Source: Flavobacteriales bacterium (GTDB lineage: Bacteria; Bacteroidota; Bacteroidia; Flavobacteriales_F; PHOS-HE28). From it: a stretch of DNA of 64,000 nucleotides. The notes beneath the pieces were generated by a model. That model was given only the letters and a program-made list of their open reading frames with translations, had not been told where the DNA came from and searched no databases. The stretch is from contig JABWBQ010000003.1 of the NCBI GenBank assembly GCA_013360395.1, positions 18,011 through 82,010 on the forward strand, in the 5' to 3' direction. Numbering within the stretch: the stretch's first letter is position 1; every line of letters starts with the position of its first letter. Both the position numbers and the translations under genes were made by a program. This document shows, piece after piece, positions 1 through 64,000 of the stretch.

Positions 1-153
1 CGCAGTTCCGCGAATGAGCAGGGGCGACGCATCCGCTCGAGCAGGAGCAGGTAACGACGCAGGCGGGCCGATGTGCGCATGGCGCAAAGGTGCGGATCGT
101 GTTCGTGCCGGACTCCGCATACAAGATGGACAGCCCGACACAGAAAGAACCAC

Positions 154-187
154 GAACGGGCAGGAGCGAAGTCGTTCCCGCCCGTTC
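154..187 (-). terminator. putative intrinsic terminator after the ATPase-peptidase gene
   Basis: Inverted repeat GAACGGGC (154-161) / GCCCGTTC (180-187) lies 16 nt past the stop at 204-206. On the minus strand it is followed by a T-rich tract (gtggTTCTTTCTgtg). The loop is long (18 nt), so the call is weak. Confidence 0.3.
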
Positions 188-203
188 CCGGTCCAATGCG
201 ATC

Positions 204-2120
204 CTACGAACACACCGTGAGCGCGGGCGTCTTGGCGACCTCCACAGGAGGATCGTTGGGAAGCTCCAGCGCGCTCCGCAACATTTTCCCACTGAGCGAG
301 CCGTACTGCACCAGCAGGCCGGTGATGGCCTCCAATCGGCGGCGGTTCGCGGTGAGGGTCTGCAGGGCAAGTTGCTCCCCTTCGGCCACGAGGCGGGCGG
401 CCTGCTCTTCCACCACTGCCAGCCCCATGCGGAAGCCGGTGCCGAACGCTTCGGGGTATTCGGCGTGATGGAGGCGGTCCTTTCCGAAGCCGTGGTTCTT
501 CAGCATGCCCAATGCCAGTTGGCTCGCCTTGCGCAGGTCATCATCGTTGCCTGCGGTGACCCGGTCGGCACCGAAGAGCAGGCGTTCGGCCGCCCAGCCG
601 CCCAGTGCTGAAGCGATCCGTGGCACTATTCTGTTCCGGGTGAGGTGTTCCGTGTCGTTCGCCCAGATGGTGAACCCGCCGATGCGCTCGTGCGAGGTGC
701 GTGCGCAGACCTGCAACGGGGTTTGGCCGAGGAGCGATACGCCGCAGATCAGATGCCCCGCCTCGTGCGCCGCGATGTTGCGATGCACCTTCTCCTTACC
801 GCCCGGTGCCTGGCGGTGCAGGGGCCAGTTGAGCGAGACGCGGTCATTGCCATGCAGGGAATCGCACAGGGCCAACGCCTTGCGCCCGCACGTATCCAGC
901 ACGATGCTATGAGGTGCTTCCAAAGTCGTGCGCGATAGCGCCTCGGCGATGAGTGCGGGCAGCACCTGATGCACGGCCTCGATCACCGGGCGTGCCCCAA
1001 GCACGGCGATTGATGCCTCGCGCTGGATGCGGTCCAGCAGGGTCTCGCGTACGGTGATGGTGGTGCCCAGCGCGGCCGAGGCACTGGTCGCGATGCGTTC
1101 GGCCTCCGCGCCTACCAAACGCTTTACCGTGCTTGCACCAATGGGCGGGAAGATCACATGGTCCGAACCCAAGCGTCCCACCTGCTCAATGCGGAACAGC
1201 TCCAGCAGCGCCTGTTGCACCCCTGCAAGGTTCATCTGCTTGTGCCGCGCCAGCAGCACATCGGGCTCCAGTTCGGCCACCGGTTCGCTGCCAACGGTGT
1301 ACAGGCCGTCCAGATTACCGAGCACGATCACCAAGGTCCGGCGGCCATCAAGGATACGGGGCGAGCGGACCGCATCGATCTGGCTTTTCAGCATGGCCAG
1401 TATGGCCGCACCGTCCATGTGTTCCAAACGTTGCTTGAATCCGAGGGTCGATTCGCGACCGGGCTCCCGCGCCCATGACCATGTGCTGCGCGGCAGGGCC
1501 CAACGCTCCTTCCGGCCGATCGTGTCAAGGCGGTCGACCATCATCTCCAGAAACACCTCCACGCCGGCGGTCACGCGCCCGTTGCGGATCTCACACCCAC
1601 GTGCGATGGCTTCGCTCAGGTCGCGGTGCAGGTCCTGCAGGTCCTCCAGCTTGTTGCGCCATGGCATCACCACCGCGCGGCCCGAGTCCATGAACTCCCA
1701 AAGCCGCCGAAGCTCGACCGATTCGCCAAGGTCATCGCCCCCCTTCACTGTACGCGCCCGTTGGAACTCGTCGATCACCACCACCGTCTCCCCGCCATCG
1801 TGGTGGTCCATGATCAGCTCCAGATGCCGGTCCAGCCAGTTATGCAAATGGCTCTCCCCCGCATCCAGCCAGAAGGTGCGATCGCCCAGGCCAAGCGCGT
1901 CCACCAACGCGCGCACCAGGCTGCTCTTGCCGGTGCCGGTCATGCCCCACAGGCCGACCACGCGGGGACGCTGCTGTGTGCTGTTCAACAAGTACCACGT
2001 GGTCACGGCCTGCATCAGGCGGTCCACCTCGGTGTCTATGCCGAAGTGGCTGCTGCGGATGGTCTCGCGGGCCTGTTTGAGTTGTTGTATCCGAAGGTCG
2101 ATGTCCATCTCGGTGTTCAT
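204..2120 (-). CDS. soluble P-loop ATPase fused to an FtsH-like peptidase M41 domain (638 aa)
   Basis: ATG at 2120. Walker A is GLWGMTGTGKSS and Walker B-like is VVVIDEF. The C-terminal third carries HEAGH (HEXXH zinc site) and GGWAAERLLFG...TAGNDDDLRKASQLA, which parallels FtsH GGRAAE..G.SNDIERAT. No hydrophobic N-terminal or transmembrane segment is seen. Confidence 0.75.
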   Translation of the reverse strand: MNTEMDIDLRIQQLKQARETIRSSHFGIDTEVDRLMQAVTTWYLLNSTQQRPRVVGLWGMTGTGKSSLVRALVDALGLGDRTFWLDAGESHLHNWLDRHLELIMDHHDGGETVVVIDEFQRARTVKGGDDLGESVELRRLWEFMDSGRAVVMPWRNKLEDLQDLHRDLSEAIARGCEIRNGRVTAGVEVFLEMMVDRLDTIGRKERWALPRSTWSWAREPGRESTLGFKQRLEHMDGAAILAMLKSQIDAVRSPRILDGRRTLVIVLGNLDGLYTVGSEPVAELEPDVLLARHKQMNLAGVQQALLELFRIEQVGRLGSDHVIFPPIGASTVKRLVGAEAERIATSASAALGTTITVRETLLDRIQREASIAVLGARPVIEAVHQVLPALIAEALSRTTLEAPHSIVLDTCGRKALALCDSLHGNDRVSLNWPLHRQAPGGKEKVHRNIAAHEAGHLICGVSLLGQTPLQVCARTSHERIGGFTIWANDTEHLTRNRIVPRIASALGGWAAERLLFGADRVTAGNDDDLRKASQLALGMLKNHGFGKDRLHHAEYPEAFGTGFRMGLAVVEEQAARLVAEGEQLALQTLTANRRRLEAITGLLVQYGSLSGKMLRSALELPNDPPVEVAKTPALTVCS

Positions 2121-2204
2121 GTATGGAGTATTGGGTTGCGTTGGAATGTTCTTGGAATGCCTGTACTGCTGTGAGCGGACGTTGCGGCCCGCGGTGTACT
2201 TCGC

Positions 2205-3005
2205 CTACATCGGCCACCGTTCTGCGAAGCGGGCCACGATGCCGCGCAGTTCGACGGGCAGCTTGTTCAGCGCCTGCTCCACGAAGGCGCTGGGCACGGC
2301 CTTGAAGAACGCCTGCGCCACGCCGCCGGTGATGCACGCCACGGTGTCGGCATCGCCGCCGAGGCTGATGGCGTTGCGGATGGCGGCCTCGAAGTCGGGC
2401 GCGTCGAGGAAGGCGATGAGCGCTTCGGGCACTGTGCCCTGACAGCTCTCGTTGAAGTGGTACACCGCGCGTACCTGCTCCACCGTGCGGCTCAGGTCGT
2501 AACCGAAGCGGGTGGTGATGGCGCTGCGCAGCTCGTCCCTGCTGGCGCCTTTGCGGGCAAGGAACAACGCCAAGGCCGTGGCCTGCGCGCCCTTGATGCC
2601 TTCGGGGTGATCGTGCGTCACCGCCGCGCTGCGGGCCGCTTCGCGCAGTACGTCCGCCTCGGTGTCCAGCGCGAAACCGATGGGCGATACGCGCATGGCA
2701 CTGCCGTTGCCCCAGCTGTTGTACGGCATGGGGTCCTCGGACCGGAGCCATTCGGCGAAGCGCACACCGTAGCCACCGTACGGGTAGGGGTGGCGTTGTC
2801 CGAAGATGAGGTACATGTCGCCATAGCCGCTGCCGGTGAGCAGCGCCTCGGCCGTGGCCAGCGTCAGGATGCTGTCGTCCGTGTATTCGGCATCGGGCGG
2901 GAACAGGTCCACGTTGGGGTCTTTGTTGCCGGTGAATTCGTGGGTGCTGCCGGCGATGTCGCCGATGATGGAGCCGACGATGGGGATATGGGTATTGGGG
3001 TTCAT
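2205..3005 (-). CDS. ADP-ribosylglycohydrolase family protein (266 aa)
   Basis: Starts MNPNTHIPIVGSIIGDIAGSTHEF. Also has DDSILTLATAEAL and the C-terminal GGDADTVACITGGVAQAFF, all typical ARH/DraG-family metal-site motifs. I chose the ATG at 3005 rather than the ORF-track start at 3095. Confidence 0.8.
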   Translation of the reverse strand: MNPNTHIPIVGSIIGDIAGSTHEFTGNKDPNVDLFPPDAEYTDDSILTLATAEALLTGSGYGDMYLIFGQRHPYPYGGYGVRFAEWLRSEDPMPYNSWGNGSAMRVSPIGFALDTEADVLREAARSAAVTHDHPEGIKGAQATALALFLARKGASRDELRSAITTRFGYDLSRTVEQVRAVYHFNESCQGTVPEALIAFLDAPDFEAAIRNAISLGGDADTVACITGGVAQAFFKAVPSAFVEQALNKLPVELRGIVARFAERWPM

Positions 3006-3113
3006 GTGATCGGTTGTTGTGTGAATGGTATTGGGTTGGAACGGTGCATCTGTCGCATGCACCCATAGCGTCGACCCATTGGGTCGGCCTGCCACATGGT
3101 ATCAGGCACGGAT

Positions 3114-3965
3114 CTACGCCGCACCCCCGCCCGCCCATTCCGGCACGGCGGCCCACGTGATGCAGTTGAACACGCCGCCATCGCGCGCGATGGGCATGGC
3201 GTCCAACGCGATGATGTGGTGGTCGGGGAACAGTTCCTGCATGCGGCACAGGGCGGCCTCGTCCTCGGGCTGGCCGAACTGCGGCACCACGATGCGGCCT
3301 TGGTGGCACAGGTAGTTGATGTAGCAGCCCACGGCCGATCCGGCGCGGCCCATGGCGCGGGGCGCGTAGGGTAGTTCCTCCACGGTGAGCCCGGCTTCGC
3401 GCAGGGCGCGGCGCACGCTGCGGCCCAGATCGGGGTCGATGTCGCGGTAGTCGTTCATCACCACGGCGTCGGGACCCAACACGCGCACCATGCCATCGGC
3501 GTGGCCCGTGAAGTCGGCCGCGTCGTCGGAGATCAGCACGATGCGCGACACGCCCAGCCGTTCCGACAGTTCGTCCATGATCTGCCGGTTCGTGCGGTTC
3601 GGGTTCTCGCGCAGCACCTTCCGTGTCAGCACCGCATAGTCCGGCCCCAGGATCACGTTGCCGCCGTCCACGATCAGGTCGCAATGCTCGCGGGGCACGT
3701 CGGGCTGCACCGTGATGGTGCTGGCCTCCACGATGGTGCGGAGGTACTTGGGCGAGCGCACGAGGTAGTCCGGCCAGTAGCGGAACTGCACCAACACCCC
3801 GCGCACGGTGGCCACGGGCATATAGTCCCGGCACCACGGGTTGTTCTGGGCCTGCCACAGTGTGGACATGCGCAACCCCGCTTGGGTCACGATGGGGCAG
3901 GCATCGTTGAAGAACGGCTGGTAGGCGCGCAGGGCCTCGGCGACGTAGAGTATTGGGGTGGGCAT
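3114..3965 (-). CDS. agmatine deiminase / peptidyl-arginine deiminase (PAD_porph)-like guanidino-modifying enzyme (283 aa)
   Basis: Motifs LIVDGGNVILG, FTGHADGMVRVL and the C-terminal DGGVFNCITW (catalytic Cys context, compare GGNIHCITQQ of agmatine deiminases). It is shorter than canonical AguA. Confidence 0.65.
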   Translation of the reverse strand: MPTPILYVAEALRAYQPFFNDACPIVTQAGLRMSTLWQAQNNPWCRDYMPVATVRGVLVQFRYWPDYLVRSPKYLRTIVEASTITVQPDVPREHCDLIVDGGNVILGPDYAVLTRKVLRENPNRTNRQIMDELSERLGVSRIVLISDDAADFTGHADGMVRVLGPDAVVMNDYRDIDPDLGRSVRRALREAGLTVEELPYAPRAMGRAGSAVGCYINYLCHQGRIVVPQFGQPEDEAALCRMQELFPDHHIIALDAMPIARDGGVFNCITWAAVPEWAGGGAA

Positions 3966-4140
3966 GGCGCAAAGAAGCGGGTGCCACTATGCCATATCGT
4001 GACGGAGTGGGGTCAGAGAACGGTCGCCTGTTTGTGGTAGGCGACGCTGCTGTACAGCTCGAAGTAGGAGAGTGAAAGAGGGGAAAGTTGAAAATTATTC
4101 GGGCCGCGCTATCTTGAAACAGCACATGGCGTGAGGCATT

Positions 4141-4905
4141 TCAATCGACACACTTGGTCCGAGGGAAGGCTTGTTCATACTTATAGACCTTGAACTCCGC
4201 CAGCAACCCCTTGGGGATTCTTTCCGAAACCGTTTCACCCTTGGGAGCAGATTGTTTTGCCTTCCATTTCCTTTTTACATGGTCAATTTCGTCCTGATTA
4301 TTTCTATTGATAAGATACTGATACAACTCCGCATTCAATCCCAATGTGCAATTATCAGAATTAAAATATGAAGCATTTGAGCCTCCAGATGGAGAAGGTA
4401 AAATTTTCACTTTGTCCTTGACCTGTTGATATTCCTTTCCCATTATTTTTGTGAAATTGAATAAAGCACTGTTGCGGTTTGTGCCACTTGTAAAAATAAG
4501 TGTTTCGATGGTTTTATACTTAGTAAGAACATATTCCTTAATAGAGTGGTTAAAATCTTCCCATTCTACGATTAAGTCACTATCCCTGAATGAGCACGGG
4601 TCTTTCCTTGTGCAATACTTCACGGTATCAGTAATGCCTATGGAGTATTGGTCTTGCCATTCCTGAATGGCCTCTATATCATTGAACTTATAGGAAGGAT
4701 ATACCTTTCTAAGAATATTCCATATGGATGCCGAATTGCCGTAGAAATAGTCTATTATGTAACTTCTGTTCGATACTTTTTTAGCCTTACAATCCGCATC
4801 TGTTGGAAGTTCCTTTGCAGGTGGAAATGTTCCAATAAGCAAGTGCCTATACGATTTGTTCAAAGGATATCTGTCGAGAAAGGGGTGGACTTCTTTGGGT
4901 GTCAT
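4141..4905 (-). CDS. uracil-DNA glycosylase superfamily protein, family-6 (hypoxanthine/deoxyinosine glycosylase)-like (254 aa)
   Basis: LLIGTFPP...[13 protein letters not shown] resembles UDG motif A of family 6 (G-S/T-F-P...FYY..N.FW.IL). [14 protein letters not shown] resembles motif B (HPSP-type). The coding sequence is strongly AT-rich compared with both flanks. I chose the ATG at 4905; the GC-rich extension to 5049 is unlikely to be coding. Confidence 0.55.
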
Positions 4906-5429
4906 GGCGGCTATTGATGATTGTCCTTCCGGCCAAATGTATGACCCCCTTCTCCACCAATGAAGCATCCCTCCCGCATTCCGAGAATACCCCCCGCATT
5001 TCGGTGCCTTGGCACCATCCACCCCATCTTGCATTCCAGATCCGGCCAAGATGTCGGCCCGGACTCAGTGCTTGTAACGGCGCATCAAGTTGTGATTGGC
5101 GGATACTGGCGGGCTTGGGTGTACATAAGGGCACAAGGCTAGGCTCCAACCGTGTGCATGCAGCTTGCAGGGTGCTGCGTGAGCGGGTGGAGCGGCAGCT
5201 TGCCGAAACAGCGGCCCAGCAGCGCACGCGGCGAGGAGGCTGCGAGGAACGAGCAGACCCCGTAGCCGGTTGCGATGCGGACCGGTGCGAGGCAACTACA
5301 GCGGAACACGCGACCCGCGCGTGGGCTTTGGGCGCCGGGAATGGGGCACGCCCCGCAATACCCACCCCTCCCGCACGTTCGAGAACTCCTTCGGAAACCC
5401 CCGATCCCGTTACTTTTGTTCGTTCGCCC

Positions 5430-7370
5430 ATGAGCACCGCCCCTGCTGCGTATCCCCTCCTGGACCGCATCCACCTCCCGGCCGACCTCCGAGCGCTGCC
5501 CGAGGACCAGCTGGAACAGGTGTGCAAGGAACTGCGCGAGTTCATCATCGACGTGGTGAGCGTGAAGGGCGGCCACTTCGGCGCCAGCCTCGGCGTGGTG
5601 GAGCTTACCGTGGCGCTGCACTACGTGTTCAACACGCCGTACGACCAGCTGGTGTGGGACGTGGGGCACCAGGCCTACGGGCACAAGATCCTCACGGGCC
5701 GGCGCGAGGTGTTCCACACCAACCGCATCCACAAGGGCATCAGCGGTTTCCCCAAACGGAGCGAAAGCGAGTTCGACACCTTCGGCGTGGGGCACAGCAG
5801 CACCAGCATCGGCGGGGCGCTGGGCATGGCGGTGGCCAGCCGGCTGAAGGGTGAGCAGGACCGCCAGTGCGTGGCCGTGATCGGCGATGGCGCCATGACC
5901 GCCGGCATGGCTTTCGAGGCGCTGAACCACGCGGGTGGCGCGGGCACCGACATGCTCGTGGTGCTCAACGACAACTGCATGAGCATCGACCCCAACGTGG
6001 GCGCGCTCAAGGAGTACCTCACCGACATCACCACCAGCCACACCTACAACAAGGTGAAGGACGAGGTGTGGAACCTGCTGGGCAAGGTCAGCAAGTTCGG
6101 GCCCAACGCGCAGGCCATCGTCCAGAAGGTGGAGAACGCCGTGAAGAGCGCGCTGCTCAAGCAGAGCAACCTGTTCGAGAGCCTCAACTTCCGCTATTTC
6201 GGTCCGGTGGACGGCCACGACGTGGATCGCCTGGTGAAGGTGCTGCGCGATCTGCGCGACATCCCGGGGCCCAAGATCCTCCATACGGTCACCGTCAAGG
6301 GCAAGGGCTACGCACCGGCCGAGACCGGCAACGCCACCATCTGGCACGCGCCCGGCCTGTTCAACAAGGACACGGGCGAGATCATCAAGGTGGTGCCCAA
6401 GAGCCCGCAGCCGCCCAAGTACCAGGACGTGTTCGGCCACACCATCGTGGAGCTGGCCGAGAAGAACCCGCGCATCGTGGGTGTGACACCCGCCATGCCC
6501 AGCGGCTGCTCGCTGAACATCATGATGAAGGCCATGCCCGACCGCGCCTTCGACGTGGGCATCGCCGAGCAGCACGCCGTGACCTTCAGCGCCGGGATGG
6601 CCACGCAGGGCCTGGTGCCCTTCTGCAACATCTACAGCAGTTTCATGCAGCGCGCCTACGACCAGGTGGTGCACGATGTGGCCCTGCAGAAGCTGCACGT
6701 GGTGTTCTGCCTGGACCGCGGCGGGCTGGCCGGTGCCGACGGCCCCACGCACCACGGCGCGTTCGACATCGCCTACTTCCGCTGCATCCCCAACATGATC
6801 GTGAGCGCCCCCATGAACGAGGAGGAGCTGCGCGACCTGATGTACACCGCGCAGCTAAGGGACCACGGCCCCTTCAGCATCCGCTACCCGCGGGGCGAGG
6901 GCGTGATGACCGAGTGGAAGACCCCCTTCAAGGAGATCAAGGTCGGCACGGGGCGCAAGGTGCGCTCGGGCAACGACATCGCCGTGCTCAGCATCGGGCA
7001 CATCGGCAACATCGCCGCGAAGGGGATCGATGCACTGGAGGCCGAGGGCTACAGCGTGGCGCACTACGACATGCGTTTCGCCAAGCCGATCGATGAACTG
7101 CTGCTGCACGAGGTGTTCGGCAAGTTCAAGCACGTGGTGACGATCGAGGACGGCTGCATCCAAGGCGGCATGGGCAGCGCGGTGCTGGAGTTCATGGCCG
7201 ACCACGGCTACCACGCCCAGGTGAAGCGCCTCGGCATTCCCGACCGCTGGATCGAGCACGGCACGCAGCCGGAACTGTACGCGGAGTGCGGGTTCGATGA
7301 GCAGGCGATGGCGGCGGCGGTGCGGGAGATGCTGCCGGCGAAAGGGAAGACGGTGAAGGCGAGCGCGTGA
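5430..7370 (+). CDS. dxs: 1-deoxy-D-xylulose-5-phosphate synthase
   Basis: [79 protein letters not shown], a full-length Dxs pattern with the TPP-binding [15 protein letters not shown]. The ORF-track start at 4899 is an upstream read-through. Confidence 0.95.
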
Positions 7371-7443
7371 TCCTGTTCTCTGCGGATCGTTGGGCCATGT
7401 AGAAGAACTCCGGCCCGACACCGATCCTGATCGACAGCCATCC

Positions 7444-7602
7444 ATGAGCAAGAAGAAGCAGAAGGCCGAGTCGGAAGAATTCTTCGCTGCTGTGGCGAAA
7501 GCCATGAAGGAGGCCGCCAAGGAAGCCCGCCGCGTGGCCCGCATGCACGGCACCAAGGTGTGGGTGGTGAAAGATGGCAAGATCGTGGGGCTGGAGCCGT
7601 GA
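7444..7602 (+). CDS. small lysine-rich hypothetical protein (52 aa)
   Basis: MSKKKQKAESEEFFAAVAKAMKEAAKEARRVARMHGTKVWVVKDGKIVGLEP. Coding-like composition, but I recognise no family. Confidence 0.35.
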   Translation: MSKKKQKAESEEFFAAVAKAMKEAAKEARRVARMHGTKVWVVKDGKIVGLEP

Positions 7603-7750
7603 TCGGCCGGGCATCCTGAAGCATCGGGCAGCGCCTGCACGCGTGATGCGGGGCCAAGAGCGGCACGTTGCCATCGCCCCTGCGGACGAAGCACGCCCGG
7701 AGGATCGGACGGTCGCCACCGCGGCCGCGGAACGGGCGGTGGGCGGCGCG

Positions 7751-10700
7751 TCAGGCCGTGGCCGCCGACTGCGGGGCGCGGGCCTGCCGCCTGGCCCAGC
7801 GACGGTGCTTGATCTTGGCGATGATCAGCAGCATCACGGGTACCATGATCAGGGTGAGGAAGGTGGCGAAGGTGAGGCCGAAGATCACCGCCCAGCTGAG
7901 GGGGCTCCAGAAGATGCTGTTGTCCCCGCCCATGTGCAGGTGCGGGTCGAGCTCGGTGAAGAGCGTGAAGAAGTTGAAGTTGAGGCCCACGGCCAGGGGC
8001 AGCAGGCCCAGGATGGCCGTCACCGCCGTGAGCAGCACCGGGCGCAGGCGGGTCTTGCCGGCCAGCACGAGCGCCTCGCGGCTTTCGGCGATGGGCAGCA
8101 CCCCGTCCTCCTCCAGGCCCAGCTTGCGCCGGCCGCGCGCGTATAGCAGCCGCGCGAAGTCCATCAGCACGATCGCGTTGTTCACCACCACGCCGATCAG
8201 GGAGATGATGCCCAGCATGGTCATCATCACCACGAACTCCATGCGGAAGACCACCAGCCCCAGGAACACCCCGATGGTGGAGAACACCACCGTGCTGAGC
8301 ACCACGGTGGGGAAGCTGATGCTGTTGAACTGGGCCACGATGATCAGGAACACGATGAAGATGGCCACCAGGAAGGCCGTCAACAGGAAGCCCATGTCCT
8401 TGGCCTGGTCCTCCTGCTCGCCGGTGAAGCGCATGCTGAAACGGTCGTCCAGGACGAAGCCGGAGGACAGTTCGTCCTTCACCTGCTGCACCACCTGGTT
8501 GTTGTTGTAGCCGGCGATGACGTTGCTGCTCACGGTGACCACGCGCTTGAGGTCCTTGTGCTTGATGGCACTGAAGCTGCTGCTGCGCTCGGCGGTGGCG
8601 ACGGCGCTGATGGGCACCTGGCGGATCTGGCCGGTGAGCATGTCGCGGAAGGTGATCTTCATGTCCATCAACCGCTGGGGGTCATAGCGGTACTCGTCCT
8701 TGAGCCGCACATTGATCTCATAGTCGTCGTCGTCGCCATCGATGCGGTAGGTGCTCACCTCCTTGCCGAAGAGGGCGGTGCGGATGGCGTCGGCGATGGC
8801 GTAGGTGCTCACGTTGAAGAGGCGCGCCTTGGCGCGGTCGATGTGGATGGGCATCTCCGGCTTGGCGCGGTCGATGTCGATGCGCAGCGCCTCCACGCCG
8901 GGCACGTTGCGCGAGGCGACGAAGGCCTTCAGGCGCTCGGCTTCGGCCAGCAGCCCCTCGATGTCGTCACCGGTGAGCTCGATGTTGACCGGCTTGCCCA
9001 CCGGGGGACCGTCGGCGTTCTTCACCACGGAGACGAGCACACCCGGGTAGCCTTCCACCTGCTGTTGCAGCTCGGCGAGCACGTCGTTGGTTTTGATGCC
9101 GTGGCGGTCCACGTACTTCACGAAGCTGATCTGGATGCGGGCCTTGTGGGGGGTGGCGCTGAGCTCCATCTCCCCGCTGCCGGGGTCGCTGGTGCCGCGA
9201 CCCACCTGGGTGATCACCGAGTTGACCACCTTGTTCACGCGCTCGGTGCGCGTGCTGCCGTCGGGCAGCGTCGTGGTGCGCTCCTCGATGTACTTGGGCG
9301 CGTCGATCACCCGCATCACCTGGGCCTCCACGATGCGGGCCACGCTGTCGGTCTTCAGGATGTCGGTGCCGATCGGGGCCTCGATGAACACGTTGATGTA
9401 CTGGGGCTCGTTCACCGGGAAGAAGAGGGTCTTGGGCGGTGCGACGGCGATGAGCACGAAGGCGGCGAGCAGCAGGCCCACGGTGCCCAGCAGGAAGGTG
9501 CGCGGGTGGCGCTTGGCCAGGGCGTAGCGCAGCAGGCGTTCGTACCGGTCCTCCAGGCGGGGCAGCCAGCTGTTCTGGAACCAGTCGGTGGCGGGCACCA
9601 CCCACTTGGTGAACACCAGGGCGAGCACGCCCAGGAAGATGGCGAGGGTGCCCAGGCCGAAGATGGCGTTGACGCCGACGCCCAGGCCTAGGGCGGCGAG
9701 GCCGGTGCCGACGGCCATCAGGATGCCGGCGGTGCGCCAGGTGCGGCGCATGGTGGGCGGCGCCTCGTTGACGCGCATGAACTTGGAGGCCAGCGCGGGG
9801 TTCACCACCAGGGCCACGAACAATGAGCTGCCCAGGGCGATCATGAAGGTGATGGGCATCCACTTCATGAAGGCGCCCATGATGCCGGGCCAGAAGAGCA
9901 GCGGCACGAAGACCATCACGGTGGCCAGGGTGGCGGTGCTGATCGGCAGGGTCACCTCCCCCACCGCGAGCCGGGTGGCCTTCAGCGGAGGCTCCCCGTT
10001 GCTCATGTGGCGGTAGATGTTCTCCACGATCACGATGCCGTCGTCCACCAGGCGGCCCAGGGCCAGGATCAGGGAGAACAGCACCATGATGTTCAGCGTG
10101 ACGCCGAAGGCGTTGAGCACGGTGAAGGAGATGAACATGCTCATGGGGATGGCCAGGCCCACGAACACCGCGTTGCGCAGGCCCAGGAAGAGCATGAGCA
10201 CGCCCACCACGAGGATCACGCCCAGGACGATGTGGTTCATCAGTTCGTCCACGCTGGCGCGTGTCTGGTCGCTCTGGTCGCCGGTCTTGGTGATCACCAG
10301 GTCCGCGGGCAGCACGCGGCCGTGGTCCTCGGCGATGATGGCGTTGATGTTGTCGCTGGCGGTGAGCAGGTTCTCCCCGGCGCGTTTGATCACATCGAGC
10401 ATCACCACGGGCTTGCCGTATTCGCGGGCGAAGCTCTCGGCCTCCTTGTAGGTGAAGGCCACATCGGCGATGTCGCCCAGCCGCACCTCGCGACGGAACT
10501 CGTTCTTCACCACGATGTCGCGCACCTGGGCGGCGTCCTTGAACTCGCCGATCACGCGCACGGCACGGCGCTGGTCGCCCACCAGCAGCTCGCCGCCGCT
10601 CAGGGTGAGGTTCTCCATCTGCAGGGCCATGGCCACGTCGTTGAACCCGAGCTCCAGGGCCTCCATGCGGGCCAGGTCCAGGCTCACGCGCATCTCACGC

Positions 10701-11296
10701 TCGGGCACGCCCCGGATCTCCACCTTGTTGATCTCCGGCAGGTTCTCGATGCGGTCCTCCAGGTGCCGGGCATAACTGTGCAGCTGGTCCAGCGGGTAGT
10801 CGCCGCTGATGTTGATGTTCATCACCGGCATCAGCTCGCTGAAGTTCATCTCGAACACGTTGGGTTCGGCGGGCAGGTCGCGCGGGAAGTCGGCGTCGCC
10901 CCGGGCCTTGTCCACCGCATCCTTCACCTTGCGCAGGGCCTCGGTGGGGCTGATGTTGTAGTTGAACTTCACATTGATGCCCGAGTAGTTGGGCACACTG
11001 GTGCTTTTGATCTCATCGACCCCGCTGAGGGTGTTGATCTCCTTCTCCAGCGGCTTGGTGATGAGCTTCTCGATGTCCACCACCGAGCTGCTGTTGTACG
11101 GGGTGCCGATGAACACCTCGGGGGTCACCACCTCCGGGAAGCTCTCCTTGGGCATCACGATGTAGGAGCGGATGCCCACGATGCAGATGAGCAGCGTGAG
11201 GACGATGACCGTGGTGCGGTTGTTGACGGCCCAGGTGGTGATGGCGAACTGCCGTTCGGGGCCGTGGAGGTCCTTCTCGATGTCGTGTGCGTTCAT
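7751..11296 (-). CDS. RND efflux transporter permease (AcrB/CzcA superfamily, 1181 aa)
   Basis: The length and the 12-TM/large-loop pattern fit. Typical RND stretches are present: AITTWAVNNRTTVIVLTLLICIVGIRSY, GRLVDDGIVIVENIYRH, GVVVNNAIVLMDF. Confidence 0.95.
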   Translation of the reverse strand: MNAHDIEKDLHGPERQFAITTWAVNNRTTVIVLTLLICIVGIRSYIVMPKESFPEVVTPEVFIGTPYNSSSVVDIEKLITKPLEKEINTLSGVDEIKSTSVPNYSGINVKFNYNISPTEALRKVKDAVDKARGDADFPRDLPAEPNVFEMNFSELMPVMNINISGDYPLDQLHSYARHLEDRIENLPEINKVEIRGVPEREMRVSLDLARMEALELGFNDVAMALQMENLTLSGGELLVGDQRRAVRVIGEFKDAAQVRDIVVKNEFRREVRLGDIADVAFTYKEAESFAREYGKPVVMLDVIKRAGENLLTASDNINAIIAEDHGRVLPADLVITKTGDQSDQTRASVDELMNHIVLGVILVVGVLMLFLGLRNAVFVGLAIPMSMFISFTVLNAFGVTLNIMVLFSLILALGRLVDDGIVIVENIYRHMSNGEPPLKATRLAVGEVTLPISTATLATVMVFVPLLFWPGIMGAFMKWMPITFMIALGSSLFVALVVNPALASKFMRVNEAPPTMRRTWRTAGILMAVGTGLAALGLGVGVNAIFGLGTLAIFLGVLALVFTKWVVPATDWFQNSWLPRLEDRYERLLRYALAKRHPRTFLLGTVGLLLAAFVLIAVAPPKTLFFPVNEPQYINVFIEAPIGTDILKTDSVARIVEAQVMRVIDAPKYIEERTTTLPDGSTRTERVNKVVNSVITQVGRGTSDPGSGEMELSATPHKARIQISFVKYVDRHGIKTNDVLAELQQQVEGYPGVLVSVVKNADGPPVGKPVNIELTGDDIEGLLAEAERLKAFVASRNVPGVEALRIDIDRAKPEMPIHIDRAKARLFNVSTYAIADAIRTALFGKEVSTYRIDGDDDDYEINVRLKDEYRYDPQRLMDMKITFRDMLTGQIRQVPISAVATAERSSSFSAIKHKDLKRVVTVSSNVIAGYNNNQVVQQVKDELSSGFVLDDRFSMRFTGEQEDQAKDMGFLLTAFLVAIFIVFLIIVAQFNSISFPTVVLSTVVFSTIGVFLGLVVFRMEFVVMMTMLGIISLIGVVVNNAIVLMDFARLLYARGRRKLGLEEDGVLPIAESREALVLAGKTRLRPVLLTAVTAILGLLPLAVGLNFNFFTLFTELDPHLHMGGDNSIFWSPLSWAVIFGLTFATFLTLIMVPVMLLIIAKIKHRRWARRQARAPQSAATA

Positions 11297-11330
11297 GGCG
11301 GCTGCGTTGGAGGCTGGCGGGCGGAGGCGG

Positions 11331-12485
11331 TCAGTGGGCGATGCGCACCGCCTGGCCGTTGCTCACGTTGCGCGCACCCTCGGTGACCACCGGCACACCC
11401 TCGCGCAGGGCGCCCGCGGTGAGGGCTTCGATGCAGGTCATGCCCTTGTACTCGCTGGTGCGGCGCACGGGCAGCTTGACGGCGCGGGCCTCATCGCCGG
11501 GACCGGGCTCCAGGATGAACACGTAGGACCTACCGTCGAGGTCCTCGAGCACGGCGCTCGAAGGCACGGCGATGGCGCTGTCGATGCTGAGGTCCAGTAC
11601 ACTGATGTCGCTCAGCAGGTTGGGGTGGATGTAAGCGCCGCCGTCGGGCACATGGACCACGAGCTTGAAGGTGCGGTTGGCCGGGTCGATGTAGGCGCCG
11701 GTGTGGCCCACGCGGGCTTCGAGGACGGTGTCCAGGGCGGGGAAGGACACACGTGCCGGCGCCCCCTTGCGGATGCGGCCGAGGTAGCTCTCGGGCATGT
11801 CGGCCTCGAGCTGGGCGCCGGTGAGGTCCACCACGCGGGCGGCGGGCATCTGGGGTGCGGCCAGGTCGCCCACGCGCACCAGGATGTCGTCCACCACACC
11901 GTCGAAAGGTGCGGTGATGTTGCTCAGGCGCTGCTGTTCCTCGAGGGTCTCCACGCCGGCCTTGGCCTGCTCCATCTGGGCCTTGGCCTGCAGCCACTGC
12001 ATCTCGCTGCCGATCTGCTGCTTCCAAAGGCGGTCCTGCTTCTCGAAGGCGGTGCGGGCCAGGTCGTAGCCGGTGCGGGCCTGGGCGATCTGCTCGCGCA
12101 CGATGTCGTTGTCCAGGCTCACCAGCAGCTGCCCCTGGCGCACCCGGTCACCGGTGGCGACGTGCAGGGCACGCACGCGTCCGCCGGTCAGGGGATGCAG
12201 GTCCGCGGCACGGTCGGCCTTCACACTGCCGTGCACGTCCACGTAATGGTCGAAGCGCCCGACGTGCACGGGCATGGCCTTCACCAGGGGCAGGGTGCGG
12301 CGGCTGGTGCTGTCGTGGGCGGCGAGCCATTCCTCGATCTCGCGGATCCGCAGGCCGAGGGCATCGTATGCCTCCTTCAGCGAGTCGCGTTCGGCGCGTT
12401 TGCGGCCCAGTTCGCCGGTGGCCGGGGCGGCACCACAGGCGGCCATCAGGGCCGCCATCGTCATCAGCACGATCGTCTTTCTCAT
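11331..12485 (-). CDS. RND periplasmic adaptor (membrane fusion protein, HlyD family)
   Basis: Lipoprotein-like N-terminus (LMAACG), a coiled-coil segment, then beta-barrel motifs (ITAPFDGVVDDILVRVGD). It sits immediately upstream of the RND permease. Confidence 0.9.
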   Translation of the reverse strand: MRKTIVLMTMAALMAACGAAPATGELGRKRAERDSLKEAYDALGLRIREIEEWLAAHDSTSRRTLPLVKAMPVHVGRFDHYVDVHGSVKADRAADLHPLTGGRVRALHVATGDRVRQGQLLVSLDNDIVREQIAQARTGYDLARTAFEKQDRLWKQQIGSEMQWLQAKAQMEQAKAGVETLEEQQRLSNITAPFDGVVDDILVRVGDLAAPQMPAARVVDLTGAQLEADMPESYLGRIRKGAPARVSFPALDTVLEARVGHTGAYIDPANRTFKLVVHVPDGGAYIHPNLLSDISVLDLSIDSAIAVPSSAVLEDLDGRSYVFILEPGPGDEARAVKLPVRRTSEYKGMTCIEALTAGALREGVPVVTEGARNVSNGQAVRIAH

Positions 12486-12523
12486 GGGGATGGGCCGCCC
12501 GCGGGGCGGAGCGGTTCGTTGGT

Positions 12524-13840
12524 TCAGTAGAGGTCGAGGCTTCGGCGCAGGTCCACACGGGCCATCAGCAGCTCGGCCAGGCGTTGCACATAGAGCTGCT
12601 GGGCCTGCAGGTACTGGCCCTGGTCCTGGTTGAGCTCGAAGCTGCTGGCCAGGCCGTTGGTGAATTTGATGCTGGTGCGCTCGAAGATGCGGCGGGCCAG
12701 GTCCAGGCTCGCCAGCTCGCTGCGGTAGCTCTCCTCGGCCGCCAGCGCCTTCTCGGTGCGCTCGGCCGCCTCGGCCAGCAGGCGCTGTTCGGTGGCCTGG
12801 AGGTTCACCCGCGTCTGGTCCAGGGTGATGGTGGCCTGCTTCACGCGGTTGGCCCGCATGCCGCTGCTCCAGATGGGCACCGTGAGGTTCACGCCCCAGA
12901 TGGTCGCCGGGAACCAGTCGGTCTCCACGGGCCCGTTGGTGCCGAAGCTCTGCCGCTGGTGGCTCAGGAAACCGTGCAGCTTGGGCAGGTAGCCGGCCTT
13001 CTGGTTGCGCACGTCCATGGTCTGCAGGCGCACCAGGGTGCTGGCCAGCTGATGGTCGATGTGGGTGTTGAGGTCGATGGCGCGGGTCACCAGGTTCTTC
13101 TCCTCGGCATCGTCCACGATGGTGCGCAGGTCGTCGGTGAGGTCCAGGGGCGTGTCGGCGGCCACGCCCAGCACCAGGCGCAGGTAGGCCAGGGCCACCT
13201 TCTCCTGCTGGGCGAAGCTGCGGGCGCGGTCCTGTGCGCTGGCCTTGGCGATCGCCAGGCGGTCGGTGTCGGTGTTCTCCATGAAGCCCACCTGCACCAT
13301 GCCCTCGGCCTCGCGCAGGCTCTTCTCCAGCACGGGCACGGCCTCGGCGGCAAGGCGGGCGCCTTCGCGGGCGGCCAGCACGCCCAGGTAGGCCTTGGCG
13401 GCCTGGGCCATGGCGTCGGCCCGTGCCTTCTCCAGCTCCTGCTCGCTCTGCACCTTCAGCTCACGCGTGGCCGCCAGACCCACCAGGTAACTGCCGTCGA
13501 ACAGCAGCTGGCTCAGCTGGGCGGCGCCCGTCACGGTCCAGGGTACGCCGAACTGCACCTCCAGGAACTCGGGCTGCCCCCCGAAGAAGTTGGGCACCAC
13601 GCTGGTGGGCACATCGATGTAGTTGTTGAGACCGCCGGTGACCTCCACTTGCGGCAGGCCGATGGCCAGCACCTCCCGCACCCGGGCGCGGGCCTTTTCC
13701 GCGGCCAGCTCGCTGTTGCGCACGGCGTAGCTCTGCCGGGCGGCCAGGTCCAGGGCCTGTTGCAGGCTCAATGCCATGGGGCCTTGGGCGGCGGCGGTCA
13801 GCGCACAGGCCAGGACCGCGAGGGTGGGCAGGGTTCTCAT
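12524..13840 (-). CDS. TolC-family outer membrane efflux protein
   Basis: Signal peptide MRTLPTLAVLACALTAAAQ. Two-repeat TolC architecture (LSLQQALDLAARQSYAVRNSELA..., LLMARVDLRRSLDLY). First gene after TetR in the efflux operon. Confidence 0.9.
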   Translation of the reverse strand: MRTLPTLAVLACALTAAAQGPMALSLQQALDLAARQSYAVRNSELAAEKARARVREVLAIGLPQVEVTGGLNNYIDVPTSVVPNFFGGQPEFLEVQFGVPWTVTGAAQLSQLLFDGSYLVGLAATRELKVQSEQELEKARADAMAQAAKAYLGVLAAREGARLAAEAVPVLEKSLREAEGMVQVGFMENTDTDRLAIAKASAQDRARSFAQQEKVALAYLRLVLGVAADTPLDLTDDLRTIVDDAEEKNLVTRAIDLNTHIDHQLASTLVRLQTMDVRNQKAGYLPKLHGFLSHQRQSFGTNGPVETDWFPATIWGVNLTVPIWSSGMRANRVKQATITLDQTRVNLQATEQRLLAEAAERTEKALAAEESYRSELASLDLARRIFERTSIKFTNGLASSFELNQDQGQYLQAQQLYVQRLAELLMARVDLRRSLDLY

Positions 13841-14454
13841 CAGGCTTGCGGGTTCTTGGCTTTCTTATCCAGGTAGGCGATCCCCTTCCTGCTCGCGATG
13901 CCGCGGAAATGGTAGTCCAGATGCTTCCACAGCACATCGGGCAGGCTGAAGCTTTCGGCGGGGAACACGTGGCCGTCCCAGGTGGCGTCCACGCGGGCCA
14001 GGTACAGGCGGGTGATCACCTCCACATCGAGGTCCTCCCGGTACAGGCCCTCCCGGATCCCCTTCCTCAGGTTGGCGGCAAGGCAGCGGTGCACGTCCTT
14101 CTTCTCGCAGGTATCCAGGATGGCCCAGGCCTTGGGATGGTACTTTTGCAGGTCGTATTGCACGCTGGGGTGCATGCCGCCCACCTGGGCAACCAGGAAG
14201 CGGGTGATCTCCATGTGCTCCTCGATGGCGTTGAGCCCCTTGGCGCAGATCGCATCGATGCTGCTGCGATGATGGCCGCACACGGCGCTCACCACCTGCT
14301 CCACCAGGTCGTTCTTGTCGGAGAAGTGCTCGTAGAGCGTCTTCTTGCTCATGCGCAGCTGCCCCGCGACCTCGTCCATGGTCAAGCTCTTGATGCCCAG
14401 GCGCATGAACAGCTTGAGCACGTGTTCCAGGATCTCTTTTTTCCGCAGGTCCAT
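13840..14454 (-). CDS. TetR/AcrR family transcriptional regulator
   Basis: N-terminal HTH ILEHVLKLFMRLGIKSLTMDEVAGQLRMSKKTLYEHFSDKNDLV. Its stop overlaps the TolC start by 1 nt (TGATG-like junction). I chose the ATG at 14454. Confidence 0.85.
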   Translation of the reverse strand: MDLRKKEILEHVLKLFMRLGIKSLTMDEVAGQLRMSKKTLYEHFSDKNDLVEQVVSAVCGHHRSSIDAICAKGLNAIEEHMEITRFLVAQVGGMHPSVQYDLQKYHPKAWAILDTCEKKDVHRCLAANLRKGIREGLYREDLDVEVITRLYLARVDATWDGHVFPAESFSLPDVLWKHLDYHFRGIASRKGIAYLDKKAKNPQA

Positions 14455-14574
14455 CGGGCGTGTCGCCGGCTCCCCGGCCGAAAGCGGGCGCAAACGTAGG
14501 AAACTTTGGAAACGCGGAAATACATTTTTCGTTTCCGATGTGACGAGCGGTGAACGGACCGGATGAGCGGGAGG

Positions 14575-14900
14575 TGAAGTGGTCGGAAAAACCGGACAGG
14601 AATTGGGCTCGACCTACATTCCTGACCGATGACCAGAAGAGCCCGACGGAAGTTCACCGCCATCTTCAAGACGGAGGTGGTCCTGGAGGCGCTCAAGGAG
14701 CGCAAGTCGATCAGCGCGCCGACCCAGCAGTTCGACCTGCACCCCGACCAGATCAGCGTTTGGAAGAAGGAGTTCCTGGCCGGGACGAGCAAGGTGCCCC
14801 AGGAGCCGGGCGACCGCGAACGGGAGAGCCTGGAGCAGGAACGCGACCAGTTGCTCCGGCAGATCGGGAAGCTGCAGGTGGAGAACGACTTTCAAAAAAA
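14575..14900 (+). mobile_element. IS3-family insertion sequence remnant (left end plus orfA only; DDE orfB missing)
   Basis: TGAAGTGGTCGG... at 14575 looks like an IS3/IS911-type terminal inverted repeat. The ORF from 14629 reads RRKFTAIFKTEVVLEALKERKSISAPTQQFDLHPDQISVWKKEFL...LLRQIGKLQVENDFQKK (OrfA HTH plus leucine zipper). It ends at an A7 run (14894-14900), which is the classic IS3 -1 frameshift site. Nothing transposase-like follows in any frame. Confidence 0.6.
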
Positions 14901-15112
14901 TGAGTGGTGGGGAATACCGCGCCGATCCGTGTCCGGTGGACCCGGCCTGTGCATCGCGCAAGCACGCACGGCACCGGTCCGCGTTGCACACCGCCGCACA
15001 CATCGTTCAGTCGCGCCTGTGCGGATATGCCAAAGGCCTCCGCCACAGGATGGCCGGTTCGGCTGGTGAAGCGTACTTCCGCGCTTCCGGGGCTTCGTTG
15101 AACAGTGCTCGC

Positions 15113-17182
15113 CTACGCTCGTTCCGAGCTACAGCGAACGAAGTACATCTCCATCTCGCCCTTGCCCTTGGCCTGCACTTTGCCGCGCGGGGTGAACGTG
15201 AGGCCGGTCTCGTTCTTCACCAGCACATACGTCGCTTCGCTGATGTTCACCTGGCCCACTTCGCCGGAAGATTCCATGCGGCTGGCGGTGTTCACGGTAT
15301 CGCCCCAGATGTCGTACTGGAACTTCTTCACGCCCACGATGCCGGCGACCACCGGGCCGGTGTGCACCCCGATGCGGATCTCGAAGTAGGGTTTGCCCGC
15401 CTCGATCTTCCGCTGCTTGCCTTCTTCGATGAAGTCGCGCATCTCCAGGGCAGCATTGATCGTGTCCACGGCGTGCGTGGTGTTGGCCAAAGGGAGACCA
15501 CCCGCCGCCATGTAGGCATCACCGATGGTCTTGATCTTCTCGATCCCGTACTTCTCCGTGATCTTGTCGAAGGCGCTGAAGCACTCGTTGAGGTCGCGCA
15601 CCAGTTCGCGTGGCGTAAGGTTCTCGCTCAGCGACGTGAAGCCTTTGAAGTCCGTGAACAGCACGGTGACCTGATCGATCTGCACAGCCTGAGCCTCGCC
15701 CTTCGCCTTCAATTCCTCGGCCACCTCTTCCGGCAGGATGTTGAGGAGCAATTCCTCGCTGCGTGCCTTTTCCTTGCTGATGCGGTTGCGCTGGATGAAG
15801 AAGACGAGGGCGAAGAGGGCCACGAGGGCGAAGCCGCCCACGAAGCCGTTGCGGATCACCTTCTGCTTCTGGATCTCCTTGGCCTGCACGGCTTTCTCGG
15901 CCACGAAACCGAGACTGTCGGCGAGCGCTTGTTTCTCGTAGTTGCGACGTAGGTCGAAGCCGATCACGGCCCGTTGGTTCTCCTCGGTGTTCAGGCTGTC
16001 CTGCAGTCGCGCGAAGAGCAATTGGGCCTCCAGCGCCTCCCGGTACTTCCCTGCGCGGTGGTAGACTTTCGCCAGCAACCCCGCCGCATCGCGCATGGGT
16101 GTGATGATGCCGTGTTCCCTGGCCAAAGCGAGCGCCTCCTCACCACGCCTGGCGGCTTCCTCCGGCTGGCCCATTTCGAACAGGACCTCCCCTTCATTCG
16201 TGAGCAGCTGGCTGCGACTCCATGGATCCCCGGTCCTCCCGGTGTGTCCGAGTCCTTCGCGGAACGCGGCCAAGGCACGTTGATGCTGGCCGGCCTTCGC
16301 GTACAGCTCGCCGATCTTGATGAGCGCCGAGGCCATGTTGTGCGCGTCATCGATGCTTTGCGCGAGCCGCAAGCCCTCGTTCAGACTGGACAGGGCTTGC
16401 GCCGTATCGCCTATCTCATTGTAAGCTCCTCCGATGTTCAGCAAAGCGGTGATCAGGTTCGGGACATCGTTCCGTTCGCGCTGGATGTTGGCGGCCATCC
16501 TGAAGTGACCGAGCGCCTTCTCATATTCGCCTTGCTTGGCGTACACCGTGCCCAGATTGCCTTCGGTGTTGGCCATGGCAGCGCTATCGCCGAGCGACCC
16601 GGAATGCTTCAGCGCCATGCGGTAGGCGTCGAGCGCGCGGTGTAGATCCCCTTGTTCCAGGTACGTGCTGCCCAGGCTGTTGTGCGCATTGGCCAATTGC
16701 AGAGTATCGCGCAACGCGGACTGTATGCGGATCGCGCGCGCCAGGACCACCAGCGCCGAGTCGTACAAGGCTCCGCGGGTGAGAAAAGTCCCCATGTTGC
16801 CGAGCGTCGCGGCCAACGTTGAGCTATCGCCGATGGCCTCGAACATGGGCAGCGTCCTGGCGCTGTACTCCGCGGCTTTCAAGGGTTGGCCACGCACATA
16901 CCAGGTGATGCCTTGCAGGTCGAGCGCCTTGGCCGCCCAGTGCTCCTGCCCAGGACCGAGCGCGCTGTGCTGCATGCCTTGCGCAAGGAGGAATGCGGTA
17001 TCGGGCCGGGTGAAGAGGAAGTTGTCCCAGATCCAATTGTAGTAGCCGTCGAAATACGTGCTGTCCGGCAGCGATGCGCGGTCAGGGGGCGGAGGGATGG
17101 CCGCCGACTGGCCCGATGCGAAATGCAGTGATGCAATGAATACGAGCACCGCAGCCAGCCGCAGGTTGAAGAGCGTGCTCAT
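15113..17182 (-). CDS. TPR-repeat sensor with a C-terminal class III adenylate/guanylate cyclase domain (689 aa)
   Basis: Signal peptide, about 9 TPR-like units (LGSTYLEQGDLHRALDAYRMAL, LGTVYAKQGEYEKALGHFRMA ...), one TM helix (FVGGFALVALFALVFFI), then the cyclase core VTVLFTDFKGFT...GDAYMAAGG...IRIGVHTGPVVAGIVG..YDIWGDTVNTASRMES. The start overlaps the upstream stop (ATGA). Confidence 0.9.
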   Translation of the reverse strand: MSTLFNLRLAAVLVFIASLHFASGQSAAIPPPPDRASLPDSTYFDGYYNWIWDNFLFTRPDTAFLLAQGMQHSALGPGQEHWAAKALDLQGITWYVRGQPLKAAEYSARTLPMFEAIGDSSTLAATLGNMGTFLTRGALYDSALVVLARAIRIQSALRDTLQLANAHNSLGSTYLEQGDLHRALDAYRMALKHSGSLGDSAAMANTEGNLGTVYAKQGEYEKALGHFRMAANIQRERNDVPNLITALLNIGGAYNEIGDTAQALSSLNEGLRLAQSIDDAHNMASALIKIGELYAKAGQHQRALAAFREGLGHTGRTGDPWSRSQLLTNEGEVLFEMGQPEEAARRGEEALALAREHGIITPMRDAAGLLAKVYHRAGKYREALEAQLLFARLQDSLNTEENQRAVIGFDLRRNYEKQALADSLGFVAEKAVQAKEIQKQKVIRNGFVGGFALVALFALVFFIQRNRISKEKARSEELLLNILPEEVAEELKAKGEAQAVQIDQVTVLFTDFKGFTSLSENLTPRELVRDLNECFSAFDKITEKYGIEKIKTIGDAYMAAGGLPLANTTHAVDTINAALEMRDFIEEGKQRKIEAGKPYFEIRIGVHTGPVVAGIVGVKKFQYDIWGDTVNTASRMESSGEVGQVNISEATYVLVKNETGLTFTPRGKVQAKGKGEMEMYFVRCSSERA

Positions 17183-18915
17183 TCCGCGATGGAACTTTCG
17201 ATCGTATTCAACCGCTCCAGCAGTTGCTGGATGAGCACACGCTGCTCATCGATCAACATTTGCTGCTCCTGAACGGCCTTCACCAAGGGTACGACGAATT
17301 CGGCGTAGCGCAGCCCAAGCATGCGGTCGCTATCGGTCACCTTGTCCACGCCGCTGAAATCATAGCCGACCGCTTTCGCCGCGGAATCCACTTCCTGGGC
17401 GATGAAGCCGGTATAGCGGATGGTCTCCTTCTCGCGCCGCGCCTGAAGGATCTCCTCGGGTTGCTCGCGTGGGATGCGACGTCCGAGTGAGTCCAGGGTG
17501 CTGTCTTCACCAAGGTCTTGTACGATACGGGCCACATCCACGTGGTAGGTAACCGGGCGCAGCTTGAGGATGAAGTCGAGGCCGCTCACATCCTCACGCA
17601 CATCGCGTTTGTAGCGCGCATCGCTGGGCAGCGTCGTCCAACCGGCATACCCGCCGATGCTCGTAACGGCATTGTTGCCCAACCGTACGCGGTTGCTGCC
17701 ATCGAGCGCGGTGCCGTAGCCGAGCGCGGTCGCATTGGTGTAGCCCGCTGCGTTCTGCACGATGTTCGCACCAACGATGGTGCTGTTGGCGGTTCCTGAC
17801 AAACCAGCTTGGTACCCGATGGTCGTGTTGTAGTTCTGGTTCGTGATGCCGATGCCGGCCTGGTAACCCACCGCGGTATTGTAGTCGCCCGTGACAGTGG
17901 AATTCACCCCGATCGCTTGGAAGCCGACAGCCGTGTTGTTCACACCGACCGTATTGTTCCACAAGGCGAACGCGCCGACAGCGGTGTTGTCACCCCCGGT
18001 GGTGTTGTCCTCCAGCGCTTCGGTGCCAACGGCCACATTGTAAATACCCGATGTATTGGCGAACAGCGCCGTACTCCCCACAGCCGTGTTCCCGTCGGCC
18101 ACGTTCGTGTACAGCGCGCTGCTGCCAACGGCCGTGTTCCCCGCGCCCAGCACGTTCACCCGAAGGGCATCGCTGCCTACCGCGGTATTGTCCGCTCCCG
18201 TGCCGTTGAAGAGCATCGCCTCGGAACCCACGGCGGTGTTGTCACTTGCCACGGTGACGTTCATAGCACGGAAGCCCACCGCGGTGTTGTTGCTGGTGCT
18301 CAGGTTCAGGTTCAAGGCCTGGCTGCCCAGGGCGGTGTTCTGGCCGCCCGTGGTGTTGGTGGCCAGCGCCTGGCTGCCCAGGGCGGTGTTATTGTTCGCC
18401 GTGGTATTGGCCGTGAGCGCGTTCTTGCCGACGGCCGTGTTGTTGGTGCCCGTGTTCACCATCAGTGCGCGATGGCCCCAGGACGTGGTGGTGCCGGACG
18501 GTGTGAGGAAGCCGCTGCGCTCGTTGTCCACGCGCACCTCCAACTGGTTGTTGTCCGTGGTGCCCAGGAAGTTGGTGCCGAGCGCCATGCCCGCATTCCC
18601 GGTCGTGCTCCAGCCTGTCGAGGCATTCAGTAGCGGTACCCACGCAGTGCTGTTGAAGTACCAGAAGCCGTTCGTGCTGCTGTCGAAGACCAACAGTCCC
18701 GTGGCCGGGGCGGCGATCGCCGTGCGCTCGGCCGTGGTCATGCGTGGTATCAGCAGCCCGCGTTTGGCGTTGGCCGGCAGGGCGGCAGCGCTCACATCGA
18801 GCAAGGCCGAACCATCCGGCGCCGATCCATCGACATTGATCCCGATGTTCTGCGCCCGGGTACCGCACACGAACGTGCACGCGAATAGCACAACAATGGC
18901 GGCCTTTTGGACCAT
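17179..18915 (-). CDS. tail-fibre-like surface protein with NTAxG repeats and a C-terminal S74 intramolecular-chaperone domain (F1)
   Basis: Signal peptide MVQKAAIVVLFACTFVCGTRAQ. Many NTA(V/L)G..AL repeats. C-terminus [54 protein letters not shown] is the endosialidase-chaperone (peptidase S74) pattern. I chose the ATG at 18915 because the 18936 ATG falls inside the predicted promoter spacer. Confidence 0.85.
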   Translation of the reverse strand: MVQKAAIVVLFACTFVCGTRAQNIGINVDGSAPDGSALLDVSAAALPANAKRGLLIPRMTTAERTAIAAPATGLLVFDSSTNGFWYFNSTAWVPLLNASTGWSTTGNAGMALGTNFLGTTDNNQLEVRVDNERSGFLTPSGTTTSWGHRALMVNTGTNNTAVGKNALTANTTANNNTALGSQALATNTTGGQNTALGSQALNLNLSTSNNTAVGFRAMNVTVASDNTAVGSEAMLFNGTGADNTAVGSDALRVNVLGAGNTAVGSSALYTNVADGNTAVGSTALFANTSGIYNVAVGTEALEDNTTGGDNTAVGAFALWNNTVGVNNTAVGFQAIGVNSTVTGDYNTAVGYQAGIGITNQNYNTTIGYQAGLSGTANSTIVGANIVQNAAGYTNATALGYGTALDGSNRVRLGNNAVTSIGGYAGWTTLPSDARYKRDVREDVSGLDFILKLRPVTYHVDVARIVQDLGEDSTLDSLGRRIPREQPEEILQARREKETIRYTGFIAQEVDSAAKAVGYDFSGVDKVTDSDRMLGLRYAEFVVPLVKAVQEQQMLIDEQRVLIQQLLERLNTIESSIAE

Positions 18916-18950
18916 GACCCAAAGCACCGCATCCATGCGGCAGCGTGCAA

Positions 18951-18966
18951 TAACCCGTGCGGGTTA
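18951..18966 (-). promoter_or_regulatory. 7-2-7 palindrome TAACCCG-TG-CGGGTTA (site 1), putative LuxR/NarL-type operator fused to a promoter
   Basis: Perfect inverted repeat. On the gene strand it reads GGGTTATTG - N20 - GTGCTTTG - N4 - ATG(18915), which matches Bacteroidota -33 TTG / -7 TAnnTTTG geometry. Confidence 0.55.
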
Positions 18967-19066
18967 GAACGCAATGCCGGACCCCCGGCACCCGTTTGGT
19001 CGCCAGGGGTCCGGTTGCAGGAGGCTCGCCGGGTAGGATCCGGCATTTGCCCTGCTCGACGTGTGA

Positions 19067-20986
19067 TCACCGTTTCTCGAGTTCTTCGATGCGCGCTTTC
19101 AGTTGTTCGATGATGGCTTGTTGCTCCTGTACGGCCTTCACCAGAGGCACCACGAAATCGGCATAGCGCAGGCCATACAGGCCCTCGGCGCTCGCCGGTC
19201 GGTCAACGCCACTGAAGTCATAGCCCAGCGAACGGCTGGCGGCTTCCACCTCCTGTGCAATGAAGCCCGTATAGCGGATACGCGACTGCTCATCGCGCGC
19301 TTGGACATCGAGCGGGTCTGTCCGGCGGATCTCCGCGCCGGTGCTGTCGTAACGCACGTCCTCCTTCAACTGCGCGGCCAAGCCATGAGCATCCACGTTG
19401 TAGGTCACTGGCCGCAGTTTCAGGATCAGGTCCAGTCCCTTCACATCCTCACGCACGGCGGTCTTGAAGCGACCATCGCTGTAGGTGGTGAAGCCGACCT
19501 GGCCTCTGATGCTGGTGATGCTGGTGTTGCCCACGTGTACCTTGTTACTGCCATCAGGACGCGCGTTGTAGCCGAGGCCCATGGCATTGGTATATCCCGT
19601 TGCCACGGGGAATGCAGCATTTCCCAGATAGGTGGAGTTGGTCATGCGGAAGAAGTTACCTGCATCGCGGCCCACACCTGTGTTGCCGCTATTGGTCGAG
19701 AGTGTTACGAATTTCAATGCGCTATGGCCTAGGGCGGTGTTGTTATCCCCCGCAGTATTCTGATTGAGCGCATTGTGCCCGATGGCGGTGTTGTATTGAC
19801 CGTCCGTATTGTCCGCTAGTGAGAAGGCGCCGACCCCCACATTGGTAGCGCTGGTCGTTGTTGAATAGAGGGAGCGATAACCGATGGCCACGTTGTAAGT
19901 GCCGCTCGTATTGATGGTCAGGGCTTCATATCCAACTGCCACGTTGCCGCTACCGTCATTGTTCTGGGCGTGAAGCCCACGCAGTGCACCAGCTCCAATG
20001 GCAACATTGGCCGTGACGCTATCCGCTTCGTACATGGCTTCGCTTCCGACTGCCACATTGTTGGAGCTGTAGTGGCCTGTTCCCAACGCATCCTTGCCCA
20101 ATGCCACATTGTCCCCTCCAGCGCGGTTTTCAAACAACGATCTATAACCAACCGCGAGGTTGTTGCTGCCACTTTCGTTTTCATAACCACTGAATGCACC
20201 AAACGCTGTATTACTCACTCCCTGATCATTCATAAGTGCGCGGCGCCCGATCGAGGTGGTGCCATTGGTGCTCAACAGTCCCGCATGCTCCCCATTGATC
20301 CTGAACCTCAACGGCATGAAATCCGTTGTTCCAATGAAGTGCGTTGCCGTATCCGTTCCTGCATTTCCCTGCAAGCCCCATGCGTTCAACGCGCCATCGG
20401 CGCCAGCGGGCCCTTGTGGCCCGGCAGCACCTTGCGCACCCGTGGCACCCATGGGGCCTGGTGGTCCTTGCGCTCCGGTGGCTCCGGTCGCACCCTGCGG
20501 CCCTGGTGGCCCCTGCGCCCCGGTCGCTCCTGCCGGCCCTGCGGGACCGGTCGCGCCTTGCGGCCCAGGAGCACCCACGGGACCTTGGGGGCCGGGCGTA
20601 TTGCTCGTCTCCGCGTACAGCGCATAGGGCACACTGAGCAATTGGGTCGTGCTGATGGTGACCCCGTTCACCCGGGTGCGTGCGAACCAGGGACCATCGC
20701 TCCAATCGACATCCGACCACGATCCGTTCACCGGTGTGCCCTGACCGAAGGCGAGGTTCACCAAGCCGAAAGCGTTCGTGGTGGCGGCGTGTTCTTCGCT
20801 GTACACCACGGGCCCATTGATGGCGCCTTGCAGCAGCGACAATTCGATGGCCGCCGGGGTGTTGGCTTGCACCACACCATTGCCGTCACGAACGATGGCT
20901 TGGTAGCTGAAGCTCTGCGGTGTTTGCGCGCACAGGGCCGTGCAGGCCATCAATGCGCACATCAGGAAGGAAGGTCGCTTGTTCAT
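19067..20986 (-). CDS. tail-fibre-like protein with a collagen-like triple-helix segment, NTAxG repeats and a C-terminal S74 chaperone domain (F2)
   Basis: Signal peptide [21 protein letters not shown]. 22 uninterrupted G-X-Y triplets. C-terminus [54 protein letters not shown]. Confidence 0.85.
20393..20593 (-). repeat. collagen-like G-X-Y repeat region inside F2
   Basis: [67 protein letters not shown], 22 consecutive Gly-X-Y triplets (aa 132-198). Confidence 0.85.
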
Positions 20987-21453
20987 TGGGTCACGATGAA
21001 GGGGATGGTCCGCAGTTCATTGTTGCCACGATCGAAGACCTGCAGGCGGTACGCGCCACTGGCCAGGTGATCGACGGACCAGGAGTTGGTCGATGTGATA
21101 CCGGACCACATGGCGACGTGTTGGCCGAGCGCGTTCAGCACGACCGCATGGTGTGCTTCGGAAGCGTTGGTGTTGAGCCGCAGCAGGTCGCGCGTGGGAT
21201 TCGGGAAGAGCTGCCAATCCGCGTTGGCGGTTACCGGAACGACCACCGTACTGAAGTCGGCCGGTGGTTGGTGGAACCCTTGCGTGACTATCACGGCCGG
21301 GCTCGTACCGGTCGCGATCATCGGTTCTCCGATGGTCCAGGCCCAATGCAGTCCCCCGCCATTCCCTTCACTGCCGCTCGGGGCCAGAACGGTTTGCGCG
21401 CGAGCGTTCTGCGTGAGCATGGCCGCCAGCACAAGGATCGCCGTGCGCATCAT
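20983..21453 (-). CDS. small secreted protein with a T9SS C-terminal sorting domain (156 aa)
   Basis: Signal peptide [21 protein letters not shown]-terminal [13 protein letters not shown]...[22 protein letters not shown] is typical of the type A T9SS CTD. ATGA overlaps with both neighbouring genes. Confidence 0.7.
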
Positions 21454-23000
21454 CGCTTCAGGAGCTTGACAGCGGATCGAACGAGGCCATTGTCCACGTG
21501 CAGCGTGTAAGCGCCCGGAAGCAGTGCGCCCAGATCCGCCTGGATCAATGCGTCACCGGTAACAGGGAGCGTCCAGTTGCGCACCGACCTGCCCGTGGCA
21601 TCCAACAGTTCGCACCGAACGGCACCGGTGCTGCCCGCTCCCAGCCGGATGATGGCACGGTCGGTCACCGGGTTCGGGAATACGCCGATCATCGTGCTGT
21701 TCGCTTCTTCAGCAAGGCCTGAAGAGATGTCGTTCAGGTATTTGATGAGCACGATCCGGTTGTGCCCGGCGACTTCGGCGTATCCAATGCCGATGATGGC
21801 ACTATCATTGGTGAAGGCCAGGTCGAAACAGGTCTCCTCGCCGCCGTCCTCATCGTAGTCGGCGGCTTGGAACGCGCCATTGTTGGTGAGGTTGCTCTGC
21901 TTGCGTTCCACGTTCCAGTTCCGGGAGCTGGGACCATCCGCCACTTCACCGCCGCTGATGATGAGGCCGTTGTTCTGCACCAGCAGGCTGTTCCAGCCAT
22001 CCGCTCCATCCGAGCTGTCATGGAACGCATTGACGATCACATCACCGGATGCATCAAAGGTGTAGATGATGCGTGCTTGCGTTAGGCCGCTTGTGCGCTG
22101 CACGCCGGCCACTGCGAAGCCCCCGCCCGGCAAAGTGGCGACCGTTCGACCAATAAGGTCCGATCCGCTGATCTCCACGCGGGAATGGCCGTTGGCGTTA
22201 CCGAAGCTCGACGGATTGTTGCCCGTTGCATCGACATGTCCGAGCAGGAGTGACTGATCGGTCACTCCCGTGGGGTATGCGAACCCGCTGAAGTAGATGC
22301 CGCCGTCGGCGCCGAGCACCGCACCCCGGAGCTGCTCGCCGGTTGCGCCGAAGATCCCGACCAGAACCGAGCCGTCGCCACCGAACGTGGCGTCCGGACC
22401 GCCATTGTCCAGGTAGCGCTCCACCACGATCTCCGTGAACTCCGTGCTTGGGCCGCTGAAGCCACAGAGCACGATCTTACCATCGGGCTGGATCAGCACT
22501 TCGTAGGCCTCCTCCGCATCCGGGGTGTTGTGCATGTCGCGCACCAGGATGCCCGTGCCGTTGAACGAGGGATCCAGGGAACCATCGGCGAGGAAGCGCG
22601 CCACGAACATGTCGCTGTTGGTCTCTGCCGCATCGGAGAACAAGTGGCCGCCCACCACCAAACGGCCCTGGTCGTCAAGTTCCGCGGAGCGGATGAATTC
22701 ACTACCGGCGGCCAGGTCGTGCTGCACCACGCCGTTGGCACCGAATGTGGCGTCCGGCGAGCCATCGGCATTGAAGCGCAGGAGGACGGAATTGAAGTAA
22801 GTGCCATTGCTGGTGCGCCCGGCCACCAGGATGCGGTCGTCCGGCAGCACCACGGCGGTCACACTCTGGTCATCCTCCCCCGCACCCAGCTGGGGGACGA
22901 TGACTTTTCCGTTGTTACCGAATGAAGGGTCCCAGGTGCCTGGCTGGGCGTACGTCCCCATGGTGAGGAGCGCGAGGAAGGGAAGGATGGCGTGTCGCAT
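21450..23000 (-). CDS. delta-60 repeat protein with a T9SS C-terminal sorting domain
   Basis: Repeated DPSFG.NGKV...DDRILVAG / DATFGANGVV...DDQGRLVVGG / DPSFNGTGIL...PDGKIVLCG units (delta-60 repeat pattern). C-terminal VFPNPVTDRAIIRLG...[20 protein letters not shown] chose the ATG at 23000; the track start at 23027 is a TTG. Confidence 0.8.
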   Translation of the reverse strand: MRHAILPFLALLTMGTYAQPGTWDPSFGNNGKVIVPQLGAGEDDQSVTAVVLPDDRILVAGRTSNGTYFNSVLLRFNADGSPDATFGANGVVQHDLAAGSEFIRSAELDDQGRLVVGGHLFSDAAETNSDMFVARFLADGSLDPSFNGTGILVRDMHNTPDAEEAYEVLIQPDGKIVLCGFSGPSTEFTEIVVERYLDNGGPDATFGGDGSVLVGIFGATGEQLRGAVLGADGGIYFSGFAYPTGVTDQSLLLGHVDATGNNPSSFGNANGHSRVEISGSDLIGRTVATLPGGGFAVAGVQRTSGLTQARIIYTFDASGDVIVNAFHDSSDGADGWNSLLVQNNGLIISGGEVADGPSSRNWNVERKQSNLTNNGAFQAADYDEDGGEETCFDLAFTNDSAIIGIGYAEVAGHNRIVLIKYLNDISSGLAEEANSTMIGVFPNPVTDRAIIRLGAGSTGAVRCELLDATGRSVRNWTLPVTGDALIQADLGALLPGAYTLHVDNGLVRSAVKLLKR

Positions 23001-23055
23001 GTTCCTGTGGTTGTTCGTCCACAGCAAAACACGCGAGCCCCGGACGTGTCATCAA

Positions 23056-23071
23056 TAACCCGTGCGGGTTA
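23056..23071 (-). promoter_or_regulatory. 7-2-7 palindrome TAACCCG-TG-CGGGTTA (site 2)
   Basis: Same 16-mer as site 1. It overlaps the stop codon of the response regulator. On the gene strand it reads GGGTTATTG - N20 - GTGTTTTG, 27 nt before the ATG at 23000. Confidence 0.5.
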
Positions 23072-23734
23072 AGCAGACCCATCCTTCGGATACCCTTGGG
23101 GGTAGGCCTTCTTCAGCGCCTCCATCTTCCCGTTCACCTGCAGCTTGCTGTAGATGCGGCGCACATGCACGCGCACGGTCTCGGTGCTCAGTTCAAGCTT
23201 GGCGCCGATCTCCTTGTACTGGAGACCTGCGGCCAGTCCATCGAGCACCTGCTTTTCCCGTTCGCTCAACTTCTCGTCGTTGATGCGCTGCCGGGTCTCC
23301 TTCTGGAAGCTGTTCACCACCAGCCGCGCGATGGCGCTGTTCATGGGCGACCCGCCGCGGTGGATGTCGCGCACCGCTTCCAAAAGCTCTTCGGCGGGTG
23401 TGCTCTTCAACAGGTATCCGGTCGCCCCGGCGCAAAGCGCTTCGAAGATGTACGCCGGGTTCTCGAAAATGGTGAGCATGAGGTACTGCACTTCCGGCTT
23501 GCGGCGTTTGGCCTCCCGCACGGTATCAATGCCGTTGCGGCCGGCCATGTTGATGTCCATGAGCACCACATGCACATCGAGTTCTTCCAGCTTGGCCAGG
23601 AAGTCATCGCCGCTCTCGAACACACGAACCACCTGCATGTCACTGCTGCGCTCAATACGGCGGCGGATCAGCGTACGGAGCTCATCGTCGTCCTCCACGA
23701 TGGCGGTGCGGATGGTGGTGGGCATGACCCGCAA
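23069..23734 (-). CDS. LuxR/NarL-family response regulator (REC + HTH_LuxR), RR1
   Basis: AIVEDDDELRTLI...VVLMDINMAGRNGID (receiver Asp), and LSEREKQVLDGLAAGLQYKEIGAKLELSTETVRVHVRRIYSKLQV (LuxR HTH). Confidence 0.9.
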   Translation of the reverse strand: MRVMPTTIRTAIVEDDDELRTLIRRRIERSSDMQVVRVFESGDDFLAKLEELDVHVVLMDINMAGRNGIDTVREAKRRKPEVQYLMLTIFENPAYIFEALCAGATGYLLKSTPAEELLEAVRDIHRGGSPMNSAIARLVVNSFQKETRQRINDEKLSEREKQVLDGLAAGLQYKEIGAKLELSTETVRVHVRRIYSKLQVNGKMEALKKAYPQGYPKDGSA

Positions 23735-23748
23735 GATAGCGGCCCCCG

Positions 23749-26109
23749 CTATTCCGCTGGTAGCGACACCGCGAAGTCCACCCGGGTACCCGCTCCTGCC
23801 GCGCTGACCACATCGAACTTCCCACCGATCCGCTCTGCCCGGGACCGCATGTTCCCCAGGCCATGCCCATGGCCGGCGTTCACCGTCATGCCCACCCCAT
23901 CATCCTTCACCTGGAACGCGACCCGATTGGCCGACGTGTGGAACACCACCTGGATATGGTGGGCCTTGGCGTACTTGATCGCGTTGTTCAGCGCCTCGCG
24001 CAGCATAAGATAGATGTCGCGTTTGGTGGCAGGGTCCAGCGACCGGTCGGGGCCTTCGTGAACACAGTCCACGGTGTGCTCCAGCTTGCTCCATTTCAGC
24101 ATGCGATGGCAATGCGCGCGAACGCGCTCTGTGAGCCCTGCGAGCGAATCATGGTGCGGATCGATGGCCCACACGATATCGCCCAGTGAACGGTTGGCTT
24201 CACCGGCGATGCGCTCTATGTCGTTGGCGATCTCAGGAAGCCCGTTCGTTCCGGTATGGGCCACCTCCCTGGCCTCGGTGCTGAGCAGAACGAGCTTGGT
24301 GAGGTCGCTGCCGAGCTGATCATGCACGTCACGTGCGATGCGCGTGCGCACCTCGCTGGCTTCGCGGGCGCGCTCGCTCTCGACAAGACGGGCTTGGGCG
24401 TCCAGTATGGCCGCGTTCTTCTCGGCGAGCAGCTTCCGGCTCCGCCGGGCACCACGAAGGAGCGCGAACAAGAGCGCGCCGATCAGCGCGGCCACCGCGA
24501 TGCCGGCGGCAAGCAGGGTGTTACGCCTTCGTTGATCAACGATCTCCTCTCCCTGCCGCGTGTTCGTTTCGGAGAGGACTTTGAGCTCCGCATCCTTGCG
24601 TTCCGATTCGAATCGCTTGTTCAACAAGTTGACATGTTCGATGCGATCCAGGTCGAGCAAGCTGTCCTTCGCTGCCACGTACAGTTGCAGGTTGCGCAAC
24701 GCGGCGGCGGCATCACCGTTGCGATCGTGCACCTCGTACAGGGCCAGGCTGGCATCGCGTGTCATTTCCAACCAGCCTTCACGTGCGGACAAGGCGATCA
24801 CGGAGTCCAGTACGGTGATCGCGGAGACCCGGTCGGCAGGACTGATGAGCGCCAGCGTGCGGGCATGCTCCACACCGATGCGCGCGGCGTCCATGCGCAT
24901 GTTCGGGGCTGCCACCACCTTCAGCGCCTGCTCCAGGTACGTGCGGGAGCGCGGCAGGTCGCCCTTCAGGCGATAGGCGGTACCGAGATATTGCAACAGA
25001 TAGGCTTGGAGGCTGGATTCGTACAGGGAAAAAGCCCCGCTCGCTCCCTCACTGAACCGGCGTTCCGCTTCGTGCAGGACCACCAGGCTGGTGTCGGCCC
25101 GACCGGTCTTCAGACAAGACCTTCCCAAGTTGAGCAGGATCTCGAAGCGGTCCCACGACCGCTTCGGACCTCCATCAATGGATAGCGCCTGCCTGAGATG
25201 TCCCACGGCACTGGCGTGATCGCCAAGGTCCGCGAACCGCGCGGCAATTTCGCTATGCATCCAGGGCCTGTACGTGGTTGAGCGAAGTCGTTCCGCCAGC
25301 CTCAGGGCCTGTAGGCCGTATCGGATGGCCTCGGCATGTTCTCCCGAGTAGGCGGCCAGAGCTTCCAACTCGCTCAGTGCGATAAGTTCCTCCCTGGGGA
25401 GTTCCGCAGCACGGCTCAAGGCCAGGTGTTCAAAAGCGAGGCGCTCCATGGCGGTGAAGTCCTCCCTGGCCATCGCCGCGTTGAACAACACATCGAATCG
25501 ATCCACCAGCAGAAAGGTGTCTTGTGCGTTGCGGACGATCCGTTCGATCTCGTTCTCGAGCGAATCCGCGGTCCGCGGCGTGAGCCCCTCGTCATAGAGG
25601 TCGATCGAGAGCACCCAGTATCGCCCGGTCGCCTCCTGGTGACGGTCGAACAGCGCTCGGGCCCGTTGGTTGTACATCGCACGAAGGCTGTCCTGTCCCG
25701 CCACTTGTGAGAGATCCATGAATGCGCACCAGTAGGCGTATCCAAGATCCCTTTCCGGGCCATGCTCCTGCAGAAGGGTGATCGCCTTCCTTATTTCTTC
25801 AGCGTCACCGCCCCTGTCCATATCGGTCTGCTTTGCCGCGATCTTCCTTACGATGGCGCTGCCGAGCAGACTGTTCTCGTTGAGGCGCTCGGCGAGCGCC
25901 ATGGCCTCTTGTGCGGCTTCCATCGCGCTCACGGGATCCCCGCCGCACTGGTACCACGAGAGGCGCTCGAGCTTGCGGGCGCGTTCGAGCATGCTCAGGT
26001 CCTCCCGGGCCAATTCGGTCTTCAGCCCGCGGATGATGGCATTCTGCCCGACCGTCATGCACGCGAGCGCCTGGCAGACCCCCAGGAGAAGGAAGCGGAT
26101 CGACGGCAT
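23749..26109 (-). CDS. TPR-repeat sensor histidine kinase (HisKA_3/HATPase), HK1
   Basis: Signal peptide, long TPR-like ectodomain, TM helix (LLAAGIAVAALIGALLFALL), then RIARDVHDQLGSDLTKL (H-box of the NarX/DesK type) and LREALNNAIKYAKA...DDGVGM...GHGLGNMRSRAERIGG. Confidence 0.9.
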   Translation of the reverse strand: MPSIRFLLLGVCQALACMTVGQNAIIRGLKTELAREDLSMLERARKLERLSWYQCGGDPVSAMEAAQEAMALAERLNENSLLGSAIVRKIAAKQTDMDRGGDAEEIRKAITLLQEHGPERDLGYAYWCAFMDLSQVAGQDSLRAMYNQRARALFDRHQEATGRYWVLSIDLYDEGLTPRTADSLENEIERIVRNAQDTFLLVDRFDVLFNAAMAREDFTAMERLAFEHLALSRAAELPREELIALSELEALAAYSGEHAEAIRYGLQALRLAERLRSTTYRPWMHSEIAARFADLGDHASAVGHLRQALSIDGGPKRSWDRFEILLNLGRSCLKTGRADTSLVVLHEAERRFSEGASGAFSLYESSLQAYLLQYLGTAYRLKGDLPRSRTYLEQALKVVAAPNMRMDAARIGVEHARTLALISPADRVSAITVLDSVIALSAREGWLEMTRDASLALYEVHDRNGDAAAALRNLQLYVAAKDSLLDLDRIEHVNLLNKRFESERKDAELKVLSETNTRQGEEIVDQRRRNTLLAAGIAVAALIGALLFALLRGARRSRKLLAEKNAAILDAQARLVESERAREASEVRTRIARDVHDQLGSDLTKLVLLSTEAREVAHTGTNGLPEIANDIERIAGEANRSLGDIVWAIDPHHDSLAGLTERVRAHCHRMLKWSKLEHTVDCVHEGPDRSLDPATKRDIYLMLREALNNAIKYAKAHHIQVVFHTSANRVAFQVKDDGVGMTVNAGHGHGLGNMRSRAERIGGKFDVVSAAGAGTRVDFAVSLPAE

Positions 26110-26144
26110 GCGGCGAAGGTGCGCGGAGTTTAGCGCATGGGCAA

Positions 26145-26160
26145 TAACCCGCTCAGGTTA
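26145..26160 (-). promoter_or_regulatory. 7-2-7 palindrome variant TAACCCG-CT-CAGGTTA (site 3)
   Basis: Extended symmetry AATAACC...GGTTATT. On the gene strand it reads GGGTTATTG - N20 - CACCTTCG - N4 - ATG(26109) of HK1. Confidence 0.45.
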
Positions 26161-26353
26161 TTCCGTGCCCGACCGCGCCCTGAAGACAAGGTACGTGCTT
26201 TCTGTGCATGAACTTGTCATGCTGTTCGAGCCGCCCGAGTGTTCCGCACGTCGGCGCATGTCTCTCAAGCCATGGCGTTCCAGGCATCCATGCCCGCACC
26301 TTCCTCCTTCACCTTGTGCTACACCTCGCTGTATGAGGTGCGCAAGCGAAGCA

Positions 26354-28363
26354 TCAGCTGGTTGCAAGTTCGACCTCCAGCCGCACCAAGGTGCCTGCGC
26401 CCGGTTCACTGGCGATCACCAACTCCCCGCCGAGCCGCTCGGCCCGCTCCTTCAGGTTGCGCAAGCCGCGCGCTTTGCGCAGCGCATTGGCCGTGTTGAA
26501 GCCGATGCCATCGTCCTTCACCTCCAGCCGGATGCGCTGTTCCCGCGCCACGAAGCGCACATGGATGCAATGGGCTTGTGCATACTTCACCGTGTTGTTC
26601 ACCGCCTCGCGCAGGATCAGGTAGAGATCGCGTTTGGTGGCGGGATCGAGCGGCCGGTCCCGGCCTTCCACGATGCAGTCGACGGTGTAGGTGGCGCCGC
26701 TGGTGCTGAGCATGCGCTCGCAGAACTGGCGCGACCGGTCCATGAGATCCGTGAGCTTGTCGTGTGCGGGTTCCACGGCCCAGACGATATCGCTCAGTGA
26801 GCGCCCCGCTTCGCTGGCGATGCGGTCGATGTCGGCCACGAGACCGGGGACCGCGCCCGGATCATCCTTCAGGCTCGCGTTCACTTCGCTGCCCAGCATG
26901 CTCAACTTGGTGAGGTCGCCGCCCAGCTGGTCATGCACATCGCGGGCGATCCGTGAGCGTACCTGCTCGGCCTCGCGCTGCTTCTCGGTGGCCACCACCT
27001 TGTCCTGTGCCGCGAGTATGGCCGCATTGGCCTTGCGTGTGATGCGAAAGCGGCTCCACAAGGCGATGGCCAGAGCGAACGCCAGCACGCACGCACCGAT
27101 GATGATGTATCGCCGGGTGCGTTCGCTCTCCAGCTGATGTGCATGTTCCAAGGCCATGGTACGCGCGCTGCTCACGTGCTCCAGGCTATCGCGCAATTCC
27201 TCTTCGCGGAAGCGCAAGAACAGCAAGGCTTCGCGCCCGTTCATGTGCTCCACGCTGTCCTTCAGCACGCTCCAGCGGTCGCTCACCTCGAGCGCTTCGG
27301 CCGCGCGACCTTGGGCTTTCAGTGCAGCCCGTAGTCCGTTCAGTGCGTACAGCATCGATCCTTCATCGCCCAGCTCGCGTGCTACGCCGACGTTGCCGAT
27401 GTCCTCCGCCAACGCGAGTCCGCGACGGTACCACTGTTCCGCAGCGCGATGGTCGCCGGAGCGGCTTAGGCCATCACCGATCAAGTTGATGCAGCCGCAT
27501 TCGGCGGTCTGATCACCCATGCGCGCAGCGAGCAGTGCGCACGTGCGCGCGGTGCGAAGCCCATCGGCCGGCATATCTCGCTCATAGTACAAGCGCGTGA
27601 GCGGGGCGAGCGCAGGCAGGCTATCCCAGGCATTGTCCGCGCGGCCCGCCACGTCCAAACTCCGCAGCAGCAGCGCCTCAGCATCATCCGCGCTGCCTTG
27701 CAACTGCCGGATACGGGCGCGTTCAACAAGGACCATGGCGGAGTCACCGGCGGATCCGTTCGCGCAGGAGTCGAGGCACGCCCATGCGATGTCGTACTCT
27801 TTGCGCGCCGCATGGATGCCAGCCAGATGGGTAAGCGCTTGGATGCGCAAGCCCTTGTGGCCGATGGACCGTGCGATGCGGAGTTCATCGCGGTAAGCAC
27901 GCTCCGCATGGTCTTCGGCCCCGGCCAGGCCGTAGACAAGTCCCAGCGCATCGAGGCATTCCCCAACGGCATGTTCGTGCCCACCCTCCTGGAGATCCGT
28001 GATCGCTTGCTGGAACGAGGCGAGCGCCCGCGGGATGTTTCGCTCGAATTTGGCATGGTAGCCGGTGAAGTAGTGGAACGCACCTCTGGCATGCCGGGCT
28101 CGCTCGCGCACACGGGTCGCGGGGTGCAGCAAGAGTTCTGCGCTCAACGTGTCCAAGCGATGCAGAAATGGGAAAGCCTTCGGCGAGGTGGACCATGACT
28201 CACACGCCCGAATGAGCATGGTGAGTTGCAATGTGTCCTTCTTCGCGGGATCGAGGAGCGGGATGATGGAGTCGAGCCGCGCGGGGTTCTCTTGCGCCCT
28301 GAGCACCCCATGGCAGAGGAGCCCAAGAAGAACTACGAATGCCTTTGCGCACGATCCGGTCAT
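26354..28363 (-). CDS. TPR-repeat sensor histidine kinase, HK2 (paralog of HK1)
   Basis: Signal peptide MTGSCAKAFVVLLGLLCHGVLRAQ, TPR-like ectodomain, TM helix, RIARDVHDQLGGDLTKL, LREAVNNTVKYAQA...DDGIGF. I chose the ATG at 28363; the track start at 28495 would run through the promoter palindromes. Confidence 0.85.
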   Translation of the reverse strand: MTGSCAKAFVVLLGLLCHGVLRAQENPARLDSIIPLLDPAKKDTLQLTMLIRACESWSTSPKAFPFLHRLDTLSAELLLHPATRVRERARHARGAFHYFTGYHAKFERNIPRALASFQQAITDLQEGGHEHAVGECLDALGLVYGLAGAEDHAERAYRDELRIARSIGHKGLRIQALTHLAGIHAARKEYDIAWACLDSCANGSAGDSAMVLVERARIRQLQGSADDAEALLLRSLDVAGRADNAWDSLPALAPLTRLYYERDMPADGLRTARTCALLAARMGDQTAECGCINLIGDGLSRSGDHRAAEQWYRRGLALAEDIGNVGVARELGDEGSMLYALNGLRAALKAQGRAAEALEVSDRWSVLKDSVEHMNGREALLFLRFREEELRDSLEHVSSARTMALEHAHQLESERTRRYIIIGACVLAFALAIALWSRFRITRKANAAILAAQDKVVATEKQREAEQVRSRIARDVHDQLGGDLTKLSMLGSEVNASLKDDPGAVPGLVADIDRIASEAGRSLSDIVWAVEPAHDKLTDLMDRSRQFCERMLSTSGATYTVDCIVEGRDRPLDPATKRDLYLILREAVNNTVKYAQAHCIHVRFVAREQRIRLEVKDDGIGFNTANALRKARGLRNLKERAERLGGELVIASEPGAGTLVRLEVELATS

Positions 28364-28399
28364 TGGGCAAATGTGCTCAGTCCGGAACGGCTCCACCAA

Positions 28400-28415
28400 T
28401 AACCCATTGGGGTTA
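28400..28415 (-). promoter_or_regulatory. 7-2-7 palindrome variant TAACCCA-TT-GGGGTTA (site 4)
   Basis: On the gene strand it reads GGGTTATTG - N21 - CACATTTG - N4 - ATG(28363) of HK2. Confidence 0.5.
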
Positions 28416-28427
28416 GCGCGCTCGGCA

Positions 28428-28443
28428 TAACACGGACGGGTTA
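28428..28443 (+). promoter_or_regulatory. 7-2-7 palindrome variant TAACACG-GA-CGGGTTA (site 5)
   Basis: It faces the plus-strand gene: GGGTTATTC - N20 - CTGCTTTG - N19 - ATG(28494). Confidence 0.45.
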
Positions 28444-28493
28444 TTCCACCACGCGACAGGATGGACCTGCTTTGTCCACAAGCCTGAGCGAAC

Positions 28494-31307
28494 ATGAGGA
28501 CCTATAGACCCCTATTCACCATCTGCGCTCTTGCGATCGCATCCGTGGTGGTTTCCCAGAACTTCACCATCGATCCGGCATTCTGGCATTTGGACGATGG
28601 ACTGGGGTATTGCGTGATGGAGGACACGGTGGCTGACCGGATCCTGGTGGGTGGTGAGTTCGAGCGGGTGATGCCACCAACCCCGATACCGTACGGAGTG
28701 GAGTTGAATGCGACGAGCGGGCTGGCGACAGAGGGCTACCCCATTGCGGACAGCACGGTCCGGTGCGTGATACCGGATGGCACTGGTGGATGGATCATCG
28801 GCGGCGCCTTCACCCAAGTGGGTGGACAGCCGCGACAACATCTGGCGCACATCCTGGCCGATGGCAGCTTGGCATCGTGGAGCCCAGCGGTGAATGGACT
28901 TGTGCTTTCGCTCGCGCTGAAAGGAGACACGGTCTATCTGGGAGGCCTGTTCTCTAACGTGAACTCGGCAGCACGCAGCAATCTCGCGGCCGTACGACTT
29001 TCCACCGGTGCCAACGTGACCTGGGCCGCCGGTACGGCGAATGGCATTGTGCGCTGCATGTCACTGAGCACGGGAAGGCTCTTTGTGGGAGGGGATTTCA
29101 CGACAGTGAACGGGACCTCAAGGCCGCGCGGCGCATCGTTCACGTTGAACAACCACGCACTCACCAACTGGACGCCGAATGCGAATGGTAGTGTGTACTG
29201 CATTGCGGCCACCTCGACCGTGGTGTACATAGGGGGTGCCTTCACCTTGGTGAACACGTTGATGGTGCGCAATCGACTTGCGGCCTTCCCACCAACCTCC
29301 AACACCCCGACAGCTTGGAACCCGAACGCGAACGGTACCGTTCGCGCGATCGCCTTATCGGGAACCGACGTCTTCTTCGGCGGCGACTTCAGCCAGGTGT
29401 CCTTGACAGCGCGCAACCACATCGCACTGGTGAACGCCAGCGGGGTTCTTCAGAGTTGGAGCCGTGACCTGGATGGTGACGTCCATTGCCTGACCGTGGC
29501 GAACAATGTGCTCTACACGGGCGGCGATCTCACCTTGGTGGATGGCAAGGGACGGCAACGGCTGGTGGCCTTCGGCGTGCCCGGTTCGGGGCTCCCCACC
29601 ATCACGGACTGGTCACCCGCCACTGAGAACACCGTGATGAGCATCGCTGCGCAAGGAGGGGCGCTGTTCGTGGGCGGCGTGTTCCAGCGAGGTGGCGGGT
29701 TGTCGCGTCGCAACATCGTGGCGTTCGATCCCGCCACCGGTTCGCCTACCGCGTGGGCTCCGCAAGCGAACAATGCGGTGTTCGCGCTTGAGCGTGCTGG
29801 AACCGGTGCCGTGTTCGCCGGAGGCGACTTCAGCCAGCTCGGTGGGGCCGCCCGCACCGGTCTTGCGGCCATTGATCCCGTGAGCGGTGAGGTGCTGCCT
29901 TGGTCCGTTCCCCCGGATACGATCCATGTGACCGACCTGGCCGTGCAAGGTGATACCCTGTTCGTGTGCGGGGCTTTCCGGAACATGGGCGGACAGGCGC
30001 GAGAGCATCTGGCTGCGGTCTCGATCAGCGCAGCGGTCACCCTTCCATGGAACGTAGCTCTGGGTGCTGTGGATAAGCCCACGGACCTGCTTGTGGAGAA
30101 CGACACGCTCTACCTCTGCGGGGCGCTCTCCTCCGTTGGGGGCCAGCCGCGCAACGGTGTTGGGTCCATCAAGGTGTCCACATCCACTGTGCTCGGCCTT
30201 TCGGCGGGGTTCCTTCCGGCGGACTGGTCCGTGTCGCAATTGGCCAAGGCCGCCGGAAAGCTGTTCATCAGTGGTGTGACGGACGAATTCGGCGTCGGGA
30301 CGAACGCCTATGTCTTGGATGCCGTCTCCGGAGCGGTCGCGGCGTATTCCATCAGCGGCTACCAATGCGTTGCGGCATATCAGGACCGGTTCTATGCGGG
30401 TTATGCCGGGCCAGTGGTGCTCGATGCGCGGACGGGGATCGAACTTGCCAAAAAGTACGTCCCCGACTTTTTCGCTTTGGACCTGATCAGGGCGCGGAAC
30501 GGGGATCTGTTCGCCGTGGGGTACTACTTCGGCACAACAGACAAGGTGGTGCACCTGCATGCCGATCCCGGAAATGCCATCCGCGTGATGCTGGATGGTC
30601 CGTTCGTGGCCGGATCCATGTCGAACCCGTTGCGTGATCAGGCGCTGATCCCGCTGACCGAACCGTACACGGCATTGGGCTATGTGCACAGCGGCGGTGG
30701 CGGCGGTGAGGTCGCTCCGGCCAATATCCACACAGTGTCATTGGGGGGTGCAGGGACGGAAGTGGTGGATTGGGTGCTGGTGGAATACCGCGACCCACTG
30801 GATGCCGCGAACATTGTCGCTTCGTTCAGCTGTCTGCTATTGGAGAACGGGACCGTTCGAACAAGCGATTGGGGTCAATTGCCCACGTTCGTTCCGGATC
30901 CCAACGGGTCATACTTCGTGGCCGTGCGCCACCGGAATCACCTCGGCGTGATGACCGCGCAGCCGGTGGACTTCTCCACCAGCCCGTTCATCGACTTCAC
31001 CTGGCCAGCTACTCCCGTTTTCGGGAACAACGCGCGCAAGACCAACAGCGGAACAGGCGTGCTGTGGAGCGGCGATGTGAACTTCGATGGCACCATCAAG
31101 TACACGGGAGCGAACAATGATCGCGATCCGGTGCTGGTGCGCGTTGGTGGTACCGTACCGACCAATACGGCGGCCGGCTATTTCAGCGAGGACGTGAACA
31201 TGGACGGCCTGGTGAAATACACAGGTTTCAAGAACGACCGCGACCCGACCCTGGTGAACGTTGGAGGTATTGTGCCAACGAACGTCCGGGAGGAGCAATT
31301 GCCCTGA
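28494..31307 (+). CDS. large secreted repeat protein (predicted beta-propeller repeats plus a C-terminal module with two dockerin/EF-hand-like Ca-binding loops), 937 aa
   Basis: Signal peptide MRTYRPLFTICALAIASVVVSQ. About 11 units of GG.F..V.G..R..LAA....G....W.P..NG.V. The C-terminus has VDWVLVEYRD...AVRHRNHLGVM and the duplicated DVNFDGTIKYTGANNDRDPVLVRVGG / DVNMDGLVKYTGFKNDRDPTLVNVGG. Confidence 0.8.
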   Translation: MRTYRPLFTICALAIASVVVSQNFTIDPAFWHLDDGLGYCVMEDTVADRILVGGEFERVMPPTPIPYGVELNATSGLATEGYPIADSTVRCVIPDGTGGWIIGGAFTQVGGQPRQHLAHILADGSLASWSPAVNGLVLSLALKGDTVYLGGLFSNVNSAARSNLAAVRLSTGANVTWAAGTANGIVRCMSLSTGRLFVGGDFTTVNGTSRPRGASFTLNNHALTNWTPNANGSVYCIAATSTVVYIGGAFTLVNTLMVRNRLAAFPPTSNTPTAWNPNANGTVRAIALSGTDVFFGGDFSQVSLTARNHIALVNASGVLQSWSRDLDGDVHCLTVANNVLYTGGDLTLVDGKGRQRLVAFGVPGSGLPTITDWSPATENTVMSIAAQGGALFVGGVFQRGGGLSRRNIVAFDPATGSPTAWAPQANNAVFALERAGTGAVFAGGDFSQLGGAARTGLAAIDPVSGEVLPWSVPPDTIHVTDLAVQGDTLFVCGAFRNMGGQAREHLAAVSISAAVTLPWNVALGAVDKPTDLLVENDTLYLCGALSSVGGQPRNGVGSIKVSTSTVLGLSAGFLPADWSVSQLAKAAGKLFISGVTDEFGVGTNAYVLDAVSGAVAAYSISGYQCVAAYQDRFYAGYAGPVVLDARTGIELAKKYVPDFFALDLIRARNGDLFAVGYYFGTTDKVVHLHADPGNAIRVMLDGPFVAGSMSNPLRDQALIPLTEPYTALGYVHSGGGGGEVAPANIHTVSLGGAGTEVVDWVLVEYRDPLDAANIVASFSCLLLENGTVRTSDWGQLPTFVPDPNGSYFVAVRHRNHLGVMTAQPVDFSTSPFIDFTWPATPVFGNNARKTNSGTGVLWSGDVNFDGTIKYTGANNDRDPVLVRVGGTVPTNTAAGYFSEDVNMDGLVKYTGFKNDRDPTLVNVGGIVPTNVREEQLP

Positions 31308-31372
31308 TGCGGAACAAGCACCAGCCCGGAAAGGATCTTGTGCTGGTGGCAAGGGTTCAGGTGTTTTGCTTC

Positions 31373-32463
31373 ATGATGCGCGCACCAATCCCCATCCTGC
31401 TGCTCAGTTCCGTGGTGTTCACCACCACAACACGGCCATCGGATACAACGCGGCACGTTTGAACATCACGGGAGCGCATAACGTGGCCGTCGGTTCCGGG
31501 GCCCTGTATACCAACTCGAACGGATCCTCCAACGTGGCCATCGGACGCATGGCCTTGCGAATGAACAACGACCGAAGCAACATTGTGGCCGTTGGTGACA
31601 GCGCCTTGTTCAACAACAGTATCGGGGCGGTATACGACCCCGTGGACGGCATCGTCGAGGGCTTCTCCAATACGGCCGTTGGCAGCAAGGCCCTTTATGC
31701 CAACACGCGAGGCACGGGGAACACCGCGCTGGGGTTCCGGGCCTTGTACAATGTGGTGAACGGTGACCGCTGTACCGGCATCGGTGAATTCGCGCTGGGC
31801 AACACCACCGGTGATGGTAACACGGGTGTAGGGGCCGGCAGCCTATCCACCAACACTTCCGGTACGAACAACACGGCAGTAGGCTACCAAGCGGGCCCCA
31901 ATGCCGCAACACGCACCAACACGACCGCGCTGGGCTATCAAGCGAGCGCAACGTCCAGCGATCAGGTGCGCCTCGGCAACTCGGCCGTCACGACCATAGT
32001 GGGTGCGGTCGCCTTTACTTCGACCAGCGACGCGCGCTACAAGCGCAACATCGAGGAGAACGTGCACGGCCTTGACTTCATCATGAAACTCCGCCCGGTC
32101 ACCTACAATTTCGACGTCCACAAGATGGCCGCCTTCCTGAACGAGGACATGGGCATGGATGCGCAAGGGAACCGTGTATACCGTGCGCCTACCCCGGAAA
32201 TGGTGGCTGCGCGGGAACAGAAGGAGGCCATCCGTTACACCGGCTTATTGGCACAGGAGGTGGAGGCCGCAGCGAAGCGGGTCGGCTATGATTTCAGCGC
32301 CGTGACCGTTCCCGAGGATGAGGACGGCATGTACGGTCTGGCCTATTCCGAATTCGTGGTGCCCTTGGTGAAGGCCGTGCAGGAGCAGCAGGCGCAGATC
32401 GAGCAGCAGCAACAGTTGATCGAGCAACTGCGCAAGGAGGTGGAGGCCTTGAAGCAGCGCTGA
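31373..32463 (+). pseudogene. tail-fibre-like protein with an S74 chaperone domain (F3), apparently frameshifted between signal peptide and body
   Basis: The body (frame of 31261) reads NTAIGYNAARLNITGAHNVAVG ... [54 protein letters not shown], but it has no in-frame ATG before 31547. A signal-peptide-like MMRAPIPILLLSSVVFTTT starts at 31373 in another frame and stops at 31460-31462. Confidence 0.55.
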
Positions 32464-32500
32464 CGGCATACGGGGCTCAACCGCAAGGACGCGTACATCA

Positions 32501-32527
32501 GCGGGCCGGGATCCACTCCCGGCCCGC
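32501..32527 (+). terminator. intrinsic-terminator-like hairpin after F3
   Basis: Perfect 10-bp stem GCGGGCCGGG / CCCGGCCCGC with the 7-nt loop atccact, 38 nt after the stop at 32463. It is followed by cgtgtgTTTacgg, a weak U-tract. Confidence 0.5.
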
Positions 32528-32671
32528 CGTGTGTTTACGGTAACCGCTTTGCGTGTCGCCTGAAAACCACGCCGATCCCGATCCTTTGCGGCCCGATCAG
32601 CGACCAGGCCCCGGCTGCTCATCCCATTGTCTGATCTTCTGATCGCCTAATTTTCTGATCGCCAGATCGCC

Positions 32672-32761
32672 ATGCACTCCATCCAGCAAGTCCTCTCCGA
32701 TGCATCGCTCACCGGCACCACCCTCACCGTGGCCGGCTGGGTGCGCACCCTGTGCTACTAA
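32672..32761 (+). pseudogene. orphan 5' fragment of an asparaginyl-tRNA synthetase gene (29 codons then TAA)
   Basis: Translates to MHSIQQVLSDASLTGTTLTVAGWVRTLCY*, compared with the intact AsnS N-terminus MDLTSIKSVLDETPTNTTVTVAGWVRTFRN at 38429. It shares an exact 21-nt block, GTGGCCGGCTGGGTGCGCACC (32729-32749 = 38489-38509). Confidence 0.6.
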
Positions 32762-32811
32762 AGTGGAATTGCACGGCCGCTGCTTCCTTGGCACTTTCGT
32801 AGTTCGGAAAC

Positions 32812-35211
32812 ATGCCCATGCAGCGTAGTCGGCATCTCATCCGCCAGCCCACTGTTGCGCTGTTGGCTGCATTGATCTGCACGCTTGCATGGGCCAGCGG
32901 CTGCTCGCATGAGGCGGGACCCGGAGGGCTCGAATGGAGCCCGACGGCCGATAGCCTGCTGAACGATACGACCACCCGTTCGGTGTTGCTCGATTCCCTG
33001 CGCCAGCGCTTCCGTGACGCCGACGCGGACACGGCGGCGCTGGACGCCGCGATCGAATACGGTGCCGAGTTGCGCACATCGCCCGGCGATCGACTGGTCG
33101 CTGAAGTGCGCGACCACAGCCGGGTCTTGACCTATCCATGGGGCGAGGCCGAAGCCGAGTACCGCGCAGCCCGCAGCGCCATCCGGCACCATCGCCTCGC
33201 AACGGCGGACAGTCTGCTCCGCCTCACCGAAGAGCTCGCTGCCGGCCGGCAGGGACGCCGATGGGACGTTATGCGGATCAAGACGGTCTTCTCCCGGGCC
33301 GACCTGCAGCGCTTCGCCCGCCAAGCCGATTCCGCGATGCTCGGCTTCCGCAAAGCACTCGCCATGGCCACGCGTGTCGAGGATGCCTTCTGGATGGCAT
33401 CCGGGGAAGCAGCCCTGGGTGCGTCGTTCCTCATGGACATGAAGTTCGATTCGGCCCGCGTGCATTGCGAGCGATGCGTGGCCATGGCCCAGCAGGCACG
33501 CGACCTGGACCGTGAGACCTCGTGCCACAACTTTCTCGGTGAGATGTACCGCCTACAGGAACGATATGACGATGCCTTGTTCCACCAGCAACGCGCTTTG
33601 GAGCTCACCGTACGCACGGGCGACCGGAGCCGTGAGGCGGAGATCCAATACTCCCTTGCAGGCATCCATCAACAGAAGGATGATCTTGCCCGGGCGCTGG
33701 ACTGTTACCAGCGCGCGATCCACCTGGGCCGCATCATGGGAATGCCGCAAGTGGTCGCGCTCAGCGAAATGTACACCGGCGACATCCACCATGGATTCGC
33801 GGAGTACGATACCGCGTTGACGCGCTACCGCTCAGCACGCAGCTCCGCCCGTGCTTCCAGCATGGCGTACGCGGAAGGCCTCTGCCTCATCCACTCGGCA
33901 CGCACGCTTGTCGAGTTGGGCCGGGCGAATGAAGGGTTGACGGATGCGCGCGCGGCGTTCGCCATCGGTGATTCGATGGACAACGATGAACTGCGGCGCA
34001 ATGCACACAATTGCATCGGCGAGATGCTCGTCGCGGTGGACAGGATCGAGGAGGCCGTGATCCATTTCGACAGCGCCTTGTCCATCGGCGAACGCACCGG
34101 CACGGCGGACGAGCGCTTCTACGCGCAGCAGATGGGCGGTATCGCCAGGCTTCAGGGGCGGCACACCGATGCGCAACGGCACGGGGAGGAAGCGCTGCGC
34201 CTGTGCCGCATGAACGATGCGGGACCATTGGAGTTCGCACAAGCCGCCGAACTGCTCTACCGCAGTTACAAGGAGCTGGGCGATGGCAACAAGGCCGCTG
34301 CCATGCTCGAACTGAAGGTGGCCATGCTGGACAGCGTGTACAACGCCCGGCAGCTGCGCAAGGTGAGCAGCCTTGAGCTGAAGGCCCAGAGCGAACGCCT
34401 GCTGGCCGAGCGCGAACGCGAGCGAGCGCGGCAGGATCTCACCATCGCCGAAGAGCGCAACCGCCGTGTCATGGTCACCATCATCGGCGCCGGAGTGCTG
34501 CTGCTGGCCATCGCTTTGTGGTCGCGTTTGCGCTATGTGCGCCGCACGCGCGACACCATCCTGCGCACGCAGCAGCACCTGCTGGAGAGCGAGAAACGCC
34601 GGGAGGCCTCCGAGGTGCGCACGCGCATCGCCCGCGACGTGCATGATGAACTGGGCAGCGAGATCACGCGCATCACCCTGCTCGTGGGAGAGAGCCGCCG
34701 GGCGCAGACCGACGAGAGCGGCAAGGCGCGCATGGAGGAGATCGCGACGCTCACACGCGAGGTGGGCTCATCGCTCAGCGACATCGTTTGGGCCGTGGAC
34801 CCCCGGTTCGATAGCGCCTCGGCCCTGGTGGCCCACGCCGGGCACTTCGCCGAACGCATGCTCGCCAATATCGCACTGAAGAGCGAGCGCCGGTTCCAGC
34901 ACACGGGCGCGGACCGCGTGATCGATCCCGCCACCAAACGCAACCTCTTCCTGGTGCTGAAGGAAGCTTTGAACAACGCGCTCAAGTACGCCCGTGCCAA
35001 GCAACTGACCGTGGTGCTGGAAACCGATGAACACGGCTACCGTATGCTGGTAGAGGACGATGGCATCGGCTTCGAACCTCCGCAGGTGCGGGCCGGTGGC
35101 AATGGCCTGGCGAACATGCAGGTGCGCAGCGCGCAGCTCGGCGCGGAACTGCGCATCACCGCTTCGCCCGGCCAGGGTTGCACGGTGGAACTGCACGGAT
35201 CGTGGAAATGA
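32812..35211 (+). CDS. TPR-repeat sensor histidine kinase, HK3
   Basis: Lipoprotein-like N-terminus (ALICTLAWASGCS), TPR-like ectodomain, TM helix (VTIIGAGVLLLAIALW), RIARDVHDELGSEITRI, LKEALNNALKYARA...DDGIGF...GNGLANMQVRSAQLGA. Confidence 0.9.
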   Translation: MPMQRSRHLIRQPTVALLAALICTLAWASGCSHEAGPGGLEWSPTADSLLNDTTTRSVLLDSLRQRFRDADADTAALDAAIEYGAELRTSPGDRLVAEVRDHSRVLTYPWGEAEAEYRAARSAIRHHRLATADSLLRLTEELAAGRQGRRWDVMRIKTVFSRADLQRFARQADSAMLGFRKALAMATRVEDAFWMASGEAALGASFLMDMKFDSARVHCERCVAMAQQARDLDRETSCHNFLGEMYRLQERYDDALFHQQRALELTVRTGDRSREAEIQYSLAGIHQQKDDLARALDCYQRAIHLGRIMGMPQVVALSEMYTGDIHHGFAEYDTALTRYRSARSSARASSMAYAEGLCLIHSARTLVELGRANEGLTDARAAFAIGDSMDNDELRRNAHNCIGEMLVAVDRIEEAVIHFDSALSIGERTGTADERFYAQQMGGIARLQGRHTDAQRHGEEALRLCRMNDAGPLEFAQAAELLYRSYKELGDGNKAAAMLELKVAMLDSVYNARQLRKVSSLELKAQSERLLAERERERARQDLTIAEERNRRVMVTIIGAGVLLLAIALWSRLRYVRRTRDTILRTQQHLLESEKRREASEVRTRIARDVHDELGSEITRITLLVGESRRAQTDESGKARMEEIATLTREVGSSLSDIVWAVDPRFDSASALVAHAGHFAERMLANIALKSERRFQHTGADRVIDPATKRNLFLVLKEALNNALKYARAKQLTVVLETDEHGYRMLVEDDGIGFEPPQVRAGGNGLANMQVRSAQLGAELRITASPGQGCTVELHGSWK

Positions 35212-35240
35212 AACGCCGGCCGTTACGCTATTTTCAACCC

Positions 35241-35879
35241 ATGGGCACGCATCGCATCCGGATCGCCTTGGTGGAAGACAACAAAGACATCGCCCGTTCC
35301 ATCAAGAACATCCTGGATGCGGAGCCCGACATGAGCGTGGACCACCTGTTCGCCAATGCAGAGGAATTCATCGCCGCGTTCATGAGGACCGAGGCGGATG
35401 TGGTGCTCATGGACATCAACCTTCCAGGGAAGAACGGCATCGATGCGATCCGCGAGACCAAGCCACTGAAGAGCTTCGTCCAGTTCATGGTGCTCACCGT
35501 GTACGAAAGCCCGGCCTACGTTTTCGAGGCCTTGTGCGCCGGTGCCACGGGCTATCTGGTGAAAGGTCACGCATCCGAACTGCTGGCTGAGGCCGTGCGC
35601 GACCTGCACGCGGGCGGGTCGCCCATGAGCAGCGCCATAGCGCGCTTGGTCGTGGGATCTTTCCAGAAGGAGTCCCTGCAGCGCATCGCCGATGACCAGC
35701 TCACCGAGCGCGAACGCAGCGTGCTGGACCAGCTCGCCACCGGGCTGCTCTACAAGGAGATCGCCGCCAAATGGGACATCAGCACCGAGACCGTCCGCAA
35801 ACACGCACGCAACATCTACGCAAAGCTGCATGTGCGTTCGCGGATCGAGGCCATCCGGAAGGTGTATCCCGATCGCTGA
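35241..35879 (+). CDS. LuxR/NarL-family response regulator, RR2 (close paralog of RR1)
   Basis: IALVEDNKDIARSI...VVLMDINLPGKNGID...FEALCAGATGYLVK...GGSPMSSAIARLVVGSFQKE...LTERERSVLDQLATGLLYKEIAAKWDISTETVRKHARNIYAKLHV. Long identical stretches are shared with RR1. Confidence 0.9.
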   Translation: MGTHRIRIALVEDNKDIARSIKNILDAEPDMSVDHLFANAEEFIAAFMRTEADVVLMDINLPGKNGIDAIRETKPLKSFVQFMVLTVYESPAYVFEALCAGATGYLVKGHASELLAEAVRDLHAGGSPMSSAIARLVVGSFQKESLQRIADDQLTERERSVLDQLATGLLYKEIAAKWDISTETVRKHARNIYAKLHVRSRIEAIRKVYPDR

Positions 35880-35962
35880 GGGCATCCCCTACTACTTTTA
35901 GAGCATTGCGGGGGCCGCGCGCGCGACATTGCTTTGTTCTGTCGGACTATCCGGCACACCCG

Positions 35963-38350
35963 ATGATCCCGCTCCGGTCCCTCCGTCCACTACTGACCTG
36001 CCTGGCCTGCTGGGTCCATTTCGCGGCACGGGCGCAGAACATCGGCATCAATGTGAACGGCGCTGCACCGCATCCGAGCGCACTGCTCGACATCGATGCC
36101 GGTGCGATCGTGGGCCCCAAGCGCGGCCTGCTGATCCCGCGGATGACCGCGGCAGAGCGTGCGGCCATCCCCGCTCCCGCCACCGGGCTGCTGGTGTACG
36201 AGACCACCACCAGTGCGTTCTGGTATTTCGACGGGATCATTTGGGTGCGGATCCTCAGCGGTGGTGGCGGCTGGTCGCTCACCGGTAACGCGGGCACCGT
36301 GCCAGGCACGAATTTCCTGGGCACCACGGACAACATCCCGTTCGAGGTGAGGGTGAACAACGCACGCGCAGGCTGGATCGGCCCGGGTCCGGCCCTCACG
36401 ACATCGGCCAACTCATCATGGGGGTACCAAGCGCTTTCATCGAACACAACGGGATGGGCGAATACCGCAACCGGGTTCGGAGCACTGCAAGCGAACACGA
36501 CCGGATCGGGATGCACGGCGGTCGGTCACACCGCGTTGGCGGCGAACACCTCCGGCGCCAGCAACGTTGCCGTGGGCAACCAGGCGCTACATTCCAGCAC
36601 AACGGGTAACAGGAACACCGCGATCGGCGACATGGCGCTGTACACCAATACGGGCGGTACATACAACGACGCGCACGGCCATCGCTCGCTCTATGCCAAC
36701 ACGACCGGCTGGCAGAACTGCGGCTTCGGGACCTTCACCCTTGAACTGAACACCACGGGCTCCTACAACACGGCGCTGGGCCATTCAGCGCTCCATGGGA
36801 ACACCACGGGCAACGACAACACTGGCGTAGGCCGCGCGGCGCTTTGGACGAACTCGACAGGTTCCTATAACACGGGTTCGGGATCCCATGCGCTGCACCT
36901 GAATACCACGGGTTCGTACAACACCGCCGCCGGCTTCCAGGCTGCGTACAACAATACCACTGGTGCATCGAACGCCGCCTTCGGACACGTGGCGCTTTTC
37001 TCCAATACCACCGGCATTCACAACACCGCGCTCGGCGCGGCCGCGCTGTACTGGAACACCACGGGCAATTACAACACGGCCACTGGTCTTGAAGCCCTGA
37101 ACTACAACTCCACGGGCAACTACAACACGGCTGGCGGCTATCGAGCCGCCCAGTACAATTCCACAGGCACCTACAACACAGCCTTTGGCTCACAAGCGCT
37201 ACACGCGAACACGACCGGCGATGAGAACACCGCCGTTGGCGCATCGGCGCTGAGCGCCAACACCACCGGCATCGCCAACGATGCGTTCGGCTCCGGCGCA
37301 CTGCGGTTCAACACGAGCGGGATGATCAACTCGGCGCTCGGGTCATACGCCCTGGGCAACAACACCACGGGCGGCAGCAACGTGGCCGTTGGCCGGAATG
37401 CGCTCTTCAACAATACCACCGGCTCATCGAACACTGCTCTGGGATATCAAGCAGGGAACCTGTGCGCGACCGGGAGCAACAACACGGCCATCGGTTCCTT
37501 CACTGACCTGCTTCCGAACCTCGCCTACGCGACCGTGGTCGGGTCCGGAGCGCAAGCTTCCGTCAGCAACGCACTGATCCTCGGGGGCACGGGTGCAAGC
37601 GCCGTGAATGTGGGCATCGGCACCACGGCTCCGACCCTCGCAGGGCTGCAGGTTGAACGGATGGTGGGGAATACGTCCGGCATCTTCAGGGGCAATACCA
37701 CCTCGCAGGGCGTTGCCTTGGTGTCCGACTGGCCGGGCATCTACTTCAACTGCTACTACAACGGCGGCCAGCGCGCCATGGCAGGCAGTGGGTTCCCTGC
37801 CATCATCAACAGCGATCAGGGCGATGGCGGCATCTTCTTCAGCACCACGGCCACCGCCAACACCGTGGCTGATGCATTGGTGCCCCTCACGGAGCGCATG
37901 CGGATCAGGGGCAACGGCAATGTGGGCATCGGCACCTTTTTCCCACTGTACCTGCTGGAAGTGAACGGCGTGGCGGCCAAACCAGGTGGCGGCACTTGGG
38001 TCAATACCAGCGATGCGCGCCTGAAAACCGATGTGCGCCCTTACGATGACGGCCTCGCGCAACTGCTGCGCATCGAACCCGTGCGCTATCGCTATAACGA
38101 AGCCTCGGGCCATGACACCAAGCCGGAGTACGTGGGCGTGATCGCCCAGGAACTCCAAAAGGTGGCGCCGTACATGGTTGGCACTTTCGAAAAGGAGGGT
38201 ACCGAGTACCTGAACGTGGACAACAGTGCCATGATCTACATGCTGGTGAACGCGGTGAAGGAACAGCAGTCGATCATCGAGGACCTGCGCACACGCCTCG
38301 CAGCGGTGGAAGCCCAAGGGGGCCTGATCGACGGGACCGGATCACGCTGA
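35963..38350 (+). CDS. tail-fibre-like surface protein with about 25 NTTG..NTA.G repeats and a C-terminal S74 chaperone domain (F4)
   Basis: Signal peptide MIPLRSLRPLLTCLACWVHFAARAQ. The N-terminal head NIGINVNGAAPHPSALLDI..KRGLLIPRMTAAERAAIPAPATGLLVYE is shared with F1. C-terminus SDARLKTDV..VRYRYN..YVGVIAQEL..MLVNAVKEQQ. A TTG-N20-TTGCTTTG promoter-like element lies at 35904-35936, with no palindrome. Confidence 0.85.
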   Translation: MIPLRSLRPLLTCLACWVHFAARAQNIGINVNGAAPHPSALLDIDAGAIVGPKRGLLIPRMTAAERAAIPAPATGLLVYETTTSAFWYFDGIIWVRILSGGGGWSLTGNAGTVPGTNFLGTTDNIPFEVRVNNARAGWIGPGPALTTSANSSWGYQALSSNTTGWANTATGFGALQANTTGSGCTAVGHTALAANTSGASNVAVGNQALHSSTTGNRNTAIGDMALYTNTGGTYNDAHGHRSLYANTTGWQNCGFGTFTLELNTTGSYNTALGHSALHGNTTGNDNTGVGRAALWTNSTGSYNTGSGSHALHLNTTGSYNTAAGFQAAYNNTTGASNAAFGHVALFSNTTGIHNTALGAAALYWNTTGNYNTATGLEALNYNSTGNYNTAGGYRAAQYNSTGTYNTAFGSQALHANTTGDENTAVGASALSANTTGIANDAFGSGALRFNTSGMINSALGSYALGNNTTGGSNVAVGRNALFNNTTGSSNTALGYQAGNLCATGSNNTAIGSFTDLLPNLAYATVVGSGAQASVSNALILGGTGASAVNVGIGTTAPTLAGLQVERMVGNTSGIFRGNTTSQGVALVSDWPGIYFNCYYNGGQRAMAGSGFPAIINSDQGDGGIFFSTTATANTVADALVPLTERMRIRGNGNVGIGTFFPLYLLEVNGVAAKPGGGTWVNTSDARLKTDVRPYDDGLAQLLRIEPVRYRYNEASGHDTKPEYVGVIAQELQKVAPYMVGTFEKEGTEYLNVDNSAMIYMLVNAVKEQQSIIEDLRTRLAAVEAQGGLIDGTGSR

Positions 38351-38428
38351 TCCAATACAGCCGCCTATCCCCATCTTTGCACGCCCTCCCCGCACCGGAA
38401 CATCCGCAGGCGAGGGGTACAAGGCCCT

Positions 38429-39883
<1,455 letters not shown>

Positions 39884-39963
39884 GCCTGCCACCGGTCGCG
39901 GTTCCTCGGTCGCGAAGGCTGGTTTTTGCCGAATATGGAAATCAATTCCATATTTGTCCTATT

Positions 39964-41121
39964 ATGATCCCCCGGCAGATCCTCCCGGTGCTCAAGCGCA
40001 GCCTGCGCGACATCCCGGTGCTCACCCTCACAGGCCCTCGGCAGAGCGGTAAGACCACCTTGGTGAAGACCCTGGCGAAAGGGGCGCGCTACGTGAACCT
40101 GGAGTTCCCCGATGAGCGTGAACGAGCCATCTCCGATCCACGGGGCTTCCTCGCGGACCTGGGTGGCAAAGCGATCATCGATGAGGTGCAGCACGTCCCG
40201 CAGCTCATCTCCTACCTGCAGGGCCTGGTGGATGAACGGCCGGGGAACGGCCAGTACGTGCTCACCGGCTCGCACAACCTGCATCTCATGGAGCGCGTGG
40301 CCCAAAGCCTGGCGGGGCGGACCCTCATCCACGAGCTGATGCCCTTCAGTGCCGCCGAGCTCGCGCGTGCCAATGCGCTTCCCTCCCGGGTGAACGACTG
40401 GCTCTTGAAAGGCGGTTATCCGCGGCTGTACGACAAGTCGGAGAACCCCTCGACCTGGCTGCGTTCCTACCTGCGCACATACGTGGAGCGGGACATGCGG
40501 CAGATCATCACCGTGCGCGACCTGAACACCTTCAACCGCTTCCTGGCCTTGTGCGCCGGGCGCATCGGGCAATTGCTGAACTACACCGCGCTGGCCACGG
40601 AGACCGGCGTGGATGTGAAGACCGCCCAACATTGGATCAGCGCGCTGGAGGCGAGCTACATCCTGTTCCGTCTGCCGCCGCACCACCGCAATTTCAACAA
40701 GCGCGTGGTGCGCACGCCGAAACTCTACTTCCATGATACCGGCGTCGCATGCGCACTGCTCGGCATCCGCACGGCCGGCACGCTCACCACGCACTTCACC
40801 CGCGGCGCTCTGTTCGAGAACATGGTGGTCACCGAGGTGCTCAAGGACCGCCTCAACCGGGGCCTGCCGCCGGAGCTCTACTTCTGGCGGGACAAGACCG
40901 GCCATGAGGTGGACCTGCTGATCGACGATCCCGAAGAGCCGTGTGTGATCGAGGTGAAGGGATCGCGAACGGTGCATAGCTCCATGCTGGACGGACTCTC
41001 CTACCATCGCGCCTTGAACAAGCACGGTGCGCGCTACCTGTTGCTGCATGAGGGCTCGGCTTCCTGGGACCGCGAGGGCATCGAGGTGCGGAACTGGACC
41101 TCGCTATTCCAGAACAGATGA
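39964..41121 (+). CDS. AAA-superfamily ATPase (COG1373-like, AAA_14 + DUF4143)
   Basis: LTLTGPRQSGKTTLVKTL (Walker A), AIIDEVQHVPQL (Walker B), then ...YLRTYVERDMRQI...FNRFLALCAGRIGQLLNYTALA.., typical of this family. Confidence 0.85.
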   Translation: MIPRQILPVLKRSLRDIPVLTLTGPRQSGKTTLVKTLAKGARYVNLEFPDERERAISDPRGFLADLGGKAIIDEVQHVPQLISYLQGLVDERPGNGQYVLTGSHNLHLMERVAQSLAGRTLIHELMPFSAAELARANALPSRVNDWLLKGGYPRLYDKSENPSTWLRSYLRTYVERDMRQIITVRDLNTFNRFLALCAGRIGQLLNYTALATETGVDVKTAQHWISALEASYILFRLPPHHRNFNKRVVRTPKLYFHDTGVACALLGIRTAGTLTTHFTRGALFENMVVTEVLKDRLNRGLPPELYFWRDKTGHEVDLLIDDPEEPCVIEVKGSRTVHSSMLDGLSYHRALNKHGARYLLLHEGSASWDREGIEVRNWTSLFQNR

Positions 41122-41162
41122 TGGCGCCCTATAGTCCGTTCCTGAGGTGTACTGGTGCTCGT

Positions 41163-41213
41163 CGCTTCGTCACCGGCATGGTCACCATCCGCGATGTGAT
41201 CCTCGGGGAATGA
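41163..41213 (+). repeat. asnS 3' end fragment, copy 2 (orphan)
   Basis: Reads RFVTGMVTIRDVILGE*, compared with AsnS [22 protein letters not shown]. The first 17 nt are identical to copy 1 (cttcgtcaccggcatgg), and about 38 of the first 41 nt match. Confidence 0.65.
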
Positions 41214-41238
41214 TATGCGTATGATCCGATAGCCACCC

Positions 41239-42054
41239 ATGTGCTTCGCCCAGTTCCCACCCCCGGACCATCTCACCAGCTTGGTACGCTGCTACTGGAC
41301 CGTGGACCGGCCCGGCGGCGACCATGGCCCGAGCACGTTCAACACCATGGCCGATGGCCTGCCCGGCGTCATGGTGGTGCTGCCCGGTGGCGCCAGGCTC
41401 CGGGATGCGGAGAAGGGCGAAATGCCCCCGGCATTCCTGTACGGACAAGCCACGCGGTTCCGCACGTTCAAGGCCGGGGGCCCCCTGCGTGCCGTGGGGG
41501 CCTACCTCCAGCCGCATGCGTTGCGCGCCTTGTTCGGCATGGCCGCGGAGGAGCGCACGGACGGATGCTTCGATCTGGAGAAGACATACACCGCCCCCGG
41601 CGCTTCCCTCGCCCTGCTTGAAGCCGCGGATGCCGAGGGAGCCATCGCGGCGCTGAACAAGCACTTCACCCGGCTCATGGCGCAGAACGCACGGCTGCTG
41701 GATGAACCGGTGACGCGGGCCATGGAATTGATCATGGTCCGAAAGGGCGATGTCGATGTTGCGGACCTGCGGACCGCAGCCGGTCTTTCCGCCCGAACGT
41801 TCGAGCGGCGCTTCAAGCAGAGCATCGGGCTGCCCCCGTTGTTGTTCGCCCGCATCCGCCGGTTCCAGCACACGCTGGCCTTGCTGCGCGAAGGACGCTA
41901 CACCAAACTGTCCGACATCGCGTACGCCGCCGACTACGCGGACCAATCGCACTACATCCGCAGCTTCAAGGAATTCACCGGCATCTCGCCCTTGGAGTTC
42001 ATCCGCGAGGGCCGCGAAGTGGTGGAGAACTTCGTCGAGCTTCCGCCGGGTTGA
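41239..42054 (+). CDS. AraC-family transcriptional regulator
   Basis: C-terminal dual HTH: DVADLRTAAGLSARTFERRFKQSIGLPPLLFARIRRFQHTLALL...LSDIAYAADYADQSHYIRSFKEFTGISPLEF. Confidence 0.85.
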   Translation: MCFAQFPPPDHLTSLVRCYWTVDRPGGDHGPSTFNTMADGLPGVMVVLPGGARLRDAEKGEMPPAFLYGQATRFRTFKAGGPLRAVGAYLQPHALRALFGMAAEERTDGCFDLEKTYTAPGASLALLEAADAEGAIAALNKHFTRLMAQNARLLDEPVTRAMELIMVRKGDVDVADLRTAAGLSARTFERRFKQSIGLPPLLFARIRRFQHTLALLREGRYTKLSDIAYAADYADQSHYIRSFKEFTGISPLEFIREGREVVENFVELPPG

Positions 42055-42111
42055 ACGGCGGCTGTCGTTCCCGTTCTATTTCCGCGGTGCAGCGTGGGGG
42101 TCCTTTGCCCC

Positions 42112-42633
42112 ATGGAACGCACCATCCTCCTGCTCGCCGCGCTGTCCACGGCGCTGCTGTCCGGCCTGTTCTACGCCTGGTCCTGTTCGGTGATGCCGGG
42201 CTTGGCCAGGCTTTCGGACCAACACTACCTGCACGCCATGCAGGCCATGAACCGGGCCATTCTCAACCCCATCTTCTTCCTGTCCTTCTTCGGCTCCTCC
42301 ATCCTGCTCCCGCTCTGTGCCTGGCAACAGGTGCGCATGATCGGCGCCTCGGAAGCCGCCTTGGCGATCCTCGCCGCAGTGGTGCTCTGGGTGGGCATGA
42401 TGGGTGTAACGGTGTTCGTCAACGTGCCGATGAACAACCTGTTGGACGCCGCCCACCTCGACGCTGCAAGCCCGGGTGAATTGAGGAAACTGCGTGCGCT
42501 GCTCCAGGGATCGTGGACCCGGTGGAACAACGTGCGGACGGTCGCGACCGCGCTCGCACTGCTGCTGTTGCTGCTGCACGCCCTGCGGTCGCGGGGGATC
42601 GATGCGCCATTCAACATGCACCTCCATCCATGA
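42112..42633 (+). CDS. DUF1772 (anthrone-oxygenase-like) membrane protein
   Basis: Four hydrophobic helices and family-typical stretches: LLSGLFYAWSCSVMPGL, MQAMNRAILNPIFF, VFVNVPMNN, WTRWNNVRTVA. Confidence 0.7.
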   Translation: MERTILLLAALSTALLSGLFYAWSCSVMPGLARLSDQHYLHAMQAMNRAILNPIFFLSFFGSSILLPLCAWQQVRMIGASEAALAILAAVVLWVGMMGVTVFVNVPMNNLLDAAHLDAASPGELRKLRALLQGSWTRWNNVRTVATALALLLLLLHALRSRGIDAPFNMHLHP

Positions 42634-42938
42634 AGATGCTCGTGATGGCCCTCGGGACGATCACGCTCTTCCTCATGGCCCATGGCCCGGGCCCGCAGCC
42701 GCATTCAGGAGCCACCGGCCGGGACCTGTTCGAGCTCAACTGCGCCCGCTGCCACGGATCGGATGGCGCGAAAGGGCGTTGGGGTGCGCGGAACCTTCGG
42801 AAGAGCCGCTTGAGCGATGGTTCGATCGCACAGCAGATCCGGCAGGGACGCGGCATCATGCCCGCCTTCGGGAACAAGCTCAAGCCCGAGGAGGTCGCCG
42901 CGATCTTGCGGTACGTGAAGTCACTTCGCGACCCATAG
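42630..42938 (+). CDS. class I c-type cytochrome (102 aa)
   Basis: Signal peptide MKMLVMALGTITLFLMA, haem site CARCH, distal IMPAF Met. ATGA overlap with the DUF1772 gene. Confidence 0.8.
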   Translation: MKMLVMALGTITLFLMAHGPGPQPHSGATGRDLFELNCARCHGSDGAKGRWGARNLRKSRLSDGSIAQQIRQGRGIMPAFGNKLKPEEVAAILRYVKSLRDP

Positions 42939-42963
42939 CAACTTCGGCGGAGGCCAGCGCGAG

Positions 42964-43023
42964 GAGCGCTTCGTCACCGGCAGGGGCAACATCCGTGACG
43001 TGATCCCCTTTCCGAGGACCGAC
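42964..43023 (+). repeat. asnS 3' end fragment, copy 3 (orphan)
   Basis: Reads [20 protein letters not shown], compared with AsnS [23 protein letters not shown]. The core at 42969-43020 differs from copy 1 by a few substitutions and one 1-nt indel. Confidence 0.7.
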
Positions 43024-43081
43024 GCCACCCGCAGGTCGCGGGCCTCAAGTACCGCGCATAGGCCGCATCGCCGGCGGCCGT

Positions 43082-44500
43082 TCACTGCTTCACCAGCCGG
43101 GCAACGCGCTGGGCGGCTCCCTTCCCCGCCTGCACGAGATAGGTGCCTGGTGCAAGGCCGCGCACGTCCACCATGCCGGTACAAGGCTGCATGAGCACGG
43201 GCCGTCCCGTCATGTCGCAGATCCGCAGCTTGTCGTTGGGGTCGCATCCGGTCAGGGCGATCCGGTCCGTTGCCGGGTTGGGATGAAGCAACAGCGCGCG
43301 CGGAATGGGGACTTCCTCCGTGGCCGTGGGGAGGGCGATGTGGCAGGCGATCGCCGCGAGCGGAGCGCTCTGGAGGGATCCAAGGGCGTTGAGGATCGCC
43401 GCGCGTACCGGATCGAGGTCGCCATCGCCGTTGGTGAGGATGACGAGCCCGATGTCCGCCACCGGATCGAAATACATCGCGGTCGTCACGCCCAGGTCGC
43501 CGCCGCCATGGCCCCACCATGTGCCGTACACATCGGTGAAGGAATAGAGCACGATGCCCTGGGTGGGGTCCACCGCCGGCACCACCGGGCTTTGCATCAG
43601 CGCCACGGTCGCTGTGTCCAGGACCTGCAGCCCGTCGAACCACCCGTGGTCCATGTGCATGGCCATGAACCGGGCGAGCGCCAGGGCGGTGGTGCGCAAC
43701 TGCCCGGCGGGGTAGTCCGAATAGCCGTAGAGCCCTTCGTCCACGTACGTCCCGGCATCCCACGCGTAGGGGTGCGCCACCGATGCGGCATCCACCTCGG
43801 CGAGGAGCCATCCGGTGCGGTCCATGCACAGGGGCACGAAGATGCTGTCGTGGCAATAGGTGTTGAAGGGGATGCCGGTCACGGTCTCCACCAGGAGACC
43901 GCATAACGCGATGCCGATGTTGCTGTAGGCATAGGCGGTGCCCGGCGCTGCGGTGCCGTAGTTGTCGTCGGGGTCGTAGTCGTCACCGGCCGGATCCAGG
44001 TAATCAAAGAGGTAGTCGCCCAGGGGGATCGGCGAGTCCCCGTTGTGATAGGGCATCAGGCTCCAGTTGTCCTGGATCGAGGCGGTGTGCGTGACAAGCT
44101 GCCGCACGGTGATCAACGAATCGGGATAAGCAGGGTTCTCCACGGTGAAGGGAAGGTGGGCGTTCACCGGATCGTCCAGGTTCAATGCCCCACGTTCCAC
44201 CAACTGCATGATCGCCGTCGCGGTCACCGTCTTGGAAACGGAGGCCAGCATGAAGATCGTGCTGTCCGTCACGGGGGTGCCTGCCTGCCGGTTCGCCAGG
44301 CCGTAGTTGCCGCGCCAGACGATGGAGTCGCCCTTCACCAGCACCGCCGCCAGACCGCTGAGATGCTGGGCCGCCATCTGGGCGGTGATCTGGGCGTCCA
44401 GCGGGCTTTGCGCCATGCCGTGCCCGACGCGACCCATGCCGAGAAGCGCGATGGCCCCCAGGAGAGCAGGGCGATGTGCGGCGGACCGGGTGCTGCGCAT
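43082..44500 (-). CDS. serine hydrolase (class C beta-lactamase/PBP family) with a T9SS C-terminal sorting domain
   Basis: The S-x-x-K motif in MLASVSKTVTATAIMQL and the YSNIGIALCG motif. C-terminal LLHPNPATDRIALTG...PGTYLVQAGKGAAQRVARLVKQ. Confidence 0.85.
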   Translation of the reverse strand: MRSTRSAAHRPALLGAIALLGMGRVGHGMAQSPLDAQITAQMAAQHLSGLAAVLVKGDSIVWRGNYGLANRQAGTPVTDSTIFMLASVSKTVTATAIMQLVERGALNLDDPVNAHLPFTVENPAYPDSLITVRQLVTHTASIQDNWSLMPYHNGDSPIPLGDYLFDYLDPAGDDYDPDDNYGTAAPGTAYAYSNIGIALCGLLVETVTGIPFNTYCHDSIFVPLCMDRTGWLLAEVDAASVAHPYAWDAGTYVDEGLYGYSDYPAGQLRTTALALARFMAMHMDHGWFDGLQVLDTATVALMQSPVVPAVDPTQGIVLYSFTDVYGTWWGHGGGDLGVTTAMYFDPVADIGLVILTNGDGDLDPVRAAILNALGSLQSAPLAAIACHIALPTATEEVPIPRALLLHPNPATDRIALTGCDPNDKLRICDMTGRPVLMQPCTGMVDVRGLAPGTYLVQAGKGAAQRVARLVKQ

Positions 44501-44591
44501 GGTGCACCGAAAGTAGCGAGGCGCACTCCTCCACGAACCGAAGGCCGAAGACACCGGCCACCTGCCGTCCGACGGCCGCGGACCGGGTGCC

Positions 44592-44978
44592 TCACACGGC
44601 GGCGATCACCCGTGCGAGCTTCCCGCGCACCTCGCCGGCGATGTCGCCCAGTGCGTGGTTCCGCACCGCGGCCATGGAGGCCACCGGATCCACGGCGCTC
44701 ACCTCCACACGGCCATCGTCGTGCTCCTGCACCACCACGTTGCACGGCAGCATGGTGCCGATCTTGTCCTCGGCGCTCACCGCCTTGAAGGCGAACTGCG
44801 GGTTGCAAGCGCCCAGGATCCTGTACCGGCGGAAGTCCACGCCCAGTTTCTCCTTCAACGCACCTTGCAGATCGATCGTCGTGAGCACGCCGAAGCCTTC
44901 CTTCTTCAGTTCCTCGGTGGCACGGTCGATGGCCTGGTCGAATTCCAGGTCGACGGTCTTTGAGAAATGGTAGCTCAT
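44592..44978 (-). CDS. DUF302 domain protein
   Basis: MSYHFSKTVDLEFDQAIDRATEELKKEGFGVLTTIDLQGALKEKLGVDFRRYRILGACNPQFA.., the characteristic DUF302 pattern. Confidence 0.8.
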   Translation of the reverse strand: MSYHFSKTVDLEFDQAIDRATEELKKEGFGVLTTIDLQGALKEKLGVDFRRYRILGACNPQFAFKAVSAEDKIGTMLPCNVVVQEHDDGRVEVSAVDPVASMAAVRNHALGDIAGEVRGKLARVIAAV

Positions 44979-45289
44979 GGTCCCTATACTTTCGACGGCC
45001 CGCCGCCGGTTGCGACTTTCCCGGGTGGACCGTCGCACAAAAGTACCCGGGCGCTGCACGGTTCCCGGTGACCAAAGGCACGATCGCCGGTGCCGCCACC
45101 CTGCCTACTCCGGCGGAGGTCGCCTCACGGCCGCCCTTCCACGATATTCATCTCCATGGGCCTTTGCCCTTCACCTCCACCGCATCGCGCGGGGTGTACG
45201 GGATCGCGTAGCTTCGGGGCATGCGGCATGCCGGTCCCGGCCGGGTGGCATGGCTTGCGCGATCAGATCCATCAACAACACCAACCACC

Positions 45290-45490
45290 ATGGGCGTACT
45301 GAAAGTGATCGAAGTGCTGGGCAACAGCAAGACTAGCTGGGAGGATGCGGCCAACAGTGCTGTGAAGACCGCCAGCAAGACCGTACGGGGCATCAAGTCC
45401 GTGAACGTGCAGAACCAGAGCGCGGTGGTGGAGAAGGGCAAGATCACCGAATACCGCGTGAACCTGAAGATCGCCTTCGCGATCGATTGA
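45290..45490 (+). CDS. dodecin-family small flavin-binding protein (66 aa)
   Basis: MGVLKVIEVLGNSKTSWEDAANSAVKTASKTVRGIKSVNVQNQSAVVEKGKITEYRVNLKIAFAID, a dodecin-like length and pattern. Confidence 0.7.
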   Translation: MGVLKVIEVLGNSKTSWEDAANSAVKTASKTVRGIKSVNVQNQSAVVEKGKITEYRVNLKIAFAID

Positions 45491-45546
45491 GGTTCATCGG
45501 GCTGTTCAGTCTTCCAGGACAGAACACATGAGCTCGGCGGGTGGCG

Positions 45547-46545
45547 TCACTTCCGATGCCACACGCTGCCGTTGCGCGTGTGTACGGCGGTGAGCGCGCC
45601 CCTGGCCTCGGCCTGTTCCAGTTGGGTCAGGGCTTGTGCGTGCGGGATGCCCAGCACCACGGCCACCTCCTCGGCGCACCACGACGGATGGACCCGGAAC
45701 AGGGCGACCACGTCCGTGGGCAGGGCTGCTGCCTTCACACCGGGTGCCAAGGCCTTCACCGCCGCCTCGAACTGCGCGTAGGGCCGTGCGCCATACACCA
45801 GTTGCCTGCCTCCTTCGGCGTTGCTGAACAGGAAGGTGGGGAAGCCCCGCACACCAAGTGAACGCGCCAGGGTGAGGTCCGCCTGGAACAAGGCCTTCGC
45901 GGGGCCCTCGAAGTCCGCATGGAGCCGGGCGGTGTCGAGGCCCGCGAACACGGCCGCCTCAGCGATCACCGGCCACTTGGTGATGTTGCGTTTCTCGGTC
46001 ATCACCTGTTCGCGCAGGCGGCGCAGGAAGACCAGCGCCTTGCCATGGTCCTGCAGCTCGGCGGCCTTGAAGGCGATGCTGGGCGGGTAGCTGCTGGGCA
46101 GCGGGTCCTCCAGCCACACATCGCCGATGATGGGCATGCGGTAGTGCGGGCTCACCTCGTCCCAGTGCCCGGCCACATCGCCCGGCTTGCTGATGCCGCC
46201 GCTGTTGTACACGTCCCACGACGGGAGCAGACCGCCCATGTGGTATTGGATGTCGATCGCATCGCCGTACTCCAGCTTCAAGCGGCGCAGCTGCGGCTCG
46301 GCACCCCAGCAGCTGGAACAGATGGGGTCGGTGAAGTAGAGCAGGGTGATGGGCTTGTCGGCCGTCGGCAACGCTGTTGATGCTTCGCCCGGCCCCTCGG
46401 CGGCCATGCCGGGAACGGTGCATGCGCCGGTGGCGGTATCACATAGCATCGGATCCGGCTTCTTCCCCATCGATGTATCGGGTTGTGCACAGGCCGCGAA
46501 CGCGGAACAGACCGCGATGAGGGCGGGGAGCGGTGTTCGTGCCAT
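45547..46545 (-). CDS. DsbA-family thioredoxin-fold protein with a C-terminal winged-helix-like tail (YjbH/SpxH-like architecture)
   Basis: Lipoprotein-like N-terminus (ALIAVCSAFAACAQ). Active site in LLYFTDPICSSCWGAEPQLRRLKLEYG, then FPTFLF. The C-terminus EEVAVVLGIPHAQALTQLEQAEARGAL is wHTH-like. Confidence 0.7.
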   Translation of the reverse strand: MARTPLPALIAVCSAFAACAQPDTSMGKKPDPMLCDTATGACTVPGMAAEGPGEASTALPTADKPITLLYFTDPICSSCWGAEPQLRRLKLEYGDAIDIQYHMGGLLPSWDVYNSGGISKPGDVAGHWDEVSPHYRMPIIGDVWLEDPLPSSYPPSIAFKAAELQDHGKALVFLRRLREQVMTEKRNITKWPVIAEAAVFAGLDTARLHADFEGPAKALFQADLTLARSLGVRGFPTFLFSNAEGGRQLVYGARPYAQFEAAVKALAPGVKAAALPTDVVALFRVHPSWCAEEVAVVLGIPHAQALTQLEQAEARGALTAVHTRNGSVWHRK

Positions 46546-46579
46546 GTGCGGGTGACTTGGGCGGCAAAGATCCAGGCGC

Positions 46580-46789
46580 TTGGACAAGGGCACAAGAGGT
46601 CAAAGGAAGTTGACCACTTCGGCGGTGGCGGAATGTCCTGCGGAACAGGCGCTGCGCCACCTCAGCGGCAAGTGGAAGCCCCGGCTCCTGCGGCCGGCCG
46701 TGGAAGGGCCTTTGCGTTTCAACGCCCTGCTCCGCGTGCTGTCCGGCAGCAACAGGCTCGTGGGCATCCTGCGGGCGCTGGAGCCGTGA
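46580..46789 (+). pseudogene. truncated HxlR-type HTH regulator
   Basis: ECPAEQALRHLSGKWKPRLLRPAVEGPLRFNALLRVLSGSN matches the HxlR N-terminal two thirds (CP....L....GKWK..IL..L..GP.RF.EL.R.LPGIS). The wing and C-terminal third are absent. The stop abuts the stop of the convergent gene at 46790. Confidence 0.45.
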
Positions 46790-47218
46790 TCACGGCCACA
46801 CCTGCCACGGCACGCGCGACAGCATCAGCACCAGGCCGATGCCATAGTACCAGGCGATCGCCTTGAACTTGCGCACGTCCTCCGTGGCGCGCTTGGCCCG
46901 GGAGAAACCGATGGTGACCAGCGTGACGCCGATCACCATCATCAGCGGATGTTCCAGGGCGTACAGGCGCTGCACGGCATCGCCCATGGCCCCGCCGCCA
47001 AGGTTGCTGAAACCCGCCGGGGACACGAAGTAGAGCAGCAGGCCGAAGAGCAGTTGCACGTGCGCGGCGATGAGGCCGAAGAGGGCGTACTTCCTGCTTT
47101 GGGCCGTGAACGGCCGCTTCCCGGACAGGGAGAGCACCGCGTGCACCACGGCGAAGGCCACCAGGAGCAGGACCAGATAGGCCACGTACGAATGGAAGTG
47201 CTTGAGACCGGTGTACAT
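46790..47218 (-). CDS. hypothetical 4-TM membrane protein (142 aa)
   Basis: MYTGLKHFHSYVAYLVLLLVAFAVV... with four hydrophobic helices. No family recognised. Confidence 0.5.
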   Translation of the reverse strand: MYTGLKHFHSYVAYLVLLLVAFAVVHAVLSLSGKRPFTAQSRKYALFGLIAAHVQLLFGLLLYFVSPAGFSNLGGGAMGDAVQRLYALEHPLMMVIGVTLVTIGFSRAKRATEDVRKFKAIAWYYGIGLVLMLSRVPWQVWP

Positions 47219-47285
47219 GGGGGCCAAGATAGGCCGCCACGGCCGACCTTCGCGACGCAGCGGCCCACCCGCACCGATCCCCACC

Positions 47286-47648
47286 ATGCCCCGCATCATC
47301 TACCACCTCGGCACCTGCACCACGTGCCAGCGCATCCTCAAGGAGATCCCCGATCCGGGGAAGTTCACCCTGCGCGAGATCAAGAGCGAGCCCGTCACCG
47401 CGAAAGAGCTCGACGCCATGAAAAAGCTCGCCGGCAGCTACGAGGCCCTCTTCAGCCGGGTGGCGCTGAAGTACCGCGCGCTCGGCCTGAACACGATGCC
47501 GCTCGGCGAGAAGGACTACCGGCGGTACATCCTGCAGGAGTACACCTTCCTGAAGCGGCCCGTGATGGTGCAGGACGACCGCATCTTCATCGGCAATGCG
47601 CCGAAGGTGGTGAAGGCCATGGTGGAGGCGGCGCGGTCCCTCCGGTAG
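47286..47648 (+). CDS. ArsC/Spx/YffB-family thioredoxin-fold protein
   Basis: MPRIIYHLGTCTTCQRILKEI (N-terminal CxxC as in YffB/Spx), and ...YILQEYTFLKRPVMVQDDRIFIG (family C-terminal motif). Confidence 0.8.
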   Translation: MPRIIYHLGTCTTCQRILKEIPDPGKFTLREIKSEPVTAKELDAMKKLAGSYEALFSRVALKYRALGLNTMPLGEKDYRRYILQEYTFLKRPVMVQDDRIFIGNAPKVVKAMVEAARSLR

Positions 47649-47693
47649 CGGAAAGCGCGCGGCGGCCCCGTCCGGGGTATTTTTGACCCCGAG

Positions 47694-51279
<3,586 letters not shown>

Positions 51280-51316
51280 GCGCCTGACCTCAAATGGTGT
51301 GGCAACCCTCCTCGCC

Positions 51317-52768
51317 ATGGGTAAGGGTTTTGGGAAAAGCGCACCGTGCTCCGCGTCTTGGCGCCTCCGCGCTACCCTCCTGACCGGCTTTCTCACCTTT
51401 TCACTTTTTCACCCTGCCACTCTCTTCTCCCAAGCCCCCTACATCCCGCCCTCCGATCCGCTGGTGAAGGAGAAGCTCGCCCAATGGCAGGACCTGAAGT
51501 TCGGCCTGCTGATGCACTGGGGGCCGTACAGCCAATGGGGCGTGGTGGAGAGCTGGAGCATCTGCCCGGAGGATGAGCCCTGGTGCCGACGCGACTCGTC
51601 CCATGGGAAGACTTACTACGAGTACGTGAAGAACTACGAGGCGCTGCAGACCACCTTCAACCCCACGGCCTTCGATCCGGGCAAGTGGGCCGAAGCCGCG
51701 AAGGATGCCGGCATGAAGTACGTGGTGTTCACCACCAAGCACCACGATGGCTTCTGCATGTTCGACACCAAGCTCACGGACTACAAGGTCACCTCGCCGC
51801 GTTGCCCCTTCCACGGCGATCCGCGCGCCAACATCGCCAAGCAGGTCTTTGATGCCTTCCGCAGCGCAGGCTTGTGGACCGGCGCTTATTTCAGCAAGCC
51901 CGATTGGCACTGCCCGTACTACTGGTGGCCCTACTTCCCGCCCAAGGACCGCAACGTGAACTACCTGCCCTCGCGCTATCCCGAGCGCTGGCAGCAATTC
52001 AAGGACTTCACCTACGGACAGATCGAGGAGCTGATGTCGGACTACGGGAAGATGGACATCCTCTGGCTCGATGGCGGGCAGGTGCGGCCGCTGAATACGA
52101 TTGACACCACGGTCTCCTGGCAGAAGGCCATTGCCATCGACCAGGACATCGACATGCCGCGTATCGCAGCCATGGCGCGCAAGCACCAGCCCGGCCTGCT
52201 GGTGGTGGACCGCACCGTGGGCGGGGAGTATGAGAACTACATCACCCCCGAAGGCCATGTGCCGGAGAAGGATCCCGGCGTGCCTTGGGAGACCTGCATG
52301 CCCATGGGCACCAGCTGGAGCTGGGTACCGAATGAAAAGTACAAGAGCACCGAGGAGATCATCCGCACCCTGGCGCAGGTGGTGACGCGCGGCGGCAGCC
52401 TGCTGCTGAACGTGGGTCCCCGTCCCGATGGCCGCTGGGACTCCACGGCCTATCAGCGCCTGGCTGATGTAGGCGCATGGCTGAAGACCAACGGCGAGGC
52501 CATCTACGGAACGCGCGCCAGTACCTGGGAAACGCATGGCGCCATTGGCTGCACACAAAGCAAGGACGGCCGCACACACTACCTCCTCGGCGAGGCGAAA
52601 GGCGTCCCCTGGTCCTTCGCGTGGAAAGGCCGCGAAATGCCCATGGCCACGCTGCTGGCAACAGGCCAGGTGCTTCGCCTGAAGACCGGACAGCCCGGCT
52701 TCCTGATGCTGGAACTACCGCCAGGAGCGGAGCAGGGAGGTGTGGTCGTGGTGAAGATCGAGGGATAA
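51317..52768 (+). CDS. alpha-L-fucosidase (GH29)
   Basis: KFGLLMHWGPYSQWG, AKDAGMKYVVFTTKHHDGFCMFDT, DILWLDGG, hallmark GH29 motifs. The start codon is uncertain (51266 or 51317). Confidence 0.85.
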   Translation: MGKGFGKSAPCSASWRLRATLLTGFLTFSLFHPATLFSQAPYIPPSDPLVKEKLAQWQDLKFGLLMHWGPYSQWGVVESWSICPEDEPWCRRDSSHGKTYYEYVKNYEALQTTFNPTAFDPGKWAEAAKDAGMKYVVFTTKHHDGFCMFDTKLTDYKVTSPRCPFHGDPRANIAKQVFDAFRSAGLWTGAYFSKPDWHCPYYWWPYFPPKDRNVNYLPSRYPERWQQFKDFTYGQIEELMSDYGKMDILWLDGGQVRPLNTIDTTVSWQKAIAIDQDIDMPRIAAMARKHQPGLLVVDRTVGGEYENYITPEGHVPEKDPGVPWETCMPMGTSWSWVPNEKYKSTEEIIRTLAQVVTRGGSLLLNVGPRPDGRWDSTAYQRLADVGAWLKTNGEAIYGTRASTWETHGAIGCTQSKDGRTHYLLGEAKGVPWSFAWKGREMPMATLLATGQVLRLKTGQPGFLMLELPPGAEQGGVVVVKIEG

Positions 52769-52864
52769 GGCGTATCCTTCACTTCGCGCGCCTCTACTGA
52801 TTACGGCGAATTGAACCGTTGCTGGAGCGTATGAGCCGGCACCATCCTTCCGTATCTTCGTGGT

Positions 52865-53059
52865 ATGAAAGGCGTCACCTTCATTGAGGACAAGGCGAAG
52901 AAGCGCCGCTACATGCAGATCGACATGAAAGCGGTGAAGGACGACCGCGAGTGGATCCAGGATCTGGTGGATGTGCTCATCGCCGAAAGCCGCCGTGACC
53001 AGAAGCGCATTCCTTGGTCCGTGATCAAGGAAGAGTTGAAGCGCGAAGGACGGCTATGA
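52865..53059 (+). CDS. putative type II antitoxin (64 aa)
   Basis: A small charged protein whose stop overlaps (ATGA) the start of the RelE/ParE toxin gene. I do not recognise the family itself. Confidence 0.5.
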   Translation: MKGVTFIEDKAKKRRYMQIDMKAVKDDREWIQDLVDVLIAESRRDQKRIPWSVIKEELKREGRL

Positions 53060-53319
53060 AGTACACCGTCGTATTGGCGCGGGATGCACGCAAGGAGTTG
53101 GACCTGTTGTCCAAGCAGAACTTCATTCGTGTGGCGCGCAAGATCGACGAACTCGAGGAGGATCCCCGGCCACCGGGCTGTGTGAAGCTCAAAGGCAACG
53201 ATGGCGACATGTGGCGGGTCCGTGCCGGGGACTACCGGATACTCTATGTGATCGAGGATGTGCTGCGGATCGTGGATATCCGCAAGATCGGCCACCGGCG
53301 CGATGTCTATAAGCGATAG
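53056..53319 (+). CDS. RelE/ParE-family type II toxin (87 aa)
   Basis: MKYTVVLARDARKELDLLSKQNFIRVARKIDELEEDPRPPGCVKLKGNDGDMWRVRAGDYRILYVIEDVLRIVDIRKIGHRRDVY, the canonical RelE/StbE pattern (R.G.YRI.Y.I.D....I..I.HR...Y). Confidence 0.8.
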   Translation: MKYTVVLARDARKELDLLSKQNFIRVARKIDELEEDPRPPGCVKLKGNDGDMWRVRAGDYRILYVIEDVLRIVDIRKIGHRRDVYKR

Positions 53320-53338
53320 GGCCGAGCAAGGTTTTCTG

Positions 53339-55201
53339 ATGGTGGGCCGATTCTTCGCCCTGGTCTTTGCGCTCGGCATTGGTATGTCCTGTGCCTTGGG
53401 CCAATCCCCCTTCACCTTCCGCATGGTGTACTACGGCCCGGCCACGGACAGCGCCTATGCCGCCGAGCATCACGTCCGTCAGGTGATCAAGACCCGCGAT
53501 TCCGAAGACCCCGACTGGGGCCTGTGGGTACACACCATGCACCGCTTTGTTCCTGCGGACCTGATCGGGAAACATCCCGAATACTTCGCCGAGCGGAATG
53601 GCATGCGTGTTCCCGACCAGCTGTGCCTGAGCAATCCGGAGGTGCTGCGCATCACCGTGGACAGCCTGCGCGCGATGATGGCCCGCAAGCCGCACGCGCG
53701 GTACTGGAGCGTCAGCCAGCTGGACAACTTCAACTACTGCCAATGCGCCCGCTGCCACCGCACGGACAGCATCGAGGGTTCGCCCAGCGGGAGCATCCTG
53801 CTCTTCACGAATGCCGTGGCCGACAGTTTTCCCGAAAAGGTGATCAGCACGCTGGCCTATCAGCACAGCCGCAAGGCACCCAAGCTCACCGAGCCGCGGC
53901 CCAACGTGAACATCATGCTGTGCAGCATCGAGGAGGACCGCAGCCAGCCCATCGCCACGCGCGACCAGCCCGGCTCCTTCACCGCCGACCTGCGCGAATG
54001 GGCGTCGCTCACCCACAACATCATTATCTGGGATTATGTGATCAACTTCTCGCACCTGGTGATGCCTTTCCCCAACTGGAAGGTGCTGCAACCCAACATC
54101 CAGCTGTTCCGCGACAACGGTGTGCCCATGGTCTTCGAGCAAGGGCTCTCTTCCTCCGGCGGCGAAATGCCCGAGTTCCGTTGCGAGCTCCTGGCGCAAT
54201 TGCTCTGGAACCCCGATATCAACGTGGATTCGCTGCGCACGGCGTTCCTCCACCAGTTCTACGGCGATGCGGGCGTGTACATCAACGAGTACACCCACCT
54301 CCTGGAAACGGAACTCGACAAATCGGGCAAGGCGCTCACGCTCTATGAGCACCCGCAGTCGCACAAGGATGGCTACCTCAGCCCGGAGAACATCGCGAAG
54401 TACAAGATGCTCTTCAACAGCGCAGAGGCGGCGGTGATGGACGAGGATACGATCTACCAATGGCGCGTGGAGGATGCGCGGCTCGGGATCATGTACGCCG
54501 AGCTGGAGATCGCCCGGGCCATGCCGCACGCGCCCAACGGGCTTTTCGAGAAGGACAGCCAGGGCCATTGGCGCGCGAAGCCCTACTACGTGGAACTGTT
54601 GAACACCTTCGTATCCAGGGCGAAGAAGCACGGTCACCGGCTGCTGCACGAGACCCGCAACACGCCCGACGAATACTTCGCCGACTTCAGCGATCACCTG
54701 CGGAACGGCGCCGTGAACCACTTGGCCGTGGGCAACACGATCACCTTCGCGGTCCCGCCCGCCGCCAAATACAACGGCGGAAGCGCCGATGCCCTGATCG
54801 ACGGTTTCCGAGCGGGCAATAACTACCAGTTCGGCTGGCAGGGCTGGTGGGGCAAGGACCTGGTGGCCACGATCGACCTGGGCACGATCGAACCCGTGAA
54901 GGAAGTGGAAACCGCCTTCCTACAGGACCAGGCCAGCTGGATCTTCCTGCCGTCCGTGGTTGAAGTGGAATACTCGAATGATGGCATCACTTGGTCGCCC
55001 TTCGGAACCCAGGAGATCCCCTTGGCCAAGCAGCAAGGTCCGCCAGCCCCTCATGCGGTGCGCATCGCGGCCCATTCACCGGTGAGCATGCGTTACCTGC
55101 GCTTCACCGCCCGCAACCGGGGAGCATTACCCCCGTGGCATGGGAGCAAAGGCGATTGCTGGTTGTTCTGCGATGAGGTCGTGGTGTCCGGGAATGAATA
55201 A
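53339..55201 (+). CDS. DUF4838 glycoside-hydrolase-like protein with a C-terminal F5/8 type C (discoidin) domain
   Basis: Signal peptide MVGRFFALVFALGIGMSCALGQ. YFAERNGMRVPDQLCLSNPEVL...QLDNFNYCQCARC (DUF4838 pattern). The C-terminus has DGFRAGNNYQFGWQGWWG...YLRFTARN (discoidin-like). Confidence 0.75.
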   Translation: MVGRFFALVFALGIGMSCALGQSPFTFRMVYYGPATDSAYAAEHHVRQVIKTRDSEDPDWGLWVHTMHRFVPADLIGKHPEYFAERNGMRVPDQLCLSNPEVLRITVDSLRAMMARKPHARYWSVSQLDNFNYCQCARCHRTDSIEGSPSGSILLFTNAVADSFPEKVISTLAYQHSRKAPKLTEPRPNVNIMLCSIEEDRSQPIATRDQPGSFTADLREWASLTHNIIIWDYVINFSHLVMPFPNWKVLQPNIQLFRDNGVPMVFEQGLSSSGGEMPEFRCELLAQLLWNPDINVDSLRTAFLHQFYGDAGVYINEYTHLLETELDKSGKALTLYEHPQSHKDGYLSPENIAKYKMLFNSAEAAVMDEDTIYQWRVEDARLGIMYAELEIARAMPHAPNGLFEKDSQGHWRAKPYYVELLNTFVSRAKKHGHRLLHETRNTPDEYFADFSDHLRNGAVNHLAVGNTITFAVPPAAKYNGGSADALIDGFRAGNNYQFGWQGWWGKDLVATIDLGTIEPVKEVETAFLQDQASWIFLPSVVEVEYSNDGITWSPFGTQEIPLAKQQGPPAPHAVRIAAHSPVSMRYLRFTARNRGALPPWHGSKGDCWLFCDEVVVSGNE

Positions 55202-55227
55202 ACCGCAACGGCGCAACGGGCGCCAAG
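55201..55227 (+). repeat. solo CGCAACG-type repeat unit
   Basis: aaccgcaacggcgcaacgggcgccaag starts on the last base of the stop codon. It belongs to the same unit family as the array at 62790-63100. Confidence 0.6.
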
Positions 55228-55244
55228 TGGATCACGCAGCGTGA

Positions 55245-55332
55245 GCCTGGCACCTTGACCTCTTGGCATCTTGGCATTTTGGCAATTTGGCAGTTTGCCA
55301 CCTTACTGTTTTAGCAATTTGGCTACTTGCCG
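55245..55332 (+). repeat. degenerate 8-bp tandem array (consensus nTTTGGCA, 11 units)
   Basis: gcctggca ccttgacc tcttggca tcttggca ttttggca atttggca gtttgcca ccttactg ttttagca atttggct acttgccg. Strict 8-nt phasing, ending 32 nt before the ATG at 55365. Confidence 0.75.
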
Positions 55333-55364
55333 GTGAATCCCTCCTCCGCAGATATACTTGCCCC

Positions 55365-56504
55365 ATGCCCCGCGTCTTCGTCTCCGGCTGCTTCGACATG
55401 CTGCATAGCGGCCACGTGGCCTTCCTGAAGAGCGCCGCGGAATACGGCGAGCTGCACGTGTGCATCGGCAGCGACCGCACCATCCACGGCATCAAGGGGC
55501 GGTACACGGTGAACGATGAACGGGAACGCCGCTACATGCTGGAGGCGCTGGCCTGCGTGCATGCGGTCCACATCGGTTCCGGCACCGGGCAGATGGATTT
55601 CGTACCGGAATTCGCGCAGGTGAAGCCCGACTTCTTCGTGGTGAACCACGACGGCCATGCGGACGCGAAGGCGGAGCTCTGCAAGCAGCACGGCACGCGC
55701 TACGTGGTGCTGGAGCGCACGCCGCACGTCGGCCTCCAGGCGCGCAGCACCACCGCCCTGCGCGAGGCCTGCACCATCCCCTTCCGGCTGGACCTGGCCG
55801 GCGGCTGGCTCGATCAGCCCTTCGTCTCGCGCCACCATCCGGGCAGCGTGCTCACCATCAGCCTGGAGCCCACGCACGCCTTCAACGACCGCAGCGGCAT
55901 GAGCAGCAGCACGCGCCGCAAGGCCATCGAGCTGTGGCGTACCCGCCTGCCGCACGGCGACCGCGAGCAGCAGGCCCGCATGCTCTTCAGTTACGAGAAC
56001 CCGCCCGGCACCGTGGAGGTCAGCGGCTCGCAGGACAGCATCGGCATCGTCTTCCCCGGCCTCAACCGGCTGCACTACGCCGGCGGCTACTGGCCGGAGC
56101 AGATCGACAGCGTGCAGGACGAGGCTGTGCTCCGCTTCATCGAAACGCACCTGCACCTGCTGCCGCTGGGTCCGCGCGAGGATGGCTTCCGCGTGTTGCA
56201 GGACACCCGCGTGGACGCCGCCGGTGCCCAGACCCTGGCCGATGCCGCCGAAGCCTGCTGGAACGCCGCGCGGGCGATGGATGCACGTGCCTTCGGTGCG
56301 GCCATGCGCGCATCCTTCGAAGCCCAGGTGGCCATGTTCCCGCACATGGTGGATGCCTCGATCCAAGCGACCATCGACGCCAACGCACACCAGGCCCTCG
56401 GCTGGAAGCTCAGCGGCGCCGGGGGCGGCGGCTACCTCGTGCTCGTGGCGGATCGGCCCGTGCCCGGCACCCTCCAACTGAAGGTCCGCCGCGACGACCT
56501 GTGA
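55365..56504 (+). CDS. cytidylyltransferase-like nucleotidyltransferase fused to a GHMP-family sugar kinase (379 aa)
   Basis: N-terminus MPRVFVSGCFDMLHSGHVAFL (the (H/T)xGH motif of the TagD/HldE-C-type nucleotidyltransferase fold). The C-terminal part has LDLAGGWLDQPF, NDRSGMSSSTRRKA (GHMP motif II-like) and KLSGAGGGGYLVLV (GHMP motif III). Confidence 0.7.
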   Translation: MPRVFVSGCFDMLHSGHVAFLKSAAEYGELHVCIGSDRTIHGIKGRYTVNDERERRYMLEALACVHAVHIGSGTGQMDFVPEFAQVKPDFFVVNHDGHADAKAELCKQHGTRYVVLERTPHVGLQARSTTALREACTIPFRLDLAGGWLDQPFVSRHHPGSVLTISLEPTHAFNDRSGMSSSTRRKAIELWRTRLPHGDREQQARMLFSYENPPGTVEVSGSQDSIGIVFPGLNRLHYAGGYWPEQIDSVQDEAVLRFIETHLHLLPLGPREDGFRVLQDTRVDAAGAQTLADAAEACWNAARAMDARAFGAAMRASFEAQVAMFPHMVDASIQATIDANAHQALGWKLSGAGGGGYLVLVADRPVPGTLQLKVRRDDL

Positions 56505-56506
56505 GC

Positions 56507-57733
56507 ATGGAGCCGCGCAGCACCCGCCTCGCCATCGTGCTGGTCACCGGCCTGTTCTTCCTGTGGGCCCTGGCGCACAACCTCAACCCCATCCTCATCC
56601 CCCACCTGCGGCGCGCGTTGCAGCTCAACGACATGCGTTCCGCGCTGGTGGACTCGGCCTTCTTCATCGCCTACTTCGTGATGGCCCTGCTCGCCGGTGC
56701 GCTGATGAAACGCTTCGGCTACCGCAGCGGCATCGTGGGCGGCCTCTTGCTCTTCGCCCTCGGCGCCATGCTCTTCTGGCCCGCGGCCACGCTGCGTTCC
56801 TACCCCTTCTTCCTCGGTGCCCTCTTCGTGATCGCCAGCGGCCTCACCTTCCTGGAGACCGCCGCCAACCCGTACATCACCGCGCTGGGCGATCCCGCGC
56901 ACGCGCACCGGCGGCTCAACTTCGCGCAAGCCTTCAACGGCCTGGGCGCCGCGCTGGCGGCCTTCTTCGGCGGGCGCTTCATCCTCAGCGGCGATGCACC
57001 CGGCGAGGACGTGCTGAAGACCATGTCACCGTCCGCGCTGGAGGCCTTCCTCACCCACGAGGCCCTGGCCGTGCGCGTGCCCTACCTCATCATCGGCTGC
57101 ATCGTGCTGCTCGTGGCGCTGCTCTTCCTGCGCGCGCACCTGCCGGAGATCCCCGAGGCCGACAACGGGGACAGCACAGGCCCCGGCCGCCTGACCGGCC
57201 GCCTGCGGATGGGCGTGCTGGCACAGTTCTGCTACGTGGGCGCGCAGGTGGGTGTGGCCAGCTTCTTCATCCGCTTCGCGGGAAGCACAGCGGGCATCGG
57301 CGAACAGGACGCCGCCTACCTGCTCAGCATCGGCCTGTTGCTCTTCATGGCCGGCCGCTTCATCGGCACCGCGCTGTTGCGCTGGTTCAGCGCCCCGGAC
57401 CTGCTCGCCGCCTGTGCCGCGCTCTGCCTGCTGCTCACCGCCACCGCCGTGCTGGCCACCGGCTACCCGGCCGTGATCGCCCTGCTGGGTGTGGAACTCT
57501 TCATGAGCATCATGTTCCCCACCATCTTCTCGCTGAGCATCGAAGGCTTGGGCAGCCGCACCAAATTCGGCAGCTCCCTGCTGGTGATGAGCATCGTGGG
57601 CGGCGCGGTGATCCCGCCGATCATGGGCGCCATCAGCGACCGGCACGGCCTGCAACTCGCGTACCTGGCGCCGCTGTGCTGCTTCGTGGTGGTGCTGTGG
57701 TTCGCGCGGTGGAGCAGGGCGACTGTCCGGTAG
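56507..57733 (+). CDS. fucP: L-fucose:H+ symporter-type MFS permease
   Basis: LVTGLFFLWALAHNLNPILIPHLRRALQLNDMRSALVDSAFFIAYFVMALLAGALMKRFGYRSGIVGGL matches the FucP/GluP N-terminal signature. 12 TM helices. Confidence 0.8.
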   Translation: MEPRSTRLAIVLVTGLFFLWALAHNLNPILIPHLRRALQLNDMRSALVDSAFFIAYFVMALLAGALMKRFGYRSGIVGGLLLFALGAMLFWPAATLRSYPFFLGALFVIASGLTFLETAANPYITALGDPAHAHRRLNFAQAFNGLGAALAAFFGGRFILSGDAPGEDVLKTMSPSALEAFLTHEALAVRVPYLIIGCIVLLVALLFLRAHLPEIPEADNGDSTGPGRLTGRLRMGVLAQFCYVGAQVGVASFFIRFAGSTAGIGEQDAAYLLSIGLLLFMAGRFIGTALLRWFSAPDLLAACAALCLLLTATAVLATGYPAVIALLGVELFMSIMFPTIFSLSIEGLGSRTKFGSSLLVMSIVGGAVIPPIMGAISDRHGLQLAYLAPLCCFVVVLWFARWSRATVR

Positions 57734-58034
57734 GTTTTTTGCGATCCGACACGCTGTGTAACTTACGCCTGTCCTTTGCTTCACTGTTCTGTGAACAAGG
57801 AAAGGACCTTCGTTACCGCGGTAGCAACGAGACAGCAGAAACCAAACCCCAAGCCCTTGGCAAGATCCGCAGCCCCCTCGATGACTTGGACCTGAGTTGA
57901 GAACCATTTCGCTTTGCAAGCCAATTGGCTGGCTTTACGAAACGCACATCTTCACCCAAGTCTGGAAATTGACGCAATGCGTAAATCCACCGTTGGCGCC
58001 AACTCTAAACCCAAGGACGACCTGGTCCAACGCA

Positions 58035-59006
58035 ATGAAGAACTTAACATCAGGTCTTCTTCTGGCAATTTGCCATAATTCCTTTTCACAGGAACCAATC
58101 TTCGCGACCATTTCTGGCGGAGATCTTTATTCGTTCAACATAGAAACGTGCACTCGAACGTTTAAAGGTGCCACGGGGTATGGCTTTGGTGATATTGCGT
58201 TTACCCCAAACGGAGAATTATGGGGTATTGTTTCAGGAAACCTCTACCATATTGATACGACTTCCGCAATTGCGACCTTGATCGGAAGCACCGGCATTGG
58301 AGCGGTATCACTTGTCGGCCTAAATGATACAACCTTACTGGCGGATTTGGGCTTCAATCTTTATGGTATTAATACGAATACTGCAACATCCTATTACATA
58401 GACCATATTGGTTATCAAAGCACAGGCGATTTGACTTGGTATGATGATGATTTATACATTGTTACAGCAGCCGGTCAGATAGTCAGAATAATTTTGAATG
58501 AGACATATTCATCAATACTTAGTGTCGTTCCTATTGGTTCATCTATACCCACATGCGAAGGCGCAGTAACTGCAGCTTTTATTGGAGACTACAACTCTAT
58601 TGTAGGTTTCCATGGCCCTGACCTCATTAAGATTTGCCAGATTGATGGCACATACCAGACGCTCTGCCCTGGGTTAAATTTTGGAGGCACTCCGGGTGCA
58701 GCGTCAATTAGACTGGCCTCTCAATCTCCAGAACCATTGTCTTGTATCCCGACTTCAATTCAAAGATCTCCGGCGGCTATGGAGATATTCATATACCCGA
58801 ACCCAACGAATAGTAGTATCAATATTTCGTCGTCCATCCCAAGTTCGTACAATTATTCAATCTACAATGCAATTGGACAATTAGTTAGATTCGGAGCTGC
58901 GAAGGCTGATACCGCTATTCCATTGGATGATTTATGTAACGGAATGTACAGTATAGAAATTAGAAATGAGACGAAGAAGTTTAGGCAGCGTTTCATGCTT
59001 CAATAA
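58035..59006 (+). CDS. secreted protein with a T9SS C-terminal sorting domain, encoded in a low-GC segment (323 aa)
   Basis: Signal peptide MKNLTSGLLLAICHNSFSQ. C-terminal IFIYPNPTNSSINIS...YNAIGQLV...GMYSIEIRNETKKFRQRFMLQ. Conspicuously AT-rich compared with the flanks. Confidence 0.7.
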   Translation: MKNLTSGLLLAICHNSFSQEPIFATISGGDLYSFNIETCTRTFKGATGYGFGDIAFTPNGELWGIVSGNLYHIDTTSAIATLIGSTGIGAVSLVGLNDTTLLADLGFNLYGINTNTATSYYIDHIGYQSTGDLTWYDDDLYIVTAAGQIVRIILNETYSSILSVVPIGSSIPTCEGAVTAAFIGDYNSIVGFHGPDLIKICQIDGTYQTLCPGLNFGGTPGAASIRLASQSPEPLSCIPTSIQRSPAAMEIFIYPNPTNSSINISSSIPSSYNYSIYNAIGQLVRFGAAKADTAIPLDDLCNGMYSIEIRNETKKFRQRFMLQ

Positions 59007-59248
59007 TAAGAGCCGCCGCCAACAGCACCTAAACGCCAGCAGGCACTCGGCACTCCGATCGAATGGGAATCGTTTAACTTGAAGATCGCCGCATGGAAAG
59101 CTGGTCCCGGATAACCTGCATGTGCTTAGCTGCGATCCGTTAGCCCCAGTATTTCCCGCGCAAAATGGTTCACGATCACTATATCCAGATCGCTCTCGCT
59201 TTCCGACCCTTTCACTTTCTCACCTTCTGACCTGCGTTCCCGCACCCC

Positions 59249-59581
59249 ATGCTCCGCCACTACGCCCTCGACCTGAAGAACGATCCCGAGCTGATCGCCG
59301 CGTACGATGCCTGGCACCGGAAGGTGTGGCCCGAGGTGCTGGAGCATCTGCGGCAAAGCGGCATCACGCGCTGCACCATCCATCGTGCGGGCAACCGGCT
59401 CTTCATGTCGGTGGAGAGCAGCACGGGTGCGGCCACGGATGGCGGCGGCGCGGCACTGCCCGCCCGCGTGCAGGAATGGGAGGAGCTGATGGACACGTTC
59501 CAGCAGCGGTTGCCCTTCGCGAAGCCCGGCGAGAAATGGGTGGAGCTCCGCACGATCTTCGACTGGAAGGCCTCCGAGTGA
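59249..59581 (+). CDS. L-rhamnose mutarotase family (DUF718/RhaM-like) sugar mutarotase
   Basis: MLRHYALDLKNDPELIAAYDAWHRKVWPEVLEHLRQSGITRCTIHRAGNRLFM...W..LM, the RhaM family pattern. In this context the substrate could be fucose. Confidence 0.75.
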   Translation: MLRHYALDLKNDPELIAAYDAWHRKVWPEVLEHLRQSGITRCTIHRAGNRLFMSVESSTGAATDGGGAALPARVQEWEELMDTFQQRLPFAKPGEKWVELRTIFDWKASE

Positions 59582-59661
59582 TCTCTTCCTCAGCGCATCC
59601 GGAAGTCGGGATCAGCGCACCACAATTTTCCTAACTCCGGGGCTCAACCTGAGTTCCCAGG

Positions 59662-60072
59662 TCATTCCATTTGCCCGAGACTGAACCAGTTTCCACTATC
59701 GTCCTTGAACAGGGCTTCGGTGCCGTAAAATTCCTTGGTAGGCGGTTTCTTGAACTCGACACCCTTGGACCTCATCTCTTCATAAGTTGCATGGATGTCC
59801 TTGCAATGGAACACCCCGAAGCCGAACGTGCCCTTTCTGATCAGGTCGCGCATGGTAGCGGCGGTTTCCTTGTCCCAGTTATGGCCTGTGGCCACTGGCA
59901 TCAAGGCGATCTCCAGTTCGGGTTGCTCCGGAGGCGTTACCGTCAGCCATCGCATGCCGGGCCCCATTGGGGCATCGGTGTGGACCTTGAACCCGAGCTT
60001 GTTCACGTAAAAGTCGTACGCACTGTCCTGGTCGAGGACGTAGATGGTGGTGTGGGAAAGTTTGGCGATCAT
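59662..60072 (-). CDS. VOC/glyoxalase-family protein
   Basis: MIAKLSHTTIYVLDQDSAYDFYVNKLGFKV...GFGVFHCKDIHATYEEMRSKGVEF...FKDDSGNWFSL, a typical glyoxalase-fold pattern. Confidence 0.8.
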   Translation of the reverse strand: MIAKLSHTTIYVLDQDSAYDFYVNKLGFKVHTDAPMGPGMRWLTVTPPEQPELEIALMPVATGHNWDKETAATMRDLIRKGTFGFGVFHCKDIHATYEEMRSKGVEFKKPPTKEFYGTEALFKDDSGNWFSLGQME

Positions 60073-60133
60073 GGGTGTTGCGCCGAAGCCCGGCGTGTGT
60101 GTTTGGTTCGTGGAGGCAAAGCAAGGAGGAGGT

Positions 60134-60598
60134 TCAGCTCAGTTCTTGTCCGAAATTGCGGTTTTGAAGCCACCCGTTGAACCGTGCAAAACAGCCTGGG
60201 ATAAATGCCAGCGGTTCCAACGCCAAGGCTTCCGCCCGGGCCAGTTGATCCTCTCGATAGGTCGATGGCGCCACACCCACATGCCGCTTGAAAAGCCGGC
60301 TGAACGTGGCCGGACTGGTGAATCCCACCGCCATACAGACATCCGTCACCTGCATGCCCCTGCCTAGCAAACCCTGGGCCTTTTCCATCCGTACCCGGGT
60401 CAGGTAGGCATGCGGCGCGAGCCCGTAAATAGCCTTGAACAACCGGATGAAATGATACCTGGAAAAAGCCGCTTCCGAGGAGATCTCCGTCAAGTCGAGG
60501 GGGTCCGCGTAGTGTGCATCCATAAAGCACTTGGCCTTCACCACACGCCGGTATAAATAGGCCTTCGGATACGATTCCATACCGCGAATTTCGCCCAA
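60134..60598 (-). CDS. AraC-family HTH transcriptional regulator (short form)
   Basis: VVKAKCFMDAHYADPLDLTEISSEAAFSRYHFIRLFKAIYGLAPHAYLTRVRMEKAQGLL..VTDVCMAVGFTSPATFSRLFKRHVGVAPSTY. Confidence 0.8.
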   Translation of the reverse strand: MGEIRGMESYPKAYLYRRVVKAKCFMDAHYADPLDLTEISSEAAFSRYHFIRLFKAIYGLAPHAYLTRVRMEKAQGLLGRGMQVTDVCMAVGFTSPATFSRLFKRHVGVAPSTYREDQLARAEALALEPLAFIPGCFARFNGWLQNRNFGQELS

Positions 60599-60609
60599 CC
60601 ATGCTTCTC

Positions 60610-62760
60610 TCAGCGCACCACGAACTCATCGGCGAACACCCACGACGGGTTGCCCGCGCCCAGGGAACTGGCGGGCATCGGTCCTGCGTTCACCAGCGTG
60701 GCCCGCACGTAGCGCGCCTTGGTCGGCGTTGCGGGCCGTGCGCTGAAGGCGTGGATGATGCGCGGGCCGGGATCGTTGGGCACATCATGTGTCGCGCGCT
60801 CCAACGTGCTCCAGTGCTTGCCGTCCGTGGAGGTCTCGTAGATCACTTCGCGCGGCAGGAGGATCCACACAGCGACATCCTGCAGGCAGCGGATGCTCAG
60901 CTCGGTGATCTCCTGTTCCTGCCCGAGGTCCAGCGTGATCACGGGATCGGGGCCCCACCAGCCCTGCCATTGGCCGTCGCGGAAGCTCTCCGATCCGAGC
61001 AGCCCGTCGCTCATGCCCTTCGCCGGGTCGAAGCCGTACTTGGGATTGGGCAACGGGCTTACGGTCTGCGCGGCCTCCACGCCGAGGTGCCGCACGATCG
61101 GGATCGTCAGCGCGTCCTGCACGGGCTTCCCTTGCCATAGCGGTGTCAGGCTCCAGGTCCCGGCTTCCCGCACACGCAGGCTGTCGGTGAACACGCCGCT
61201 GGTGTCGGAGCCGGCAAAGGCCACGGTGATGTCGGGCCTTCCGCGTTGGGCGGTCACCAGCCAGTCCTTGCGCGCGGGTTCGTAGCGGATGCTGGCGGTG
61301 AAGAGGTCGGCATCCTGCGTGGCGGTGATCCAGCCTTCGCTTTCCACGCGCGCCACATGCGGGCGCATGCGCTCGCGGATGTCGGCGCGCGGCGCATCGC
61401 CGGTCCACAGGCGTTCGGCATACGGGAACTGGCGCGGGAACACCGAGTAGCCGAGGTTGCGTGGATCGCGCCCTTCGCTCCACACGGGGCATTCCGCGCC
61501 GAGCACCTGTAGGTCGCTGCCGTCCACGCGCGGGTCGAACTGCTCCACGCGCTCCAGCGTGAGCGAGGCCGGAGAGGCATCGAAGTAGATGGTGCGGATC
61601 ATGCGGTTGCCGTTGGCGCGTGCCTTTCGGGCCTGATCATCGCCGCGCCACACCTCGATGACGGCAGTGGAGTCCACGCCGCCTTCGAGGATCTCGTCCC
61701 AACCGATGAGCGTTTTGCCCTTGGCCTTCAGCATGCCTTGCAGCCGCTTCACCGCCCAAGCCTGCAATGCGTGCTCATCGGGCAGGCCCTCGGCGTGCAT
61801 CCGGCGCTGGCACACGGGGCAGGCATGCCAGCGATCCTTCGGCACCTCGTCGCCGCCGATATGGAAATACGCGGACGGGAACAGCGGCACCAGCTCGTCC
61901 AGCACATCCTGCATGAAGGTCCACGTGGCTTCCTGCCCCACGCAGTACACATCCTGGAAGACGCCCCAGGTGGTGGGCACGGGCAGCGTGTCCTTGCGGC
62001 AGCCGAGTTCAGGATACGCGGCCAGCGCGGCGCGGCAATGGCCGGGGAACTCGATCTCAGGGACCACGGTGATCCCGTGCTCGGCAGCGTAGCGCACCAC
62101 GCGCTTCACCTCCTCCTGCGTGTAGAAACCGCCGTAGCGCCTGCCATCGGCCTCGGTGCGCCAAGCGCCCACTTCGGTGAGGCGCGGGTACTTCTTCACC
62201 TCGATGCGCCAGCCTTGGTCGTCGGTGAGGTGCCAATGGAAGATGTTGATCTTGAGCCGTGCGAGCTCGTCGAGGTAACGCTCCAGGAAGTCCACCGGGT
62301 AGAAGTGGCGGCTCACATCGAGCATGGTGCCGCGCCAAGCGTAGGCCGGATGGTCCGCGATGCGCGCGCAGGGCCAGTACGATCCGCCTTCAGCGGTGGT
62401 GGTCATTTGTCGCAATGTGGCCAAGGCGTTGAACACTCCGGCGGCATCGCTCACCCGAACCTCGGCGCGTGTTGGAGCGATGTCCAGCACATAGCCCTCC
62501 TTCGGCAGCTGAGGATCGCGGCGCAGGTACAGCGGATGGAGCAGTTCATCGTTCGCGGTGGCTTTGGCACTGATCGCGGACAGGAAGTCCAACAGCGGTG
62601 TTGCAACCACTTCCAAGCCGGGATCGGCGTGCAACGAGACGTACTCCAACCGGAAGCGGCTATCGAGCCATTCCACCGAACGCGGCCAAGGGATCAGGGA
62701 GGGCTGGGCGTGCAGACCAAGACTGAGAAGCCAGAGGATGAGGGGAAGGAGGCGGGGCAT
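60610..62760 (-). CDS. beta-N-acetylhexosaminidase (GH20) with a C-terminal F5/8 type C domain
   Basis: Signal peptide MPRLLPLILWLLSLGLHAQ. RGTMLDVSRHF, INIFHWHLTDDQGWRIE, YFHIGGDEV (GH20 catalytic D-E). The C-terminus has FRDGQWQGWWG...YVRATLVN. I chose the ATG at 62760; the track ORF runs on through the repeat array to 63423. Confidence 0.9.
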   Translation of the reverse strand: MPRLLPLILWLLSLGLHAQPSLIPWPRSVEWLDSRFRLEYVSLHADPGLEVVATPLLDFLSAISAKATANDELLHPLYLRRDPQLPKEGYVLDIAPTRAEVRVSDAAGVFNALATLRQMTTTAEGGSYWPCARIADHPAYAWRGTMLDVSRHFYPVDFLERYLDELARLKINIFHWHLTDDQGWRIEVKKYPRLTEVGAWRTEADGRRYGGFYTQEEVKRVVRYAAEHGITVVPEIEFPGHCRAALAAYPELGCRKDTLPVPTTWGVFQDVYCVGQEATWTFMQDVLDELVPLFPSAYFHIGGDEVPKDRWHACPVCQRRMHAEGLPDEHALQAWAVKRLQGMLKAKGKTLIGWDEILEGGVDSTAVIEVWRGDDQARKARANGNRMIRTIYFDASPASLTLERVEQFDPRVDGSDLQVLGAECPVWSEGRDPRNLGYSVFPRQFPYAERLWTGDAPRADIRERMRPHVARVESEGWITATQDADLFTASIRYEPARKDWLVTAQRGRPDITVAFAGSDTSGVFTDSLRVREAGTWSLTPLWQGKPVQDALTIPIVRHLGVEAAQTVSPLPNPKYGFDPAKGMSDGLLGSESFRDGQWQGWWGPDPVITLDLGQEQEITELSIRCLQDVAVWILLPREVIYETSTDGKHWSTLERATHDVPNDPGPRIIHAFSARPATPTKARYVRATLVNAGPMPASSLGAGNPSWVFADEFVVR

Positions 62761-62789
62761 TGGGGGGTGAAAGATGGGCAAGAGAGAAG

Positions 62790-63100
62790 AACCACAACGG
62801 CGCAACGGACGCAACGTTTGAGAGATAACCGCAACGGCGCAACGAGCGCAACGTTTGAGGAATAACCGCAAAGACGCAACGAGCGCAACGGAAATGACAT
62901 ATCCGCAACGACGCAACGGCTGAGGGGAAACCGCAACGACGCAACGGGCGCAACGTTTGGGGAATAACCGCAACGACGCAACGAGCGCAACGGAAATGAC
63001 ATATCCGCAACGACGCAACGGCTGAGGGGCAACCGCAACGGCGCAACGCACGCAAAGGAATGGGGGGAACCGCAACGGGCGCAACGAGCGCAACAGAAAT
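62790..63100 (+). repeat. tandem array of 9 CGCAACG-triplet units (26-39 nt each) containing a 102-nt higher-order duplication
   Basis: The unit is aaCCGCAACGnCGCAACGrGCGCAACG plus a 10-12 nt tail (tttgaggaat / gaaatgacatat / gctgagggga). The segment 62864-62965 is repeated almost exactly at 62966-63067. Confidence 0.85.
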
Positions 63101-63134
63101 GCGCGTGATCCGGGGCAGTAGAACACAAATACCG

Positions 63135-63518
63135 TCAGTCGGGCATGCCGTTGGCGATGCGGCGGATGCCGTTCTTGAGCAGCTTTTCGTTGAAGTTGAT
63201 GAGCAGGCCCAGCCTGTTGTCCGTCAGCTTCAGGTAGGTGATCAGCTGGGCGGAGTGGATGGGGTGCAGGGCCTCCACCGCCTTCACTTCGACGATGAGC
63301 TTGCGTTCCACCCAGAGGTCCAAGCGGTAACCGGCATCCAAGTATACCGAGCGGTACTTCAGGGGCAGCGCCACCTGCATCCGGCAGTTCAGCCCAAGCT
63401 CGGCGATCTCGAAGGCCAGGCAATGGGCGTAGGCGTTCTCGAGCAGACCAGGCCCCAGCTCCCGGTGCACCCGGAATGCAGCCTCCACCACCTGTTCAGC
63501 GATCTGGTTCTCGTCCAT
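63135..63518 (-). CDS. GxxExxY protein (PD-(D/E)XK nuclease-fold family, 127 aa)
   Basis: EQVVEAAFRVHRELGPGLLENAYAHCLAFEI (GLLENAY is the GxxExxY motif), ...YRLDLWVERKLIVEVKAV..LHPIHSAQLITYLKLT..RLGLLINF, the PD-(D/E)XK core D..E.K. Confidence 0.85.
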   Translation of the reverse strand: MDENQIAEQVVEAAFRVHRELGPGLLENAYAHCLAFEIAELGLNCRMQVALPLKYRSVYLDAGYRLDLWVERKLIVEVKAVEALHPIHSAQLITYLKLTDNRLGLLINFNEKLLKNGIRRIANGMPD

Positions 63519-63599
63519 TGATTGAAGTCTGGGTCTATGCCAAACTACTCACCAATGTCGTTCAGCACACGGTGTGCATGACCAGCGGTTGGTGTACGG

Positions 63600-63682
63600 C
63601 CATCTCCCCCACGTTGCGGTCGTTGCGCCGGCGCTGCAGAACCATCTCCCCCACGTTGCGCCCGTTGCGCCCGTTGCGGTAA
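63600..63682 (-). repeat. two CGCAACG-triplet units in inverted orientation relative to the 62790-63100 array
   Basis: Plus strand: ccatctcccccaCGTTGCGgtCGTTGCGccggcgctgcagaa, then ccatctcccccaCGTTGCGccCGTTGCGccCGTTGCGGtaa. The reverse complement of the second is accgcaacgggcgcaacgggcgcaacgtgggggagatgg, which matches the left-array unit. Confidence 0.8.
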
Positions 63683-63696
63683 AACCTCTGAGTCTC

Positions 63697-64000
63697 TCAA
63701 TTGAACCCGCCTTCCCCCCGGTACAACCTCACCGGCCCGTCCAGCTTCACTTTCACCACGTCCATCCACGGATCGGTGGGCTGCGCGGGCACGTCGATGA
63801 AGACCAGTCCCGGCACCTTGCTCCAACCGATCTTGCCCACCACGCGGTGCTGCAGGGCCTGCCCGGTGCCAAGCAGTTCAGCGGAGAGGATCTTGTTGTC
63901 GAGGCCCTTGATCTCCACGCTGCCCGTCATGCCGTTGGCGAGGAAGAGATAGAGCGTGGTGCTGTCCGCGCTCAATGTTGTGGGACCGAAGAAGTGGCCG
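63697..64000 (-). CDS. C-terminal end of a glycoside hydrolase (GH29 alpha-L-fucosidase-like beta-sandwich tail), partial at the window edge
   Basis: The frame stays open to position 64000. The tail ...TTLYLFLANGMTGSVEIKGLDNKILSAELLGTGQALQHRVVGKIGWSKVPGLVFIDVPAQP...VVKVKLDGP resembles fucosidase C-terminal domains. The apparent start in the ORF track is an internal TTG. Confidence 0.4.
   Translation of the reverse strand, partial: GHFFGPTTLSADSTTLYLFLANGMTGSVEIKGLDNKILSAELLGTGQALQHRVVGKIGWSKVPGLVFIDVPAQPTDPWMDVVKVKLDGPVRLYRGEGGFN

Follow-up and report, generated by a model that had tools for sequence, protein, structure and literature searches.

This locus raises the question of which protein reads a 16-bp palindrome that stands repeatedly in front of sensor kinase and fiber genes, and with what effect on their promoters. 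It was addressed in the window, i.e., the whole 64,000-nt stretch of DNA analyzed, and in related loci. From the sequence comparisons, we consider it likely that the palindrome is the operator of the neighboring response regulator RR1 in uncultured high-GC Flavobacteriales, with RR1 most likely activating.

Palindromes, genes, and core promoters in the window

The palindrome TAACCCG-NN-CGGGTTA is composed of two inverted 7-bp elements with 2 bp between them (7-2-7), and the window was scanned for it with the pattern TAACCCGNNCGGGTTA, allowing up to two mismatches. Five sites were found, against 0.13 expected from shuffles, and none of 100 shuffled sequences reached five. They were the same five listed in the initial annotation, two perfect and three with one or two changes: box 1 (18951..18966, minus strand; TAACCCGCACGGGTTA on the gene strand) and the identical box 2 (23056..23071, minus strand) are perfect, box 3 (26145..26160, minus strand; TAACCTGAGCGGGTTA on the gene strand) and box 5 (28428..28443, plus strand; TAACACGGACGGGTTA) carry one mismatch each, and box 4 (28400..28415, minus strand; TAACCCCAATGGGTTA on the gene strand) carries two. 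All five are intergenic, and the centers of boxes 4 and 5 are 28 bp apart. The claim that they all point along the gene strand was borne out by GGGTTATT, which occurred five times against 0.44 expected, only at the palindromes, and always reading toward the downstream gene. The information content is symmetric (TAACCCg/cGGGTTA), with two central positions of low information. The motif had also been reported as occurring nowhere else in the 64 kb, and no further site was found at up to two mismatches; with three permitted, one extra match appeared, at 39533, lacking the promoter geometry described below. Judged by eye, this match falls inside the asnS coding sequence, an ORF with no Pfam match. 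Since the flanks of the identical boxes 1 and 2 are unrelated, the sites are not duplication remnants, and this origin was ruled out. No structured RNA or tRNA was found in the window.

Box 1 lies upstream of a minus-strand operon (15113..18915; Pfam) in which F1 (17179-18915), a tail-fiber-like protein with a Peptidase_S74 chaperone domain, is overlapped by 4 nt by the gene of a TPR adenylate cyclase (15113-17182), a synteny shared with loci L108 and L109. Box 2 overlaps the RR1 stop codon and stands upstream of a three-gene operon (19067..23000, minus strand), whose neighboring genes share 4 nt at their stop and start codons and which encodes, by Pfam, a DUF5122 beta-propeller protein with a T9SS C-terminal domain (21450-23000), a small T9SS-CTD protein (20983-21453), and a collagen-repeat and S74 fiber protein (19067-20986). 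Box 3 is upstream of HK1 (23749..26109, minus strand) and RR1 (23069..23734, minus strand; likely start ATG 23725), with HK1 ending 14 nt before the RR1 ORF, and box 4 is upstream of HK2 (26354..28363, minus strand), whose start at 28363 is backed by ortholog alignments. Both HK1 and HK2 are sensor kinases with TPR, HisKA_3, and HATPase_c domains. Box 5 serves the divergent plus-strand promoter of a target stretch (28494..32463) that holds the genes of a large DUF5122 beta-propeller protein (28494-31307; Pfam) and of the S74 fiber-like F3 (within 31261-32463). For F3, an ATG at 31373 behind a GTGTTTTG box lies in another frame than the ORF 31261-32463.

On the gene strand, every palindrome runs through GGGTTATT(G/C) into a core promoter of fixed geometry, with TT(G/C), a spacer, and an nnnnTT(T/C)G box at all five sites. 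The proposed spacer of 20-21 nt proved to be 20 nt at four sites and 21 nt at HK2. For F1 (18913..18950, minus strand), TTG at 18948-18950 is followed after 20 nt by the −7 box GTGCTTTG (18920-18927) and, 4 nt later, by the ATG (18913-18915). The DUF5122/T9SS operon (22998..23055, minus strand) has TTG at 23053-23055, 20 nt, GTGTTTTG at 23025-23032, and a longer leader of 24 nt before the ATG (22998-23000). For HK1 (26107..26144, minus strand), TTG at 26142-26144, 20 nt, and CACCTTCG at 26114-26121 precede the ATG (26107-26109) by 4 nt, and the same distance was found for HK2 (28361..28399, minus strand), with TTG at 28397-28399, 21 nt, CACATTTG at 28368-28375, and the ATG at 28361-28363; the 4-nt gap claimed for F1, HK1, and HK2 was thus confirmed at the starts 18915, 26109, and 28363. 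On the plus strand, the 28494 gene (28444..28496) has TTC at 28444-28446, 20 nt, CTGCTTTG at 28467-28474, and a 19-nt leader to the ATG at 28494.

These elements resemble the sigma-A promoters of Bacteroidota, which carry TTTG at −33 and TAnnTTTG at −7 (PMC7366714, PMC9723704), in that TTG and nnnnTTTG are 20-21 nt apart. The −7 box spans −12 to −5 in Flavobacterium (PMC9723704), ending at −5 in F. psychrophilum, and the 4 nt between box and ATG agree with this position. By this measure the palindrome spans about −51 to −36, with a deduced center at −43.5 (−44.5 for HK2), and the mRNAs of F1, HK1, and HK2 are predicted to be leaderless, starting at the A of the ATG; the orthologs likewise show 4 nt. 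Leaderless starts predicted at three of five promoters contrast with their rarity in the Bacteroidota species studied, with 5′-UTRs under 10 nt making up 3.7% in B. thetaiotaomicron and leaderless transcripts 5.5% of the mRNAs in F. psychrophilum (PMC7366714, PMC9723704). TTTG, a short spacer, and ATG are also found at a few other genes of the window; therefore, near-leaderless starts are not exclusive to the regulon, whereas the palindrome is. No sigma-70 promoters were found in the 17-32 kb part of the window.

Conservation of the palindrome and its association with RR1

About 20 kb were inspected around each regulator; the loci compared numbered 143 and included L001 (CAUJED01), L005 (JADKHI01), and L109 (JADHED01). 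The palindrome and its promoter geometry are kept in many metagenome contigs and at least five further species-level MAGs, in each case before the orthologous genes. In L001-L005, the same box and geometry precede the orthologous HK1, HK2, F1, and DUF5122 genes, while the spacer sequence diverges. Counterparts of box 1 were found upstream of the F1 orthologs in L001, L002, L003, L108, and L109; those of box 2 immediately behind the RR1 stop in L001-L005, L107, L109, L120, and L135; and those of box 3 before HK1 homologs in L003, L082, and L114. Box 4 is identical in L002, including the 21-nt spacer, and this locus keeps the pair of boxes 4 and 5, 28 bp apart; HK2-type boxes with 21-nt spacers are also present in L097, L103, and L125. 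Altogether, 39 unique sites were collected before kinase, fiber, and DUF5122/T9SS genes of Flavobacteriales MAGs and metagenome contigs, with a spacer of 20 nt in 34 and of 21 nt in five, four of these at HK2-type promoters. Unlike the consensus Bacteroidota sigma-A promoter, none of the 39 has a −7 box beginning with TA. A full or partial TA was seen in nearby promoters outside the regulon, such as TATTTTTG at 47694 and CATATTTG at 39964 of the window, and TACCTTTG at a TetR gene in L142.

A metagenome scan gave 56 matches; it required the promoter geometry and the contigs were short, so that these matches cannot provide genome-wide background frequencies. Nineteen further high-GC Flavobacteriales promoters were recovered in this way, all adjoining module genes or RR1 orthologs. 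By a rough estimate, some 10-15 of the 56 matches may be due to chance, and low-GC matches with no downstream ORF look so.

The protein encoded beside these boxes has the build of a NarL/FixJ-family response regulator. RR1 aligns full-length to the structures of VraR, NarL, DesR, and DevR, and consists of a receiver domain (Pfam Response_reg, E = 1.8e-24), in which the motifs EDDDE, LMDINM, MLT, and YLLK supply the acidic pocket, phospho-acceptor Asp, Thr, and Lys, and a C-terminal HTH (Pfam GerE, E = 4.8e-17) with the recognition helix TETVRVHVRRIY. Its stretch TVRVHVR aligns with TVKVHVK of NarL, placing R-V-H-V-R opposite K188-V189-H-V-K192; in NarL, K188, V189, and K192 contact bases (PMC10853779), and these positions are conserved or conservatively replaced in RR1. 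The E. coli NarL site at yeaR, TAACCAATAAATGGTA, is also of the 7-2-7 type, with the half-site TAACCAA and a center at −43.5 (PMC10853779). Both sites hold two inverted heptamers 2 bp apart, begin their half-sites with TAACC, and abut the upstream promoter element, and the deduced center of −43.5 equals that at yeaR, with the −44.5 of HK2 as at ogt. This agrees with the class-II-like position abutting −33 that had been suggested earlier, activator sites of that type having their centers at about −41.5 to −44.5. NarL receives its phosphate from a HisKA_3 kinase, as is proposed for RR1. The differences are that the promoters here are of the Bacteroidota sigma-A type (−33 TTG, −7 nnnnTTTG) rather than −35/−10, that leaderless mRNAs are predicted for three targets, that the kinases are of the TPR type instead of NarX, and that the targets are secreted fiber/T9SS proteins and an adenylate cyclase. 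RR1 is related to NarL only distantly (phmmer E = 8e-25), and the alignment shows no conservation of R178, the NarL residue in contact with the alpha-CTD.

LuxR/TraR-type activators bind lux or tra boxes in a class-II-type position, at about −42.5. There a dimeric GerE-type HTH binds a palindrome lying over or against the upstream promoter element, the arrangement proposed for RR1; unlike RR1, these proteins carry an autoinducer-binding domain in place of a receiver domain, and their boxes are palindromes of 18-20 bp with a different half-site spacing.

The box was found to follow RR1. Fifteen matches were present in 107 kb at the loci of RR1 orthologs, whereas 1.10 Mb surrounding 74 NarL-type regulators of greater distance (at most 49% identity) gave none, and the RVHVR helix is present in none of these 74. 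In L006, where asnS comes immediately behind the RR1 ortholog, a target gene is missing and so is a box downstream of the regulator. Collectively, these data indicate that the palindrome is very probably the docking site of RR1. The earlier model, with the kinases HK1 and HK2 and fiber/T9SS targets around RR1, is supported, and all computational tests agreed with it: the predicted sites are kept before the orthologous genes and co-occur only with RR1 orthologs.

Paralogous regulators and their boxes

The initial annotation had offered the palindrome as a candidate operator of the LuxR/NarL regulators. This very probably holds for RR1, whose orthologs it tracks and whose helix is NarL-like, but not for RR2 (35241..35879, plus strand; recognition helix TETVRKHARNIY), a paralogous NarL-type response regulator with a box of its own. 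The reported absence of the RR1-type palindrome upstream of HK3 and F4 was verified, and a different 7-2-7-like box occupies the same position there: TGCTACT-AA-AGTGGAA (32753..32768, plus strand) before ATTG-N20-CACTTTCG upstream of HK3, and TACTACT-TT-TAGAGCA (35890..35905, plus strand), directly after the RR2 stop and before TTG-N20-TTGCTTTG, upstream of F4. The F4-type box recurs in L108, L137, and L138. The pairing of RKHARN regulators with TACTACT/TGCTACT boxes was predicted from the window and L108 and then found in L137 and L138, and such boxes were present in none of the other loci among the 143. Furthermore, RKHVRN regulators pair with TACCAC boxes and an RRHVHS regulator with TAGCACA-CG-CGTGTTA, and all paralog boxes hold the same position before TTG-N20-nnnnTTTG. 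These helix/box classes (B to D) comprise one to four genomes each, and the patterns were partly derived after seeing the sequences. The NarL heptamer consensus is TACYYMT; with this consensus, the paralog boxes TACCACT and TACTACT match at 6 of 7 positions and TAACCCG at 5 of 7, the latter also agreeing with the yeaR half-site at 5 of 7.

These pairings would fit a set of expanded paralogous modules, each insulated by a private 7-2-7 operator at −43.5 on largely leaderless promoters, in which the helix residues at the V189/V191 positions of NarL (V/V, K/A, K/V, and R/V) may specify heptamer positions 3 to 5 (TAACCCG, TACTACT, TACCACT, and TAGCACA, respectively), a reading about as likely as not. 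If true, it would offer a natural, readable recognition code for the GerE-type HTH and an example of regulator and operator diverging together after duplication. TAACCC-N4-GGGTTA was also found beside NarL-type regulators with other helices (TVKKHIHN and TVKRHLKN) in low-GC Bacteroidota, and L139 and L005 contain hybrid boxes, indicating that the helix-to-box code is not one-to-one. The paralog-specific boxes make up a small natural data set on DNA reading by GerE-type helices. The modules in this scheme would each contain a TPR kinase, a NarL-type regulator, and fiber/T9SS/adenylate-cyclase targets, often beside asnS. The regulator family has 4,946 homologs at E ≤ 1e-40.

Predicted activation by RR1 and alternative explanations

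Inferring binding, transcription starts, and the sign of regulation from the arrangement of the sites, we propose that the TPR/HisKA_3 kinases HK1 and HK2 phosphorylate RR1, whose dimer would bind the two inverted heptamers next to the −33 TTG of the sigma-A promoter and most likely activate promoters without the consensus TA in their −7 boxes. In the window, the predicted regulon comprises five promoters and eleven genes: HK1-RR1 and HK2, where box 3 upstream of HK1-RR1 implies autoregulation, which would be positive, and three operons for secreted or surface proteins, with DUF5122 beta-propellers bearing T9SS sorting domains, collagen/S74 tail-fiber-like proteins, and a TPR adenylate cyclase. 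The reading of these sites as NarL-family operators of class-II-like placement is well supported, and it would make them an ordinary kind of bacterial gene switch with no new mechanism. It suggests that the −43.5 activation geometry of NarL can also work at the unusual sigma-A promoters of Bacteroidota. The model gives a concrete operator, regulon, and promoter to an abundant but unstudied two-component family, hosted by uncultured high-GC Flavobacteriales of wastewater and freshwater metagenomes, and would link TPR sensor kinases to secreted fiber-like/T9SS proteins and cAMP synthesis. No relevant work came up in a literature search on the motif and on TPR/HisKA_3/LuxR systems of Flavobacteria.

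Members of the NarL family act as repressors at some promoters. RR1 might likewise be a repressor that blocks sigma-A region 4 at the −33 TTG, with signaling either relieving or imposing repression; the box touches this element, a site there could equally repress, and the computed evidence carries no sign of regulation. We regard this as unlikely, because the rigid spacing (20 nt at 34 of the 39 sites) and the separate box for each divergent promoter, even where boxes are 28, 27, or only 14 bp apart, point to an activator: a fixed distance is what activators touching RNA polymerase need, whereas repressors tolerate variable positions. Moreover, the missing TA in 39 of 39 −7 boxes is typical of activator-dependent promoters, and the NarL site that shares this position at yeaR is an activating one.

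It is quite improbable that the palindrome is bound by another dimeric factor encoded elsewhere, RR1 being a mere neighbor. Adenylate cyclase genes are consistently present in these modules and could point to a cAMP-responsive regulator, and such a gene could lie beyond the roughly 20 kb inspected per genome. Nevertheless, the motif tracks the RR1 orthologs exactly, the box shifts with the recognition helix of the regulator while kinases, fibers, and promoter geometry stay unchanged, the 7-2-7 architecture and TAACC half-sites are NarL-like and not CRP-like, and RR1 is the sole DNA-binding protein conserved in the module.

Finally, the chance is very slight that the inverted repeat is a hairpin (terminator or REP-like) or part of an alternative sigma-factor promoter: box 2 does come right behind the RR1 stop, and the repeat could fold into a stem of 6 bp closed by a 4-nt loop, but the half-site changes across the site set are one-sided in 31 cases and compensatory in three, as expected of a protein site and not of a hairpin, and there is neither a T-run behind the repeat nor an excess of terminator-like sites (9 against 11 expected), on which grounds the hairpin was rejected; four of the five boxes also lie upstream of the predicted start and would not be transcribed from their own promoter; as to an alternative sigma factor, the distal half is kept as an inverted copy, needless for a −35-type element, and TTG-N20-nnnnTTTG fits sigma-A.

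The palindrome and its promoter geometry

When the whole window was searched with TAACCCGNNCGGGTTA, allowing up to two mismatches, exactly five matches were found, at 18951, 23056, 26145, 28400 and 28428; shuffling predicts 0.13, and a count of five was not reached in any of 100 shuffles. These were the sites named in the initial annotation, which is confirmed in this respect: the pattern is genuine and greatly exceeds chance. The claim that the motif occurs nowhere else in the 64 kb held at this threshold; a third mismatch added one match, at 39533, which lacked the promoter geometry and, read by eye, lies inside the asnS coding sequence, in an ORF without a Pfam match. The extended proximal arm GGGTTATT occurred five times (0.44 expected), was confined to the box sites, and was oriented at each toward the downstream gene. 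Reading and a script agreed on the fixed geometry already proposed: GGGTTATT(G/C) was followed by 20 nt (21 at HK2) and then by GTGCTTTG, GTGTTTTG, CACCTTCG, CACATTTG or CTGCTTTG, and the ATG came 4 nt after this -7-type box at the fibre-like gene F1 (18915) and the kinase genes HK1 (26109) and HK2 (28363). The leaders of the remaining two box-preceded genes were 24 and 19 nt. A duplication remnant as the origin of the two perfect sites was ruled out, as their flanks are unrelated.

Bacteroidota sigma-A promoters carry TTTG near -33 and TAnnTTTG near -7 (PMC7366714), and in Flavobacterium psychrophilum the -7 box occupies -12 to -5 (PMC9723704). With the box-final G at -5, a gap of 4 nt makes the A of the start codon +1, which predicts leaderless mRNAs for F1, HK1 and HK2. 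Such starts stand out, since few transcripts of the species studied have a short leader or none: 3.7% of 5'-UTRs in B. thetaiotaomicron are below 10 nt (PMC7366714), and 5.5% of F. psychrophilum mRNAs lack a leader (PMC9723704). By the same arithmetic, TTG would lie at -35 to -33 and the 16-mer would span -51 to -36, with its centre at -43.5, or at -44.5 where the spacer is 21 nt.

Recurrence of the box in relatives and metagenomes

When genomes were scanned with the response regulator RR1, six Flavobacteriales or Bacteroidota MAGs (L001-L006) proved to encode orthologues, of 96-75% identity, and 74 more distant NarL-type regulators, of at most 49% identity, were also recovered. In L001-L005 the palindrome was again upstream of the HK1, HK2, F1 and DUF5122 orthologues, and the promoters had the same TTG, 20/21-nt spacer and box type, often with 4 nt to the ATG; the spacers themselves were divergent in sequence. 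Allowing up to two mismatches, 15 palindromes were found in 107 kb of RR1-orthologue loci versus none in 1.10 Mb around the 74 distant regulators. In L006, asnS lies directly 3' of the RR1 orthologue, with neither a target gene nor a box after the regulator.

A metagenome scan for box plus promoter geometry returned 56 loci, of which roughly 10-15 are estimated to be chance matches, probably including some from low-GC contigs. All 19 high-GC Flavobacteriales matches precede module-gene homologues and/or adjoin RR1 orthologues, and they add further targets such as an FGE-sulfatase-like protein. The pooled set comprised 39 unique sites with the consensus TAACCCg-na-cGGGTTA-TTG; the spacer was 20 nt in 34 and 21 nt in five, four of these at HK2-type promoters. 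Divergent promoter pairs had a separate box per promoter, 28, 27 or 14 bp apart, which points to a strict requirement for box position. All 39 -7 boxes lack an initial TA, and we infer a dependence on an activator from this; TA is present, fully or in part, at the boxes of other genes, i.e., TATTTTTG (47694), CATATTTG (39964) and TACCTTTG (a TetR gene in L142).

The palindrome could also have acted as a hairpin, and this reading was ruled out in favour of a protein site: departures from the consensus affected one arm only in 31 cases, were compensatory in three, and hit both arms without complementarity in seven. Terminator-like sites were not enriched (9 found, 11 expected), and the window, when scanned, yielded neither Rfam nor tRNA matches.

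Low-GC Bacteroidota contigs were also among the metagenome matches. In L088, L090 and L128 (helix TVKKHIHN), TAACCC-N4-GGGTTATTG precedes proper TAnnTTTG boxes adjoining other NarL-type regulators; the regulator itself is the downstream gene. In L081, L096 and L129 (TVKRHLKN), the -7 boxes lack TA (GTCTTTTG, GTTTTTTG), and the box, 3' of the regulator stop codon, precedes a GH5 cellulase gene. The high-GC contig L094 (5788-5834) has a perfect TAACCCGTTCGGGTTATTG before the genes for a Reg_prop/Y_Y_Y-HisKA_3 kinase and for a regulator whose helix reads TVRVHLK. TAACCC half-sites may be in wider use by this regulator family across the phylum.

Candidate binders and paralogue-specific boxes

RR1 is the sole DNA-binding protein conserved in the module, and its closest solved relatives are VraR, NarL, DesR and DevR. 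Its recognition helix, TVRVHVR, aligned with NarL TVKVHVK; it was found in none of the 74 distant regulators and in all RR1 orthologues except that of L004 (TIRVHVR, a conservative V-to-I change). NarL contacts bases through K188, V189 and K192, and binds 7-2-7 sites such as that of yeaR (TAACCAATAAATGGTA, centred at -43.5) and that of ogt (-44.5) (PMC10853779). The RR1 box resembles NarL sites in architecture, half-site start (TAACC) and position, and therefore matches a well-studied relative. As far as can be deduced from sequence, the box is a NarL-type 7-2-7 operator at a class-II-like position of Bacteroidota sigma-A promoters. A regulator bound there would most likely activate transcription, and the kinases would be under positive autoregulation. 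This kind of system is already known; the predicted leaderless regulon and the paralogue-specific operator set are more interesting.

The palindrome had been proposed as an operator for the regulators of this region; independent comparative evidence supports this for RR1, but RR2 appears to have its own operator. RR2 (helix TVRKHAR) differs from RR1 at the equivalents of NarL V189 and V191, and its promoters lack the RR1 box. Instead, TGCTACT-AA-AGTGGAA (32753) at the HK3 promoter and TACTACT-TT-TAGAGCA (35890) at that of the fibre-like gene F4 occupy the same position before ATTG-N20-box, and L108, with an RR2-like regulator, has the same two boxes. The RR2-type pattern occurred twice in the window (0.00 expected) and, among 143 loci, in L108, L137 and L138 only. 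A search for RR2 homologues gave a large family with several helix classes, and genomic contexts were retrieved for seven members.

TAACCCG-NN-CGGGTTA goes with helix RVHVRR (RR1; window, L001-L005 and others), and TACTACT-AT-TCRAGCA and TGCTACT-NN-nGTGGnA with RKHARN (RR2; window, L108, L137, L138). The former RKHARN box is directly 3' of the regulator stop codon in L137 and L138, and in L138 also before a second target gene. RKHARH (L139) goes with the hybrids TACCACT-AT-CGGGTTA and TACCACT-AT-CGGGGCA; RKHVRN (L140, L142; HKHVRN variant in L141) with TACCACG-AA-AGTGGTA, TACCACT-AA-CGTGTTA, TACCACT-AA-GGTGTTA and TACCACT-TT-GTGGGTA; and RRHVHS (L143) with TAGCACA-CG-CGTGTTA. The class C pattern was confined to L140-L142, L139 and L005. 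All these boxes are directly followed by TTG-N20-nnnnTTTG. Since the box varies with the helix and all else is constant, this covariation, which extends the original palindrome finding, is the strongest available argument for the adjacent regulator as the putative binder of its module's box, with classes B to D represented by 1 to 4 genomes each and their patterns partly defined post hoc. The helix-to-box code is not clean, because hybrid boxes occur. The class C box of L141 is preceded by a regulator gene (1-600; helix TVHKHVRN) that appears frameshifted, through either pseudogenization or a mistake in the assembly.

Gene content and surroundings of the modules

Gene products in the window (G+C 63%) were assigned by Pfam. 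The minus strand encodes a TPR adenylate cyclase (15113-17182), tail-fibre-like F1 with a Peptidase_S74 chaperone domain (17179-18915), a protein with collagen repeats and S74 (19067-20986), a small protein with a T9SS C-terminal sorting domain (20983-21453), a DUF5122 beta-propeller with a T9SS sorting domain (21450-23000), RR1 (REC + GerE; 23069-23734), and HK1 (23749-26109) and HK2 (26354-28363), both TPR + HisKA_3 + HATPase_c. On the plus strand, a large DUF5122 protein (28494-31307) is followed by another S74 protein. The second module contains HK3 (32812-35211), RR2 (35241-35879) and then F4. With operons delimited by overlapping stop/start codons, the five boxes would control eleven genes (15113-32463).

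Upstream of the fibre-like gene F3 (31340-31380), TTG-N20-GTGTTTTG-cttc-ATG is preceded by a degenerate box-like AGCCCGGAAAGGATC; this ATG, at 31373, is not in the reading frame of the long ORF (31261-32463) that contains F3, and the F3 start and promoter are therefore tentative. Between the collagen/S74 stop and box 1 (18967-19066) there is a long-range inverted repeat, AATGCCGGAtCC ... GGgTCCGGCATT, with arms about 60 nt apart and a partly similar counterpart in L001; a role as terminator or insulator between the two operons is conceivable. At 4001-6000 and 58001-60000, G+C drops clearly, to 0.54 and 0.51 respectively, from the 0.63-0.65 or so of the rest of the window; these 2-kb stretches, in which no tRNA or Rfam RNA was found, may hold foreign or atypical genes.

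A diverged asnS 5' fragment of about 30 codons plus a stop (32664-32762) lies just upstream of HK3-RR2-F4, and the full asnS is 3' of F4 (38429-39883). Identity between the fragment and the 5' end of the resident gene is about 70%; the two share the core GTGGCCGGCTGGGTGCGCACC unchanged, and the end of the fragment coincides exactly with the start of the RR2-type box of HK3. Since kinase-regulator-fibre modules adjoin asnS in several relatives (L006 8150-8240, L143 10173, L140 446), asnS looks like a hot spot for module insertion or exchange. TPR adenylate/guanylate cyclase genes are regular module members (15113-17182 in the window; L138 1-4926; L139 1198-3642 and 9278-13793), co-transcribed with F1 in the window and present in up to three tandem copies in L138, and their recurrence suggests that cyclic-nucleotide signalling is fed by the two-component output.

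Follow-up and report, generated by a model that had tools for sequence, protein, structure and literature searches.

A GxxExxY gene enclosed by inverted heptamer arrays in a Flavobacteriales genome: a candidate hairpin cassette resembling rRNA intervening sequences

In the 64,000-nt stretch of Flavobacteriales DNA analyzed here (hereafter the window), a small gene of the GxxExxY family is enclosed by inverted arrays of tandem heptamers, and arrays of like build surround most members of this family that we sampled from many bacterial phyla. GxxExxY open reading frames (ORFs) also occur in intervening sequences (IVSs) of the 23S rRNA. We slightly favor, with a rough probability of 55%, the reading that gene and arrays form an IVS-like hairpin cassette, with arms that pair with each other in the transcript of the operon. 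This value is a compromise between two parts: the architecture together with the family assignment is very probably right, and the proposed mechanism of an RNA stem and its processing would fall somewhat short of an even chance. The interpretation in an earlier note on this DNA, which had considered the ends of a mobile element, an RNA stem comparable to that of an IVS, or sites for the nuclease-fold protein, is partly supported by these results. We found no previous description of arrays flanking GxxExxY genes in the literature, where matches to the arm sequences belonged to unrelated papers and were probably primers, nor did we find one of the hairpin layout as a whole.

Results

Inverted heptamer arrays at the window locus

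Nine repeat units to the left of the ORF and two inverted units to its right had been noted before, and this arrangement was recovered position by position (Table 1) and lies far above chance expectation. Allowing up to one mismatch, CGCAACGNCGCAACG was matched nine times in the 64-kb window compared to 0.09 expected matches, with eight of the matches within 62793-63048 and the ninth at 55204. Likewise, 26 of the 54 exact copies of CGCAACG in the window are located inside 62801-63678, the 21 left copies on the plus strand and the 5 right copies on the minus strand. In our own scan, the nine left arm units begin at 62793, 62830, 62867, 62904, 62932, 62969, 63006, 63034 and 63071, and the inverted right units span 63612-63627 and 63654-63678. 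The top inverted pair joins 63069-63094 with 63655-63680 (26 nt, 96% complementary), and the outer ends of the arms read ACC on the left and GGT on the right. In gene orientation, the nine-unit array represents the downstream arms, reading CGTTGCG...GGT.

Table 1 Features of the cassette locus and its surroundings in the window.
Feature	Position	Strand	Remarks
Nine-unit arm array	62790..63098	+	aaCCGCAACGnCGCAACGnnCGCAACG plus a tail of 13-17 nt per unit
102-nt higher-order tandem duplication inside the left array	62864..63067	+	TRF
Gene-proximal arm unit, 3' side of the predicted closing stem	63069..63095	+	Paired in MFE and centroid structures
Pair of upstream arm units	63600..63682	-	On the gene strand ACCGCAACGggCGCAACGggCGCAACGtgggggagatgg plus a 2-heptamer copy
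Outer upstream arm, 5' side of the predicted closing stem	63654..63680	-	Inverted pair, fold
GxxExxY / PDDEXK_3 ORF, 127 aa	63135..63518	-	Profiles, catalytic motif, model, dN/dS
GH20 hexosaminidase gene, flanking host gene	60610..62760	-	Co-oriented, directly downstream of the array
Alpha-L-fucosidase gene, 3' end, flanking host gene	63697..64000	-	Co-oriented, upstream neighbor
Degenerate ORF-less hairpin of related build	55201..55300	+	ACC-CGCAACG-CGCAACG-CGCCAAG, loop, CTTGGCA twice, TTTGGCA twice

TRF reported a period of 37 nt at 62782-63021 and a higher-order period of 102 nt at 62801-63101 (2.9 copies, 88% matches), the latter in agreement with the higher-order duplication seen previously. 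The heptamers within the window units are spaced by 8 or 9 nt, so that the 9-nt spacing of CGCAACG claimed earlier does occur, but not exclusively. Tandem amplification with periods of 37 and 102 nt is typical of slippage, and an unrelated minisatellite lying by chance beside the gene would show it as well. We consider this explanation effectively refuted, since the counts given above exceed chance by far, the arrangement is kept in orthologues at saturated synonymous divergence (dS), and the layout recurs in most of 73 unrelated loci (see below). A CRISPR array, for which identical repeats of 23-50 nt alternating with unique spacers of similar length would be expected, was rejected because unique spacers are absent: the period is 37 nt and the tail itself is repeated. 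No Rfam family matched between window positions 54500 and 64000 at E-values up to 1. The inverted 9-mer GCGTGATCC, to which the earlier note had drawn attention, is indeed present at both places (63103-63111, and as its complement at 55229-55237) and also in locus L037, but it is missing from the orthologous loci L130 and L222 and is for this reason probably incidental.

The GxxExxY protein

The product of the ORF scored above the curated cut-offs of both family profiles over its full length, i.e. PF13366 (6e-40, 136.7 bits, cut-off 22, profile positions 2-117 of 117) and TIGR04256 (6e-41, 139.4 bits, cut-off 35), and is thus a member of the GxxExxY family. PDDEXK_3/GxxExxY was the sole match to the ORF in Pfam and NCBIfam, with no Y1/HUH transposase among the hits. 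The catalytic motif is D67...E77-x-K79, with strict conservation of D67 and E77 and near invariance of K79. According to an AlphaFold2 model (pLDDT 94), the protein is predicted to consist of a PD-(D/E)XK core with an alpha/beta nuclease fold. A fold search of the PDB returned generic PD-(D/E)XK neighbors only, the best of which were weak (TM about 0.5) and comprised Cas4, lambda-exonuclease-like enzymes and splicing endonucleases; a sequence search of the PDB with the family profile gave no match. To our knowledge, no function has been established for the GxxExxY and '23S rRNA IVS' proteins, both of which are large and widespread families.

The cassette probably lies inside a transcription unit and is inherited vertically

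The cassette is located between a fucosidase gene and a GH20 gene, which follow each other in the same orientation within a glycan-utilisation cluster. As had been noticed before, the left array fills the whole upstream region of the GH20 gene. This is better read as the insertion of a cassette into a transcription unit made up of the fucosidase and GH20 genes, since the whole block including both arms is absent from the related locus L223, in which the GH20 start is located 6 nt past the fucosidase stop, suggesting that the two genes form a single transcription unit. In another relative (L226), the GxxExxY gene has decayed to a pseudogene. The comparison of relatives proposed in the earlier note has therefore revealed both absence and decay of the block.

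Where the gene is retained, it is under strong purifying selection, with dN/dS values of 0.04-0.09 among the relatives. The dS value between the window and the orthologous locus L132 exceeds 2, and the heptamers of both arms are unchanged. This orthologue and two further ones (L133 and L138) harbor exactly one triplet on each side of the ORF, with the layout ...gttgaC CGCAACGgCGCAACGagCGCAACG gaatacc ATG ... stop actt CGTTGCGctCGTTGCGcCGTTGCG gtcaa. Tandem amplification has brought the downstream arm to nine units in the window and to 2-11 units in relatives, so that the unit number differs among them.

The window cassette has been inherited vertically at its present site. With regard to the idea of a mobile element, the window copy shows no recent mobility, as it occupies the same site in relatives with saturated synonymous sites. 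At the flanks compared across the orthologues we found neither a target-site duplication nor a transposase, and no integrase or recombinase genes were noticed in the gene tables read for the loci of the window lineage.

The same architecture is found at GxxExxY loci of many phyla

We then considered 80 unrelated metagenomic GxxExxY loci from many bacterial phyla, 73 of which had usable flanks and were analyzed. In most of them, inverted arrays of 2-4 heptamers with a period of 8-10 nt flank the ORF on both sides and approach its start and stop codons to within a few bases, the median margins being 14 nt from the arm to the ATG and 7 nt from the stop to the arm. Tandem heptamers (at least 2 units, period 8-10 nt) were present upstream in 64, downstream in 64 and on both sides in 57 of the 73 loci, and arrays of at least 3 units were found in 31% of the flanks compared to 0 of 375 control windows. 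When the 150-nt flanks on either side of the ORF were compared with each other, 58% of the 73 loci had an ungapped stem with a score of at least 12; this share dropped to 0% in controls with displaced or shuffled flanks and to 11% if arms were swapped between loci. Paired arms within a locus thus match far better than arms from other loci; furthermore, both sides share one consensus heptamer in 24 of 42 loci, with 5.3 expected. Across phyla, the arm unit has the consensus C-R-C-N-R-A-G, with the outer ends ACC/GGT. Taken together, the earlier proposal that inverted arrays and ORF belong together as one IVS-like unit is borne out by the recurrence of the layout in many phyla and by the agreement of the arms at each locus. 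Rather than being scattered without relation to GxxExxY genes, the repeats are strongly associated with them if counted from the side of the genes, although most CGCAACG hairpins are without an ORF.

A Geobacteraceae copy has the same layout with the arms CACAGAGG/CCTCTGTG. In Geobacter metallireducens, class 1/2 'predicted global regulator binding sites' have been described (Aklujkar et al. 2009, PMC2700814), which consist of 3-4 tandem octa- or nonanucleotides (GTTGCTYN; TCTCCGTS) arranged in opposite-strand pairs at variable distance. They are intergenic and occur also within operons (nifD/nifK, pdhA/pdhB, ntrX/ntrY), and they were interpreted as protein-binding sites of this one genome, with no link to GxxExxY or IVS ORFs, to hairpins or to other phyla (PMC2700814). 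The arrays in the window fit this description in being tandem, paired on opposite strands at variable distance and intergenic, and several GxxExxY cassettes (L169, L183 and L201) have arms built of TCTCCGTS.

From this perspective, the hairpins might be punctuation of host operons or sites of host factors (such as the 'global regulator' or IHF/HU proposed for the paired G. metallireducens sites, or REP-like mRNA stabilisers), with the ORF as a passenger. Besides the paired G. metallireducens arrays inside operons (PMC2700814), the consensus common to the phyla, the excess of ORF-less over ORF-bearing hairpins among CGCAACG matches and the persistence of a hairpin at an orthologous spacer while its sequence changes are in line with such a role. 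Nevertheless, we regard it as rather improbable, since the arms of one element agree at variable positions far more than arms of different loci do, a match that a single host-factor consensus would not need, and since in L223 the arms are gone together with the rest of the block. The narrow ORF margins of a few nucleotides and the two recurring small protein families speak for an integrated unit and against a chance lodging of the ORF.

The ORF is co-oriented with its upstream neighbor in 52 of 60 loci and with its downstream neighbor in 46 of 57 loci; a minority of the cassettes are oppositely oriented to their neighbors. At some loci (L162, L179 and L215) we observed tandem runs of the type arm-ORF-arm-arm-ORF. 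Small, promoter-less ORFs that are co-oriented with their neighbors, foldable imperfect inverted repeats, the tandem runs seen now and then and a relative lacking the cassette are also reminiscent of integron attC cassettes, so that a circular unit of ORF and hairpin could be envisaged, with a site-specific recombinase acting on the folded arms. The attC core consensus is RYYYAAC/GTTRRRY, and the outer ends TTAACC/GGTTAA of low-GC variants resemble it; however, the window ends GGTTA/GGTAA do not fit. In addition, the arms are split around the ORF instead of following it, attC sites have no heptamer substructure, the cassettes are solitary and scattered in operons, and integrase, attI or recombinase were not noticed in the gene tables of the window lineage. 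An integron-like origin is therefore highly improbable in our view.

ORF-less hairpins and a second cargo family

Hairpins of like build that lack an ORF are common in intergenic spacers, and the loop lengths are accordingly bimodal, with either 0-200 nt (empty) or 350-500 nt (ORF). CGCAACG hairpins of this kind were found in related Flavobacteriales MAGs (three in L039, others in L029, L113 and L117), and among CGCAACG matches the ORF-less hairpins outnumber the ORF-bearing ones. The window contains one dispersed CGCAACG hairpin, which is degenerate: the unit at 55201-55227 that had been taken for a solo copy is present, but represents the left arm of this hairpin. In relatives, even in close ones, the orthologous spacer carries hairpins with other arm motifs, which points to hairpin turnover. 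Terminal inverted repeats together with ORF-bearing and ORF-less versions are likewise features of MITEs and insertion sequences. Unlike these, the cassettes show neither a transposase nor a target-site duplication, and remnants of a GxxExxY ORF were absent from all of 26 ORF-less loops, which leaves an origin by MITE-like internal deletion unsupported. ORFs of the '23S rRNA IVS protein' family PF05635 occupy hairpin loops of like build as well. PF05635 proteins are non-catalytic four-helix bundles unrelated to the GxxExxY fold.

The main rival to the IVS-like reading operates at the DNA level. By analogy to REPIN/RAYT systems, the heptamers would be recognition sites of the encoded PD-(D/E)XK nuclease, either in single-stranded hairpins or in paired ends, and the nuclease would maintain or spread ORF-less hairpins of its own arm family, with the gene being the vertically inherited 'master copy'. 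RAYT genes keep a stable location and are under strong purifying selection, both of which apply to the GxxExxY gene, a single nuclease-type gene between inverted cognate repeats. As with REP doublets, the repeats form intergenic hairpins, also inside operons, and they do so without an ORF in L039, L029, L113, L117 and at window position 55201. Further points in favor of this rival are the conserved catalytic D...ExK motif, the lack of a G.U bias in the stems and the conservation, by eye, of the heptamers but not of the spacers (see below), the turnover of motifs at one orthologous site, the somewhat higher protein identity of cassettes that share a heptamer (65% vs 56% otherwise), and the IS110-family insertion sequences that target the analogous paired sites of G. 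metallireducens at a fixed distance, as they do at REPs. On the other hand, the enzyme belongs to the PD-(D/E)XK fold and not to the Y1/HUH (IS200/IS605-like) transposases, and as a bare nuclease core of 127 aa it lacks both an obvious DNA-binding module and strand-transfer activity. The arms consist of tandem heptamers instead of a single REP palindrome, no target-site duplication or insertion polymorphism was caught for the hairpin family, the orientation bias of the ORFs is not predicted, and the 26 ORF-less loops are without ORF remnants. Furthermore, the hairpins, unlike those of REPIN/RAYT systems, have a second, non-enzymatic cargo family, PF05635; the occupation of like hairpins by this unrelated family also weakens the earlier idea that the heptamers are binding or cleavage sites of the nuclease. 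We thus judge the DNA-level explanation to be unlikely.

A predicted RNA stem closes off the ORF

According to the IVS-like reading, a promoter-less GxxExxY ORF of about 125 aa occupies the loop between two long inverted arms, which each consist of 2-3 heptamers at 8-9-nt spacing. Read-through from the host operon would transcribe the cassette, and the arms would pair in the transcript to a stem of at least 26 bp closing off the ORF, in the manner of the terminal inverted repeats known from 23S rRNA IVSs. A double-strand-specific RNase, e.g. RNase III, could then process the stem. Such processing would set the ORF free as a stem-capped mRNA, and insertions inside operons would become tolerable. 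The heptamer substructure hints at a putative additional, sequence-specific reader of the arms.

RNA folding, which the earlier note had suggested, predicted a closing stem of 26-27 bp for the window (z = -2.2) and of about 33 bp for L132 (z = -4.5), in both cases in the MFE as well as in the centroid structure. For comparison, the 28-bp terminal stem of the Coxiella IVS is cut by RNase III (PMC4990558). IVSs sit in a transcribed region, the function of which remains undisturbed, and RNase III excises them from the RNA (PMC4990558). Like the 23S rRNA IVSs of Leptospira, Coxiella and others, the cassette carries a small ORF of the GxxExxY/PF13366 or PF05635 families enclosed by terminal inverted repeats, and the IVS stem of about 28 bp is close to the 26-nt arms of the cassette. 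The cassette differs from them in its position between protein-coding genes instead of helix 9, 25 or 45 of the 23S rRNA and in its arms, which are tandem heptamers with one arm amplified; excision by RNase III applies to the rRNA IVSs, and that of the cassette is conjectural. The first 40 metagenomic GxxExxY loci (L142-L181) contained no 23S/LSU rRNA, so that the link to IVSs rests on the protein family and the architecture. At the gathering score, Rfam gave no relevant family for 40 cassette loci, the lone match (RF02514 at L159) being unrelated.

If the arms were maintained as RNA stems, G.U mismatches should exceed A.C mismatches. In 24 tight stems, no RNA-type wobble bias was present (sense-strand G.U 14, A.C 13, transversions 28). 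In the examples parsed by eye, e.g. L153, the mismatches fall in the 1-2-nt spacers between the heptamers, which suggests that the heptamer sequence is kept and not pairing alone. Low-depth metatranscriptome contigs (assembled Logan data, which may include DNA) span the ORF and portions of the arrays, with no transcript ends mappable. A simple stem model offers no role for the surplus of arm units on one side (9 vs 2). Overall, an RNA role is favored by the predicted closing stems, the orientation bias of the ORFs, the 6-nt gap in L223, the metatranscriptome contigs, the PF05635 hairpins and the Coxiella stem, and is opposed by the missing wobble bias, the mismatches in spacers, the arm surplus, the minority of cassettes in opposite orientation and the 0/40 copies in rRNA.

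Discussion

Where rRNA intervening sequences come from is a long-standing question. If the usual home of GxxExxY and PF05635 ORFs is the loop of heptamer-armed hairpins across operons, the rRNA intervening sequences would be a special case of a general cassette, which would, if true, also explain the 'global regulator sites' of Geobacter. A more far-reaching view, which we regard as doubtful, is that GxxExxY and PF05635 proteins together with the heptamer hairpins constitute an undescribed pan-bacterial selfish or domesticated system, in which the hairpins would be mobile or maintained and would have spread into spacers and rRNA, with the nuclease acting on its own arm family as an RNA-excisable analogue of REPIN/RAYT. 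In any case, three heptamers presented as RNA or DNA would be concrete substrates for probing the function of the protein.

In practical terms, heptamer hairpins represent a class of repeats that breaks short-read assemblies and that is easily confused with regulatory sites or CRISPR-like arrays. A reading as coding repeats was rejected for the intergenic hairpins, which show 8-nt or mixed periods; matches with a 9+9-nt period were mostly unrelated in-frame repeats in high-GC taxa. Among 2.9 million viral contigs, a single relative was found, which also has heptamer arms.

The arrays in the window enclose a GxxExxY gene

Reading of positions 62400-64000 bore out the arrangement described in the earlier note, with nine units on the + strand to the left, the ORF, and two opposite-strand units to the right. 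The array units and heptamers are far above chance in number: CGCAACGNCGCAACG (up to one mismatch) occurs in 9 copies in the window versus 0.09 expected, and the 64-kb window has 54 exact CGCAACG heptamers, 26 of them inside the 0.9-kb block. Tandem Repeats Finder reported periods of 37 and 102 in the array, and the best inverted pair connects 63069-63094 with 63655-63680 (26 nt, 96% complementary). The ORF matches PF13366 (PDDEXK_3) at 6e-40 and TIGR04256 (GxxExxY) at 6e-41, and its protein has the conserved D...ExK motif. Structural neighbours of the high-confidence model of the window protein are generic PD-(D/E)XK proteins only, e.g. Cas4, lambda exonuclease and splicing endonuclease; no solved structure related to it by sequence was found.

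Features of the 0.9-kb block, with window coordinates.
Feature	Position	Strand	Basis
Left array, nine units aaC-CGCAACG-n-CGCAACG-nn-CGCAACG plus short tail	62790-63098	+	Sequence reading
GxxExxY ORF	63135-63518	-	PF13366 and TIGR04256 matches
Right array, two units of the left-array family, ccatctccccca before each	63600-63682	-	Sequence reading

The same-strand neighbours of the ORF are an alpha-L-fucosidase upstream and a GH20 hexosaminidase downstream. The genes at 53258-62760 (in order DUF4838/F5-F8 type C, CTP-transferase/GHMP-like, MFS transporter, T9SS-tail protein, rhaM, glyoxalase, AraC regulator, GH20) together with the fucosidase look like a fucose/hexosamine glycan-utilisation cluster; relatives (L132) carry these genes minus the GH20/AraC/glyoxalase segment. 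Further short tandem 8-9-mer arrays occupy intergenic spacers of the window at 32626-32672 (CTGATCT/CTGATCG/CAGATCG, directly 5' of an ATG), 51388-51412 (CTTTCTCAC-type) and 59190-59233 (CTTTCAC/TTCTCAC/TTCTGAC). Units complementary to the CTTTCTCAC type, GTGAGAAAG, make up a hairpin in the APH/fucosidase spacer just past the right end of the window (contig L001, ~3700-3800). All ten Logan short-read contigs of the window's organism with the identical gene (L001-L010) end ~135 nt 3' of the gene, within the arm array, which breaks de Bruijn assemblies.

Heptamer arms around GxxExxY genes in general

We sampled 80 diverse GxxExxY loci with 49-62% identity to the window protein from a metagenome scan with a family alignment. 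Judged by eye, arms enclose the great majority of them, with TT(A/C)ACC and 2-4 tandem 8-9-mers upstream and complementary units ending in GGT(G/T)AA downstream; unit types comprise CGCAGAG, CGCAAAG, CACAAAG, CACAGAG, CACGGAG, CGCCGAG and CGCCAAG. In 58% of the 73 loci with usable flanks, the two 150-nt flanks share an ungapped stem scoring ≥ 12. Windows shifted by 400 nt and shuffled flanks both give 0%, and arms exchanged between loci give 11%. Of the 73 loci, 64 have tandem heptamers (≥ 2 units, period 8-10) upstream, as many have them downstream, and 57 have them in both flanks; arrays of at least three units lie up to 100 nt away in 31% of flanks versus 0/375 control windows. Upstream and downstream consensus heptamers coincide in 24 of 42 loci, versus 5.3 expected under random pairing, and the arms fit tightly (median 14 nt from arm to ATG, 7 nt from stop to arm). 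Across all loci, the loops of tandem-armed hairpins are bimodal in length, measuring 0-200 nt when ORF-less and 350-500 nt when they hold one ORF of ~125 aa. A single relative was found in 2.9 million viral contigs, with arms of the same build, and the arms of L162 and L191 mix CGCAACG and CGCAAAG. From the heptamer types and the layout across these loci we conclude that the CGCAACG of the window is one variant in a C-R-C-N-R-A-G heptamer family.

By eye, the GxxExxY gene of a Geobacteraceae contig (L012) is inserted between nuo (NADH dehydrogenase)-like genes, with the layout of the window relative L132 and another motif (CCACAGAGG CCACAGAGG AACACAGAGG AATAC ATG ... tga gaa CCTCTGTG a CCACTGTGG). 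Adjoining the cassette of L159 is a full-length match to Rfam RF02514 (5' ureB sRNA; 1982-2267, 108 bits), which probably reflects the opposite strand of a conserved ureB coding sequence.

ORF-less hairpins and a second cargo family

A search for (CGCAACG N1-2)x3 in one genome per species returned at least 119 stretches. Among the matches listed, a 9+9-nt period mostly marks in-frame repeats within genes of high-GC taxa, and such matches were set aside as irrelevant; matches of 8-nt or mixed period lie between genes, most with an inverted partner 13-230 nt off. At least 34 pairs are ordered (CGCAACGn)3 ... (nCGTTGCG)3 and at least 14 in reverse; the listed paired arrays come from Geobacteraceae, Saprospiraceae, Flavobacteriales, Pyrinomonadaceae, Methylococcaceae, Verrucomicrobia, Gemmatimonadaceae and others. 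Since the arms are complementary beyond the arrays (e.g. gatttctca/tgagaaatc in L084, acggctttga/tcaaggccgt in L042) and both arms of L102 changed jointly to CGCAAAG/CTTTGCG, the inverted pairs are hairpin-forming inverted repeats of ~30 bp with tandem-heptamer arms. Among the matches listed, the hairpins are mostly ORF-less, and a GxxExxY gene adjoins the hairpin only in L037 (the orthologous locus) and in L047 and L114, both Sphingomonadales. Whole hairpin elements occur in tandem in L089 (1581-2069; alternating F/R arms, loops of ~145 and 33 nt) and L127 (3038-3664; 204-nt period). Besides CGCAACG hairpins, a Deferrisomatales contig (L068, 236-3922) holds more than 10 copies of another palindromic repeat (GGGCGACGCATGCGTCGCCC), apparently a classical REP-like family of the same region.

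In the Saprospiraceae locus L053, a (GTTGATAAG)x3-armed hairpin surrounds a PF05635 "23S rRNA intervening sequence protein" ORF (1.4e-23). Short tandem repeats accompany each of three further PF05635 ORFs among the loci on hand: those of L113 and of one L101 copy have inverted arrays at either side; the other L101 copy has an upstream array, its downstream flank lying beyond the contig end. The units of L113, a Flavobacteriales contig, are GTTGCGTG/CACGCAAC and have the CGCAAC core in common with the window.

An intervening-sequence-like reading

PF05635 proteins are documented within rRNA intervening sequences (IVSs), and GxxExxY proteins sometimes lie there too. The terminal inverted repeats of IVSs form a stem cut by RNase III, which measures 28 bp in Coxiella (PMC4990558), and PF05635 genes have also been noted within cas operons (PMC3936711). 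The cassette parallels IVSs in cargo families and stem length. In the predicted RNA folds (MFE and centroid), the ORF is closed by a stem of ~33 bp in L132 (MFE -192 kcal/mol, z = -4.5) and of 27 bp in the window (z = -2.2). Cassettes are located inside operons, the GxxExxY ORF being co-oriented with the upstream neighbour in 52/60 loci and with the downstream one in 46/57, and metatranscriptome contigs, of low depth and without usable ends, span the ORF and part of the arrays. In stems parsed by eye (e.g. L153) mismatches fall in the short spacers (1-2 nt) that separate the heptamers, which suggests that it is the heptamers that are conserved. Based on these observations we commit to an IVS-like reading complemented by a heptamer reader. 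Transcription of the host operon would include the cassette, the arms would pair in the transcript and probably be processed by a double-strand RNase, and some protein would additionally read the heptamers. That pairing is the whole story is argued against by the spacer mismatches, by one-sided arm amplification, which reaches 11-fold, and by the lack of an RNA-type G.U excess on the sense strand (G.U 14 vs A.C 13 in 24 tight stems). The main rival, a REPIN/RAYT-like role of the nuclease at the DNA level, is weakened by the four-helix-bundle cargo (PF05635) and by the orientation bias of the ORF.

With respect to known systems, the window element differs from 23S rRNA IVSs in the defining location and from RAYT systems in the enzyme; a CRISPR array, an integron cassette and a classical MITE were rejected. 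It does fit the descriptive definition of the paired sites of G. metallireducens, reported by Aklujkar et al. 2009 as GTTGCTYN x4 (24 pairs) and TCTCCGTS x3 (21 pairs). Partner sites are on opposite strands, separated by variable distances, and are intergenic, some of them within operons; IS110- and IS481-family elements are inserted at a fixed distance from them (PMC2700814). These authors read the sites as binding sites of an unknown global regulator (PMC2700814); the present data link them to GxxExxY and PF05635 ORFs as well as to hairpin formation, and extend them to many phyla. The literature searched yielded no earlier description of the association of the arrays with GxxExxY/PF05635, and one may exist beyond it. 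We rate the window element as an IVS-like hairpin cassette outside rRNA, and consider a genuinely new nuclease-plus-repeat system rather unlikely.

The locus in relatives

Activated-sludge and bioreactor metagenomes (Flavobacteriales MAGs) are the source of the identical protein and its near relatives, and the gene order fucosidase to GxxExxY is kept in relatives.

The GxxExxY locus in the window and its relatives.
Locus	GxxExxY aa identity to window	Next gene	Downstream arm units
Window	100% (reference)	GH20	9
L130	97%	GH20	6
L037	96%	GH20 (inferred from conserved start region)	~6
L222	98% (fucosidase 89%)	GH20	11, near-identical, 41-nt period
L132-L141	83-84%	rhaM (convergent)	2-3

Amplified arms were seen only in relatives with a co-oriented GH20 next; the copies of L222 (CGTTGCGccCGTTGCGtCGTTGCGgtcaattctccccgaa) lie at 4925-5330, between GxxExxY and GH20. 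In L132, L133 and L138, one triplet on each side tightly encloses the ORF (...tga gggttgaC CGCAACGgCGCAACGagCGCAACG gaatacc ATG ... stop actt CGTTGCGctCGTTGCGcCGTTGCG gtcaattc), complementarity extends to the outer flanks, and a ~98-nt direct duplication follows that contains another arm together with a duplicate of the rhaM 3' end (L132 6389-6560), which points to arm-mediated duplication of flanking DNA.

With a dN/dS of 0.04-0.09 among orthologues, the GxxExxY protein is under selection. The heptamers of both arms are identical between the window and L132 despite a dS > 2, and the arms are either under selection or else homogenised. The earlier note had proposed comparing the presence or absence of the block in relatives, and both absence and decay were found. 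In L223 (fucosidase 86% identical, same upstream genes), 6 nt separate the fucosidase stop from the GH20 start, with neither GxxExxY gene nor array in between; in L226 and L227, whose fucosidase is 74% identical, the ORF carries in-frame stops, and two upstream arms and one downstream arm remain. From these comparisons we conclude that the block is of old standing, with a probable loss in one lineage and ongoing decay in another. ORF-less hairpins turn over faster: the orthologous DUF4838/CTP-transferase spacer holds a hairpin of ACC...GGT build in three genomes, with units differing between the window (CGCAACG/CGCCAAG paired with CTTGGCA), L132 (CGCAAAG) and L138 (CACAGCG/CTCTGTG), the latter two despite their closeness (GxxExxY dS 0.28).
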